A stretch of DNA of 63,171 nucleotides, the filler included, from Hausera hauseri (Eukaryota): the NCBI GenBank assembly GCA_046269625.1. It is 11 parts of 11 records of this genome, joined end to end, with 100 filler letters (N's around TTAATTAATTAA, not from the genome) between each part and the next. Parts side by side here need not be neighbours in the genome. Positions count along the whole stretch, not along the records: positions 25,070 to 31,608 come from JBJURY010089321.1; 10 more parts are not named here. One strand, 5' to 3'. Shown here one piece after another: positions 1-63,171 of this stretch. The position numbers and the translations under genes are program-made. Each line of letters begins with the position of its first letter. Position 1 is the first letter of the stretch. Under the pieces are notes generated by a model, which saw only the letters and a program-made list of their open reading frames with translations, made no database searches and was not told where the DNA came from.

Positions 1-95
1 TCACCATGAACTGCCTGTAAATATCAGTTAATTGTTGCAGTAATTGTATCTCATTGGTCTGTCTACATTGCGTTGTCACCGAAGAAACCATGGGT

Positions 96-3000
96 TTATT
101 CCAAAAGCCAATGTCCGTACACCCGTCTTATTCCGCTCCACCACCTACGCTTATCATCATTAGATGATAATGCGACTTTGGTATTAGTCAGTATACAGAT
201 GGTGCTCAATTGATCGTATTATCGTTTAGGCAGCCATTGATTGTCCTTCGCCTCCGTCTTCTCCTTCAGACACGGCGATAATCACCGTGGTTTATTTTTG
301 TCTGAGCCAGCTGAATTCCTTTTGCGCGCATTTTTGGTCAACAGTCCGTTAAAAGATTGTAGCACTTTGGGCGTAGAAATATCCATTCCCAATATTGAAC
401 CCGACCTTCGCTCTCATCCTTGAAACTGCCGATTTTGTTTGTAATTGCGTAATGATTCTGTGGGTAGTTAGATGTGTCCATTTGCCGCAGTAGTTCTTCG
501 CGATTGGGTTTTTCTAGTTTGAGAAAGAAACTGTGTGTCACCGGCAATCATATTAATCTTCCAGCCGTCAAACATTTACCGGTAACGTGCCAAGTCGCGA
601 TACTGCAGCTCATACATTCGTAATTTGCTCAGATCCAATACTACCTGTCCTATATAACTTGGCCGATCCATCGGCAATGTGCATTGAACGCCTAAATTGA
701 GCCTTACTAGTATACGTGACCAACCGCTTTTCACTATTGCATAGGCGTACATTGGGCCGCTTTTTCAGATTCTCTACGGCTTTTGCGTACAGAGAATTGT
801 TTTTCAGCTTGTAATAATCATTTTCAAACTTGCTACAATCTGAGGCTCCTTTTTCTTAATTCCGATTGATGTACGATTCGAATATGGGAGCTTGTGCGAA
901 TCGGATTGCGCGATGTAATTGTGTGACATATACACCAAGCTGCATGTGAAATTGCAAGAGACGCCAATGAATAATGTAATTCGATTTGGGTTCATGCGTC
1001 ATAAGCAGCTTATTTACCTTTGAGCCAGCTGCACATTGGCTAATTGGTGCGACTGGTAATTCATCCAGAATGTTATACAGCTAATCTAGTATCACAAGGT
1101 CAACTTCTATCACGTATCCAATTGAGCTGTTTTCCATTGTGTCTGCTCTCGGGTGATTTTCCAGTATTGCATCCAGATATTGTCTGTCGACTACCCATTC
1201 GAATTAACCGTACGGCAAGGGTTGCGAAAGGTCCCAGCCATACAGGTTATTAATATCAATGTACAAAAGTGATGTGGTATTATCATCACTGGTAGAAGCA
1301 GCAGGAATACCAATATGAAACAGTCGGTACATTTCTAAATCTTGCAGCAACTCGAAATCACGATCCAATGTCATCAGGGCCGACGCCCAACTCATCCCCG
1401 GTATGGAACAAAAGTTGAGTGGTTCCAACCTATCTTCCTGTAGGGCTTTAGTCCGGAATATCTAAAATACATCGGCTAATAGGTACACAGCCCATCTTAA
1501 ATACTGAAGCATGTACTCCAGCAGGTTTCTACAGCCGAGCTCTGTCTAAAATCCCAGTGCTTTTTGCCATTCATCATCTGTTATACCCGCCCAACGCAGC
1601 GGTAATTCTTCTGTTGTCTGAAGCAGCTCATATGATACCGCAAAGTCGTACGGAAATATACTTTTGCTACGTGCAACGTGCATATGGAACTGTGTTGATG
1701 TTATCGGCACATCTTGCAAACCATTTACCAGCTTTGCCAATGATTCATTCAGAAATTGTAATGAATCGAGAAAGCCTACCTGGAAATGGTTTATACGAGC
1801 AGACATGAGAGGTATTTTTCTACCGTAGATAGTTCCCAGTGCAGGAATCCATTTTTTACCCATTTTAAAATATAGTGACAATCAACCCCTGAAATTATGA
1901 AAGACCACCGCCATGAATGGACGCACACGCCTTGCTAAATTGCATGAATTACATGCAGCCCCTAGGTAACGGCCGGTAAAACAATCATGACCCGGTACGA
2001 GCTACTCATCTGCATCAAACAGTAATCTTTTGTGACACAGGTAACATTCGTCGGTGGCTGCAAAAATCAACGGTTCATATTGGTCTGTCCAGGCTAAGGG
2101 TTTAGTGCTATTATTTTGATACCACGGTGAAATTTCTGCTTCTACTATTATTTCCAACTGCTGCAGGAAATCGGGAATGCAGTTTCAACCATGAAAAACG
2201 TAATACCGAGGTTAACCAACAGCTTTTATTGGGACAACCGACATACCGACGGTGATTGGAACATGTGTTTGGTTATATACGCTGTGCCGTGGTAAAACAG
2301 TTTCAATATCTGCATATACCATGTATGCGGTCGGTTTTTGACCAGTCACGGAATTTGAGATCCTTTTTGACGGGCATGACGTACATTGTTGTTCGTGATG
2401 AATTCTGTTTGCACAGTGTCACATGTTTTTTCCATGATGTTTCTGACCTGAAACATGCATACATTGGACACCATTTACATCGTATTAGTTTTGGATGAAC
2501 TGCTTAGGGTCAATGTTCAAAGTCTGTCTAAATTTGTCACGGCCATGTAATGAAAATTTTCCTTCTGCTCTAACAGTAACAAATTTACTGACTGCCCATT
2601 TGAATTCCAACTTTGATAAATTATGTGCACATAGGGGTTATTGTAAATCTCTTCGTCCGCCGATATTTCTACAATTGTGTTGTACCGGAACACGTTAACT
2701 GAGTGTTGGATTATGCCGTTCAAGAGCCGGAATGGATTTCAGTTTCATCGCCATCCAACATTCATTAAAGTCCTATTTGGAATAATATTGCCCATACTGA
2801 TTTGGACGATTTGCACTCTGTCTGTCCACTTGGTCATATTTTAATAATGCCAGAAATAGTATTCGTCATCAATATTTTTTACATTCACTACCGCAAAAGA
2901 CGCTTTAGAGCAGCAGGTGTGGGTATGAATGATCGTCCAGATAAGTAAATTATATCACTCGACTTTGTTACAATAAAGCCGAAAGTGACAATTTTTATAA

Positions 3001-3200
3001 TTCGCCAGCCACTATCCTTTTCGGTATAATTGTCGATTTTCTTATCCAGTCTTTCGCCAACATCGGTAATAAAATCTTAGGAATATGGTACGGCTCCATG
3101 TGACAGGTACTATTGTTTCCTGTCGCCTTGTACGTTTTCAAATTATGCAAGTTCATAATACTGCACTTTGCAGTGATGTTAGAATTTCTTTACTTCGGAT
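96..3200 (-). pseudogene. Polinton/adintovirus-type family B DNA polymerase (pPolB) with internal endonuclease VII-like domain, frameshifted
   Basis: Motifs in order across frames on the minus strand: DNYTEKDSGW; HDCFTGRYLGAACNSCNL..VVFHNFRG; FLDSLQFL; motif A LLYIDINNLYGWDLSQPLPYG; motif B NNSLYAKAVENLKKR; PSYIGQVVLDLSKLRMY; degenerate AGDT(D)SFF; DTSNY..IGSFKDE..FLRPKCY; C-terminal KVALSSNDDKR..YGH, stop at 96-98. Start is approximate. Confidence 0.9.
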
Positions 3201-3398
3201 TCAAACCGGTTGCGAACACTGGACGATACATACCTTAATTGCGTTGTTGTTTTCTCCGACATGTCCACTTTTATATGCACGTACGATATGTTCATATCGT
3301 ACATGATAGTAATGAAAGTTCAGGTTCTTGCTGCGGCTGCTGTTGTTGCTCCTGCTGCTGCTGTGATTGTTAATGTTGCATGTATTTGTCATGACTTG

Positions 3399-3782
3399 TT
3401 AATGCTTGACATTTCCTACTAGTTGAGCGTATGCTGCTGCTGTTTGGCTTTTTGAACGCCGAAATTGGTTCAAGTAATCCCTATGGTCGTTATAAAATTG
3501 TTCGCAGTTGATTTGAGTTGCAACTATCGAACAACCGGGATAAACATAGGCCCGTTTACCTTGCACCGTTGTGGTGCTATAGTATTGCTCCATTTTACTA
3601 TGACATTCATTAACTTTATGCACTTTATTATTACAATACCGTGAATATACGGGACAATGCACACTCATCATCTTTTTAGACAGTATCAACAGACCAAGAT
3701 GATGTCTGCATTTCATAAAAATTGGGGTACAGACAGTGTGTTGGAATATTACACACGGGACGCAAATATATGTCCTTGTCAA
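3399..3782 (-). CDS. Hypothetical Cys/His-rich small ORF upstream of pPolB, probably a Polinton accessory gene
   Basis: 127-codon ORF co-oriented with pPolB; no family recognised. Confidence 0.3.
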   Translation of the reverse strand: MTRTYICVPCVIFQHTVCTPIFMKCRHHLGLLILSKKMMSVHCPVYSRYCNNKVHKVNECHSKMEQYYSTTTVQGKRAYVYPGCSIVATQINCEQFYNDHRDYLNQFRRSKSQTAAAYAQLVGNVKH

Positions 3783-4472
3783 TGGTGTAATACTTCACCA
3801 TCTGTTGGTGACATTTATCTGCGTCATATCGGCGCGAGACACAGTACATGGGATATTCAGTGCATTTCTAAATGAAATAAATTAACATTTGTTATGTATT
3901 AACTTTATAAGTAGAATAAATTAAAACACAACAAAGATATAACTTGTTTCCATTATTATTAAACTACGACATGTTTAATTTACGCAGCTATAAACATTTC
4001 AACACTATTAAACATCAAATTGAACAGTACACTGAAAGTGAGATTCAAAGATTGACTGATGACATAATGACTGGACAGGTATTTGATGTTGAGTTTTATG
4101 TGAGCTCGCAGAAACTAGAATAATGAGCAGACGACAATATATTGAATTAATAGTCCGATCTCTCTTCCTAAAACGTATTGAAGATGAAATGAAACGAAAT
4201 CCACAGTAGGTTAATTTCCTCATTGCACTTGCATTTTCTGCTTCGCTTTGTATTATAATGAAAACGTTGATTGACCATATTTAATAATGATAGATTGTAT
4301 TGTTATAATACTTTTGTTCATTTGAAACATTATTTTGCTGCATTTGTTTTCATGAATTAATGTAATTTATTTCGTGTGTTTGTTACATTGCAGTATAAAT
4401 ACTTGTGCTTTTTTACTGCATGATATTACGACATGTCTCATTTAACGACACTCATCAGTTTGTATCACTCTT

Positions 4473-4862
4473 TTGACCGTCTCAGAAGTCACTTTTACAA
4501 TCTTGATCGGCCTTTACATGATGCGCGATACTGTTCTTCCGAGGGCACGAAAACCCTATATACGACATGCGACGCAGGTTGCTGATGACATGAACATGAT
4601 ATTCGGTCCAATTTTTCGTACTTATCAGAAATTGGCGGATTACTATGCGTTGTGTGACAATCCACGTCAAATGCAGTTTGTGGATGATTTTATCAAAGGT
4701 GATCAGATGGATTACGTTCCCATGTTGCAGTCAGCGAATCAGATTTCCTTTAAGCAGCGTTGTAATATAACTAATTCCGATGGACTTGTTCATTCACTTG
4801 CCGAATTGGTTAACCCATGCGGTTTGTGTGCTCCTATTAGAGACAATTTAGTTGTACAATAG
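4473..4862 (+). CDS. Hypothetical ORF divergent from pPolB, possibly a Polinton accessory gene
   Basis: 129-codon ORF; TATAAATA at about 4394; no family recognised. Confidence 0.3.
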   Translation: MTVSEVTFTILIGLYMMRDTVLPRARKPYIRHATQVADDMNMIFGPIFRTYQKLADYYALCDNPRQMQFVDDFIKGDQMDYVPMLQSANQISFKQRCNITNSDGLVHSLAELVNPCGLCAPIRDNLVVQ

Positions 4863-4863
4863 A

Positions 4864-4963
4864 NNNNNNNNNNNNNNNNNNNNNNNNNNNNNNNNNNNNN
4901 NNNNNNNTTAATTAATTAANNNNNNNNNNNNNNNNNNNNNNNNNNNNNNNNNNNNNNNNNNNN
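4864..4963. other. Artificial contig linker (first of ten)
   Basis: N44-TTAATTAATTAA-N44, with stops in all six frames. Also at 10643, 15458, 20284, 24970, 31609, 38865, 47178, 52954 and 57369 (100 nt each). Confidence 0.99.
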
Positions 4964-5930
4964 GTATTTCTTGTGGGCTAATTCGGCCAATTCGTCAAGG
5001 GCCGTGGAGTCCTCCACCACGGTAAGTAGAGCCCGATTTTGGATGGGTAACGCGCTGAGGAAGTAGTGGCGCACTAATTCTGGATTGTGTTCTTTAGTAA
5101 CGCCGCGAGTGCAGATGTGCCAGAGAAGTACGTAGAAAGTATGATAGTCGTTGCGCGCCTATAGCATTGTCGTGAAACAAGCCTTATATGATAGTGTCCA
5201 TTGAGGGTTCTGTGATCTTAAAAACAACGTTGAAGAGTTGTGAATATGGATCAGGAAGTTCAAAGATTTCAATGATGTTGTGAATTCGTGTTTTTATATT
5301 GTTAGGTAGTAAGAAGAGGAGGTTGTGTGCTTTAGTTAAAGAATCGATAACGTAATTTGCTTGTAGCCACAGCTCGTGGAATTGCAACCCTGTTTTGCTG
5401 GAGCCTTGTTTGTCGATAAAGAATTCAGTGCAGTAAGGGAAAGCAGTGGAAGAATTAGTAGATTAAGGTTTATTAGCATAAGTAGTAGTGGATTTTTGGA
5501 GTAGTATAACGGGTTTTGATTTCGTGGTGATTTTATCTGTGATGTCTATGGTTGGCGATGAATTCATGCCATCACGGATGCGGAAGTGTTTGTGGAGGTG
5601 GATAAAAGTTGAAGATTAAGGTCCCAGCGATAGGTACTGTAGCGCCGTTGTGCATGATGTAAAAGTCAAATTAGCGAAGAAAAGTGGAGATGGCGTTATA
5701 AATATCTGTAGTGTTTACGTGTGTTGACGCAGTTGTGTAATTATGTTATTTAAAAAAAAAGAAGAAAAAATGGTGTGGATGTATAAGCGGGCGCGTGTTG
5801 TGGGGCGTCAGTGAAGGGTGCCGTCCGACCCAATGGCACAGGGTGGGTGGCCGGGACTTCAGCCCGCTGTAGCGAATCCCAAACTTCGGGGTGACCGAGC
5901 TCCCGCATCGAGCTCCGTTGCACCTATAGT
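4964..5930 (-). mobile_element. 5' part (leader and gag) of a CsRn1-like Ty3/gypsy element
   Basis: Gag peptide ALLTVVEDSTALDELAELA closely matches 63005-63065 and is related to 53705-53780. Leader 5790-5925 is homologous to 62110-62260 and carries a degenerate tRNA-Trp PBS-like CGGTCACCCCGAAG. Confidence 0.8.
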
Positions 5931-8213
5931 GCTGATTGTAGATATTTTCTTGTTCGGAGTAGCTTCTGTTGAGTTTCCGTTGTCATAACGGTCGTCACAT
6001 CCCGATTTGGTTCCCTTGAGACTGCGTGAAAATATCGATGATTCCTCAGCAACTAGACTTTTAAGTACGTTTCTAAGAATAATCAGCGAAGTTGGCGTTG
6101 CAAGCTTACTCCATATCATCGCTGCATTATGTCTTTGCAACGGTACTGGCTCCCCAGGTTTATAAATACATGCTCCTTTGTCACATTTTAGAGGGCTAGG
6201 ATATATTATTAAAAGACCGGAATCGGAACCAACAGATGATCCTAAATGACTTTAAGGAAGCATAAGTAATGAAACAGCACTAAGACCCGATGATGGATCG
6301 ATAGATCTTATGGGATGATAAACTCCAACAGTCATAGTTGCTGTAAGTAACTCACCGGAGACTTTCAAGCTGACGGTAATTTTGGCGAATCCTGTCATGG
6401 GCCCGTTTATTTTTAGAAATACGCAGGCACTTGAGATTGGAATGGCTTGATGGTGTAATTTCTAGGATCTGAATTTTAGTATGATCATTGGTGATGCTTT
6501 CAAACGGTGACCCGTAGAAATGAGTTATTGGGTTATTTCCGTGACTTATAGCCATTAGGGGTAACTGAATTTGGTTATTTACCTCAACTTCAACCTTTTT
6601 GAGAATGAATTGAATAGATCGTATTGACTCAACGCTCACAGAGGGAACACCATGTTTTTTCATGTTGCTTTGATCTACTGCAGCGACATACGACAATCCG
6701 AATTTGGTTGGCCGCACAAAACCAACAATGTACAATAACTGAGCAGTTTAAACACGATCGGCGTTCATTTGACTTTTGCGTGTTTTTGTCATGAATCATC
6801 CATTTATATTTATTACTGCCTCCGATTGCAGTCAATGGAAATTCAGAAATCGATGCCATGTCGGAATACCATGGCAGAACAAGAGAACATGAAATAACCG
6901 CTATTGGTGAATATATAAACACATTCTGTGTCCCTTCAACGGGGATTTCTAATTTTAATTGCTTTCCGTTCTGCAATAAATTGTAGGAAAATTGAGATTG
7001 TAGTGTTGTCTGGCCCTCCTTAATGGCCTTCACGACTGAATGTTCCATTAGTGTCTGAAAATAATGTTGCGAAATATTTTTAGGAATGGTAGATTCAAGT
7101 CGCACATTACCGGACATGTATATTTGATGACTATTGGAATCATACGGTTTCACCGTCAGGGTATACATATTTTCTTTGCCCGTTTGTAAAACCCAAACGC
7201 TCTTCCCCGGCCAAACACGAAATAACGAGAATCCCGGTTCAATGACAAATAAAACTGGGGACGGATGTCGGAATTCTTCTTTGATACTTTTGTCAATAAG
7301 TGCAACTTCGGTTTGTCTGTATTTTTTGCTGTAACAGTTGAGCCCTGAGTATCAAGGACTGCGATATAACTGTTGTTAACTGGAAGGACATATTGATTGC
7401 TCGGGAATTTTACTTCTATAGATAATCCTTGGCCATGAACGTATATTTTATAGGTATGTGAGTGTTAGGAATCAAATATGCACATTGTGGCTATAGAGCA
7501 GCATTAGCCATGACTAGAAGCCGAACATATTGACTATGCACAATACTTTTGACTTTTTAGTCGCGAAATGTTAAAGAAACTCTTGAAGACCCTGTTTTCG
7601 AACCGCTGATTAATTGCATATAACCTAGAAGTCCTTGCTGCTCCAAATTTCCTATCAAAATTGATGTTGAATATTCTGACTCAGTCCACGTTATAAATCT
7701 TAAAACACCCTGCACATCTCTATTTAAACCCAATGCTTTTATGGACCATTCAAATGGTAAATCGTCCAACGTGTAGAACGTGTCACCGAATTCATCGGAA
7801 GCCCTGGCGATAAGAGCTTCTGGAGTTTCATGTGAATATAATTCCTGTGTTCGGGTTTCAATCGATAGGTGCCTAATGACGTCAAAAATGACGTTATAAT
7901 TTACAATATGACCGGTAGCAGTGTTTAGGGCATAAATTGTAGTTGTTGCACGATGATTTCATTTCCATAAATAAGAAACAACACCCTCATGAGAACATTT
8001 TGTATCCGGATATAACCGTGTTATGGTTGCCACTTCCGGGGTGCTTAAAGACCACTCATGACAAATGGAAGATAAGCTTCGTATCGTATAATCTATGGAT
8101 GTAAAAGTACTTCTGGATAAAAGAATCTTTGAATCACTTAATTCAAATTCAGTTCCTATTGTTATATGTACATGTACGAAAAGACATAAGAATAAAATTT
8201 CAATAGGGCTCAT
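5930..8213 (-). pseudogene. NUP210: Nuclear pore membrane glycoprotein gp210, N-terminal third, apparently intronless, with stops and frameshifts
   Basis: Signal peptide MSPIEILFLCLFVHVHITIG, then SKILL..CHEWSLSTPEVATI..CSHEGVV; TQELY..GDTFYTLDDLPFEWSI; ISGSKTGSS; LVLPW..AIGGSNKYKW. Collinear with human NUP210 as remembered (YRWLSTRPEVASI, GNTFSTLAGLVFEWTI, SGMKTGSS). 3' end approximate. Confidence 0.85.
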
Positions 8214-10084
8214 GATAAAATTTATGAAATCAAAATAATCCTTTTGTTGAATTATAAACAATTAGCAATATTACCGCGCTCCGCTCTACACGGTCCATCT
8301 CTGTACGCTGTCGGCGAGTATCTATGATGTTTGCTCCTGGCCGCCGGAGAATCGCTGAATGTACATTCTGACACCATTTGTTCGTGGTCATATTCTTAAT
8401 TAATAAATCCCATGGAGACAACTTCAGCAAAAATTTCTGATAAAATTTTGCCAAATCCTCTATGTCTATTTTTTGTTTTTGAATTCGAAACTTTTAAAAA
8501 ATAATTTCGATCAGTCTCATGAGTCTTCCGACTTGAAAATAATAAAATTTGGTTAAGATAACTGATAAAATCGTACGAAACCGAAATGACCAATAATCTG
8601 TACATTTATATTTGTAGCACAAAAATTAAGTTTTTAGAATATTAAATGAATAAAACTTTTTACAAACACAAAATGTCCGTTTGTCTATATAGCCTTTTTT
8701 CGAATTCCTCATTTTTTTACATATTTAAACAAAATATTCAATCAAAATATTCATCAGCGAGATCGAGAAAATCCGGCCCTTGTTCATTTAAAACACACTG
8801 GCAAGATTAATTATCTGACAACATTGCTGATGCCTTGAATCCTCAACACACGATTCAAATTTCGACTGATTTTCAGAATTTTCACAGCTTTCGACACCTT
8901 CTGATAAATAAAAATCCAACTTCGATTCATCATTGCAAATATAAAATCAATATCCAAACGAATATAATTTGATCACACAATATATTGGAGAAGATAATTC
9001 CGTAATGTAAAATATTACAATAACATTTGAAAATGCACATGAAAGTAAATCGATCATCACGAGCTGCATGCAGCAGATCCAAAGAAGCAACTTTATGACA
9101 AAACCAAATCCAAAAAGCGAAATTTTTCAAAAACATTTTCCGCCGAATGATGTATTTTCTGTTTCACCGAGAATTTAGATACCAAATTTAAGGAAACAAA
9201 ATATTCAGAAGTGTATCATTTTATCAATACAGTGTATCCGATATTTATAATATTTTGATGGGCCATACAGGATTCTGTTTTTCCTTCAGTGTTTTATCAA
9301 ATGCCAAATTTGTCTGAATGTTAAAATATTTGTTTTCTTGACGCGAACAATGAAATTTCACATGCACTTTAATTGTATAATTTTCTATAATTATAAAGTA
9401 TCACATTCATATCAAATATTAGTAAAGCAAATGTGAAAGTATCTGTTCATTTCTTTCATAACCGAAAATGTCCCACCAGATCTGAATATTTGCGACGTGG
9501 CGTCCAATGTTTCGGCAATTGTTGTTTGGAAAGCAAAAGAGACAGTACATCGTTAAAATAAATCGAAACTGTTTGGGTTTTCCGATTAGGGTTTCAACGA
9601 AGAAGTTAAATCTTTGTAATTAGAATCGTTCGTCAACTGATTAGGAAAATAGCAGCTGTCGGATTTCGTGTCAATATCACTGTTCTGAGATGTGATAATT
9701 GAATAGAGGTCTGTGGTAGAATGTGCAGTACGCGTAACGGAAAACAGATTGTTCCGTCGGTGATTTCTTCGGGTATTTCGTTCTTGACCTCTTCTGTAGC
9801 GTCCTCGGCCATGTGACTTTTTTCCATTTGGTGAGAAATCGACAGAGATAGAGACAGTGTTAATCAATCAAATCGAAAGGAATAGTAATAAAATAAAGTA
9901 AACAAATTATAAAGCTAATCTAAACGTTCGTTCCATTTCAATAAACGTAGTAAGAGTGATTGTTGTGCAACGAATTCCGGTGGCGTAGAAAACAACAAAT
10001 AGATTGAAAGATAGCAAAATAGAGAGTGAGACAAACGGATAGAGACATAGGAGTATATTCGATGATCTTCTCGTTCAATCCTAT

Positions 10085-10207
10085 GGATAAAATTCTTAAG
10101 GCAGAGAGTCTGACTCGGCTATTCATCCGACGCAGCGATAGCGGACACCCGGCCGTGCCCAACCAGTGGGCCAAAGGGCACTGGTCGCGGTTGGCACCAA
10201 AAGTCCC
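10085..10207 (+). repeat. GC-rich structured repeat (type B leader hairpin)
   Basis: Homologous to the reverse complement of 57975-58090, mostly by transitions. Core CCGGCC..CCAGTGGGCCAAAGGGCAC is related to the leaders at 5810-5870 (-) and 62170-62240 (+). Confidence 0.7.
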
Positions 10208-10742
10208 ATTAGTTTTCAGAAGTTTGGCTTCAAGTACGATGACAGTGAAAACACCCAGTCAGTAAGGAATATTGAGTCGGGTTATAAAGGAAGGAGAATT
10301 GGCCAAAGAGAGAATAAAGAACATTTATTTGGAGAAAGGCAGATGGTTTCTGGGATTGAGTGACCGAATAGATTTTCGCTTTTTAGTGATTTTTTACCGT
10401 GAGACCGAATGTGAAACAATTTCTCTAGTGGGTGCTATGATTTTTCTATGCGTTTAAAACATCCTGCCGAGTCGATCTATGCAGCTCAGCATACTTCTGA
10501 AATTGATTATTGTAAATTTCAACTTCGGCGGCTTTTTGTGAATTATTTCAGTTTTTTTGTTTCAACTTTTTCAGAGCAGCCAGGATTTTCGGAATAGAAA
10601 GTACCCCTGCACACTGTGCACCAGGTGAAAAGCTCCTGCGCCNNNNNNNNNNNNNNNNNNNNNNNNNNNNNNNNNNNNNNNNNNNNTTAATTAATTAANN
10701 NNNNNNNNNNNNNNNNNNNNNNNNNNNNNNNNNNNNNNNNNN

Positions 10743-11300
10743 AGGTCAAACTGGATTTTTTATCTATATCCCTGGGGTATTTTACAGCATAGGTTTGGGA
10801 TCCACCGATTGATAGCACAGTATTTCGTCTGGGGGATTTGGTCTTCCAAGCGGTATAAATCGAACCGAGATCCGGTGAGATTCGGTTAATTTCGTTCTAG
10901 TTTTAATCTGGATACATGTGTTTTCCAAATCTTTGGCGACCTCCATTATATTTTCGTCTAGTAATTTCTTTGGAGGGTCGGTACTTTGAATTGCATCAGT
11001 AAATTTTATACGAATTTTCATGTATTCTTTAATAGTCTTGTCGGTTCCAAAGCAGATACATGGCTTCTTTTAATTTGCCTCGTAGGCTTTCATTGTTTTT
11101 AGATTTTCTATATCTTTTCGTCCTTTCACATGTTGCTGTTCTTCATTAATCTTAGTTTCCCTTCCACTCTTGGCAATTCGATATATATCTGTTAAACTGG
11201 CTTCGCTGTCATCCCACCATTGTGCTTTTTAGTCTTGGAAACATAAGAGGCGATTAATGATAACGCTAAGATTATATGCACGTAAGACATTGGTCTATTA
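10743..11300 (-). pseudogene. Post-integrase accessory ORF with signal-peptide-like segment
   Basis: After YNLRS comes hydrophobic MSYVHIILALSLIASYV, then KPCICFGTDKTIKEYMKIR..ENTCIQIK; truncated by the contig end. Confidence 0.5.
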
Positions 11301-11399
11301 ACTAGTGAAGATGTCTTTGTTTTTCTTTTGTCTTGACTTGGGTTTAAACTCTGATCTTTGGATCGCAAATTATAACATTTTTCTGGTTTAATTTTGGTT

Positions 11400-14300
11400 T
11401 TCACGACTCCCTATGGATACTACCTCTTCTTTTCCATTTTTATTAATATAGACAGTGGTTGTGGTAATTCGGGTAACTTCGTAAGGTCCTCGTCCGGTAC
11501 GAGTAAGTTTTAATGACGTACCTTTCCTCGCGACTGAATAATGCACGTAGACCAAATTTCCTTTTCTAAATCGTGGAGTTTGGCTTTCGTATCGTGTTGT
11601 TTCTTAAACTGCTCTTGATATTTGAGAGTAAGTGTCTTTGCTATATCCCAACACTTTCGTAATCTCGTTTGTAAAACTTCTGCGAAATTCGTTTCTAAAT
11701 CTTCTGGGTTTGCGTGATAAGGAGTTATTCCTAAGTCAGTAGGTAATATTGCTTCGCGTCCATACATCATAAAAATGATGTAAATCCTGTGGCAGGATGT
11801 TGAGCTGTATTGATAGCAAATTATGTCCCTTCTAAAAATTCGTCCCAATCCTTTTGATCTTTCGCGGCTACCGTCAATAAGACTCGTAGAACCGTTGCGT
11901 TTATACTTTCGACCATTCCGTTGCACTGAGGATGATACGCGGTAGTGGTTACTCGTTCGATTTCGAAAATCTTAATGATTTTATCAAATAACTCGCTCGT
12001 AAAGTTCCTTCCTCTATCGGTTAATATTAGATCGGGGGTCCGTATTTGCAGATAACTTTCCTTACTACCGCATCTGCTAAAATTTCGGCCTTTTGATTGA
12101 TTAGTGCTATTAATTCGACGAAATGCGTTAGGCAATCCACGCACGTCATAATATATTTGTTGTTTTTATGAGTTGTGGGTAAGGGCCCTATTATATCCAT
12201 AGACATAGCTTGCATAGGTCTATCTGGTACATTGATCGGTTTTAATTCTGCTATGTAGTTTTTCACCGTCTTTTGTTTTGTTGTACAGACTTCGCAAGCA
12301 TTCATCCAGTTTTTCACGTCGATATAGACGTTTGACCAGAAACACTTATTCAATATTCTTTCTAATGTTTTCTTCCATGACATATGTCCAGATAATGTGA
12401 ATCATGTTCGGCCATTAATACTTCCATTCGTAATGCTTTTGGAATAACTACCAGCTTCCGTCCCTTTCGTTCGTAATATAAAATATCTCGATTCGATGCA
12501 TAATATTCATGTCCATGTCTTTGTAAGTGTCTCTTTAGTTGGCGTCCTTTCGGTATTTCATCTCGCTCGGCAAATTTGATTATTTGTTGAATAGCTTTAT
12601 TCTTGGCTTATTCTGAAGAAATTTTGATTTTTTATTTAGTGTTAAGGTCCGTTGTCGTTCTACTAATTCTTCCAGTTGAGCCTTCTTCATAGTGGCAATC
12701 GTACTTGTCTTGGTCTTAATTCTTGATATCGTATCTGCGTCAATATGTTTACTTCCGGATTTATATTGAAATTCGATACTCTATCGGGAGATTTCCTCGA
12801 TCCACCGATTTAGTCTACATGTCAGGATATTGTCCCATCCCTTTAACGTTGTAACAACCTTGTGATCGGTAACTATAATAATTTTCTGCCCGTAGACATA
12901 GGCATTAAAATGCCTTAAAGCTTCTTTCACGGCTAATGTCTCTAGTTCAGTGACTGAATAGTTTTTCTCAGCTTTCTTAAGCGATCTTCCTCCATATGCA
13001 ACTGGGTGTTCCAATTCTTTATCTTCTCGTTTCTGAGTCAATTCGTAACTAATTCCCTCTTTACTTGCGTCTGTTTTAATTACAAATGGTAAGTTGAAAT
13101 CAGGATATCTCAACACTGGTTCACTTGTTAAAATTTTCTTTATTTCATCGAACACTTTTTGTTCGATATCGGTCCATTTCCACTTGATTCCTTTTTTCAA
13201 TAACCGATATAATGGTACATTTATTTTCGAATTGTCTGGCACATAAGTGGCATAATATCCACATAGACATAGCCAATGCCTTAATTCTTTCTGATTTTGG
13301 GGTTCCATACAATTTGATATTTTGTTTAGTAAAGATTTATCCGGCTTCGACCCTCCTTCTCCGACCACATGTCCAAGATAAGATAAAGAATTTTGTGCCC
13401 ATTTACATTTCTTGGGGTTCAGTTTCAATCCTGCCTGTTCCAATCGCATAAGAGTATCATTGATGTCCTTTAGGTGTTTCTCTTCTGTTCTTGATGCTAT
13501 CATTACATAGTCTAAATATGCGAACGCATGATCGAGTCTCATTAGCATTTTATTCATCATTCTGGTGAAGATAGCTAGGCCGGTTGTTATACCGAACGGC
13601 ATGACCTTAAATTAGTAAACTCCGCCGTGCGTCTTAAACTCTGTTTTGTAATGCTCGTCTTCTTCAATATCTACTTGCCAGTATCCTGATTGTAAATCCA
13701 GTGTTTAACCATTTTGCTCCTGATAATCTGTCTAATAATTCTTCATTTACTGACGGTAGTGGGAACGAGTCTTTCATCATAAGCGTGTTCAAGGCTCTGT
13801 AATCTAGACAGAATCGATGTTTGGTGGTACCTTTTTTCTTGATCATAAGTATTGGAGAGTACCAAGATCGGTAGCTTGGTCGTATTATGTCGGCCTTCAA
13901 CATGCATTCTACCCCTTTGGTTATTTCGGGCCTTAATGAGTGAGGCCGTGGGTACCATTTTGGCATCTTTTGCACTTCCAAATCGATTTCATCATTGGAG
14001 CCAACTTTCTTTTTTAATGGAATGGTTAACCTTAAGGTTTTTGCTCTACCTATATCCTCTTCATTTTGGGCAATAATTGATTTATATCTGCATAGTAATT
14101 CATAAAATTGACAGTATGCTTCTGGTGAAAACTTTGTTTCGACATGATGTGGAAATTCGGCACACTTTTATGGTTTTTCTTTGATTGTTATTGCCGATAC
14201 CTTATAAGTACGACCCAATGTAGTATTGGCATATGACTTTACGGGAGTCGGCGCATTATTCATCAATCTGACTGGTACTCTTCCTGTCGTTACTCTTGTC

Positions 14301-15457
14301 AAAATGTTACTAAGTATGATATTTGGATTAACGTCTTCTTGTGGTTCAAAATATACTGATTGGTCGTCCTCTTCGCAAATTTGAGCATAAGTTAGCATTT
14401 CGGTTCTGGGCGGAATATTTTCGTCGATAGGGATCCCTACTTCTTGTTTTCTTTCTTTCATTGTTTTAATACCTTTCACTGGTCCGAGTTCAAGTAATTT
14501 TCCGGTCTGTAAGTTTATTGCGATATTGGGTAGTTATTTCAATATGTCGCAACCTATCACTACAACGTCGGTTAATTGATCCATTATGGCAAAATCGTGT
14601 CGAAGGATTTGACCCATCAATTGGATTAAAGGACTCCATTTAAACTTTGGTTTGGGTTCTTGCCCGAAGGCTCCTATGCTGCCTGGATCTAACGATGATG
14701 CTGGCTGCAGTTGTTTTCGTAGCGTCGGCGGTACTGATTCTAATTTTATAAATGATTTCTCCGATCCGGTGTTTATTAAGGCATAAACTTCCCAATCTTC
14801 AATGGTAACTTTTGTGAAGGGTTTTCCTTCCATAATTGACGTATAACAACTCGACACGTCCTTTGGTCGTTTAATTGAAGAAATCTTATGTCCGTTTATC
14901 GTTATCTCTGGTGATGAAATAATATTCTCGGTCAGTTGCTTCAGTTATTCGTTAGGGTATAAGTCGTTAACTGCCATATTATTCGCATTGTTTCTAATTA
15001 ATGGTTCTTGTACTATTGGGTTTTGGTACGATTTCATTCCTGTAGTTCCCCAGACTGTTAATTTTGTCTCTATATTGTGAGCTATTCTCGGTGAGTACAA
15101 TATCCCATGGTCATACTCCGCTCGATGTTGATTGGTGATTTGCATTTTCTTTAATACTCCATATTGTTTTATCCCTTCATAAGTATCTTCATAGCTAAAG
15201 GGTTTCTGACAGAATGCCCATCTATATGATACCATAGGTGTTTTGTCACAATCCTCGTATATCGGAGCCGTTGGCGGCATGATAGGTAAGGGTGTTCTAA
15301 TCTCTGAATACTTTCTATGTCTATTTTGTCCGAGGATTTCTTCTCCTCCCTTAGGCTCGTCATCATCAGAGTTATTTCTTCGTGTCCTTGCTTTCTCGGC
15401 CTTGCTTTTTAATCGAAATATGGGTCTTGCACATCGTTTGTCATTATAGTAACGTCA
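11400..15457 (-). mobile_element. Ty3/gypsy pol (PR-RT-RH-IN), decayed, with an upstream linker homologous to the post-glycoprotein linker at 51800-52480
   Basis: PR ALI(N)TGSE (14534-14857); RT SWYSPILMIKKK..RFCLDYRALN and AYLDY (mutated YxDD); RH KTDAS..ELETLA..VTDHK; IN SMDIIGP, LTDRGRNF, PQCNGMVES; GPY module GPYEV. Confidence 0.93.
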
Positions 15458-15557
15458 NNNNNNNNNNNNNNNNNNNNNNNNNNNNNNNNNNNNNNNNNNN
15501 NTTAATTAATTAANNNNNNNNNNNNNNNNNNNNNNNNNNNNNNNNNNNNNNNNNNNN

Positions 15558-17740
15558 CAATAACAGAAGGATAAGGTAAAAATGTTGCGAAACAAGGTAC
15601 AACATCTTCTTCGTCATGAAAAGAAACCGCTCTTTACAAAGATGGTGCACGATAAAAGTAACAGCAAGAGCGTATGGATAGTAATAAATACATTGACACA
15701 TAAAACAAAAACACAGAGTGTATCAAACAGATGCTCCACTACAGAAGAACAGTTTTGTAACGATTTTAAGACAGAAATACATAATCTGAAATCATCTATA
15801 ATACATACTAATTGTGACATAAGTAAACTAACAGACTTCTGCAACAACAGACAGGACACAAAGATACTAGGACAGATTCCTTTTCAAACAGTCCACGAGG
15901 TCTATCAACATCTCACGTCACTCCTCAGGACTGGATGGTCTAAGCTATAGAATTGTACGCTATGCAGCGCCAGTCATTTGTGACTCATTAACATTCATAA
16001 ACAATAAATGCATTGCTTATAACTATTTCCCAACAGCTTCTTAAATTGCAAAAGTGTATCCCCTCCACAATTCAAGTTCACATAATGATCCCAACAACTA
16101 CAGACCCATATCACTCTTATCGACGTTATCCAATCCACTAGAAAAACACATTTACAACACTACAACATTAAACAACAACTGAACTTATAAATGAAAACCA
16201 ATCGGGTTCAGACCCAGACACACCCGCCACACTGCTCGTACTAAAATTATGGACTGATATCCACAGTCCACAAGCTGATATAAACGATAGTAGGTGATGT
16301 GGCACTGTCTTTGTTGATTTCAAGAAGTCTTTCGATTCTGTTGACCGTACAATCTTGATGCAATAATTGGGGGAAATCAAGTTAGGCCAGCCACTGTTCG
16401 ATTTTTTAAGATCGTTTCTAACAGTCAGATGGCAACACATATTTCACAACCACTCCATGCCAGGCTGCACCAATGTTGATACTGGTGACCCCAAGGCTCC
16501 ATCCTTGGACCTTTATTTTTCTCCATATATATAAATGATCTCCCCCTACAATTTACAGATTCAACCTGCGACCTGTTTGCAGACGACTGCACCATATACA
16601 CAAGCGAAACAGACTGTCAAACACTAGAAAATTCACTGCAACACAACTTGGACACACTTTCCACTTGGAGTAAAATGAACCACATGCCTATAAATATTTC
16701 AAAAACAAAAGCAATGTTAATTACAACTAGACAAAAGTCTCAAAACTTACCGAAGCAAAAACTGCAGTTAAGCATTGAAACCACACCCATTGATAATGTA
16801 GCGGAACATAAAGTATTAGGAATCACAATAGACCAACACTTAACATGGCAAGCGCACGTTCAACACCTTACTAAAAATTTAGCCAAGAAAACATACCAAC
16901 TAACAAAAATAAAACACTTCTTAGACACAGACACACGTCTACTCTTCTTCACGTCACATATACAAACACATCTTGACTACTGCTCAACACTTTGGGATGG
17001 CTGCGCAGCTTCCGTGACAAAAAGACTCCACTCTATACATAAACGAGCTGTGCGTTTAATTACTGACAAATATCCGCAACAGACTACTAACACGTCTAAT
17101 ATTTTGTCATTAAAGAAACGTTTACTCTACAACAAAGCCAAATTAACTCATACAATTTTATCAAACAATGCCCCCTCATATCTAAAACAGCTCTTTATCA
17201 CAAGTAGAAGAGAGGGTCTAAAATTAAATCACCTCCTGCTCCAGAAACCCAGGATTGATCTCTATAAGAAAAGTCTTGCATATTCTGGAGCACGTCTGTG
17301 GAATAGCCTCCCACACTGTATTAAAATCCAGTCTACTAGTTACTGCTTTAATAAAGCACTCTTGAAATAAACACTGACTATCTACCGCCATAACTTCAAT
17401 CCTATTGTCTCCTTCTTGGCTGATTACTCCAACTTTGCACTCATCTGAAATCTTATTGGTATTTTTTAAATATTACTGTGTGTTAATTACTGATTCTGAT
17501 TAAAAAAAAAAACATTTTATCCACGTGATCAGTTCGGTTCATTTTATTGCTTTTATTATCACCAGTGTTATTATAATCATTATTTATTATTATTATTATT
17601 GTTTGTCTTTATTTGTATTATTAGCTTTATAGTCTTTATTTATTAGACAATGTAAGAAAGGACAGAATGTAACACGGGACTAGCACCTAATTCTAAACCC
17701 TTTACACATAAAGTGTGTTTGTTTAGTTGTTTGTTTGTTT
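15558..17740 (+). mobile_element. CR1-group (L2/Crack-like) LINE, 3' ORF2 RT region and 3' tail, degenerate
   Basis: NYRPISLL, FVDFKKSFDSVD, PQGSILGPLFFSIYINDLP, LFADDCT, C-terminal KKSLAYSGARLWNSLP; (TTA)n and (GTTT)n tail to about 17740. Confidence 0.9.
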
Positions 17741-18312
17741 TACAAGTGTTAGGTAGACTCCGGAATCATTGTTTGTTTTGAGATCATCATCATCAGGTGA
17801 CACACTGTGAGATGTAGGCCGTCATGGATCTCAATTTCTCGAGATACCTGGTGTTCCCAGTCATCTCTGCTGTTGACTACTTCCGAGTCATTCTTTCGAA
17901 CCATCCAGACACTTCATTCTTTTCGTCCATTACTTCTATTTCCTGGTATTTTGCCTGTGGTGACCAAGTTCTCCAGAACTTTCTCTTCTTAAACATAAGC
18001 AGTCTAAATAGCATTAAGCATTGCACTAAAGTCTGAAGGATCTCAGTCCACCTCCCAGACACCACCGGGACAGCAGGAAAGCTCAGCTACCCTCCTCCAC
18101 AGTCCTTCTTAGAGCTTAAACAGCCCTTCTCAGGGCTCATCCAGATGTGCTGTTGCTTGGTGATGTGGACACTGACCAACAACAACATATTCTTATATGA
18201 AGGATTCAAGAGATTTGAGAATCCTTAAGGATTCAGATTTGAGAGAACTTATGATTTGTTTCATTTGTGGAATAAACCATACCTTAAACATTTATGTAAA
18301 ATAAAAAAAAAG

Positions 18313-18420
18313 CCACATGCACTCACACAAAAACATACAAACTCTCACACCTATTCTCTTACACACACCCACATGTGCACACATAGAATTACACACACGC
18401 ATGCGCACACACGCGCGCAC
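18313..18420 (+). repeat. Imperfect (CA)n-rich microsatellite
   Basis: acacacaccc, acacacacgc atgcgcacac acgcgcgcac. Confidence 0.7.
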
Positions 18421-18519
18421 TTGCTGGCTCACTTGCTAGCTCACTTCCTAACTCTCCATTACTTGTTGAGGTGCAGACATTGTAATACTGAGGAAGAAAC
18501 CACTTCCAACAGCATGCAG

Positions 18520-18900
18520 ACAAAGATTGATGTGTGCAAAAATTCCCTGAACCTGGTAACTAAAGAGGACATTAACACAGCAAAACAGATAATAAAAAAT
18601 AATTGTAGAGAAGATTGGATGAATGTGTGGACACAAGCTAAAACTGGAAGGAAGATTTTCAGACACCTTTCAGCCCCCAACAGTGAAGATGCTATCAAGA
18701 TTGAATGAAAGTACCAAACACAGATCTTCAAGTTGAGAACTAGCCACTCTACACTAAATGCTTACAGAAACAGACTAAACCCACAGACCATAGCAAGATG
18801 CAGACATTGTACACACCAAAATGAAACAGTGGAGCACCACCTGCTGTCTTGTTCCACACTCCAGGAGCTAAGATAGACTTTACTTCATGACAACCCAAAC
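18520..18900 (+). mobile_element. 3' fragment of an I-group/RNase H-type LINE ORF2 with C-terminal zinc knuckle
   Basis: W..W...KTGR, QTQIFKLRTSHSTLNAY..RL..CRHCTHQNETVEHHLLSC (Cx2Cx8Hx4C). Confidence 0.7.
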
Positions 18901-19115
18901 ATAGACATAATGGTATCAAACATGACTGTGGATCAAAAACAAAGACATCACACACTACTTGTCTCTTGTTTTCCAAGGAATGACTTAGATTTCTGTTGTT
19001 TGTTTTCAGTCCTTGCATCATGTGGTTGCAGACTCTGCATTCTGTGTCTGAGTTATGTTGCTTGTTTATTGTTGCCGTTTAAACAATAATTTGTGTATTT
19101 TTATTTATATTTCAG

Positions 19116-19640
19116 GCATTTGTCATTTGCCAAGAACTACTGGCTGACCACAGAGAAGCTTCAAGTCTATATAAGACCTGTTGTAGATAAAATTGAAAGA
19201 TTGAACTTGAACACATGCTATTGGCTGCGTTCTTCAGGTTTAGACATCCTTTCAAAATGCACAAATGTGTCTTCACTGCATCTAATACAGGTGCGAGTGT
19301 CATTCAAAAATTTGTGCAATATTATGTCCTGTCTTCACAACCTCACTAGTTTATCTTTTTCAATCTCTGACATTAGAGATCTGCACCCAGAGCTGTCAGC
19401 GTCACCAGGTGCCCAAGAATGTTTGGCTCGGCTTATATCTCTGGGTCTGCATTTTCGTCATCAGTTAGTTTATTCAAATCGACCTGTAATTAATTTTTGC
19501 TCTGGGCCAACGATATTTGAATACTGTCGAAGCTTGGAGGAGTTTCATGTATATGGTTTTCCGAGTAATGCAAGAGGAATTCCTAAATACATCTTTCAGC
19601 CTCAGATTTTAAAACCTGAAAACTTGAAAAATGTCCATGC
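19116..19640 (+). CDS. FBXL18: Internal exon of an F-box/LRR protein 18-like gene
   Basis: Acceptor tttatatttcag at 19104-19115; LRR text KIERLNLNTCYWL..LSKCTNV..MSCLHNLTSLSF resembles FBXL18 (CYWL..LQHLRSL). 3' boundary uncertain. Confidence 0.6.
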
Positions 19641-20383
19641 ATATGCACATTTCTACAATGAAATGAGTAAACTTGTAGGGAATCATGGCCTTCCTAGGCG
19701 AAAGCCAAGGCCTCCGGTACTTGCATGCAGCAGCACCTTCGGTTGAATTTTGTAGCCGAATGTAAATTACGAACATGCAAATCTGATTTATGCAAATCTC
19801 TGATCGGCTACCGACTTTAAAAGGTGGTCGAAACAGAGTCAATGGGCGAGCACGAAAAGTGCATTAATGTAAGAGGGGTTAGCACTCTGCTCCCCGAATA
19901 TTATAACGATTTAATTAAATTTTAAGCAGCAAGTTTACTCAAGTCATGTAACAATATTTACCCAATAAATGAGTAGTAAAAAGCTCTCTACAAGTACCCG
20001 TTATCCATACTACTCTGATCTCAGTTTGTAAACTCTACAGTATCCCGAAAAAGATGAATAATCCGAAATGACTCATCGATACGTTTAATTGTTATAACAG
20101 TCGTGTGTGGGTGTCGTAAGTCAAGGAGTGCTGCATTGATTTTGTATCATCCATCCAGTTTTCATTGTTGAGTTCAAATGGGTTAAATACAAAAATTCGA
20201 TATGCAATGGGAAAGAAAATGCTACATCAAACGGTAGTTAGCATAAGGTAGTGTAAACAAATCTCAACTAAATTTAATATCTCNNNNNNNNNNNNNNNNN
20301 NNNNNNNNNNNNNNNNNNNNNNNNNNNTTAATTAATTAANNNNNNNNNNNNNNNNNNNNNNNNNNNNNNNNNNNNNNNNNNNN

Positions 20384-20712
20384 AATGTGAATTACATCAG
20401 TTTGGGTCGGAATGCGGATTTCGTTGAGACATACAAGCAGGATTTCGAGACCGGCGATTACGTTTGCACATATATGTAGTCTATCGTGCGCAACATGGGT
20501 TTGCTGAACAAAAACATCAAAAATGGCATCCATTCTCCACCTTTGTCCTAGCTCCAGATTATGACGTTGAACAGACTCAACTACCTCAGCAGGGAAACTT
20601 ACGATTGGAGGTTCACTTTGTTAAAGCGTTGGAGCAATCTACCGTGATGTACATTTACGGTGTATTTGATGTCTAGGTGGAAATGACGAAAAACGGAACC
20701 GTCATTGTATAA
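20384..20712 (+). pseudogene. Polinton/adintovirus major capsid protein, C-terminal fragment
   Basis: FVLAPD..QGNLRLEVHF..L..MYIYGVF..VEMTKNG fits the Polinton MCP C-terminal pattern FDLTPD..G.LRLE..F..VY.EF..IEID; directly followed by the protease. Confidence 0.75.
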
Positions 20713-20773
20713 ATAAAACCTTCTTCTTCTTCCTCTTTGTATCATGAAGTAATTTATTACCATTATTACTATT

Positions 20774-21151
20774 ATGATTTAATCACGTTTTACGTTTAGC
20801 TCAACTGAACTTAGTCACTATGGAAAACTGCTCTTGGGTGTGAAATTCCGGCGTGTGTTTCCACTGGACCATGTGCCGCGTGACTTACGACAAAATGGTG
20901 GAGGAGGTTTTATCGTCAATACACACAGTTCATCGTTACCGGGCGAACATTGGATTGCAGTTTACGTACATCCGACCGTCGTGAAGTTATTCGATCCGCT
21001 TGGGTTTTATTACCCGTCATCGTTAGTTTCTCAAATTGAAGGACAATCATATCATCGTGTTGAATATAATCGACTTCATTATCAACATCCACTTACCGTA
21101 TTGTATGGACATTACGGCATATTGTGGCTTACATTACAGGCATTATTGTGA
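20774..21151 (+). pseudogene. Adenain-like (Polinton) cysteine protease
   Basis: FRRVFPLD..FIVNT..PGEHWIAV..FDPLG..YN..YQ. The expected catalytic CGxYC reads YGHYG; early stop after the ATG at 20774. Confidence 0.85.
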
Positions 21152-22029
21152 ACGTATTCCGTTTTTTTGAATGGATAGACAGACTGTTTTTGTGATTTTG
21201 AAATATACAACTTGTTATATTGCTGTTGCTGTTGTTATATCATTTCAATATCTCTGTTACATATTTGGTGGCGGTGGTACTCATTAGATTCTAGGCAGAC
21301 GGTACCCAGTGTCACCACCACTACCTCTTTGTGAGTAGTAGTAGTACTCAATTATGAGCTCCTGATAATTTGTGCGTTCGGTTTTAAGCGTCGTCGTCGT
21401 CGTACAAAATAAACTTCACGATTTTTCAACAAAAAATGAAAGAATATACAACAATGGCTTTTTAACAATGCGTCTTTCGATTGCATTTTTCACCCGGATC
21501 CGTTGGTCTGATCGTGAAGCGGTTATATGAAATTTTCCCCAACTTATGGGCAATGTATGAGACCCATTTCCATCACCGGAAGACTTGAACATGGGGAAAT
21601 TTTACCCGACGGAAAATTTCCCAACCGGTTTTCCCCATGTTCCCTTGGTCGGACGATGAGGAAACCGTGTCCATTCGACTTGCCAACATGAATTTTACAT
21701 CTATACAAAATTTCGGTATACCAGCAACATGTGTTGCGTTGCCAGTTTCACATTGCCCGTTTTTATTCTCCCCCCTCCTATGCCGCTAGGTTGCATTTTT
21801 TGGGTTTGCGACGCTGTTACCTTTTGTTCGCCATGTCCGGCTCGACCGATTGGTTTCAGTTCAAAGTCAATTGCCCAACCTTCTTCTTTCCCGGGGGGGG
21901 TCTCCGACCATCAGACATCAAATGCTCAGAATTGCGAGATACGTGGGAAAAACTGGTTTCCAGCTCGATCTCATCACTTTTTGGGAAGTGGTTAGGAGAG
22001 GACACTTCTACCTACTCCCATGTTACAAA

Positions 22030-22500
22030 GAGTCATGTATACGACGTGATTTCTCACAATAGCTTAAAATGCTCACGTTAAAAACTGTCATGTATACGAC
22101 TGACCAATCACGTGACAGTAACGTGATACACCCACGCGTCACGCACTGCACGTAATCAGTCACATGACTGCCACGTGATTCGAAAAACCAAGAACGCCTT
22201 TGCTCCAACACATTCCGTCCGGTCCCACAGGCCCATGTTGGATATAGACCTCTTCTTTTTGACCGACTTTCCCGCCTCACCGCTTCACCCAACCCAGACG
22301 TTATGTACATCATTTGAACGCCCGTACTCTAAACTACAATTCCACTCATCTATGTCTGCTCAAATTTTGCTCCTGGAAGAAGTTGCTTTTTTTCTTTTGC
22401 ATTTCCCGGCTTTGTTTCAAGTGCTGCCGCGGGGTACTGTGCACATTCGAACTCGTCGTGTGCCAGTTGACCGGAAACCACGTGACTCTCACGTGATGCG
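22030..22500. promoter_or_regulatory. Cluster of CACGTG/TCACGTGA E-box-like motifs and short direct repeats
   Basis: CACGTG at 22109, 22172, 22479 and 22490, plus variants; GTCATGTATACGAC at 22032 and 22087. Confidence 0.35.
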
Positions 22501-22620
22501 TAAGTTAACCCCCCCTCCCGCTGAGCTAAAACGCTCTTTTCCCCCAACTCGTACTCTAGCACAAAAAAGGAATTTTACAGCTCAGTATCAATTTCAGACA
22601 TTAGCGACGGTAATTACAAT

Positions 22621-23330
22621 CCTGCGCTAAATGTATGGCACGTTTGCAATTGTAAAACGATTAGTGACTACAGCGACACATTTCTTAAAACAGATGTGTT
22701 ACTGCTCGCCGACATATCGGACAGCCTCAAAGATGTTACCATGAAAAATCACAAACAAGACCCAGAACATTTCTTTACTGATCCCAGAATGTCAAAGGCA
22801 GCAATGCTCAGATATACTGGAGTGAAATTGCAGATACTCAAGGACTACAATATGATATTGATGCTCGAAAGAAGGATTCGTGGAAGAATTTTCCAAGTAG
22901 TCCATCGGCACGAAGAGGTAAAAAATCATTATATGTAAAATTACGATGAAACAAAACCTTCATCTTTCATAGCATATCTGAAGGCTAACAACTTGTACAG
23001 TTGGGCAATGAGTTTCACCTTCCCATGTGATAATTTTAAATGGGTAGAATATCCTGATAGATTAGATATCATGAGCATTACCGATGATGCTGAAAAGGAA
23101 TATATCTTTGAGGTAGATATTCACTACGATTGGCTTCAACATCCAGAACATGATCAGTTGCCTCTTCTACCAGAATCAAAAAACCACCTGGTGAAAAGTT
23201 CAGAAAATTATTAACCCATTTGGGTGACATGGATCGATACGTAGTGCATTACATAAATTTTCAGCAGGCTATCTGGAATGGTCTCATTGTCACCAAAGTG
23301 CATATGGCTTTGCAGTTCACTCAATCCTAT
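22621..23330 (+). pseudogene. Second pPolB fragment (exonuclease III to palm)
   Basis: DY..FLKTDVLLLADI, RIRG, AYLKANNLYSWAMS, YIFEVDIHY, LPLLPE, YVVHYIN..QFTQS. Confidence 0.88.
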
Positions 23331-24569
23331 TTTGGAATTTGTGCTGGTTTGGGATTTTCTTGTACGTAATCAAAGTCACACTAGAACCAATTATAGAGCG
23401 ATTAAAAATAAACGGTGTGAATTACTTTTATTTCATCATCAAACAATAAAGTACAATAAGATGGATCCTTTCATCTTTTGATTAATGGGTTAAACGTTCT
23501 TATCTTTTGTTCATACGCCTTGTACACATCTATCAATTTTGAAATATCCGTGACCTTAAATGACCTCATGTGACAAATTCCGATTCACCCCATGGGGAGA
23601 TAAGCAATAAATTGCGATTCACCCAATCAGGGAGATAACGAATAAGTACAGATTCCGATTTACCCCATCGTCAAATTGACTTTTGTTTTAACGCATCAAT
23701 TTAATTAAAGTGGGTCATGTAGGGAGTTTCCTCCAGATAACCCATTTTTCCACTACTAATAGGAAACGAAAAATTCACCTAACTTTACAATGTTTTATTT
23801 TTATGTTTTGTAAAGAAAATCAAAATACGTTGTTAGACTTTATAATTTAAATAAATTTCAATATTGTAAATTTCCAATTCACCTAAATTAATTTTTTACG
23901 TAATATATTAGGATTTTAAATTTTTGAATGTCCCTAAAAACAAAATAATTTGGTCGATTTAACATTTGAAGAGAATATTTATGAGGCAAATTAAAAAACT
24001 ATTGAAATTCTTATAAAACATTTTAAGAAATTTTGGAATAAAAATTTAATTTGGTTTAAAAATTTAATCAATGTTTGATAGTTAAACTGAGTAAAATAAA
24101 TTGTTTTAAATTATTAATACATTATGTACGCTTTTATGTTAATTACGAACCACTGTCTGGTAAATTGATTGATTAATTGGTATAATGCATTTTAATAATA
24201 TTGAGGGAGCAACAATGCACGGTTTGCAATGCATTTCAGCCCTATCTGCCCTCCCAGGCGACCGCCAATACGGAGTTTAAATAGAACGAGCCACATTTAT
24301 TTAAAGGAAATTAGCGTCACTGATTTATTATCTGTATATGTCAAATACAATTAACAAATTAAAAGGAAAATCAAAGTTTGGCTTATTGATAAAGTTTAAA
24401 AATGTCTGGTAACCATTTATTGGTATCACTGACAAGGGCGTATGCAGGAGGGAAGAGTAAACCCCTTCCCAAAAATTCGAAAATTAACTAAAGTCGTCAT
24501 ATTCGCTGGGCACAGCAGCGTGCCAAGGGTGTTCCCAAAAAAGGATTATTTAATGGATGCCACAAAACT

Positions 24570-24969
24570 CGTGCCAATCACAATTTGCGCCAATCACAAT
24601 TCGTGCCAATCACAATTCGTGCCAATCACAATTCGTGCCAATCACAATTTGCGTCAATCACAATTCGTGCCAATCACAATTCGTGCCAATCACAATTTGC
24701 GCCAATCACAATTTGCGCCAATCACAATTCGTGCCAATCACAATTCGTGCCAATCACAATTTGCGTCAATCACAATTCGTGCCAATCACAACCTGCGCCA
24801 ATCACAATTTGCGTCAATCACAATTCGTGCCAATCACAATTCGTGCCAATCACAATTTGCGCCAATCATAACTCGTGCCAATCACAATTCGTGCCAATCA
24901 CAATTTGCGCCAATCACAATTCGTGCCAATCACAATTCGTGCCAATCACAATTTGCGTCAATCACAATT
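24570..24969 (+). repeat. 16-bp tandem repeat (about 25 copies, runs into the gap)
   Basis: Unit GCCAATCACAATTCGT, with variants GCCAATCACAATTTGC and GTCAATCACAATTCGT. Confidence 0.97.
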
Positions 24970-25069
24970 NNNNNNNNNNNNNNNNNNNNNNNNNNNNNNN
25001 NNNNNNNNNNNNNTTAATTAATTAANNNNNNNNNNNNNNNNNNNNNNNNNNNNNNNNNNNNNNNNNNNN

Positions 25070-25400
25070 GAATCCCAATACTTTCCTATAATCTTGCATC
25101 AGTATGAATTCAAATGTATGAAATAAGTCTATTCCAACAACGAGTTTTCCTATTAAGTGGATTTTAATAGTAGATAGAATCAAGAGAATATCGTGTTGAC
25201 CAATTATGTCAGATTCTTTTAGCCCAGTGAGATGACTGTTATAATTGTCTACCTTATCCCGGGGACAGATAATTTGATCGATAATAACTTTTCCATTAAT
25301 ATCAAGAATGGTTATTTCTACTAATGCCAGTTCCTTTTGTCGTGTGGGGTTCAGCAAATAAGCATAATTAACTGCCAGTATTATGATATCATTATTGGTT
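25070..25400 (-). CDS. REX4/ISG20-like DEDDh exonuclease fold, apparently catalytically degenerate, C-terminal part of the retroelement accessory ORF
   Basis: ELALVEITILDINGKVIIDQIICP..VDNYNSHLTGL..DI..LIGKLVVG matches the REX4 pattern (ARVSIVN..G.V.YD..V.P...DY.T..SGI..L.G.ILVGH). In frame with ORF 25673-27049 across one TGA. Confidence 0.7.
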
Positions 25401-25672
25401 ACGATTGATGATCTAATGAATGATATTCCTTTTTCCAGTAAGGAAATACTGGGGATTGTAATAGGATATTGGGGAACTTCCTCATTAAGCCGTGCTATTT
25501 GTTCGGTTCTTATTGCTTCAATATATATAATTGGACAAGGGCCACCGAATGTCCTGAGGGTAAAAACGACGTTTTCTAAAAATCTTTTATCCAGTCGTAT
25601 AGTACTGAATACCGTGATCTCAACGTTATCTGTTATGCCATTATTATGGGCCTTGCTTCGTAACTGAATACT

Positions 25673-27430
25673 TCATTTAGAAACGGATATATATACCGCT
25701 AATGTATTATTTGAGACCGTAATTAGATCAGATAGGTGCGTTGAAGAATTGTTCATTTTGAGAATGAGACTGGACCTCTGATTAACTGAATATCCCTTTA
25801 GGTTGTTGGGAATTAAAGAAGATTTGCCATAATAGGAATAATCTTTGTTAATGGTTGCCATAAGATTGGCAGTTATGTTGAAATAGAACGATTTTGGCCA
25901 CTGTACTAATTCTGAGCCTTCTTTAACTATAAATAGACAAATCAATGGCAGCCAAAACAGTTTAGGAAAATATATAATATTACATTTCATTTGTTTATTA
26001 TTATGGTAGGTCGCGAGAAATTTAGCGGCCTCGTCTTGTACACTCGTACATAGACATAAGGTTAGATTTGTTAACGGATGGGTATACCGTTTAGTGTCTT
26101 TACGGTCGCAGTCTTGCCGTTTTTCGCTAGTAACATTGTACGGTTGGATTACCCGCTTAGAATTGGTAAGCTTTTCAGCCTGCCATTGATCACTCATAGT
26201 GTTCTTGTTTAAGTCACCATCCCACTCATCCTGTGAGTTTTCTCTTAGTAATTTTAATTGGCGCAACATTTTTCTTGTTCTTAATCTCCTACTTCTTATT
26301 TGTGAATAACAAATTATTAAAGGTACAAATACAGCCATTAGTAGGAGGAGAACGCATAATGTTAGTATTATCCATAAATGCGGACTCAGGGTGTTTGAAT
26401 GATTTGGCGAAGTTGTCGTCTTTAGAATTTTTGTAGTCATCGTAATGATTTGGTTTAATGTTTTCTCTACGCGATAGATCATTTGTAATTTCTGTCCGTC
26501 TTCGTCTAATTCAGCTATGATAACGTTATAGTTTGTATTAGGTTTCAAAAACATTAAAGCTGATGTGGTTTCTTCAGGTGTTATTACGCCTTCGCTAACT
26601 ATTCTGTTATGCAGAAGACATTCAAATTTTGTGTTTTTCAAATCTGGTATAGTGATTATAAGCGAATATGCTGTTGAGTGTATATTTACTTCAAGGTTCT
26701 TTACAATTTTAGACTGGATTTCAATTGATGGGCTAGTAGTTGTTATATTTTGTATTGGTCGTGGGGCATATGATGTTATTCTTGTTGAAACCGTCGTTGT
26801 CGTCATTGGTTGAGAGTTTTCTATTACTTCTGGTCCATCTGACCACCCTGACCATGTACGACCATTAGTTGTTGTTCGGTAATGTATGTGATATAATTTA
26901 TTGAACGGAAAAGGACAACAAAAATATGGTTTTTGGTAATCTATTAGACATTTTATAATAGTAGTTTGATTTTGCATCTCATATTCTATAGAGTAATGTC
27001 CAGTTAGTGGAATTTCTGTTTCAATTGTTACGCATGGCCCATTTCTCATGATCTTAGTATAAAATGAAACAAAAAATATGGCTGGCGGAAGTAATAAATC
27101 GTACCAGGGTATGAAAAATAATTTCTGTGTCTGACCTCTATGTCCAATTGAATATTGAATTCTATGATATACTTTAAACTGAAGTCCACAACAAGTGTGT
27201 TAAGTGACCGTAATATAAATCACAATACTTTGGTATTGCTTTATACAATGAGGTTATTCTTGAAATAAATATATGTATATATTTGCCGTACGTTAAGTAT
27301 CGACTGGCTGTAATATTTACACACGGGTATCGCCCAACCTGTACGGCTTTATATTGTACGGTCGGATCTTGGGACGATATACAGGTTACTAAACTTAGCA
27401 TCATGAGCATTGCTATTAACAGTGAGTTGG
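25673..27430 (-). CDS. Type I membrane glycoprotein fused behind integrase: signal peptide, two Cys/FN3-like domains with WSGWS, Thr-rich stalk, FN3, TM, cytoplasmic region
   Basis: SLLIAMLMMLSLVTCISS in the integrase frame; one frameshift near 27200; WSGWS at 26840-26854; LKPNTNYNVII FN3 motif; TM LWIILTLCVLLLLMAVFVPLIICY followed by RSRRLRTRK. Confidence 0.75.
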
Positions 27431-30400
27431 GATTTTTATTTCTAATTTTAGATTCTACTGGTGCACGTTTACATCTGTTTGCATGAACTTTTATTGGGTC
27501 CATTTCATTTCTTTTGTTTTTATTCAAATAGATGTTTGTTTCATTTACTTTTTGGATCATATATGGACCTTTATATGGTCTATCCAGTTTTGGCGTTCTT
27601 CCTGTTTTACTCAAAGGCGTATGTAACATAACTTTGTCTCCTGGTTTGAAACCATGAGATTTTGCCTTTTCATCATATCTATTTTTATACTCCTTTTGAC
27701 ATATTTTTGTATTTCTCGAAGCTAGATTCCATATATATATCCCAGTTTTTCCTTCAATAGTTCTTTATACTCCATATCATTCAAATGAAACATAGGCATT
27801 TTGAAATCTATATCAATTGGCATATGGGTATCCCTAAGGTACATTAAATAGAATGGAGTTTCTTTCGTCGCAAGATGTATTGTATTTCTTATTGCAAATA
27901 AGCAAGGTTTAATGTATTTATCCCAATCATCCTATCGTTCATTGACCATTGTTGCTAGCATGTTGGTCAAGATACCGTTAAATTTTTCTACAGTCCCATT
28001 AGTTTGTGGGTGATACGGAGTAGTCTTCAGCTGTAATATTTTGAATATTTTAGAGATTTCTTCCATTACTTCTCCTGTAAAATTAGGAGCTTGATCAGTT
28101 AATAATTTAGTGGGTGCTCCGTAATTAAACACGATTTCTTCGACAAATGCTTGGGCAATGGTTTGAGCCTTTTGATCCGGTATTGGGATCACAACTGGCC
28201 ATTTGGAAAATAAGTCTACAAATACTAACATATATTTATTCCCGTTTATTGTCATAGGCATCGGTCCTAGAATGTCCATTACTGAGAATTCCATAGGAGC
28301 AGATGGACATTTCAATGGTTTCAAGGGAACTTTAATTTTTCTTTCTCTATTTTTCCTTGTAGCACAGATGGGACAACTTTTACACCATTCCTCTACATCT
28401 TTGGACATTTTATACCAATAGTATTTTCTTTTGAGTCTGCCTAGAGTTTGTTTCTTCGACTGGTGTCCACCCAACATCCCATCATGATATTGGATTAGTA
28501 ATAATTTTACATTTTCTTGGGAGATAATAACAGCTAATCTTCCTTTGTGGTTGTAATATAGTATTCCATCTTTTATCTGATAATTTTCAGCGAACTTTAT
28601 CAGATGGAAATAAAAATCATTATCTTTTGGTATGATCTTCTGGAGATATTCTTTAATCTGTTTTATTTGATCGTCATCTTATTGTTTTTGTTGCAACGAT
28701 TTTTCCCTTTTCGTGATATTCCAGATAGCTTCTATAACACCTGGTTTATCCTGTATTGTTTCTTCTTTTTGATCTATATCTTCGGGTGTTCTTGACATGT
28801 AATCGGCATTTGCATTGGCCTTACCAGTTTTATACTCGAATTTTAAGTCGTAGAATTGTAGTAACATGGCCCATTTCATTAAACGACTATTTGGATTTTT
28901 ATGATTCTTTAACCATTGTAGTGGTTTATGGTCAGTATAAATAACAATTGGTTTAGTTTCCGATAAGTACTGACCATATTGTTCTAATGCATATACAATC
29001 GCGAGTAGTTCTCTTTCAATAGTCGAATAATTCTTATGTTTTCTCAATTTTTTTCCTCCGAACGATATTGGATGCTCTTGCCCTTGATCATCCTTTTGTG
29101 ATAAAACGACTCCAATTCCTACTTTACTTGCATCTGTCGCCAAAATGTATGGCTTAGACATATTAGGATAAGACAATATTGGTGGAGCTAGTAAATTATC
29201 CTTTAACTGTTGATATGCCTTTTGACATTCTTGAGTCCAAATAAGTTTAGAATTCTCTTGTAATAACGAATGTAGAGGAGAAGCTATTTGCTGATAATCC
29301 TTAACAAATTTCCGATAATAGCCTGTAACACCAAGAAATTTTCGAACTCCTCTAACTGTCTTTGGGACTGGAAAATCCTGAATTTTATTGATTTTTCCAA
29401 TCTGTGAACTAATACCATCTCTACTTACTGTATGAACTAAGAAGTCGACTTTAGTTCGAGCAAAATAACATTTCTTTAAACTAATTTTAATTCCTAAGAG
29501 TGCACATCTCTCTAACATATCTTTTAGATGTTCTTTGTGTTGTTTATAGTCGCTTGAGGCTATTATTACATCACCCACGTAGCACATTATGTGTGGAGCA
29601 TCCATAGTAATTATATCCATAGCCGTCTGGAAGGTTGCTGGAGCATTCTTCATTCCAAATGCCATACGATTAAATTCATAATGTCCATCTGCAGTTACAA
29701 AAGCAGTGTTCTGTTTATCTTCTTCTTGTACTTCTATTTTCCAGAAGCCTTTTTTGTAAATCCAATGTAGTAAATAACATCTTGTCCTTTAATTTATCGA
29801 ATATCTCATCAATTCTCGGTAGTGGATACGTGTTGTCTACTGTTACTTCATTCAGGGCACGATAATCTACACATATCTTTATGGATCCGTCTTTCTTTTG
29901 CACCATTACAATAGGTGCCGCCCATGGTGAGTTACTTGGTCTAATTATATCATATTGTTTCATTTCGGCTTTTATTTCCTTGGCCTTTTCTCGTTTATCA
30001 TAATTAAGGCGCTATGGCCTCTTTTTGATGGGACTCTCCATTACAGCTTTTAGCTTAATCTTGTGTTTGATAACGGGTATTATACCCATATCATATACGG
30101 CTGTTGCAAAGGTATCTTTATATTATTGTAGTATTTCGACTATATCTTCATTCTCCACATCTATCAGTGTACTGCCCTTGCCAAACAGGTCATGATCGTT
30201 CCAATTAATAGGAGTCTTAACAAATTTTGTTATTTTCTTCTTTTTATTGCGATGACTTTTCAATTTATTCATTGGTTCATCTTCTAATCGTATTCCACCT
30301 TCTGTTCGCGGGTTATATCATTGTCTTTCCATGAATTCAGATAACTCCTGTACAGTAGAAATAATAGCTTCCGTTACGTTGTTACTTATATCCTTTATAC

Positions 30401-30995
30401 CATATACATAGGCGATTCTTGTTCCTTTTCTAAGCAACTTAGGTTTATTAGAGGCATTGGCTATTCGAACAATCACTTGTTGTCCTCGAATGTTATCAAT
30501 TGTATGAGCTAACCATAACTCATTCTTGTCCATGAAGGTTATATTTGGTTCAATATAAACATCTCCTTCATCTCGGCCCTCTAATAGAGCTTTGAGCATA
30601 ATCACCGTTCTAGCCGGTATTAACACGTCTTCCTTAATGGCCAGTGTGTCCTTTTTCTCATTCTTTGTGTTTAATATGGCTGGATTTGTTGAGTCTCCAG
30701 ATGTACACACATATGTTTTAATTTTTCTAAGGCCTCACATCCGAGTATAGTTTCAGCCAACAATTCGTCGGCTATTCTAAATTCCTGTTCAATTTTTTTA
30801 TTAAGAACTGTTGTCTCGCATTTGACCAAATTCTTTACTTGTACTATGGTTCCAAATGCCGTGTGGGTTTTTTGCAACTTTTTCTGCAGTTGTTCTGAGA
30901 GTTGTTTACGTAAGATCATTGAGGCTGATTCTCCTGTGTCAATTATAGCTGTAATAGGATATCCATCTATCTAAATTACTGTTCTCGGAATTATC
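27430..30995 (-). mobile_element. Ty3/gypsy pol (PR-RT-RH-IN), decayed
   Basis: AIIDTG at about 30940; SPWAAPIVMVQKKDGSIKICVDYRALN; CYVGD; ATDAS..ERELLA..YTDHKPL; GGHQ..CPIC; MDILGP, LTDQAPNF, PQTNGTVEK; KGPY..VHANRCK. Confidence 0.95.
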
Positions 30996-31339
30996 ATATT
31001 TCTTTCTGTAATGTTTATTCGAAACGTCTTTTGGAGGTCATGGATAGTACATTAGCTTTACATGTTTTTGATCATAATTATCCACATCGCTTGAGAAATA
31101 TATATCTATATATTCGTTGGAAGGTATAAATGTGATTGCTCCATTGGGTATTCATTCCACTTCCTAATTTGTGGCATATCTGATAACAATGTTCTCCTAT
31201 TTTTACTTCGAGCGATAATCATATTCCATGTCTTTTTCATATTTTCTATTGGTTTAATTCTTCTCGCGTTTATCTTCTTTTACTGGAGGTTTGTCCTCAG
31301 CATTATTATCGTCTTCCTCATTCTTATTTTTATTTTTTG

Positions 31340-31608
31340 CTTCCATTCGGCATTTTTCTTTATCAAAAAGCAACTGGCTATGGATGAAATGAATGCGTAA
31401 ATAGTTTTCCATGTACAACCAGCGGCTTGTTTAATACCATATCCCTTAGTTATTATAGTCAGAATTGCTTTAATAAAGGCAAATATGTAGTAAAATCCTA
31501 GCTATCTAGAATTAAATTAATTATCCTCATGCGGTTGCGAATATTTTTTTAGCTATTTTCTTTGCATAATCAGATCCCATCAAATTTTCCTAGTTAGTTT
31601 TTCCGTTG
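31340..31608 (-). pseudogene. C-terminal membrane region of a chuvirus-like glycoprotein, upstream of the protease
   Basis: 31498-31340 reads GFYYIFAFIKAILTIITKGYGIKQAAGCTWKTIYAFISSIASCFLIKKNAEWK. It aligns with AIYFLIQLIKAVTQAVINGYEIYTLTGFLCKILTAIITPLGKF/LKAYEENRWK at 51670-51830. Not in the ORF track. Confidence 0.75.
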
Positions 31609-31708
31609 NNNNNNNNNNNNNNNNNNNNNNNNNNNNNNNNNNNNNNNNNNNNTTAATTAATTAANNNNNNNNNNNNNNNNNNNNNNNNNNNNNNNNNNNN
31701 NNNNNNNN

Positions 31709-33575
31709 GTGATATAGACAGCAACAGCACTAGAAGATGATTAGGCTGCTGGGGAAGAAGGAGAAGACAGGGATGAAACTTCATCCGAAGACACGACTGC
31801 GGTTGATCATTCTCAAAATCGTACACAGTATCCGGAACTTTGCAAAGTTCTGGATAGGACACATACTGATTGTGAATACAGTACTAAAGGATCTTGGAAT
31901 TTCACTACCTACCAACATTCTAGATCTAAGTAAAATGAAACAACAAAAAAGTAGTGGAGAATAAAGTTAGCTAAAGAACACAAGGAAAGCCATAATGACA
32001 TAGTATGTTTGGGATTTGATGCAGAAATAGATGAGACAGTTGTTACCATTGGAGATGTTCGACGAAAAATTAAGCAGGAGCATTATGTGTTGGTGTCATT
32101 TACAGATGGCCATTATATAGATCACATTGTGCCCGAGTCAGAAAAGTCTCAACATTTTTCCAATGAAATTTTGTCGACCAAAGCAGAATATAACTCTGAG
32201 TCTACTATTAGAGCAGTAGTTTGTCATGGAACTGCAGTTAATACTGGTAAACACAACGGAATTATAAGAAAGTTAGAGCTTAGTCTTCAACGCCCTCTTC
32301 AATGGTTAATTTGTATGCTACATTGCAACGAATTACCATTCAGAAAACTGATTGAACATGTTTGCGGTAGGATTGCTGGATCAAGGTCATCTGAAAGTAA
32401 TGTACTAGGTTATTTAGATTTTGATCCACAGCAGAAAGAAATTGTCGAATTTCAACCATTATAGGGACAAGTGGTTCTTATTGAAGAAAGTGTTGTTTGT
32501 GATTTGAGTGCTGATCAACTGTTTTTGTGTAGAATTTGTCATCTTGTTCAAAGTGGCTTAGACGTTCAAAGCAATTGTGTGCCTTACTTGGAAACTGCTC
32601 AATCAGGCACAATAAGTCATGCACGATGGTTAACTAAGGCAAACTAGTTAGTGAGACTATACATTTCAGAACTATATCCATCAAGTCAATTAATCGGGAT
32701 TGTCAAATTCATAATCAATTTCTATGCGCCATGTTAGTTCTACATTAAATGTTACAATTCCTGTCAGGAAGGAGCAGAGAATTTCCTTTTTATGGTATCA
32801 TTGCACCAGCAGCTGGATGAAGATGATCAAAGCCTTGTTGCTCCTGTTCTTATAAATAACAGCTACTTTTGTAACCCTGAACATTTGTTATTGGCACCTG
32901 TAGCTGATAAAGATGATAGAATAAGGGAAGTAGCATAAGAAAGAATACTACAAGCAAGACGTCAAGGCACTAGTTCATCAGTTCGAAATTTTGACGAAAA
33001 TCTGATTCCTATAAATCTGTCTGCAACTTGTTACATAGATTTGATTGACTGGGAAAAGATAACTGTGACATCACCTCCTCTATGAGATAATTTTGACTCA
33101 GAAATGCTGTCAAGTTACAACGTTATTACTCTTCCCAAATATCCTTGTCACTCTCAGATAGTGGAAAGAAATGTAAAAGATGTATCTGCTGTATGTAGTA
33201 AAGTTTTTGGACATGATTCCTGTCATGGTGCTATTTTACAAATGAAAAAGTCAAGGAAGGAAAGACCAAATGTTGAAACAAAAGCTGACTTTCTGTAATA
33301 TCTATGATTCTTCATCATAAATTGAACATTTTAATTTTGATGACTCTGATTTGAAAGTTGTCCATTCTGTTTATAGGCAATGTAAATTGTGTTTCGGATA
33401 AAATATGAATGTGTTAAAATTATCACTTTTAGTCGCATCTTTGAGACTCAGTGGCGGGGGTTAAATTGCGTATTTAAAACCCAATAATTTACCACAGCAT
33501 TTAGGGCATTGGTGGTCAAAAATATATTTGTCCAAGATGTCCATCACTTGCTTCATATTTTTCGACCCAACCTAA
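31709..33575 (+). mobile_element. hAT-superfamily (hATm-like) DNA transposon remnant A with 3' end
   Basis: GFD; VVC(H)GTAVNTG..LQRPLQWLICMLHCNELP; HARWLTKA; PCHSQIVERNVK; candidate terminus ..CCCAACCTA at about 33574. Confidence 0.75.
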
Positions 33576-33779
33576 TCTACAGCAATTCATTTTGCCTTGG
33601 ATTGTAAGGTATTACCTGAGTATGTGTCCACATGTCAATTCTAGCCTATTTATACAAGTTGACACGTGGACATACTCAGGTTATACGAGATTGTAATTCA
33701 TTTCAGGCATGTATTCTGTATATAAGCGACTTCACATAATCGGAGCATCAGATAATTATTGATTCTCAGTACTTTCTAA

Positions 33780-35700
33780 ATATGACGAATTATGGTGAAA
33801 AAAGAGTATGTATTAGAAAGCAGACTTATGTCAAAAAACACAAATGTCATCCTGTCTGGGCGCGACTATGCTACAATCTAAGAAGGAAGTTATGGCGTTG
33901 TTTTTTTACTACAATAAGTGTGGAAAACAAACCATAAGAGGAGCTAGTAATTTAGCAAGGAATGGCATATTGGAAGTATGGAGAAAATCTGGGATTCCAA
34001 TAAGACATAAACCAGATGTTGTAAATAAAGTATGAGGCATGTTCAGGGAATGTGAGGAGCTAAAGAAAAATAAGGAAAACACAGCCAAACGTTCTGAGGC
34101 TTTATAACAGAATAAGAATGAATGGAGAAATGGGCTAGAATATCTGTTTGCCATTTCACATGCCAGAGCATTAGAAATGATCAAAATACAAGAGGACAAG
34201 GATTTTCTGCTAGCTCAGCAGGAGAAAGAACGACGAAGAAAAATGGGAAATGTTGACCTATCACTGAAAAAGGAAAGCAGCTTCACAGAAGGGAGCACTA
34301 CGTTTTAAAAAAAGGTTATACAGGAAGAAGAGACAGCCAGATCCAGACAAGAAGTAGTCCATCTTGTATCTTCTTCAGAGTACAAAGAAGCCTTTCAGAC
34401 AATAATTCAACTGCCGATAAAAAGGAATCTGCTTCACATTTAGGCATTGCTTTAAAACGAGGAAGGAAGAACATAATAGACAAAATATTGTCAGTTAGTC
34501 TCGATATGGCAAAAGTCAGCGATAGAAAAGCGGCCATTGTGCTAATTCCAACAATTCATCAGCTAGGATCCGCAGAAAGTTTCGTTGCAGTACAGCTGAG
34601 GCTTTGAAAACAAACTTCAAGGCTTCAGTTTTTTTAACCATTCACTGGGATGGCAAAATGCTGGAAGACATCATGAGAAGAGAAACTGTAGACCGTCTTC
34701 CTATTCTAATATCTGGGGAAGGCATAGATGAGCTGCTCGCAGTCCCGAAATTCATCTGGTAAAGAAGAAGCAATAGCGTCTGCAGAGTATGACATAGCGG
34801 TAGATTGGAACATTTAAGACAATGTGAAATGCATATGTTTTGATACAACAGTAGTCAATACTGGAATAAGAAACGGGGCTTGCGTTCTGCTAGAACAGAA
34901 AACGGATAAAGATATGCTTTGGTTAGCCTGTCGCCATCATGTTCAAGAGTTAGTTCTCGAAGCTGTTATACATCATTCACTTGGTTATTCAACAGGCCCA
35001 GATATTTTACTTTTCAAGAGATTTCAGTAATCCTAGGCTGTAATAGATAAGTAAAAACTTCAAACAGCAATACATGATGCAAACACTATTCAAGTTGTTG
35101 TTGACACAACTGACGATATAATTGTTTTCGCTATAGATTAACTGCAGAAGTTTCAACCACAAGATGACTATCAGGAACTGTTGGAACTGGCAATTGTTTT
35201 CCTCGGAGGCATTCCTGTGAAACGATGATCATTCAAATCTCTAGCTGGGATGTATAGGGCTAGATGGATAGCCAAGGCAATATATTCCTTAAAAGTGTGG
35301 ATGTTCAGAAGTTAGTTTACCCTGACAAAGACATAAGAAACTGGAATTCGAGATATTTGTCTTTTTTTAATAAAATTGTACCTGATTTGAAGCTGCTTCA
35401 GCACTTTCTGCTTCCCGAAATGATCTTCTATTCCTTCAAAAAATTGACAAATATGCAGAAGAAAATGTAGAAGTTTCCAAAGTTGCCTTCAACAAGTTCT
35501 TGCAGTACCTATGGTATCTGTCAGAAGAATTGGCATCTTTTCCCTTTTTTGATAATGAAGTCTCACTTGAAACAGAACAAAGCATGGCCAGAGCTCTAGA
35601 AACGTGTGGAACATATAATGAAGCGGCTTTTACTGAACCCCAAGCTGAGAAGAACACAAGAGCTCTGAGATTTTGTCACATTCGGCACTCGCAGATTTTT
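33780..35700 (+). mobile_element. hAT-like transposase remnant B
   Basis: IHWDGK, CFDTTVVNTG..GAC, LACRHH, QPQDDY, ARWIAK, LWYLSEE; many stops. Confidence 0.8.
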
Positions 35701-35891
35701 TGTCATCACATGACTTCCGTCAAGCTTTCTTCTCAAAGATATAAGCCAGTGGGATATTTTTCAGCCAATGAAATTCATTCCTTGCTTGCTTTGTTCTTTT
35801 CTGCACGGGTTGTTGATGATGATAGATTGCTGGATTCACTTCTTATTTGCTACTTGCCACTTGTTTGATTCATTTGCCGTAAATTTCAATC

Positions 35892-37225
35892 ATGGAAGCT
35901 TCAAGTAACAGTTCAACATGTGAGAGTGACTCTGTTAATCCTACAAGAAGTAAGTCATCACAGAAGAGAGCACACTTTACTCGTGGTATATATCAGTTGT
36001 TTGGCATGGATGGTGATGCAATATGCAGTGAGGAGGCAGTAATTACTGGCTGTTGGCTACCGACGTGTTGCTAGTTTTACGATGCATGTTGTATCACTGC
36101 AACTCATCCGTACAAGAAAAGACCAAGAGCAATTGAATCCACATCACGTTTCACTACAGCAAAGCTTGTCCTGCAGCAAGCTGCTACATTCTGTGAGAAG
36201 GCCAATATCCCCATGGTGACCGAGCGCCGAGACTCTGAGAAGATCATGAAGCTTTTGGATGCAAACAACAAGGTCCATACCAGAGTATCTACTCTGGTCA
36301 TTCAGAAGAAGATGGAAGAAAACCAACAAATGCTGCAGTCGACATTCCAGCTCTGGCTACCTGATGCAGAATGTCTGATCAAGGATGACGAAGATCGCGC
36401 ATTTCTGTAGGCAATGAAGACTGACCGTTCACTCAGCTTCGGTTCTTTCGACAAAACACCTGCAGTGAAGACTGACCGTTCACTTAACTTCGGTTCTTTC
36501 GACAAAACACCGGCACAGATAGTTGAAAGACGTCATCAGAGTGAAACCGCAGCTACAGAACGACGGAAACGTGCTCGGTGTGGTGACAGCAGCAGCAGTT
36601 GTAACCGTCTTCGCGCCGTTTGATGACAGCTCAGACACACAACTCACCAACAGGAATCGACCAGTGATACAACAAAAGGAGATGTGTTGGATGTGCATCG
36701 CACTGTTTCGATGCAAGAAGCAAACTGGTACGTCACTCTTTGTTCCGCCAAACGTTCTGAGTAACCCAACACCGTGTTACTGGCAACTCGACTTAAAATG
36801 AAACCGACAGTACAAGCAGCATTCACTCACGGTCTGATATCTGTATGTGGGGTGACGTTTCAATAGTTGCTGCATCTTATGCAACTGCTGATTGTGCCAG
36901 GCGCAAGGTTGTGGTCCGTATTGCTGGCAGTATTCGGAAGAAATGGAACCCTCCATACCTGCGTACACTGCACTGGAACGGCAAGCTGACACCAACTTTG
37001 ACGAATCATCTGGTGGCTGAAGCAAGAGTCACAGTGCTTGTTGGTGACGTGGCACAGATGAAGCTTCTGGAGTCCCGAGTTATCACAAGACAACAAACCA
37101 GGCTGTAGGTGCAATCATTGCAGAGCTGACGATGAAATTTATGACTAAATGAAAGTGCAGCAACAATGTTATCAACATAGCATTCAATACAACAAGTGCA
37201 AACACAGGTTATCTGTCAGGTTCTT
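35892..37225 (+). mobile_element. hAT-like transposase remnant C, cut by remnant D
   Basis: LHWNGK, AFNTTSANTG, ending abruptly at TAGAGTG (37226). Internal 51-bp in-frame tandem duplication at 36415-36516. Confidence 0.7.
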
Positions 37226-38690
37226 TAGAGTGCCACTTATTTGCATTGAAAAATTAAAATTAAAATTTTCTTAGGTCTTACTTTCATTATTTGTTCCATT
37301 TGATGAAAAAACATTAAATATGAAGTTTGAAAAGAAAATTTTAATATTTAGGGGTAGCTCAACGAAAAGTTGGTAAAATTATGAAATTCCGACAAAAATG
37401 AGTTGTGCAATTACGTCACAGCAATATAAATTATTCGACTGGCAGTAGACAAAAAGTTTGACTGGAAGTTCATTTATTAGATGCATATGTATGAGTGTAA
37501 CAGAAAAAACATTAGTCTTTCTTTTCAAGAGTATAAGACAGTCATTTTTTTACTATTAGGGTACATTCTACGATGTTCCTCTACATTTTGTAATAAGAAT
37601 TGTAGTTGCATTTTATCGTTAGTCATAAGTCCACTGTACTCGTAAATGAGTACCACTCCACGTTCAGCATAATCATTCATTACATTAAGAGCTTTAATTG
37701 TTTCGCTAGCTTCTTTATAGTCATCTTTTGCCTCCCACGATGCTGGATCAACAGAAAGATAACCTACCGGAAGTTCTAACATTTGGTACAGTGACATGTA
37801 CTTGGTTGTCACGTTTTTGTTTTCAAATAATTGAAGGTGAGTCGTTTTTTCCTTAAAGCAGCTTTGTTTGGCTTGTTTCTCCATCGCACTTATCATACAT
37901 TTTTTCGTAGATACACTTACACGACTGTCGAAAAAAGCCAAAGAAACTAGTTCCTCGGTTAGACACTATAGATGTTTTGAAAGTTTCTTTAGTGTTGCCT
38001 TTGAGATACTTGAATGAATAGTAGAATACTTGATAACGATTTTATAAGCAACAAATAATTGTATGGAGCATTTGACGCCTCGGATGCAGAGATCCAAGCT
38101 TTCATATATACACGAACAATGAAAATACCCTTTCTCTTCTTTGGGTGTAAGCTGAAACTGAGATTTGAACATCCTAGATGTTTAAACTATAAATAAATGT
38201 AGACATCCAGTGAGCATTGCGCATGGCTCCAGGTGACTTAAATCTCACTTCTTTGAGGGACAGTTCCAAGAAAAATAAGGATAAGTTCTACAAATGCCTT
38301 ATAATCTCCTCTCAGTTGACTGAGACTCTTCGAGTTACTTCTTTCCAAACTTAATGGTATCATCTTTAATTTCCTTTTCAAGTTGAGCATGTGTTAATTG
38401 AAGTTCCCGTTTCTTACAGGTTAGTGTCAATGAATTTCCAAAAATCTTTGAAACGTTTGAATAGTAGAACTTCAGAAGATGTGGCTCCCATGCACGCTTC
38501 AAACACTGATCAATTCCATCACATGGTACTTGCATGCTAAAGCCAAGAGTTTTTTTTCAAGCTTTTTCTCTAGCAGAACACATGCATGAAACTCCTTTTG
38601 CAGAAACTAGTACAGGCAGGCGATCCACTATATCTTTTCCATTAAGGTCAGGAATTAATTTGCTGTCTCAGTGAACAACGAGAAGCACGT
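37226..38690 (-). mobile_element. hAT-like transposon remnant D with 3' terminus
   Basis: VDRLP, AHWMS, LSKHL, LNVMNDYAERGV; candidate TIR TAGAGTGCC at 37226. Confidence 0.75.
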
Positions 38691-40699
38691 TTGGTTGGAA
38701 ATTAGCCTTTATACCAATTATTTTCTGAACTCTTTACTCCATCCTTTGCCGGTGGATTGACTCACAACCTTTTTCCGTTGTGTTATTTGTTGGCTGCGTG
38801 CGCATCCACACCGTCCACATCATCGCCCAGCCGGGGTAGGGTTTTAAAATACCCGCCCTCTGGTNNNNNNNNNNNNNNNNNNNNNNNNNNNNNNNNNNNN
38901 NNNNNNNNTTAATTAATTAANNNNNNNNNNNNNNNNNNNNNNNNNNNNNNNNNNNNNNNNNNNNAATGGTGTCAATCCCAAAATAAATGGCATAAATGGT
39001 AACCACTCGGAAACCAACCATAATTCGATATATATAATTGTCTGTCTTCTTGCGTCATTGTCGAACCCCTGATGGGTGTCATTGCCATACTGTTATATGT
39101 ACCATATGTTGTGAACCACGGCGGCTAAGTAATAAATAAACTAAAATATTCAACCCATTTGATCCAAACGAAGTAAAGGAAATCGACATACGAACATACA
39201 GAAAATACAATGGAATATTAAGATAATAGTTGCGGAGATGTTTATTTCAAACCGAATTAATATTCTAAGGATGTTACAGGAAATTATTAGAAAATACAAA
39301 ATTAATATTACAGAAATTATTATAAAATACAGAACTAATATATTTCGTGAAATTAAATATTTCAAGAAACAAAAAAATAAGTGAATGGAAAATAAATCCA
39401 GAATGTTCGTCTGGAATTCCTAGAATAAAATTGACACTAGTTGTCCTTAATTGACGGGGTCAATAATTTTAGAAATTGTATTAGGAATTTCCAAAAAGCT
39501 AGAATCATTAAACAGTCAATAGAGATATTATTAGGTGAAATTCCGGAAATTCCAGAATACACCGGTACAGTAGTATAAATATGCAATACGAACAGAAACA
39601 AAAAAACAAAATATAACTACATTAAAATGCAATTGGAAATCTAGCGAAGTTAGAATCGAATAGTAAAGGACGTAAATCACTTCGTAAGTGAAAGATCTTT
39701 GACATTTCATTTATAGTCCTTTGTACAAATTTAATATCAGAAATTCCTCCTACTCTAAATGGAAAAGATTCAATTCTGAATTACCTAGTATAATTACCGC
39801 AATATCTAAAGTCCTAAGAATTGTTACCAAATCTCAGGCGTCAATTCTCAAACATAATCTCTATATCTCCGATTGCCCGAACTAAAATGAATCAGCAGGA
39901 AAATGAATTTACATCGTCGGAAGGACATAATGGTAAAAATTCATTAAATTTAATTACTGATTATTTTCATGCTGCTAATGATTTGTATTTGATTTTATAT
40001 TGTGAATAAATCTTTACCAAAAAATTAAATTATGACTTTGTACTGATTAATGAAATGGAAAATTTATCATAACATTACTTGCCTAATTACTAATCTAGAT
40101 ATGGATTGATTACTAATCGTTTCGAATGAGGACTAATGAACTGACGACCGGGATATCGAGTAAATATCATTCAAAAGTTCATACACAAGTTGTTTATCAC
40201 GACTAGAAATAAATCAGCGTAGTTGTGTCAGTAATGAATGGGAATAAGTGGATCAACAGAAGAGACCAATCAGTAGGCTGCCAAAAATGAGAGGAAAAGT
40301 GAATTTCAGCAATCGACCTAATTATATTTCTATTACAGTTAATTTTACAAAGATTGAATCCTTCATCATTCGAAGAAAAGGAATGTCTTACTAAATAAGT
40401 TGATATCTCATGAACGAATAAAATTTAGATAATTAGACAGGAATGAATTGATCAGATAATAATTTTTCACTGATAAAGAGTGACTATATTTTCAATACTA
40501 CTATGATTTCGTTCTAAATATAATATTAATATAAAACATGAATGATTGATGTGGTGCCGCGAATTCGGGCAGAAGAACCGACTTTTTCAAGAAAAATCGT
40601 ACAACAATCTCTCAAAATTCCAATGTTCCATGACAATGTTTCTGATCAGTAAATGGAACAAAAACTATCAGGAACTGTGTAATTTAGATCGTTTCAAAA

Positions 40700-41650
40700 G
40701 AATAAAGAAAGATGAAAGTCGAAATCGATGCAGTTAAAAGTTATTACTAAGAGTTCTTGTTATTAAAAACGATCCAACAATTGGTTTCTTCACCTAAAAT
40801 CTCCCCAGTTTATTTTATCAGTACCACAGATGATGTTCCGTCAAAAGAAAAATATCAATCGAATACCGTATTGTACGAATGGATTTTCGTAACCTTTCAA
40901 CAGTTATTTTTTTAACGAACTTCCGTGAACAAATATTATTTTAGAAAGGCCTTGTATTCATTCATTCTTAAGAGATAAAAAATTCCTATAACTTGACGGT
41001 AATTGCTGAAGATCGAGGAATCCCGCCTCAAAGCAGTTCGTTAATCGAAATTATTATTATTATTTTATAATTAGATAAATATCGATTTCACTATTAAAAA
41101 TAATGCAGTTAATTTTTTTAGTGGAAGTTACGAATGAGCGCTTTTATAATTTGGAGCTTTCAGTGCAGACCATCAAGAAAATTGGTCAAGTGAAATTTAC
41201 AGATTTGCAAAACGATAATTGTAGTAAATGAACATGCAAATTACTTGGTCCCATCTTTGTGCATTGAGATTTCTTTTTAACGGGTTAAATTGAAGATATT
41301 TATTATGTTACAATAAATAAAGTACAGAACAAATGAAAAGAACGAATTTTACTTTAACACTGAATACCCCTCTTATTTTACTCTTTAATATTATAAATTT
41401 ATCGTCATTGCCAAATTGAGTTCAAGTGCTGTTGTTAAAATCCAAGTAGCCAATGTCAATAATGAAGTACCGCAGAATTACATGTATTTTACCGGCAGTA
41501 AAGTAATATCAAATATTAACAGTTTTGTCAGTAGCAACGTCTCAGAAAATATGTCACCAGAACAATTGGATTTTACCCATATTCACGTGGAGGACTCCGA
41601 TCAAGAAGATCGAAATTTCATCCATAGTTTCCTTAACAATAAAGAATAAT
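40700..41650 (+). pseudogene. Cadherin-repeat gene fragments
   Basis: SYNLTVIAEDRGIPPQSS (YxLxVxAxDxGxP), VKIQVANVNNEVP (degenerate DxNDNxP), IHVEDSD; fragmented by stops. Confidence 0.65.
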
Positions 41651-41988
41651 TTCGGCGTCGAGAAGTTTTGATAGAGAACAACAGCGAAAGATATTGATAT
41701 TGGTATAAATGTTGAACTTCAGTATCGAATTGTGAAGTTTTCATTATTATTATTAATGTGACAAATTTGGGTTTGAGTTGTCACTGTGTATGTAAATATG
41801 TAGGTAATGCTAATGACTGTATTAATGAGAATGTAAATATTTGGTTGTAATGAAAATATTGACTACAATTAAATATTGAATGGTTTTTGTAATTTAAAAA
41901 AAATATAAACGTTGGTAGTTATTCCATAGTTATTATCTCTAATTCTTTTATTTGGAATTTTTCATTTTCTCATTTTGAGTTATCTCAT

Positions 41989-43719
41989 TTGTTACTAACA
42001 ATGGTGTCAGACAATTATCCTGGAAGAATAAAAATGTACATATGTCTATATCTCTTGGATATTTTGATCATGATTAATATTTCCATTATGTCTATTTATT
42101 CCATTTCTCAAGAAATCGTCACACCGTATTTTTTGTTAACAATAATAGGCGGTCTCGTTAGTCCAGCTACTCGTACGCTAATACCAGATCAAATCCCAAA
42201 ATCAAACAAAGAAATGTTTAGTACGTATTTGCACATTATTTACTTTGTTAACAATTTAGGTGTAATAATGCATAATGATAATTATTGTTTTGGTATTGAA
42301 TGCTATCTATTGGTATTTTTTGCGTCGACAGCTCTTACGTTGCTTTCCTTCATTTTGTTTATCATTGTATTCTATTGTAGATGTTTTCTAGTCTACAAAC
42401 CCACCGAAAATTTGCTACTCGACATTTTCCGATTTACATCATATGCAATTCCCCAGCGAATCAAACTGGTAAAACAAGATGACAGCAAAACGTGGTTAGA
42501 CTATTCAAATGAAAAATTTGATCCACCATTTGTTAATGATGTAAAAATGATATCTTCAATTTGGACTTTACAGGCTCAGTATTTAAATAGAATGATTCCT
42601 GAGACGTATACAATAAAAGCCTACCAAATGCAAACACTAAATCCTATCTTAGTTGTTGTATTTATTCCAATTTTTGAACTAGTTGTTTATCCACTTTTAG
42701 GAAAAATTAAATTTGAAGTTCCTTATCGAATATCACTTGGCCAGTTTTTTACGGCAGTTACATGCACTTCGATGATTGTGATCCAGATAGAAATAGACGA
42801 ATCCATTGATACAAAAACAAGTAAAGTTCAATTGATTGTAGTTAACATTGGTAAAGAATTTGCGACTGTGACATATGGGTCATCAGAAATAATTTTGCAA
42901 AGAGCGACATTTGGTTTAGTTTCTATTGATAAACCGAATTATAACATAACAATTAAGTATGGCAATCATACAGATCAATATTCTTTAGAGAAGTACATCA
43001 GTTCGCATGTAACTGTTTTAATTGGGGATGACAATATAGATTTTTCTTTAGTTGACCGTCAAAATAATGGCGGATATGCAAATGTAAGAACCGTTGGTTC
43101 TTTTGAAAGTAATATGGAATATACAGTGACATTAAAAGGACATGTTGGCATAAATAACAATTTCAATTTCCCTACAATTAACCAGACGTTCGGAAAATAT
43201 GTCAAGTGTGGAATCGGAGCTTTTTCAATTATCGTTCAAGGTGAAAACGCAAAACAGTCTAGAAAAATTGGTAAAATCACTTTACTACCAGCTCAAACGT
43301 TAACATTAGTCATCGTTGGTAAAGACTTGTCTAGTATGTCTTTCATTGCCGTTGAGGAATCGCGTTTTTTCCTCCCAACAATTGCTTGGCAAATTTTACC
43401 GTACATTTTAGTCACAATTGGTGAAGTTCTCTTCAATGTGAATACTGGAATTTTTCTTTATGGAGAAGCCCCAATGAGCATGAAAAGTATGATGCTTGCA
43501 GGACAATATGTATGTATTGCTATTGGAAACTTATTAATTCTAATATTTAAACAAAGCCTACAAAACATAAGTGGTGTTTATCTCTTTCTTCTATGTGGCA
43601 TCTTGGTTGCACTAAGTGGAATTGCCACCGCCATGTTAACTTTTTTCTATTTGAAATCGAAAGCTAAATCTATCGAAATCGAAAATTCTTTAAATGATTC
43701 AAAGATGTCCGAATTTTAA
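41989..43719 (+). CDS. SLC15/PTR2 (PepT-like) oligopeptide transporter, divergent and probably degenerate
   Basis: DQI, CFGIECY, WLDY..F..DVK, WTLQA, QMQTLNPILVVVFIPIFE, large extracellular loop, WQILPYILVTIGEVLF..G..F.Y.EAP.SMKS..GN. The N-terminal ExxERF motif is absent. Confidence 0.8.
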   Translation: MLLTMVSDNYPGRIKMYICLYLLDILIMINISIMSIYSISQEIVTPYFLLTIIGGLVSPATRTLIPDQIPKSNKEMFSTYLHIIYFVNNLGVIMHNDNYCFGIECYLLVFFASTALTLLSFILFIIVFYCRCFLVYKPTENLLLDIFRFTSYAIPQRIKLVKQDDSKTWLDYSNEKFDPPFVNDVKMISSIWTLQAQYLNRMIPETYTIKAYQMQTLNPILVVVFIPIFELVVYPLLGKIKFEVPYRISLGQFFTAVTCTSMIVIQIEIDESIDTKTSKVQLIVVNIGKEFATVTYGSSEIILQRATFGLVSIDKPNYNITIKYGNHTDQYSLEKYISSHVTVLIGDDNIDFSLVDRQNNGGYANVRTVGSFESNMEYTVTLKGHVGINNNFNFPTINQTFGKYVKCGIGAFSIIVQGENAKQSRKIGKITLLPAQTLTLVIVGKDLSSMSFIAVEESRFFLPTIAWQILPYILVTIGEVLFNVNTGIFLYGEAPMSMKSMMLAGQYVCIAIGNLLILIFKQSLQNISGVYLFLLCGILVALSGIATAMLTFFYLKSKAKSIEIENSLNDSKMSEF

Positions 43720-44293
43720 TTTGATGACGCCTATTTTAGACATAATATTTATTTTTTCAAGTGTCTTCGTGGTACATAATGATATTATGTTTTATTATTT
43801 AATATAAATTTTTCGAAACTAAAATATGTGGGTATTTTTCTTAACTGAGAATTTATTTTGTTATTGCAATATAGGTATTCTCCCTTGAACAAATGTATCA
43901 GTAGTCACCAATTTTCTCGATTGTTACATTTCTGGTTTTTTGAAATTGATTTTGTTATTTTATACACTTTTGTCCTTATGAACTCAGGTTGTTTTGATAT
44001 AACGATTTTGTTCTAGTGATTGCATTCAAGGTATTTCGTTTTAATGAATTATTCTGTGTAATTTATATAATACGTCGTATTTTTACGTTAAATGGCCAAG
44101 TTTCAAAAAGGCTTTTGTCTTAATGATTTCTTATTTTTATTAAATCGATTAATTCACGTAGGTTTGTTCTTCATACTGAATATTGCTTTTGTACAAAGTA
44201 ATTTGTTTCAATTTGTACCGTTTAAATTCTTCATTGATTACTATGGCATGAATTAACTATACCTGTGGTTTCACTATAATTCCATTTATTTAA

Positions 44294-46719
44294 CCCTACA
44301 CCTACCGAAAAAAAATACTGACGTTAACTACAAACTGGGTCATTTTTGACCCATATTATTTATGAATCGAATAAATATGCTACCACGCAGTATAATTGTC
44401 AAAGTTATTCGTTTATTTGAAATACATTGAGAAAATGGCCGTTTATTACTTATTTTTGCCATTGACTTCTTCACAACGAATGTGAAGTTAAATTAACACA
44501 TCAACACGATTTTTTAATGGATAACTTGTAATAGATAATATTTCAGCTAATAGCAGATAATTCGTTGTATATATTTGCATGCACTTTTGTTGCTATTACA
44601 AATTTTACATTTTAACACTATTGCGATTTTATCATCAGTTGTGGTTTTTGGTTGTGATTTATCAATGTCTAACAGAAAGTCAACTCGCTATAGCGCACTG
44701 GAAGCTATGAAAATTATAATGGGGGCCAATCATTCAGATGACAGCGATGATCAATCGGGAAGTAGTACTTTTAGTTCTAGTGAAGAAGATCACATCCGTG
44801 CAGAATTAGATTCAGATTCAAATGACTCAGATAACAGCGAGGAAAATAATTTCAGTCAACATAGTACTTCAAATGAACCCGAGTGTGATCGGTATCAAGC
44901 AAAGGATAAGTTCAACTACTGGTATAAGAAACCACTCAATTTATTTGGTCGACGTCAAAATCAAAATGTGATGAATGTTCCTGGTAGACCAAAAAGATTT
45001 GCTTTTTCCATGGTTGATAGTATTGATTCTTCCTTTCAGCTGTTTTCAGGAGACCTATAAGAGATCTTATTCTGAAACATTGAAACAATGAAGGCGTCAC
45101 AAAATTTAATGATTTATGGGAGATGATTGCTGACGTTGAACTTCAATGTTTTATTGGGATACTGATCCTTGCAGGCGTTTACAAAGCCAAATCGGAACCC
45201 ATAAGTGGATTGTGGAGTGCTAACGATGGTCGCCCTGTTTTTAGTAAAACGATGTCAAAAAACAGATTTACCTAAATTCTTAGTGTTCTTCGATTCGATG
45301 ATGCAGTTAGAAGGCGTTGCGTTCCTCGTCAGCAGAGATAAACTCAGTCCTGTTTCCAAAATGTTTGACATGTGGGTGAAAACTCTACCAGATGCATTTT
45401 ATCCATACGATAATGTGACCGTTGATGAACAGTTGGTCAAGTTCAAAGGAAAATGCAGTTTCAGGCACTACATACCCTCAAAACCAGAGCGGTATGAAAT
45501 CAAAATATTTTTGCTGTGATTCCGCCACGTCATACGTATATAACGCTCAAATTTACAGTGGGAATAGAGACGACTAACCCGAACGAAATCAGGAGCAAAG
45601 AGTAGTTCTTGACCATGTTTCCGAATTAAAGACTACGGGTGGCAATGTTACAGATAACTGCTTTTGCTTTTTGTCGCTTTTACACCAATTGAAAGCCAAG
45701 CAGTTATCTCTCCTTGAAACAATAAGAAAACAACGCTCAAAACTTCCAGCAGATTTTATCAATCCTAAAGGACAACAGATAATTCAGCGACATATTCGGA
45801 TTTCGGTAAACTGCAATTATTGTATCTTATTGTCCAAAAAAAGAAAACCGGTCTGCCTAATTAGCCGTGAGCATTTTTCTGCAAATGTAAGTCAGGATGA
45901 ACAAAAGAAACCTAAGGTGATTCTAGATTATAACAAGACAAAGTCCAGGGTTGATTGTTGTAATCAGCTTGCCAGAACGTATTCCATCAAGCGGAAGACA
46001 AGATGGCCAATGGTCCTGTTCTATAATTTGATTGATTTATCAGCTATAAACAGTTACATTATTTGGTTGCTAATCAACCCTAATTACAAATCAGGACAAT
46101 CGTCAAAACGTCATCTTTGCCTGACTGAATTGGGAAATGCTATGATTCAGGCAAATGTGACACATCGACAGCCACCAATACAACAAATCACCTATCCACA
46201 AACACTTGTATCCAACAAACGAAGTCGATGTCATTAATGTAAAACTGACAACAAGGTATCTACAAAGTGCGATATCTGCAAGCAGTTTGTTTGCACTAGA
46301 ACTGAAAATAATCATGGAGTCAAGCTGGAATCTGTGAAATGTGTCCCGCTCATGACTTTCTTGTATAACACTTATGACTGGTACTTTATAACAATCTGTT
46401 ATTATTTTACATACATATTTGAATGTAAGGTGAATGTTATTTGTATCAATTATAGTGTTTGCATATGAAATTGCGATGTTTTCTTCAGTTACTCTACACA
46501 TACATTTTTTGGGTCAAATTTCACCCGAATGGGATTTGAAGTTACAAATCATCTATTAGCGATAAAAAACGGACAAAATCCCAATTGATTTAAATTTTAA
46601 TTATACATGGATACCTTAATAAAGTCACAAAATATAAACGCTCTCTGCCAGTGGCGTTTCACAAGTCACACAAAGAAACTTAGTTTGGGTCAAATTTCAT
46701 CCGGTTGTTAGGTAAAGGT
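44294..46719 (+). mobile_element. Full-length decayed piggyBac transposon (about 2.4 kb)
   Basis: TTAA at 44290-44293 and 46720-46723; imperfect TIRs CCCTACACCTACCG / TGTTAGGTAAAGGT; GGGTCA..ACCC subterminal palindromes at 44337, 46511 and 46687; transposase VTVDEQL..F.G.C..YIPSKP, TDN, DYNKTK..VD, RWPM, Cys-rich tail. Confidence 0.92.
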
Positions 46720-47277
46720 TTAAAAGACATGCCTCGTAATTAGAATATATTCTGCATATTCAAACTATTTACTGTATAAAATATACGAAATCTTATGCCG
46801 ATTAAAATAGGAAAATAACACATTTTGGGACTAAAGTGTTTGAACATTCCCCTCTGAAATTAACAGATTTGTCAAAATTGTCGTCATTTAACAAAAAATA
46901 TAATACCCAATCGTAAATATGTCATTGATATTATGTCGAACTAAAAAACATTCGGCCACTAATATATCTCGGTCACATGTAAAGTCGAAATACAAACATG
47001 AATAAAGAAACTATGGTAATTGACTATTAGGTAGAAATTTCTAGTTCGACAAAACGTCAACCACGCATTAAAAATCGAATATTTTCTGAAAATTAGAGGA
47101 AATTTGTTCAAAATTACGAACTCGTATAAATTTGAGTTAGAAATTAAACAAGAGCATCACTGTTTTTATACCCTCTGNNNNNNNNNNNNNNNNNNNNNNN
47201 NNNNNNNNNNNNNNNNNNNNNTTAATTAATTAANNNNNNNNNNNNNNNNNNNNNNNNNNNNNNNNNNNNNNNNNNNN

Positions 47278-50200
47278 AGCAACAATTTGCTGAGAGGTTA
47301 TATAAAAGTTTAAAATTATGTAGTGAAGGAAAGCTCGATGAAGCAATCGACTTAGGACAACCTGAAGAGGTATCACCCTAAACGTTGCTAAAATGAAAGA
47401 GCGAATTAGAATCATGGATTAAAAGTGGAGTCGAATTTTCGGAAGGATGGAGCAAAACGAAGATAGTGTTGATGTAAAAGTCGCTAAAGCCCAGACGCTA
47501 CTGTCTACCCTAGAAACAAATCCAAAACTGGAGAGTAGTCCGCAATTTAGAGCGTATGATGGATGAAATTCGCTGTGCAATGATTAATCGGCTTAAAGAA
47601 AAACCGGTTAACCACCGAAGTGACATTGATTTAGAGATGGGTATAGACCCAGCAGATATTCCTCCCTTAATGGAAATGAGAAAAATCGCCTTCGCTGTAC
47701 CCAAACAATATACGAACCTAGAGAATCGTATCAAAATGGAAAATAAAAAGCGAACACAAATCTGTAGTTTGTGAAATAGAATTGTTTCTAAATTACGAAG
47801 AAACCAAAAAAGCTTGTGTCGTACAATTTAATGAATATAAGGATGAGTTTAGTTATGTTGGCCGGATAATAAATTTAATAAAAGGTCCAGATGATGAATT
47901 AAAGGATGCGTATAAGATGCTAGACAAGGCTATATTAGCGAAGCCGATAATAGCTAACGAACTACGGGAATGGTCCGAATTAGTAGTGAAACTAAGTAAA
48001 CTAGTGGAAGACCGTAGGAAAGAATTTCCAGAAAGCAAGCCCCTATAAAGAAACAATTAGAAGAAAGTGTACGTAACTTAGATACAATACAAGCGGAAGT
48101 AGATATCCGGACTCAATTCGAAGCATTACGACAATTAAATTTTATGAAGAAGAAGCAGAAAGTGACGATATTGGAAGAGATATATAAAATGATCGAAGAA
48201 ACAAACTTCACAGAAAAGCGGAGTATGACTTGCAATTTTTATCGAAGATTAAGGAATGTTCGCCTAGAGGGAATCCAACATTTAATAGCTAAGTCTACTG
48301 AAGAAATTTCCATCCAGGATATCGGAACTGTAGATATTTGTCCAGAACATAAAACGGCTATAGAAGAAGCACTGAGATTCATACATAAACCACAAGAATG
48401 TATGGCCGGAACAGATGAGAACTGTCATACGGAGTTGACAAAAATAAGAAACGATCCTCATCTTAGTTTCGAAGAAGCTAAGTTTATAAAGAAATTGCTC
48501 GACGCGATAGATCCCGACTCAAAAACCGTTAATGAGATGTACGAGCTAGCTTTTCTTTTAGTAGATATAGCAGAAATTAGTGATGAGAAGATGAGACAAT
48601 TGATGACTTAAATACGGCAGGCCGAAGAAACGTGCATTAAAACCAAACAAGGAGCGACAAGGTTAAACGAATTAACCAAAGAACTCAAAATTTATGGAAA
48701 CAAATATGCTTCTACCGAGTCCGAAATCAAAAATAAGCGTGAATTTGTATAAAGATGGCAGAGATGTAATTATTGAACTAACTGATTATTACCAGAAGGG
48801 ACTCATCCATTCTAATGAATGAAGCAAACTATTGAAAATAATTCAGTATGCCTGTGTAAACAGAATAGGTTTCTGAACTACGCGGATGAAAGAAATACAG
48901 CCAAGATTGAAAGAAATCCGAGAAAACGTGTGCAGACTCAACATAACGTTGACAGACTATGGGCTTCCAGCCGTTGGTAATGAACCGGAATGAAACGCGT
49001 AATTAGATGCAATAACGGCCGAGAATTATGTGACTGTGATACAGCTAAATGAATTAGAAACGTGTCCGCAGAACAGGAGATTTAATGTGGAGATGCTCCT
49101 GGATCCAGCGCTAACTGAAAGGGATTTAATTGAACTAATTAATGTAAACATTGCTGAAAGTAAATTAAGATAACTCTTTCTAACTTTGACTAAATTATCT
49201 AGTGAGAGCACAATTTATAGCACGGCACCGAAACTTTTGATAAATATGTGCTAAAACCTTAAGGGCTAAACCTGAGGTGGCGATGAAAGTAAAAGTATCG
49301 TCAGAATGGATGGAGGAAAGGGAGTGTGGAGTAAGTACTTATTTATATGTGAAGGATCTAAGAGACGGGTTGATAAACAATTGTGGAACAAATGAGTTAA
49401 GTTATAGATTCTACTTCACAGGTAGGATACTGGATGACTTAGAACAATTAATAGACGTCAGGATTATACCCGATGAAACAAACCGTATAGTGGCCATAGT
49501 AGCCAACGAGCAGACTAAGGAAGAAACCACGCGTGAGGCTAAGATCGAGCAGTGCGTAGGACAAATTATTAGAGTCCGAAACGCTGAAATGTTTCGGGTA
49601 TTTGCAGACGGATGAGGATAGGGAACAATACGATAAGAATTTAGTGCCATTAAACGAAATAATAGCAACTGGCCCTAGACAGAAACGTCCGATCGGCAAA
49701 CCCAAGGAGGCACGAGAAGAGATCGAATATAATGGAGAATTGATTAGAGAACTGCGACAGATGTCCATTCCGACTTTCAGCGTAGAGAATGAGTTGATCG
49801 AATTAATGAAGAACTTAATAGCCATCGTAAATCATTCAGGCCTCCAAGGCGACACATTAGATGATAAGGGGAAAGCGATATTTGGCGTCTCTAGAACAAT
49901 GAGAAACTCCCGCTTCAAATTACCGAAAAGTAATTTGACCGATAAACAAGGTGATTGAAAAGATTATTGTGGAAAATACGACAGAAGAACTAAGAAAAGT
50001 GTTACCGTATTTAGCTATCAAGACAAACCCTAGTCGGGAAAATGGAATCAATAAAGCTGAGCTTTGCACGGAAGGCGGCTACAAAACTGCCCCAAGAAGT
50101 AAGTTGGTCAAAATTGTTCGATGAGGAAGATAAACAACTCAATAATAGTGACTGATGTGAAGATATGCTGCGGAATCTTACGACAACGGATAACAGTAAC
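47278..50200 (+). pseudogene. Long decayed coding region upstream of the glycoprotein (helical domains, ubiquitin-like domain, possible Gag capsid)
   Basis: Chain of + strand ORF pieces with consistent purine-rich bias; LRQMSIPTFS near 49750 only weakly Gag-like. Confidence 0.5.
49277..49505 (+). CDS. Ubiquitin-like domain within the retroelement polyprotein
   Basis: MKVKV..VKDLRDGL..YRFYFTGRILDDLEQLIDVRIIPDET..IV parallels ubiquitin (VKAKI..[26 protein letters not shown].HLV); no terminal GG. Confidence 0.6.
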
Positions 50201-50219
50201 CGAAGAAACGAATCGAACT

Positions 50220-51830
50220 AGTTAATTAGCTTACTAACTCTGATGACGTTGAAAAACAGATGGGTGCAGTCACGGTCTATGATTGCGATAAATTCAAACT
50301 CGGACAGAAATACTTCTTAATGGACTTGAAGGCGTGCGAAGACGCCAGACCGCATAAATTAGAAAAGAGAAAAGTTATTTCCTATATCAAAAAGAATTGA
50401 TAGCATCGGACGGACTGGAATGTATGTTACGACGATCACGTAGTATTTTTCGCTGTTGATTAAAGCACGGACACTCATCGATAATCAAACCGACGACTAC
50501 CTTAATTCTAATGAACTTGGAACGACAACATTGTAAGCAACCCAGGGTAACGGGAAGATTAAAATGGGATAGCACAAAACTTGAGATTCAAGCAGGAAAG
50601 ATAATTAGAGCATATAAAGTAGTAGCTGGGAGACTAGATATGCATAACGGACATTGTAACGGAGCAGAGTACGACGCCGGAAAAGGACTAGAAGCAAACG
50701 TAGTGGTCGTACATTTCTATGAAAGTGATGTTCCACAGCGTCACCAAGCCATATACCGATAATCAAAAATGCCATTTACAAGACGGAACGCGTGCTTTCA
50801 GAAGTTCCGTTATAATATGGAAACCCCCTTCTGGAAGAAACTGTAATTTATCAAAATCAAGGAATTGAAATTTAATGAAACTACCGGCAAATGATGTGGA
50901 TAAATCCAAGGACACGTGAGGACGTAGCAGAACATTCCACACCAACTATATTAATCTCCGACCCTCGTGAGGAGACGGAAATAAACACGAAGACTTAAAT
51001 ACTGGAGATGCAAGATATTCGTATTGAAGACTAGTTGAAAAATCGAGACAATTATTTCTACTGATTTAGCATCGCCAATAATTCCTGAGAGAAGGAATTT
51101 TTGGTCGAGTAACCGGTGAGGTTTTATTGACTCATGAATGTGAGAAACGAGACGTACAAATCAACGTCGAAGAAAAAGGATGCATACAGGAACTCCCCGT
51201 TATTTACCAGAATACTCCACGGTTAGCCATGCCGCTTACTAGAGTATTATTAGATAATGCGACCGAACCAACGATCCTTAAGGAATGTATGGCAAGTTTA
51301 GGAGAACATCATGTATAGATGTAGCAAAACGGATTGGGTAAGCTTGCCAAATGGAGGTATTATTGCCGCCCCAATTAAATTAACAGGAACTAACCTCGTA
51401 AAAGGAATAACGGACGACAAATTCCAAGACACCTCATCAAAGGGTATATATACCAAAGGAAATCGAAGCATTTAGACAATTTCTTGATTTTCCGGGACAA
51501 TAAACACACGAGTTAAATCGTGCCATTGCCTTGGTAGTAGATTATACTGGATATCAAGCTAAATGGAAATCCTTCCTCGGAGCAAACCATTACCAATGGG
51601 TAAACATGGAAAGAGTCTATAAAATTTGGGGAAGGTTTTTAATTTTTGGACAAGCTGCATCAGGATTTTTAGCGATATATTTCTTAATCCAACTAATTAA
51701 GGCAGTTACCCAAGCAGTAATAAATGGATATGAAATATATACGTTGACTGGATTTTTGTGTAAAATCTTGACTGCAATCATCACACCCTTAGGAAAGTTT
51801 TAAAGGCATATGAAGAAAACAGATGGAAAT
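50220..51830 (+). pseudogene. Chuvirus-like class III fusion glycoprotein (env), frameshifted
   Basis: Hydrophobic LISLLTLMTL, then VYDC..LMDLKAC, EC..R..FRC..HS, HCK, VAGRLD..GHCNGAEYD..NVVV, GEVL..EC..CIQELPVIY.N..MPLTRVL, TM WGRFLIFGQAASGFLAIYFLIQLIK..INGY. This is the Cys and motif pattern of chuvirus G and related retroelement env as remembered. Confidence 0.8.
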
Positions 51831-52953
51831 CGGACGTAGAACGTCATGTTGGCTACCACAATTGCAAACGGAAAGGGAAATCTACGTTTTTGTACATGCA
51901 GAAGTTCTCTAAGCCTAAAACACAAAGAAATAATTCGGATGATGACGAGCCTAAGAAGGAGAAGACTCCTTTAAAACAGATATACATAAGACATACTCCA
52001 TCGTTAAGGCATTATTGCCCATGTTACCCACTTCCGCTCTAGTCTATGAAGACTGCGACAAGCGATCAATGAGTTCATACTAGACAGAAATATATAAGAG
52101 AACAATTAATTTGGAAGACGCTTACAAAGGAACAAAACTATATGGAATTCTACGAAAAATGTGCTATCGTCAGTCTATGGATGATCCTAGAATTCTGTAC
52201 TCTCCAAGAGAACCTCGAAATATAGAAACTATACCAACTGTCTGGGGAAATCCAATACTACAGATCTTCCGGAATATAGAACCGCATACTAACAACCGAG
52301 AGCCATAAATTAGTACTTATGAAACGGAAGAATTGAACATCGAAAAGAATGAATTATATCGAAATGGGGAACTAAAACAACTAACAGAAAATATCGTATA
52401 CTCCCAGAAATCTGGATAAACGGTCACAAGATATCGGCAGCGAAACGCCCAAAAGTTGTATCAAATTGTTTCGGAACGATAATCGAAGGACGAGCTTTCG
52501 TTAAAATCATTATTGAAGACTGGGAAGTTAATACCTTAATTGATACAGGCTCCGAGATATCTTACATCAAAAACGACTCAATTCCTCAAACGTTAAGGGG
52601 ACAGTTATATCTACCGTCTACGAACGATCCCGGAAGCACAGGAACTTTTGGCCAAATGTCGAAATCGATGTTTAAATGGAACCCAGAAATTCAAATAGTT
52701 GCACCGTTTTTCCGTCACGAATTTGAAGTTATGGAACAATTAGCTGACGATGTAGTTTTAGGCTGTAATTTACTGAAAAGTTTACCAAATGTAACAATCA
52801 ATTAGCAAACAGGAAAACTAATAGAGATTAGGCCAAATAAAGGCGTAAAAATCGCTAAAGATAGGAAATTTGGAGAAGTATGGATCCAAGTAGACGAAAA
52901 CATTCCACCAAGAACAGAGGTGGTAATATACATCAAAATCCAACAAGATAATG
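51830..52953 (+). mobile_element. Linker and retropepsin protease of a Ty3/gypsy pol, homologous to 14200-15457
   Basis: NNSDDDEPK, YEDCDK, ILYSPR..NIET..TVWG, LKQLTENI, IEDWEV..LIDTGSE, DPGS.G.FGQ, DENIPPRTE are all shared with contig 3. Confidence 0.92.
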
Positions 52954-53053
52954 NNNNNNNNNNNNNNNNNNNNNNNNNNNNNNNNNNNNNNNNNNNNTTA
53001 ATTAATTAANNNNNNNNNNNNNNNNNNNNNNNNNNNNNNNNNNNNNNNNNNNN

Positions 53054-56000
53054 ATACACATACCGCAAATTACAATACATACTTCAATGTTACACACCAC
53101 CGACATGTCTGACTTTGCTTTGTTTTTCAATGACTTCATCATCCGTCCACATGATCATCTATATAGCTTTCTTTTGCATCCCTCTTCATTCATTTGTATT
53201 ACGCTTTAGCCTAAACTTCATGGTGGCTCTGTCCCCAACTCTGACGAGATTAAGAAGTGGCCTAACATAACATTCGTGTCGCCAATTCCTTTCTCTTTTT
53301 CACACCCACAGTGCGTTGACTTCTTCCTTGATAGTCGGTATTCCAGTAGAACATGTCTAGACTTCTACGAAAAGTGGCTAACCCCACATAAAATCACGAT
53401 TCCTTTCAAAAACTCAACAGTTTGCTGATTCATCTGCCTTCCAACATAAAATTCTTCATTACTAACTATCTGATATTTTCAATCACTGCGACCCCTACAA
53501 ACTCTATTGGACGCCGTAACTACATGAACTGAGCCTTCGCTAGACTCCATAATTCAAAAATACTTCAACGAAAATGCTCTTGGATAACAAAAACCTTCAG
53601 AATTCTTTCGAACATCACTTTCACAACTAAATTCATTAGGCGTAAACCAATAAAATAACGCGGATCTTCTTTGACGTTATTTCTTATCATCCTTGCCAAT
53701 CCAAATCCAAGCACTCCTCACTGTAGTGGAGGATTTTACGTCGTCCGACAAACTGGCGCAACTTTCGGACAAAAGTTACGAAATTTTTCATACCAATAAT
53801 GTACATACAACGATTTCAGCTTTACAAGCAACGCAATCACCAACAATAATTGCACATCAATAGTCAACAAACTCATCAAACAACGCAAACAACATAGCTA
53901 ATGAAATTCAAAGCCTTCAAGCCGAAAATTCGGCATTACAACAGGCTATTTCGGCTATATCTAGCAGACTCGACGCTTTGTCCTTTCCGCGACGTGAACG
54001 ATTTAGCGCTAATCGAAGCATACAATCGTCTGTAAACTCCAGGCGTGCCAAGTCACCTTCTCGACGGATGGTGTGCTATTATTACACCAAATTCAATCGA
54101 AATGCCAAAAAATGCTGTATAAGCTGTAAATTTTATGCGCAGAATTGCCAATCACGCGATGTTGTCTGCATCTATCACAGTAAGTTCAAAGACAATGCAA
54201 AACGCTGCTTATCTGAGTGTACGTTTTACACCCGGAACACACCAACTTCTTCATCTACTCAAAAAACGCCTAAATCCGCCAGAAACCACGGAAAATTCTG
54301 GCAAAGGCCATTTTTCATCACTTAACAGCCGTACTAATACTGTTTTCCGATTGGGCACTGCACTCACATCTTCTGCAAACCATACTAAATTCTTGATTGA
54401 TTAGGGTGAAGCCGTCTCGTTAGTACCTTCATCTTTCCTTTCTTTAAAAATTCTTCCTACCTTTGCTAGGCTATTTACAGCCAGTGGGCAAGCCTTACGC
54501 ATTTTTGGTACTGCAGAATTCTCCTTCACCTTAGCACATTTCTCTGAAAATTTTCAATGGAAGTTTATTTTTGCTGATGTCCTAGGTTCTGATTTTCTAT
54601 CGCACTACAATTTCCTTGTCGACTGCAGACAGCATCGTGTGAGCAAAAATATAATTAATCACAAAATCGCAAAATAATGCACCACTTTTCGCGCAGTTGA
54701 CTATAACGCCAGAGTCTATACTAAAGAAGTGTTTTGTTAAACTAAACAAATTGAATGTTGATAATTCCGACTGTGACGTTTCCATTCATACAGTAACAAC
54801 AAAAACAATTGCCAACACAGACACAACCTCTCACCTCACCTCCCAGTTAATGCAACTGGATACAGCTCTTCGTGACTACATCACAACTTCTCGTCCTAGA
54901 GCATTGAAAAATGACCAAAATTTCAAGCCTCATTTTTCGACGTACCATGACATCGTCACTGAACGCCAAAGACCAATTAAACAGAAGGTTAGGCCACTTT
55001 CTCCACGCAGATGCAAAGCTGTTGAATCGGAGTTCAAGGAATTAAAAAAGGCAGGAATTATAAAAAGATCAAAGTCACCTCGGGCCTTACCTCTACACGT
55101 AGTGCCCAAGAAGGACGGTACTTTCAGGCCCTGTGGCGATTATGGCCAAATGAACACCATCACGGTAATGGATGCTTATCCATTATCGATCATCAATGAT
55201 ATCCTTCACAGACTCAATGGCAATACCATATTTTTATCCATCAATCTTCATAAAGCCTACCATCAGATTCCTGTCTCACTTGCTGACATACAGAAAACAG
55301 CTGTGACAACACCTTTCCGCCTTTTGAGTACGTCTTCATGCCCTGTGGCCTGTGACTGCCTCTCAAACATTTCAAAGGCGCATGGACACAATTCTTGCTA
55401 GTCCAAACTTTGCATTTCCTTACACAGATGACATTCTCATAGCTTCGTCATCTCCTAAACAACATTCTGAGCACTTATGCATAGATTTTCAACGCCTTCA
55501 CCAAAATAATTTAGAAGTAAATTTCGCCAAATTTTCTTTTTTCCAACACGAGATCCATTTCCTTTGTCATGTTATCACCAAATATGGCCACTCTCCTCAA
55601 AAAGACCTCATAACTGAGCTTAAGAACATCCAGTTTTCACGAACAACAATTGAAATGCGCTTTTTTTCTTGGCACACTCCAATTTGTTCACAAATATGTG
55701 GCACATTACTCTGAATTAACCTCACCATTTGCATTTTTATCGTCTGAAAAGAAAAAACAATTATTCACTGGACTCCTGAACGTATCAACCAGTTTAAATG
55801 TTTAAAAACTATCGAAATTCTAGCTTACCCCAAGCCTGACGCAGAGCTTATATTAACCACAGATGCATGTACCACAGTAGTCGGTGCAATACTGCATCAA
55901 ATTTATAATGGCGTCAACGAGCTTCTGGAATTTTATTCTCGGAAGCTTACATCACCAGAAAGTCTTTATTCAACTTTCGACAGAGAGCTCCTAGCTATAG

Positions 56001-57368
56001 TATTATCTCTAAAACATTACTCGTATTTGTTAATTGCCAGGTCTTTTACGATCCAAACTGATCACAAGCCTCTTATTCGCATTATGGATATGAAAACTCC
56101 GTCACCTCGACAAGAACGTCATATGTCATACTTGTCGACATTCAATTTTAAAATGGTACATATTTCAAGCACTTTGCTTGCCGATTTTTTGTCGAGATTA
56201 GTTAACAACATTGGATTCACTCCCATTTTCTCAAAAGCCGTGCTTCAGCAAAACGTACCAGCACAGGAAATTCTTAAGTCTTTTAAATGGCACCGAATTA
56301 TCGACGGAATAGCCTATGACACTTCTAAACCCGGTAATCACAAACCAATTTTGTCTTCATCTTTGCAGAAAACCGCATTTCATAACGTACATTCTCTTCA
56401 TCATCCGGGTGCCAAAGCAACTTTTCGTCTTCGGCAACGTAGCTTTATATGGCCATCAATGAGATCAGACATATAGGCGTGGGTTAAGGAATGCGTGGCA
56501 TGCCGAAAATTCAAAACTCACAAGCATCTGAAGCCACCATTATATCACGTCCCCTTTACGTTGCGTTTTGAATCCGTTCATATAGACCTAGTCGGCCCTT
56601 TTCATCCAGACAACGGTCATCAATTCATACTCACCATGACGGACTGTTCTTCTCGATGGCCAGAAGCCATTCCATTACGTTCCACCAAGACAGACACTAT
56701 CGCTGAGGTTTTCATCAAAACGTGGATCAGCAGATTTGGCTCCCACCGCTTCATAATCACCAACCAAGGTCCACAATTCGAGTCAAATCTCTTTAAATCC
56801 TTAGTCAATCGCTTGGGGATTAAACATATACACTCTTCTCCATACCATTCCCAAGCAAACGGTTTACTAGAAAGACTTCACCGCACAATGAAGACCTCAC
56901 TTAAAATCCTTACTGAATCACACAGAAACTGGACAACTCTCCCACCTCTTGTACTACTTAGCTGGCGCAACACACGCTCCACCACCACGGGTTGTGCACC
57001 AGCTGAAGCACTATTTGGAACACCGATTCGAGCACTTTATGAGTTAACTGATCTGGAGGATACACCAACAGACGAGCTGATTCGGAATGCGCAAAATCAC
57101 TTTGTTACACTAAACAAAGACTCATTTTGCAAAACAGTAAATTATAACAAATCAAATATACCAAATAATTTGAATGCCGCAAAGTTTGTCTGGCTTTACA
57201 ATCCTTTACCTTGTGGTTTCCAACCACAATAAGTGGGACCATTCAAACTTTTATCTTTATCCTCTCATACAGCTACCATTCTTAAAAGTGGTTAAGAACA
57301 AGCTATGCACATGAAAAATTTAAAACCAGCCTTCTTCGTTGATGATTCTCCCGAAGACACACAAACCA
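53054..57368 (+). mobile_element. CsRn1-clade Ty3/gypsy gag-pol, decayed
   Basis: Two CHCC-type Gag motifs; FLID*G protease; PLHVVPKKDGTFRPCGDY; YTDD; TTDAC..DRELLA..QTDHKPL; HSLHHPG; VHIDLVGP, RWPEAIP, QANGLLERLH; GPF. CHCC Gag and tRNA-Trp priming are established CsRn1-clade features. Confidence 0.9.
54261..54302 (+). promoter_or_regulatory. Putative -1 ribosomal frameshift signal at the gag/pol junction
   Basis: A AAA AAC followed by GCC TAA; hairpin GCCAGAA-N11-TTCTGGC 10 nt downstream; the -1 frame is the protease frame. Confidence 0.65.
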
Positions 57369-57468
57369 NNNNNNNNNNNNNNNNNNNNNNNNNNNNNNNN
57401 NNNNNNNNNNNNTTAATTAATTAANNNNNNNNNNNNNNNNNNNNNNNNNNNNNNNNNNNNNNNNNNNN

Positions 57469-58090
57469 GTTACCTGTTGATAGTAGAGATTTCTGATCAG
57501 CAGTGGAGGACAGAACTAATTTCAATGATGATATGAAGGGTGAATTACATGTCAATTGATTCATAAAAGATGTTACGGACGCATTTGTGGAAAAATGCAA
57601 TTGAGTGGTGGATACTGAATTAAGATCGGAAAATAATTCTGAAGAATCGGAGCAATTGGAACAATTTTGAATTAAACCATTAAAAATGATGTGTTTTGTT
57701 TCTAAGTTCGGATTCGGAACATGACAAGGAATACAAGTTTGACCAGTCTCTGATTTGTGTTCAATAAATATTATGCCATTCGTTGCACTTAGCAGAAAAT
57801 TTTGGGCTTCGACATATGGGTTAGTTGCCTTGAAGATGTCGGTGACCCCACTGAGTTTCTCTGGGAATTGTTTAGGGAAAAGTGAGAAGAATGATAATAG
57901 TTTATCTGTCTGATTGAGAAGAAGCTTATCTGTCCATCTCAAATGTGTTAGCATCCAAATTAGTGCACTGCTGTAGTGCCCGCAGCGGCTGGTGCCCTTT
58001 GGCCCATTTGGTTGGACAGAGCCGGACCTCCATTGCCGCCGCGTTGGGTTCATACGTGGATCCCGATTTTCCGTCTCGAAAATTTCTCAT
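57469..58090 (-). mobile_element. Type B leader hairpin followed by a divergent gag-like ORF
   Basis: Hairpin 57975-58050 is homologous to 10130-10207. FSLFPKQFPEKLSGVTDIFKATNPY resembles LFLLPNNIKTRIHNIIEIFELPDPY (5184-5387 Gag). Confidence 0.5.
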
Positions 58091-58750
58091 TGTCGCTCAA
58101 ACAGACCTCAGATACAGAGATGATGCCCGACTCCAGACGTTTTTCATGCACATCCGTGTTAGTTTCCGCAGTCCATCGGCGTACCAATGCACGTTCGCTT
58201 CTCTCCTCAATCTTTACCAATCATGCTTCATCGTTCGTTCCAACGGCAGATTCAGCTCAATTTCATCGTCAATGTCGGCAAAGTTGAACGATGTAAACTT
58301 GATTACGTTGTCCAGCGAAGATTCCATTTAACCTTCGGAAAAACTTCTTTTGGACGAATATTTAAAGAAGTTCCATGAAATTTTCGAAGGTGAAGATTAT
58401 ACTCTCGAAACTCCAGCATACCATCATCAGTGTGTTTTATATTTAACACCACTTGCATTGGCCATTTATATAAAACAAAAAAGCGGCTTTGGAAATGATT
58501 TGGTTTTGGTAATACAATATTTTCTTTTAGATATCTTTTTGTGTAAAGACTCAACATACTAAAAACAGAACATATTTATGAATCACAATCCTTAAAAATG
58601 CTCAGAGAAAATGAAACCCGATGAATCACTGACGAATCCATTTGTTCATTTTCTGTTCCCGTTAGTACTAAAAATATTCATTGTTTACAAAGGCTCAATT
58701 GCATCATCACAGCCCACAACAAAATGTCTAAATTTATGTAATCGAGATGC

Positions 58751-59607
58751 TTGTCTTATGGTTCATCAGACGCTGGTTCAATTCCTGCCAACTCTAAACT
58801 GAAATTTGAAATAGAATTATTTGAATGGACCGGCAAAGACATCAGTCCAAACAAAAATAAAGGTGTCATTCAAAAAGTTATCACGGCTGGTTCCGGATAT
58901 AAATCACCGAAAGATTGTGCTTTGGTCAAATTGTCGTTAAAAGGAATTTACAACAGCGTCATTTTTGATGATCGTAATATTGATTTTGAGGTTTGTGATG
59001 CTGGCAGCCACAAATTGGTGGAGGGAATTGAAGTTGCTATAAAAGGGATGAAGAACGGTGAAAAGTCACTATTTACATTTGCACCATTGTATGCATTTGG
59101 TTCGTCTGGATCTGAAGAGTTTAACATTCCAGCCGATGCAACTGTTGAATATGAAATAACTTTGAATGATTTTGAAAAGGTCAAAGAATTATATTCCCTT
59201 GAAAACGATGTGAAAAAGATTGCAACATGCCGAGAAATTTAAATCAAAAGCATCATAGAAACTGCAGGTCGGTTTCATTGAGTACGCAATCAAATTGTAC
59301 AATAAAGCCGTCGGATATGTTGAGCATGAATCGGATTTCAATGAAGATAAAATCCAGTTGACAGACTATGTTATTGAGCTTGCGGTTAAATCTGGCATTG
59401 TGCTATTTGAAAAAGGATAACGATAAAGACGCATTAGAGGTAAATGGTAACAATCGTCAAGCAGAACAACAAGTACAGATATGTGACAATAAAATGAAGA
59501 AAACCCTTAAAGTTGAGAAGCAGCTATACAAATCTGTTTTCAAAAATGGGAATTAACAAACAATCCGGTGATGCTGGTAATGCGAAACCAGAAGAGAGCG
59601 TTACTTA
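58751..59607 (+). pseudogene. FKBP4: FKBP4/FKBP5-like immunophilin fragment (end of FK1, FK2, partial TPR)
   Basis: YGS..IPANSKLKFEIELFEW.G.DIS..G..GY.SP, GIEVAIKGMKNGEKS..YAFG..G...FNIP..ATVEYEITL..FEK, LNLALCYLK; 5' truncated, with a frameshift and a TPR deletion. Confidence 0.85.
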
Positions 59608-60229
59608 ATTTTGTTGTGCAAATAGTATTATAAATTTGTTTTGTTTTAAAAATACACAATTTTTTTCCAACATTTTGAATTTTAAATCTTGAAATTGTTG
59701 TATCCATTTTGGAATTTTTTATTCGTGATATGCTTTACTCTGGACCAATGGATATTGTGAAATTCTTAACAAATATCAGAAGTTTAAAAGTTGATGTAAG
59801 TTTTCAAACTTTAACATTGAAATTCCAAAATATAGACAGGCTTTTTTGTGATCATATTGGTGTCAATTTTCGAATTATTGTTTATCTTTTTATTGAATAC
59901 AACTTTGAGACTGAAGGTTACCAAAGTCTTAATGATGCGTTTTCTTGCCTACCGTGGCCACCACAGGAAAATATTAGACAAGGTCGATGATTTCCCTTGC
60001 ATGACCGAACCCCGGCAACTGACCGTTCTCACTCACTGTCGATTAAAGGTTTCCAAGGAAGGGATTAATAATTGGTGTCAGAAGGAGGTAATATTTCTTT
60101 CCATTGTAAATATACGGCCTTTACAAAACTATTGTTTTTTAATTGCAAGTTTTGCGTAATTTACTTAATTTAATGAACAAGCTTGTCAAGTATAAGAAAG
60201 ATCATAAAAAGGATTCGATAATGGATAAT

Positions 60230-62050
60230 TACGATAAACAAACCGAATTGAATGAGGACAAACGATAGATGATTTGAAGAAAATCGTTAATGAATCAGTT
60301 GAATCAGGCTATGATGAGTCAATGATTAAACAAATTGTTGCTAAATCCGCTGAAACTGTCGGATCTTTGAGTGATTCTAAGGTTGTGATAAAATTCAATC
60401 CGGACGCATATCAAATTGGCATTACCGTACCGGATAATGAAGTTACCTATTTCTCTACAGACTATTTCCTATCATCCCGATATTTGTTGTTTGCAGAGGA
60501 TCAATTTGGATCGCGATAGGAAATTACTGAAAGAAGCCAGTGAATTTCTGGTTAAAATCCAAATTCCACAGTTGATCAAAGACTGTTTGGATAAACTCAT
60601 CACACCGCAGGACGGTCTTAGTTCAGTGGATGCCATGCATCAGAAGGATATTAACGTACGCTACCTAAACAGACCCATTGAAACTATCCCGAATACTGTC
60701 AGTCTCAACTGGCTTAAGATTTTGGCAGTCACAGAAACGTTAGTCAGAACAACTCAGCATTTATTCGAATGTTATCTCCAACTCGTCGATCCAATGAACA
60801 TGTCTGCGTCAATTGCTTATTTTTTGAATTGCTTCCTTTCATCTTATTCAACCCCGGTTCCGTGTACAAGTTCCGAGGAAGTAACGAAACTGATAAAAGC
60901 AATAAAAAGAACAGACGGAACAAAGTCAAATCATCGAAGGATGGAAAGTTTGAGTCATGGTTAACGGAAACTCCAAGTTCGTTGTGGCAAAAAATTAAAG
61001 AAGCTGGCAAATATTATCATTTTGATATTCAACACTTAGATATCGGTGAATTCTGTCAAACATACAATGTGTCGAGAATCACTATTTTGAGAAATTTCTG
61101 TTTGGCAGCCGGAATTCAATTGTTACTTCGTGATTGTGTTTGATCAGAAAAACAAACAAACGTTCAACGATGAAGATGTGATAAATCTGTTTCCTATTGT
61201 CAAGCATTTGAATCCCCAAGCATCCGACGCTTACAAACTGTTCACTTCTGGACAGGCTTACATTTCCCACGGGAAATTTCCCGAAGGCCGTGAATTCATT
61301 AACGAATCCTTTAATTTGCTTAATCAAGTTTATGGACCACTCCATCCAGACATTGCATTGTGTAACAGACTGCTAGATCATTTGAGTTAAGTGATGGGCG
61401 AACATAAGGCAGCGATCATGTACCAATATCGGGCAACAATGATCAGTGAACGAGTTCACGGTGTTGATTCAAGCAACATAATATCAGAATACTGTCATTT
61501 GGGATTGTATTCATTTGCTTGTGGACAATTTGCTATGTCCCTCAGTAGTATGTATCGTGCACGTTATGTAGCTATAATCTGTCATGGAGATATACATCCT
61601 GAAATGCTAAATATTGATACGAATATTGGTACAATGCTCGTGGGTGTTCAGAATTATTACAAAGCCATTTCGTTTCTGGAAAGTGCGTTAGAGACTAGCA
61701 AAATATTTTACGGTGCCAAAAGTATGAAAGAGCAAGTGCATATCACCTTATTGCCAGGGTTAACAGTTACATTGGAGATTCCCGGGCTGCTATACAGGCA
61801 GAGAAAGAATGTTTCAATATTTATAAGGAAAAATTGGGTAAAGATAATGAACGTACAAAAGAATCGAAAAGTAGATTGAGTTTTAGGACGTCGCAGGCCG
61901 TTAATGTGGCCAAAATAATGAACGAATTATCTCATTCTGAACAAAATAATATCAATTCAATGGCCGATATCGAATCTATAGTAAAAGCCAAAACAATGAC
62001 TGGAATTTTACTACAAATTTATTTGCAACATCAACATCCTAACATGATTG
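60230..62050 (+). pseudogene. CLUH: Clustered mitochondria protein (clueless), C-terminal half, intronless, frameshifted
   Basis: FNPD; LLKEASEFL..QIP.LIKDC..P.DG..INVRYL; AYFLNCFL; FNDEDVINLFPIVKHLNPQASDA; NQVYGPLHP; TKES..QAV..MNE. Confidence 0.9.
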
Positions 62051-62109
62051 GATTACTTGAGATGTCTTTAGCAAAATCTGCCCAATTAGAACTTGACGAT
62101 AATCCTGTT

Positions 62110-63171
62110 GGGTCTGTGGTCAACGCTGAACTGCAAGCGAGGTGCTCGGCTACCCCGCAGTTTGTGGCCCGTCACGGCGAGAATGAAGCCCCGGCCGCCC
62201 ACCCTGCACCATTGGGTCAGACGGCGCCTTTCGTTGCCGCCCAACAGCACGCCCCCGGACATACCACCTCTCCCTACTCCATCTTCCTTTTTGAAACAAT
62301 AAACATTTACATATACAGCATTTCACCTACACACTGCGGCTATTCACAACTTCATATATACTTACTCTACTCCTCTAACTTCTTCACACACAATGGATCT
62401 GTAGTGCCTTTCGCCGGACCCCTCCAACCTTCTACAACTTGTGCCTGCCTTCACATTCACTTCCGTATCCGTGGTGGCATGGATTCATCACCCATAATTG
62501 ATAGCACGGACAAATTCACCAAACCATAGATCCCTATCATTCACTTACCCAAACAATGTGCTTCAAACACTTTGACACAACACACACTCCTCACTAATTC
62601 ACACTGCACTGAATACTTCCTCGACAGCCAAAACTACGCAAAATTGGCTAAAACTTCATCAATTCTGGCTCCAGTCACAAAACGTCGTCGAATCTTTATC
62701 CAAAACCTACAGACTCTTTTTCCACTTACCAGCTTCCATCAAAAATAAAATTACCAATATCATCGATATCCTTCATCACACCGACCAATATACTCAACTT
62801 AACAATGCCACTCTCAAGCTTACTGAGTTGTCAATCGAATCCATCATTCAAAAGGTTCTTCAACGACAACACCATGGGCCTTCAGAAACCTTCTGAATTC
62901 TTGCGCACATCTTTGTCTCATCTCAATACCCTTGGCGTAACATCTGAGCATAGTCCAAAACTTCTTCGCCTCTATTTTCTAAATGCATTGCCCCCTTAAA
63001 TAAGAGCTTTGCTTACCGTGGTCGAGGACTCCACGGCTCTGGACAAGCTAGCCGAACTGGTGGACAAAGTATATGAAGTATTGCACTCACACACAACACC
63101 AAATCTCTCTGCAGAATTAACAACAGAACAACAACAAAATCCAATGCTGCAGCAACAAATTGCGCAATTAC
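62110..63171 (+). mobile_element. 5' part (PBS-like site, type A leader hairpin, gag) of a CsRn1-like element
   Basis: Homologous to 4964-5930 (-) and 53200-53900; MGLQKPSEFLR..YFLNALP..ALLTVVED. Confidence 0.85.

Follow-up and report, generated by a model that had tools for sequence, protein, structure and literature searches.

A decayed Ty3/gypsy element carrying a probable FN3-type membrane protein behind its integrase

Envelope-carrying Ty3/gypsy elements have so far been described with one surface protein, the fusogen. GAG-ENV-POL errantiviruses, whose Env is of the HSV/gB type, are reported, in the available part of the work of Chary and Hayashi (PMC13524379), from Nematoda, Bryozoa and Platyhelminthes; like the element analyzed here, they have a Ty3/gypsy pol preceded by an env of the gB/chuvirus type. 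Other systems resemble it in part, as far as the accessible text of each source goes. The giant planarian Gypsy elements Burro/GYPSM1 also place Env between gag and pol, and feature many accessory host-like domains in or beside the polyprotein (PMC6431247). LTR elements of bdelloid rotifers with extra ORF3s have an exchangeable slot after the integrase, occupied by TM proteins or DEDD exonucleases (PMC5408684). In v-MPL, from myeloproliferative leukaemia virus, a retro-element has cytokine-receptor sequence fused to a gene of its own (PMC8500957).

The element described here lies on the minus strand of a 6.5-kb contig, at positions 25070-31608 of the window, the whole stretch of 63,171 nucleotides that was analyzed. 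It is a decayed Ty3/gypsy element of ENV-before-POL layout, a broken copy, probably from an invertebrate; its features are reported in Table 1. The PR-RT-RH-IN order is evident from translation, Pfam and tblastn frames: the pol region scores E=6e-21 for RVT_1 and E=3e-35 for RT_RNaseH, the integrase E=3.5e-19 for Integrase_H2C2 and E=4.9e-14 for rve. The upstream fusogen claimed by an earlier, sequence-only reading was borne out as a gB/chuvirus-type remnant, which matches PF24664 (Monjiviricetes_fusion) over its C-terminal 54 aa only, with E=7.1e-4 and a score of 18.1 bits, which falls short of the curated cut-off (27), and shares 28% identity across 39 aa with a less decayed Env end in a sister element (51504-51800). 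The upstream Env is clearer in a sister element of the window, where 3 of 6 fragments match PF24664 (best E=1.1e-13). The remainder of the Env lies beyond the contig end, at 31608. No LTR is in view on the contig, and no purine run of 12 bases or more is found in 25070-27800.

Table 1. Features of the element and of the sequence behind its integrase (positions in the window)
Feature	Position	Strand	Basis or remark
C-terminal membrane-anchor remnant of gB/chuvirus-type Env, upstream of pol	31298..31498	-	Pfam PF24664
Aspartic protease region, decayed	30700..30970	-	DTG motif in translation
Reverse transcriptase and RNase H, with stops and a frameshift near 29750	28682..30155	-	Pfam, tblastn frames
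Integrase: zinc finger, core, GPY tail	27468..28678	-	Pfam; stop near 27933, frameshift near 27720
Predicted internal signal peptide, in frame with integrase tail	27372..27428	-	hydropathy and inspection by eye
D1, four Cys, frameshift near 27200	27089..27371	-	FN3-like through similarity to D2
D2, predicted seven-stranded FN3-like domain, four Cys	26819..27088	-	AlphaFold, Foldseek, VIA, ESM Atlas
Ser/Thr-rich stalk, one N-glycosylation sequon	26726..26818	-	45% S/T over 31 aa
D3, predicted membrane-proximal FN3-like domain	26462..26734	-	VIA
Predicted TM helix and basic stop-transfer stretch	26279..26374	-	hydropathy, model
Charged tail, 106 residues	25991..26308	-	pattern scan
Second cargo ORF: hydrophobic start, beta-rich part, exonuclease; cut by contig end	25070..25990	-	phmmer

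A frame open from 27764 to 27177 (minus strand) leads from the integrase tail, through a hydrophobic stretch, into D1; neither an intron nor a stop is found between the integrase and the sequence behind it, hereafter the cargo. The GPY motif is at 27569-27561, likeness to another pol stops at 27468, and the hydrophobic stretch, at 27419-27387, has a mean hydropathy of 2.78 over 11 aa. The passage in frame from GPY tail to signal peptide, already proposed from the sequence, is thereby upheld. Three Met codons are located inside the predicted signal, and alternative start sites are possible. A hydrophobic stretch directly follows the integrase also in a sister element (10743-15457), where it is succeeded by other sequence; since such a stretch is present in only 1 of the 108 nearest pols, the integrase fusion is not general.

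Further on, a frame is open for 508 codons (27199-25676); shuffling the contig 300 times gave no frame longer than 151. With an X at the break near 27200, D1 aligns to D2 with a score of 57, reached by none of 2000 shuffles (26.1 +/- 4.8): two related tandem domains and one frameshift, as the sequence-only reading had it. Taken singly, the D1 halves are weaker against D2 (80 and 8 of the 2000 shuffles reach their scores), each giving its top score in the frame used. The pattern C...C-x9-CC is common to both domains. For D3, likeness to D1 or D2 is undetectable, the scores being reached by 1582 and 690 of 2000 shuffles. The motif WSGWS, expected from composition 7e-4 times per ORF, stands at the end of D2 (26854-26840). 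A CSxTC after WSxWS marks the thrombospondin-type context; no CSxTC follows here, and a thrombospondin-type reading was rejected. LKPNTNYNV is found at 26548-26522, and a TM window (26371-26315), with a hydropathy of 3.13 over 19 aa and a modelled helix of pLDDT 75-87, is accompanied by a basic stretch at 26296-26279. These parts, along with the stalk, were all located as claimed. The pattern scan of the 106-residue tail found no PxP, PxxP or YxxQ. The anatomy of a type I membrane protein is supported, with signal peptide and TM as predicted features.

The evidence on FN3 folds comes from language-model features and from fold searches of two single-sequence models (pLDDT 39.5 and 52.4) that cover D2 and D3. 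Both domains, as modelled, show seven strands and match FN3 domains, at low pLDDT (39-52; 52 for the AlphaFold model of D2). The best Foldseek match of D2 is an integrin beta4 FN3 domain (E=0.012), no PDB match reaching E 0.001, and its VIA Z is 7.6, all VIA Z being below 8. D3 aligns 79 residues to a chain of the IL-23 receptor complex (VIA Z 5.7, rmsd 3.5), with further FN3 domains scoring equally; among the fold matches, pilus chaperones, NEAT domains and expansins also draw level with FN3. ESM Atlas places D2 with FN3/Ig_J (0.91): the clusters closest to D2 on its own are bacterial FN3 and phage Ig_J, and D2 through tail finds first an IL11RA-named cluster (0.91), with recognition scores (2059 and 2027) under the 2300 mark of the Atlas. 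Chains of the gp130 family are frequent among the top fold matches. In the viral fold library, a turtle herpesvirus CEACAM-like protein and a lymphocystivirus FN3 protein came out best (E about 5e-4, TM-score near 0.2), which is no more than a lead. Pfam fn3 has no match in the cargo. Of the FN3 domains claimed before, FN3-like folds of D2 and D3 are weakly indicated; neither Pfam nor a Foldseek E below 0.001 supports them.

The cargo frame continues to a second hydrophobic start at 25990, absent from the sequence-only reading, and, past one stop at 25673-25675, to a DEDDh-like exonuclease region, which matches ISG20 (1wlj) in phmmer (E=4e-6) and has no Pfam match. In the GHDLKHD stretch of ISG20, the second Asp has a non-acidic counterpart here; by eye, D and E are missing also from the ExoI strand, as placed by the motif positions of ISG20, and ExoIII is off the contig. 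Judged by these residues, the ISG20/REX4-like exonuclease is apparently catalytically dead. This second ORF, too, is covered by diverged, gap-free contigs.

All evidence on copies comes from one run (X1), possibly the window's own source. In it, 30 out of 30 bins of 25900-27800 are covered, and each of the difference sites listed in 26515-27422 occurs in 4-31 contigs. Four listed pieces within ectodomain and TM (176-262 nt) show 23-43 differences and no gaps, the copies diverging at 13-19% of sites. Cargo cover is far below pol cover: it rises from 168 to 4213, a step of over twentyfold, where integrase and signal meet (27436-27499), the integrase side being the higher, and is low (23-141) over TM and tail. 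Since it is intron-free, represented by many diverged contigs and covered far less than pol, the cargo looks like that of a subfamily, not like a neighbouring host gene; its absence from other copies of the element, which would have spoken against the sequence-only reading, is countered by these diverged versions in run X1. Among the contigs listed, none passes intact over the integrase-signal junction; in one, 27283 is joined to 27487, with only 24 letters on the short side. This unspanned junction, together with the short contig and the lack of an LTR in view, would fit an origin outside the element, from an adjacent host gene or from a chance join confined to this one decayed copy or assembly. 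We regard this as very unlikely for a sequence which is intron-free, in frame, on the same strand and present in many diverged versions, and which is followed by a second multi-copy, intron-free ORF.

No indel near 27200 is listed in other copies, which is uninformative, because the pol frameshifts near 29750 and 27720 are also unlisted. Breaks are too few (2 in about 2.4 kb of cargo vs 6 in about 2.7 kb of pol) to claim a better preserved cargo. Silent changes make up 10 of 31 listed differences, against 29% expected, and give no signal of selection on the cargo; the 31 sites, taken from 40 of 225 and 40 of 952 listed rows, are biased to private changes of this copy, and the count is uninformative. 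The single "stop" among them consists of two neighbouring differences of one codon scored separately. As under neutral change, such a silent fraction is in line with passive cargo, i.e. a host FN3-protein mRNA gained by template switching at the integrase end and multiplied with one subfamily to no benefit; the cover far below pol also agrees with it. Such an origin is nonetheless unlikely: the junction is in frame and placed at a signal peptide, 508 codons are open, the four listed pieces align without gaps at 13-19% divergence, and searches found no close parent, while conserved host genes that were captured recently can usually be recognised.

The captured receptor of the sequence-only reading implied a host parent gene, and none was found. 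Among 1.84 billion protein representatives, D2 through tail has no credible homologue, its sole match, the bacterial repeat protein P0001, being dismissed as spurious. The piece from GPY through signal to D1 (compared with longer proteins) and the exonuclease piece have no homologous proteins, and PDB sequence searches with D2 through tail, with the opening part of D1 and with the beginning of the second ORF yielded nothing beyond noise. Neither the integrase, among viral contigs, nor the cargo, among metagenome contigs, has a match; the RT finds two metagenome loci; one, L001, is an ordinary gag-pol element that lacks the cargo.

Class I cytokine receptors had been named as the family of the cargo. 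With those of the Domeless/gp130 type, as given in the available part of PMC1963337, it shares a tandem of domains, in the cargo possibly FN3-like, a WSxWS ending the second (here WSGWS, at its C-terminus), a further domain of putative FN3 type and a single TM helix, in the cargo a predicted one. The Cys motif used for comparison, CX(9-10)CXWX(26-32)CX(10-15)C, is from the same source, where CRLF3 features WSXWS without it. In D1, with Cys at 17, 50, 60 and 61 and its sole Trp at 89, the first Cys and the CXW are absent; the spacing is alike in part, three Cys, with 32 and 10 residues between, fitting C2-C3-C4. Unlike the receptors, the cargo has Cys in both domains, a stalk between D2 and D3, no CX(9-10)CXW and no Box 1. 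Neither Box 1 nor the STAT-docking YxxQ is present in the 106-aa tail. Some cytokine-receptor alpha chains likewise lack both. No Pfam cytokine-receptor family is found at E 10, and the match of D2 to receptors is no better than that to integrin beta4, MER, titin, Dscam and bacterial FN3 domains. Since CX9-10CXW and Box 1 are missing and generic FN3 domains match equally, membership in class I is not supported, despite the resemblance; D1 and D2 are, in addition, duplicates of each other.

The same features bear on a possible decoy, immune or signalling, in which a receptor-derived ectodomain without JAK-binding tail would soak up a cytokine-like ligand of the host or jam a Domeless-like receptor. 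Poxvirus cytokine-binding proteins and Drosophila Latran/Eye transformer are precedents. The WSGWS ending of the tandem pair, the C2-C3-C4 spacing, the IL11RA-named first Atlas match (0.91), the frequent gp130-family chains and the missing Box 1 point to such a role, and the adjoining, apparently dead exonuclease also resembles a counter-defence module. We hold the decoy to be doubtful, as the first Cys and the CXW Trp are missing, D1 and D2 duplicate each other, D2 alone lies nearest to bacterial FN3, phage Ig_J, integrin beta4, MER and titin, and neither a Pfam cytokine-receptor family at E 10 nor a parent gene is found.

The cargo is, with good probability, an element-borne FN3-type membrane protein. 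Its main job may tentatively be put as adhesion, somewhat short of an even case, with the protein as an accessory adhesin next to the gB-type fusogen encoded upstream; a binding protein is consistent with the stalk, the sequons and the missing signalling motifs. By way of the internal signal, the ectodomain would enter the ER, where host signal peptidase may free it from Pol, and the element protease may trim the integrase off the signal stub; alternatively, the same product could arise from a Met start within the signal, on a spliced or subgenomic RNA. The stalk would hold a disulfide-bonded D1-D2 pair off the membrane of particles or producer cells, and the pair might bind a partner on the target cell, raising the chance that the fusogen acts. 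Several class III fusogens act without a partner, and therefore an adhesin is not required. The slot after the integrase, usually the place of env, is free here owing to the upstream env and seems to be an exchangeable cassette. A two-part entry machine of an invertebrate endogenous retrovirus-like element, in which a class III fusogen before pol is joined by a cytokine-receptor-derived FN3 adhesin, cut from the integrase end by signal peptidase and carried in a swappable cassette that determines the cell tropism of each subfamily, is a rather unlikely extension.

Compared with the known systems, the element differs from those of PMC13524379 by its post-integrase membrane protein, none being described there in the available text: the main text contains neither "fibronectin" nor "cytokine" (0 occurrences each), and "fibronectin" is likewise absent (0 occurrences) from the text of 7 supplements. 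Our literature search also found no report of FN3 surface-protein cargo in such an element. In the portion available of PMC6431247, the cargo of Burro/GYPSM1 consists of BIR, BCL2, MATH, ankyrin and SUMO-like domains, mostly upstream of the protease, with no FN3 surface protein. The bdelloid exonucleases, in the accessible text of PMC5408684, are DEDDy enzymes with catalytic residues intact, and the TM ORFs are not FN3; unlike those elements, the present one has two cargo ORFs in series, and its env is upstream. According to the part of PMC8500957 available, v-MPL retains TM and signalling tail, loses most of the ectodomain and is fused to Env; here, in contrast, the protein keeps its ectodomain, lacks signalling motifs and is joined to the integrase. 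The published ENV-POL elements of flatworms, bryozoans and nematodes can be searched for such cargo behind their pol: in the available part of PMC13524379, LTR calls are missing from the examined flanks of 6 of the 6 Schmidtea entries, as unannotated cargo, among other explanations, might bring about. If the reading is true, a second, host-like FN3 surface protein would mean that elements of the ENV-before-POL type put the vacant slot to new use for immune or attachment modules, like large DNA viruses.

Downstream of its integrase, the decayed Ty3/gypsy copy encodes a predicted membrane protein, which the sequence-only reading had described as a cytokine-receptor-like protein, fused to the integrase through a signal peptide. 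The run itself is confirmed by the open frames: the integrase tail continues, with zero stops, into a signal-peptide-like stretch, followed by a first domain (D1) with a single frameshift near 27200 and a second one (D2), whose end carries WSGWS. Next come a stalk with 45% Ser/Thr, a membrane-proximal domain (D3), a TM helix, a stretch of basic residues and a tail of 106 residues. The 508-codon frame is far past chance, the longest in 300 shuffles being 151. D1, with an X placed at the break, matches D2 better than do 2000 of 2000 shuffles, and the C-x9-CC spacing is common to both; D3 matched neither of them in the sequence comparison.

Features of the focal element, of its sister elements and of the rest of the window
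Feature	Position	Strand	Description
Focal element	25070-31608	-	Decayed Ty3/gypsy; positions are those of the contig
Fusogen remnant	31298-31498	-	Hydrophobic; C-terminal end of Monjiviricetes (chuvirus/gB-type) fusion glycoprotein, E=7.1e-4, below curated cut-off
Signal-peptide-like stretch	27428-27372	-	In frame with integrase tail
Second cargo ORF	25070-25990	-	Hydrophobic start at 25990, one stop, then ISG20/REX4-like DEDDh exonuclease, E=4e-6
Sister A	47278-52953	+	Decayed Gypsy
Sister B	10743-15457	-	Decayed Gypsy
Further Gypsy element	53864-57229	+	Decayed; gag-like, RT, RNase H, integrase pieces
Tandem array	24483-24960		16-bp unit, reaching contig end
Open frame	41893-43716	+	608 codons, intron-free, peptide transporter-like (PTR2-like by eye)
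Long open stretches	58742-62526	+	FKBP-type isomerase- and CLUH-like by eye; possibly retrocopied host sequence

The window is a chain of short contigs with N-padded spacers. Along the minus strand of the focal contig, fusogen remnant, protease motif, RT with RNase H, and integrase follow in this order. The copy is dead; its pol is disrupted by 4 stops and 2 frameshifts inside the stretch aligned to another pol protein, P0002. In sister A, a long upstream region and a gB/chuvirus-type Env (PF24664) precede the protease, and 3 of 6 fragments from 50230-51800 match the fusogen family of the focal remnant (best E=1.1e-13); this is a clear example of ENV before POL, plainer than the focal element. 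Passages of PMC13524379 describe the same order, with a gB-type Env, in nematodes, bryozoans and flatworms. The layout of the element suggests an invertebrate host, perhaps a flatworm. The upstream fusogen proposed earlier therefore stands, on the focal remnant, the clearer sister order and the published elements, and is already known, not new. Supplement 1 of that paper calls neither an LTR nor a tRNA site in the examined flanks of any of its 6 Schmidtea ENV-POL entries; long accessory regions could lie concealed there.

The focal contig occurs in one public run (X1, possibly the window's own source); copies of the cargo were sought among the contigs of that run, placed at 80% likeness. These cover 30 of 30 bins of 25900-27800; each difference listed within D1-D3 is carried by 4-31 contigs, and the four pieces listed for ectodomain and TM show differences at 13-19% of sites and zero gaps. 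Summed depth, which does not equal copy number, is 130-810 on D1-D3 and 23-141 on TM and tail, rising to 4213, then 15175, at the integrase boundary; the second cargo ORF is similarly covered (30-260). The pattern fits a minority subfamily, with a cassette starting at the signal peptide. None of the listed contigs spans the integrase/signal junction intact, so we infer the linkage in other copies; no intron, LTR or polypurine tract lies between integrase and cargo. That a host gene merely neighbours the element by chance is very improbable. Passive carriage is unlikely. Silent changes are 10 of the 31 differences listed, versus 29% expected, a count that gives no sign of selection. Among the best 120 of 1095 database pols, the nearest reach at most 46% identity to the focal one, and of the 108 that match along the full integrase, 1 shows a hydrophobic stretch after it, a weak one.

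The second cargo ORF sits beyond the range read earlier. Its exonuclease appears dead, with catalytic acids apparently lacking, and no match was found for the N-terminal part of the ORF. Sister B (pol ~33-38% identical to the focal one in longer matches) features a hydrophobic stretch right after integrase (11281), then different sequence. A PPTAPIY late-domain-like motif lies upstream of its protease; by eye, both sisters belong to the same family.

Both structure models are single-sequence and poor, as no homologues were found (pLDDT 39.5 for D2-TM, 52.4 for D2 alone); despite this, each modelled domain has seven strands. Matches listed by Foldseek for D2-TM are nearly all tandem FN3 pairs, with gp130 on top (E=2.3e-3) and fibronectin next; for D2 alone the leading matches are integrin beta4, MER, titin and Dscam. 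VIA gives D2 a Z of 7.6, at which IL-12/IL-27 receptor chains tie with pilus chaperones, and D3 a Z of 5.7. Nearest in the ESM Atlas are an IL11RA-named cluster for the long piece and bacterial FN3 and phage Ig_J clusters for D2 (0.91 in both cases, below the Atlas recognition mark). Given poor models, FN3 matches and sub-mark scores, an FN3 fold is likely, not proven, for D2 and D3, and none of the methods used sets cytokine receptors apart from other FN3 proteins.

Of the functions considered, that of an accessory surface adhesin is held tentatively, at a little under even confidence: the internal signal would let a type I glycoprotein come free of Pol; its stalk would hold the D1-D2 pair outward, and this pair would help attachment on behalf of the gB-type fusogen. 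A decoy, whether immune, as also suggested earlier, or signalling, is rather doubtful.

In the literature searched, mostly papers outside subscription and, for PMC13524379, text rather than figure supplements, none of the papers listed reports an LTR retrotransposon that carries FN3 or cytokine-receptor-like cargo. Precedents in kind, from parts of the respective papers, are extra post-integrase ORFs (PMC5408684), planarian elements rich in accessory cargo (PMC6431247) and v-MPL, a retroviral capture of a cytokine receptor (PMC8500957). In the class I module, as given in a section of PMC1963337, the first FN3 has CX(9-10)CXWX(26-32)CX(10-15)C and the second has WSXWS, with an intracellular Box 1. 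D1 shows the spacing of the later Cys but neither the first Cys nor the Trp of CXW, and the Cys set recurs in D2. A pattern scan of the 106-residue tail found no PxP, PxxP or YxxQ. Judged by these motifs, the protein is receptor-like in outline, not a class I cytokine receptor as had been proposed: WSXWS is common to both, while the full Cys-W motif and Box 1 belong to the receptors only.
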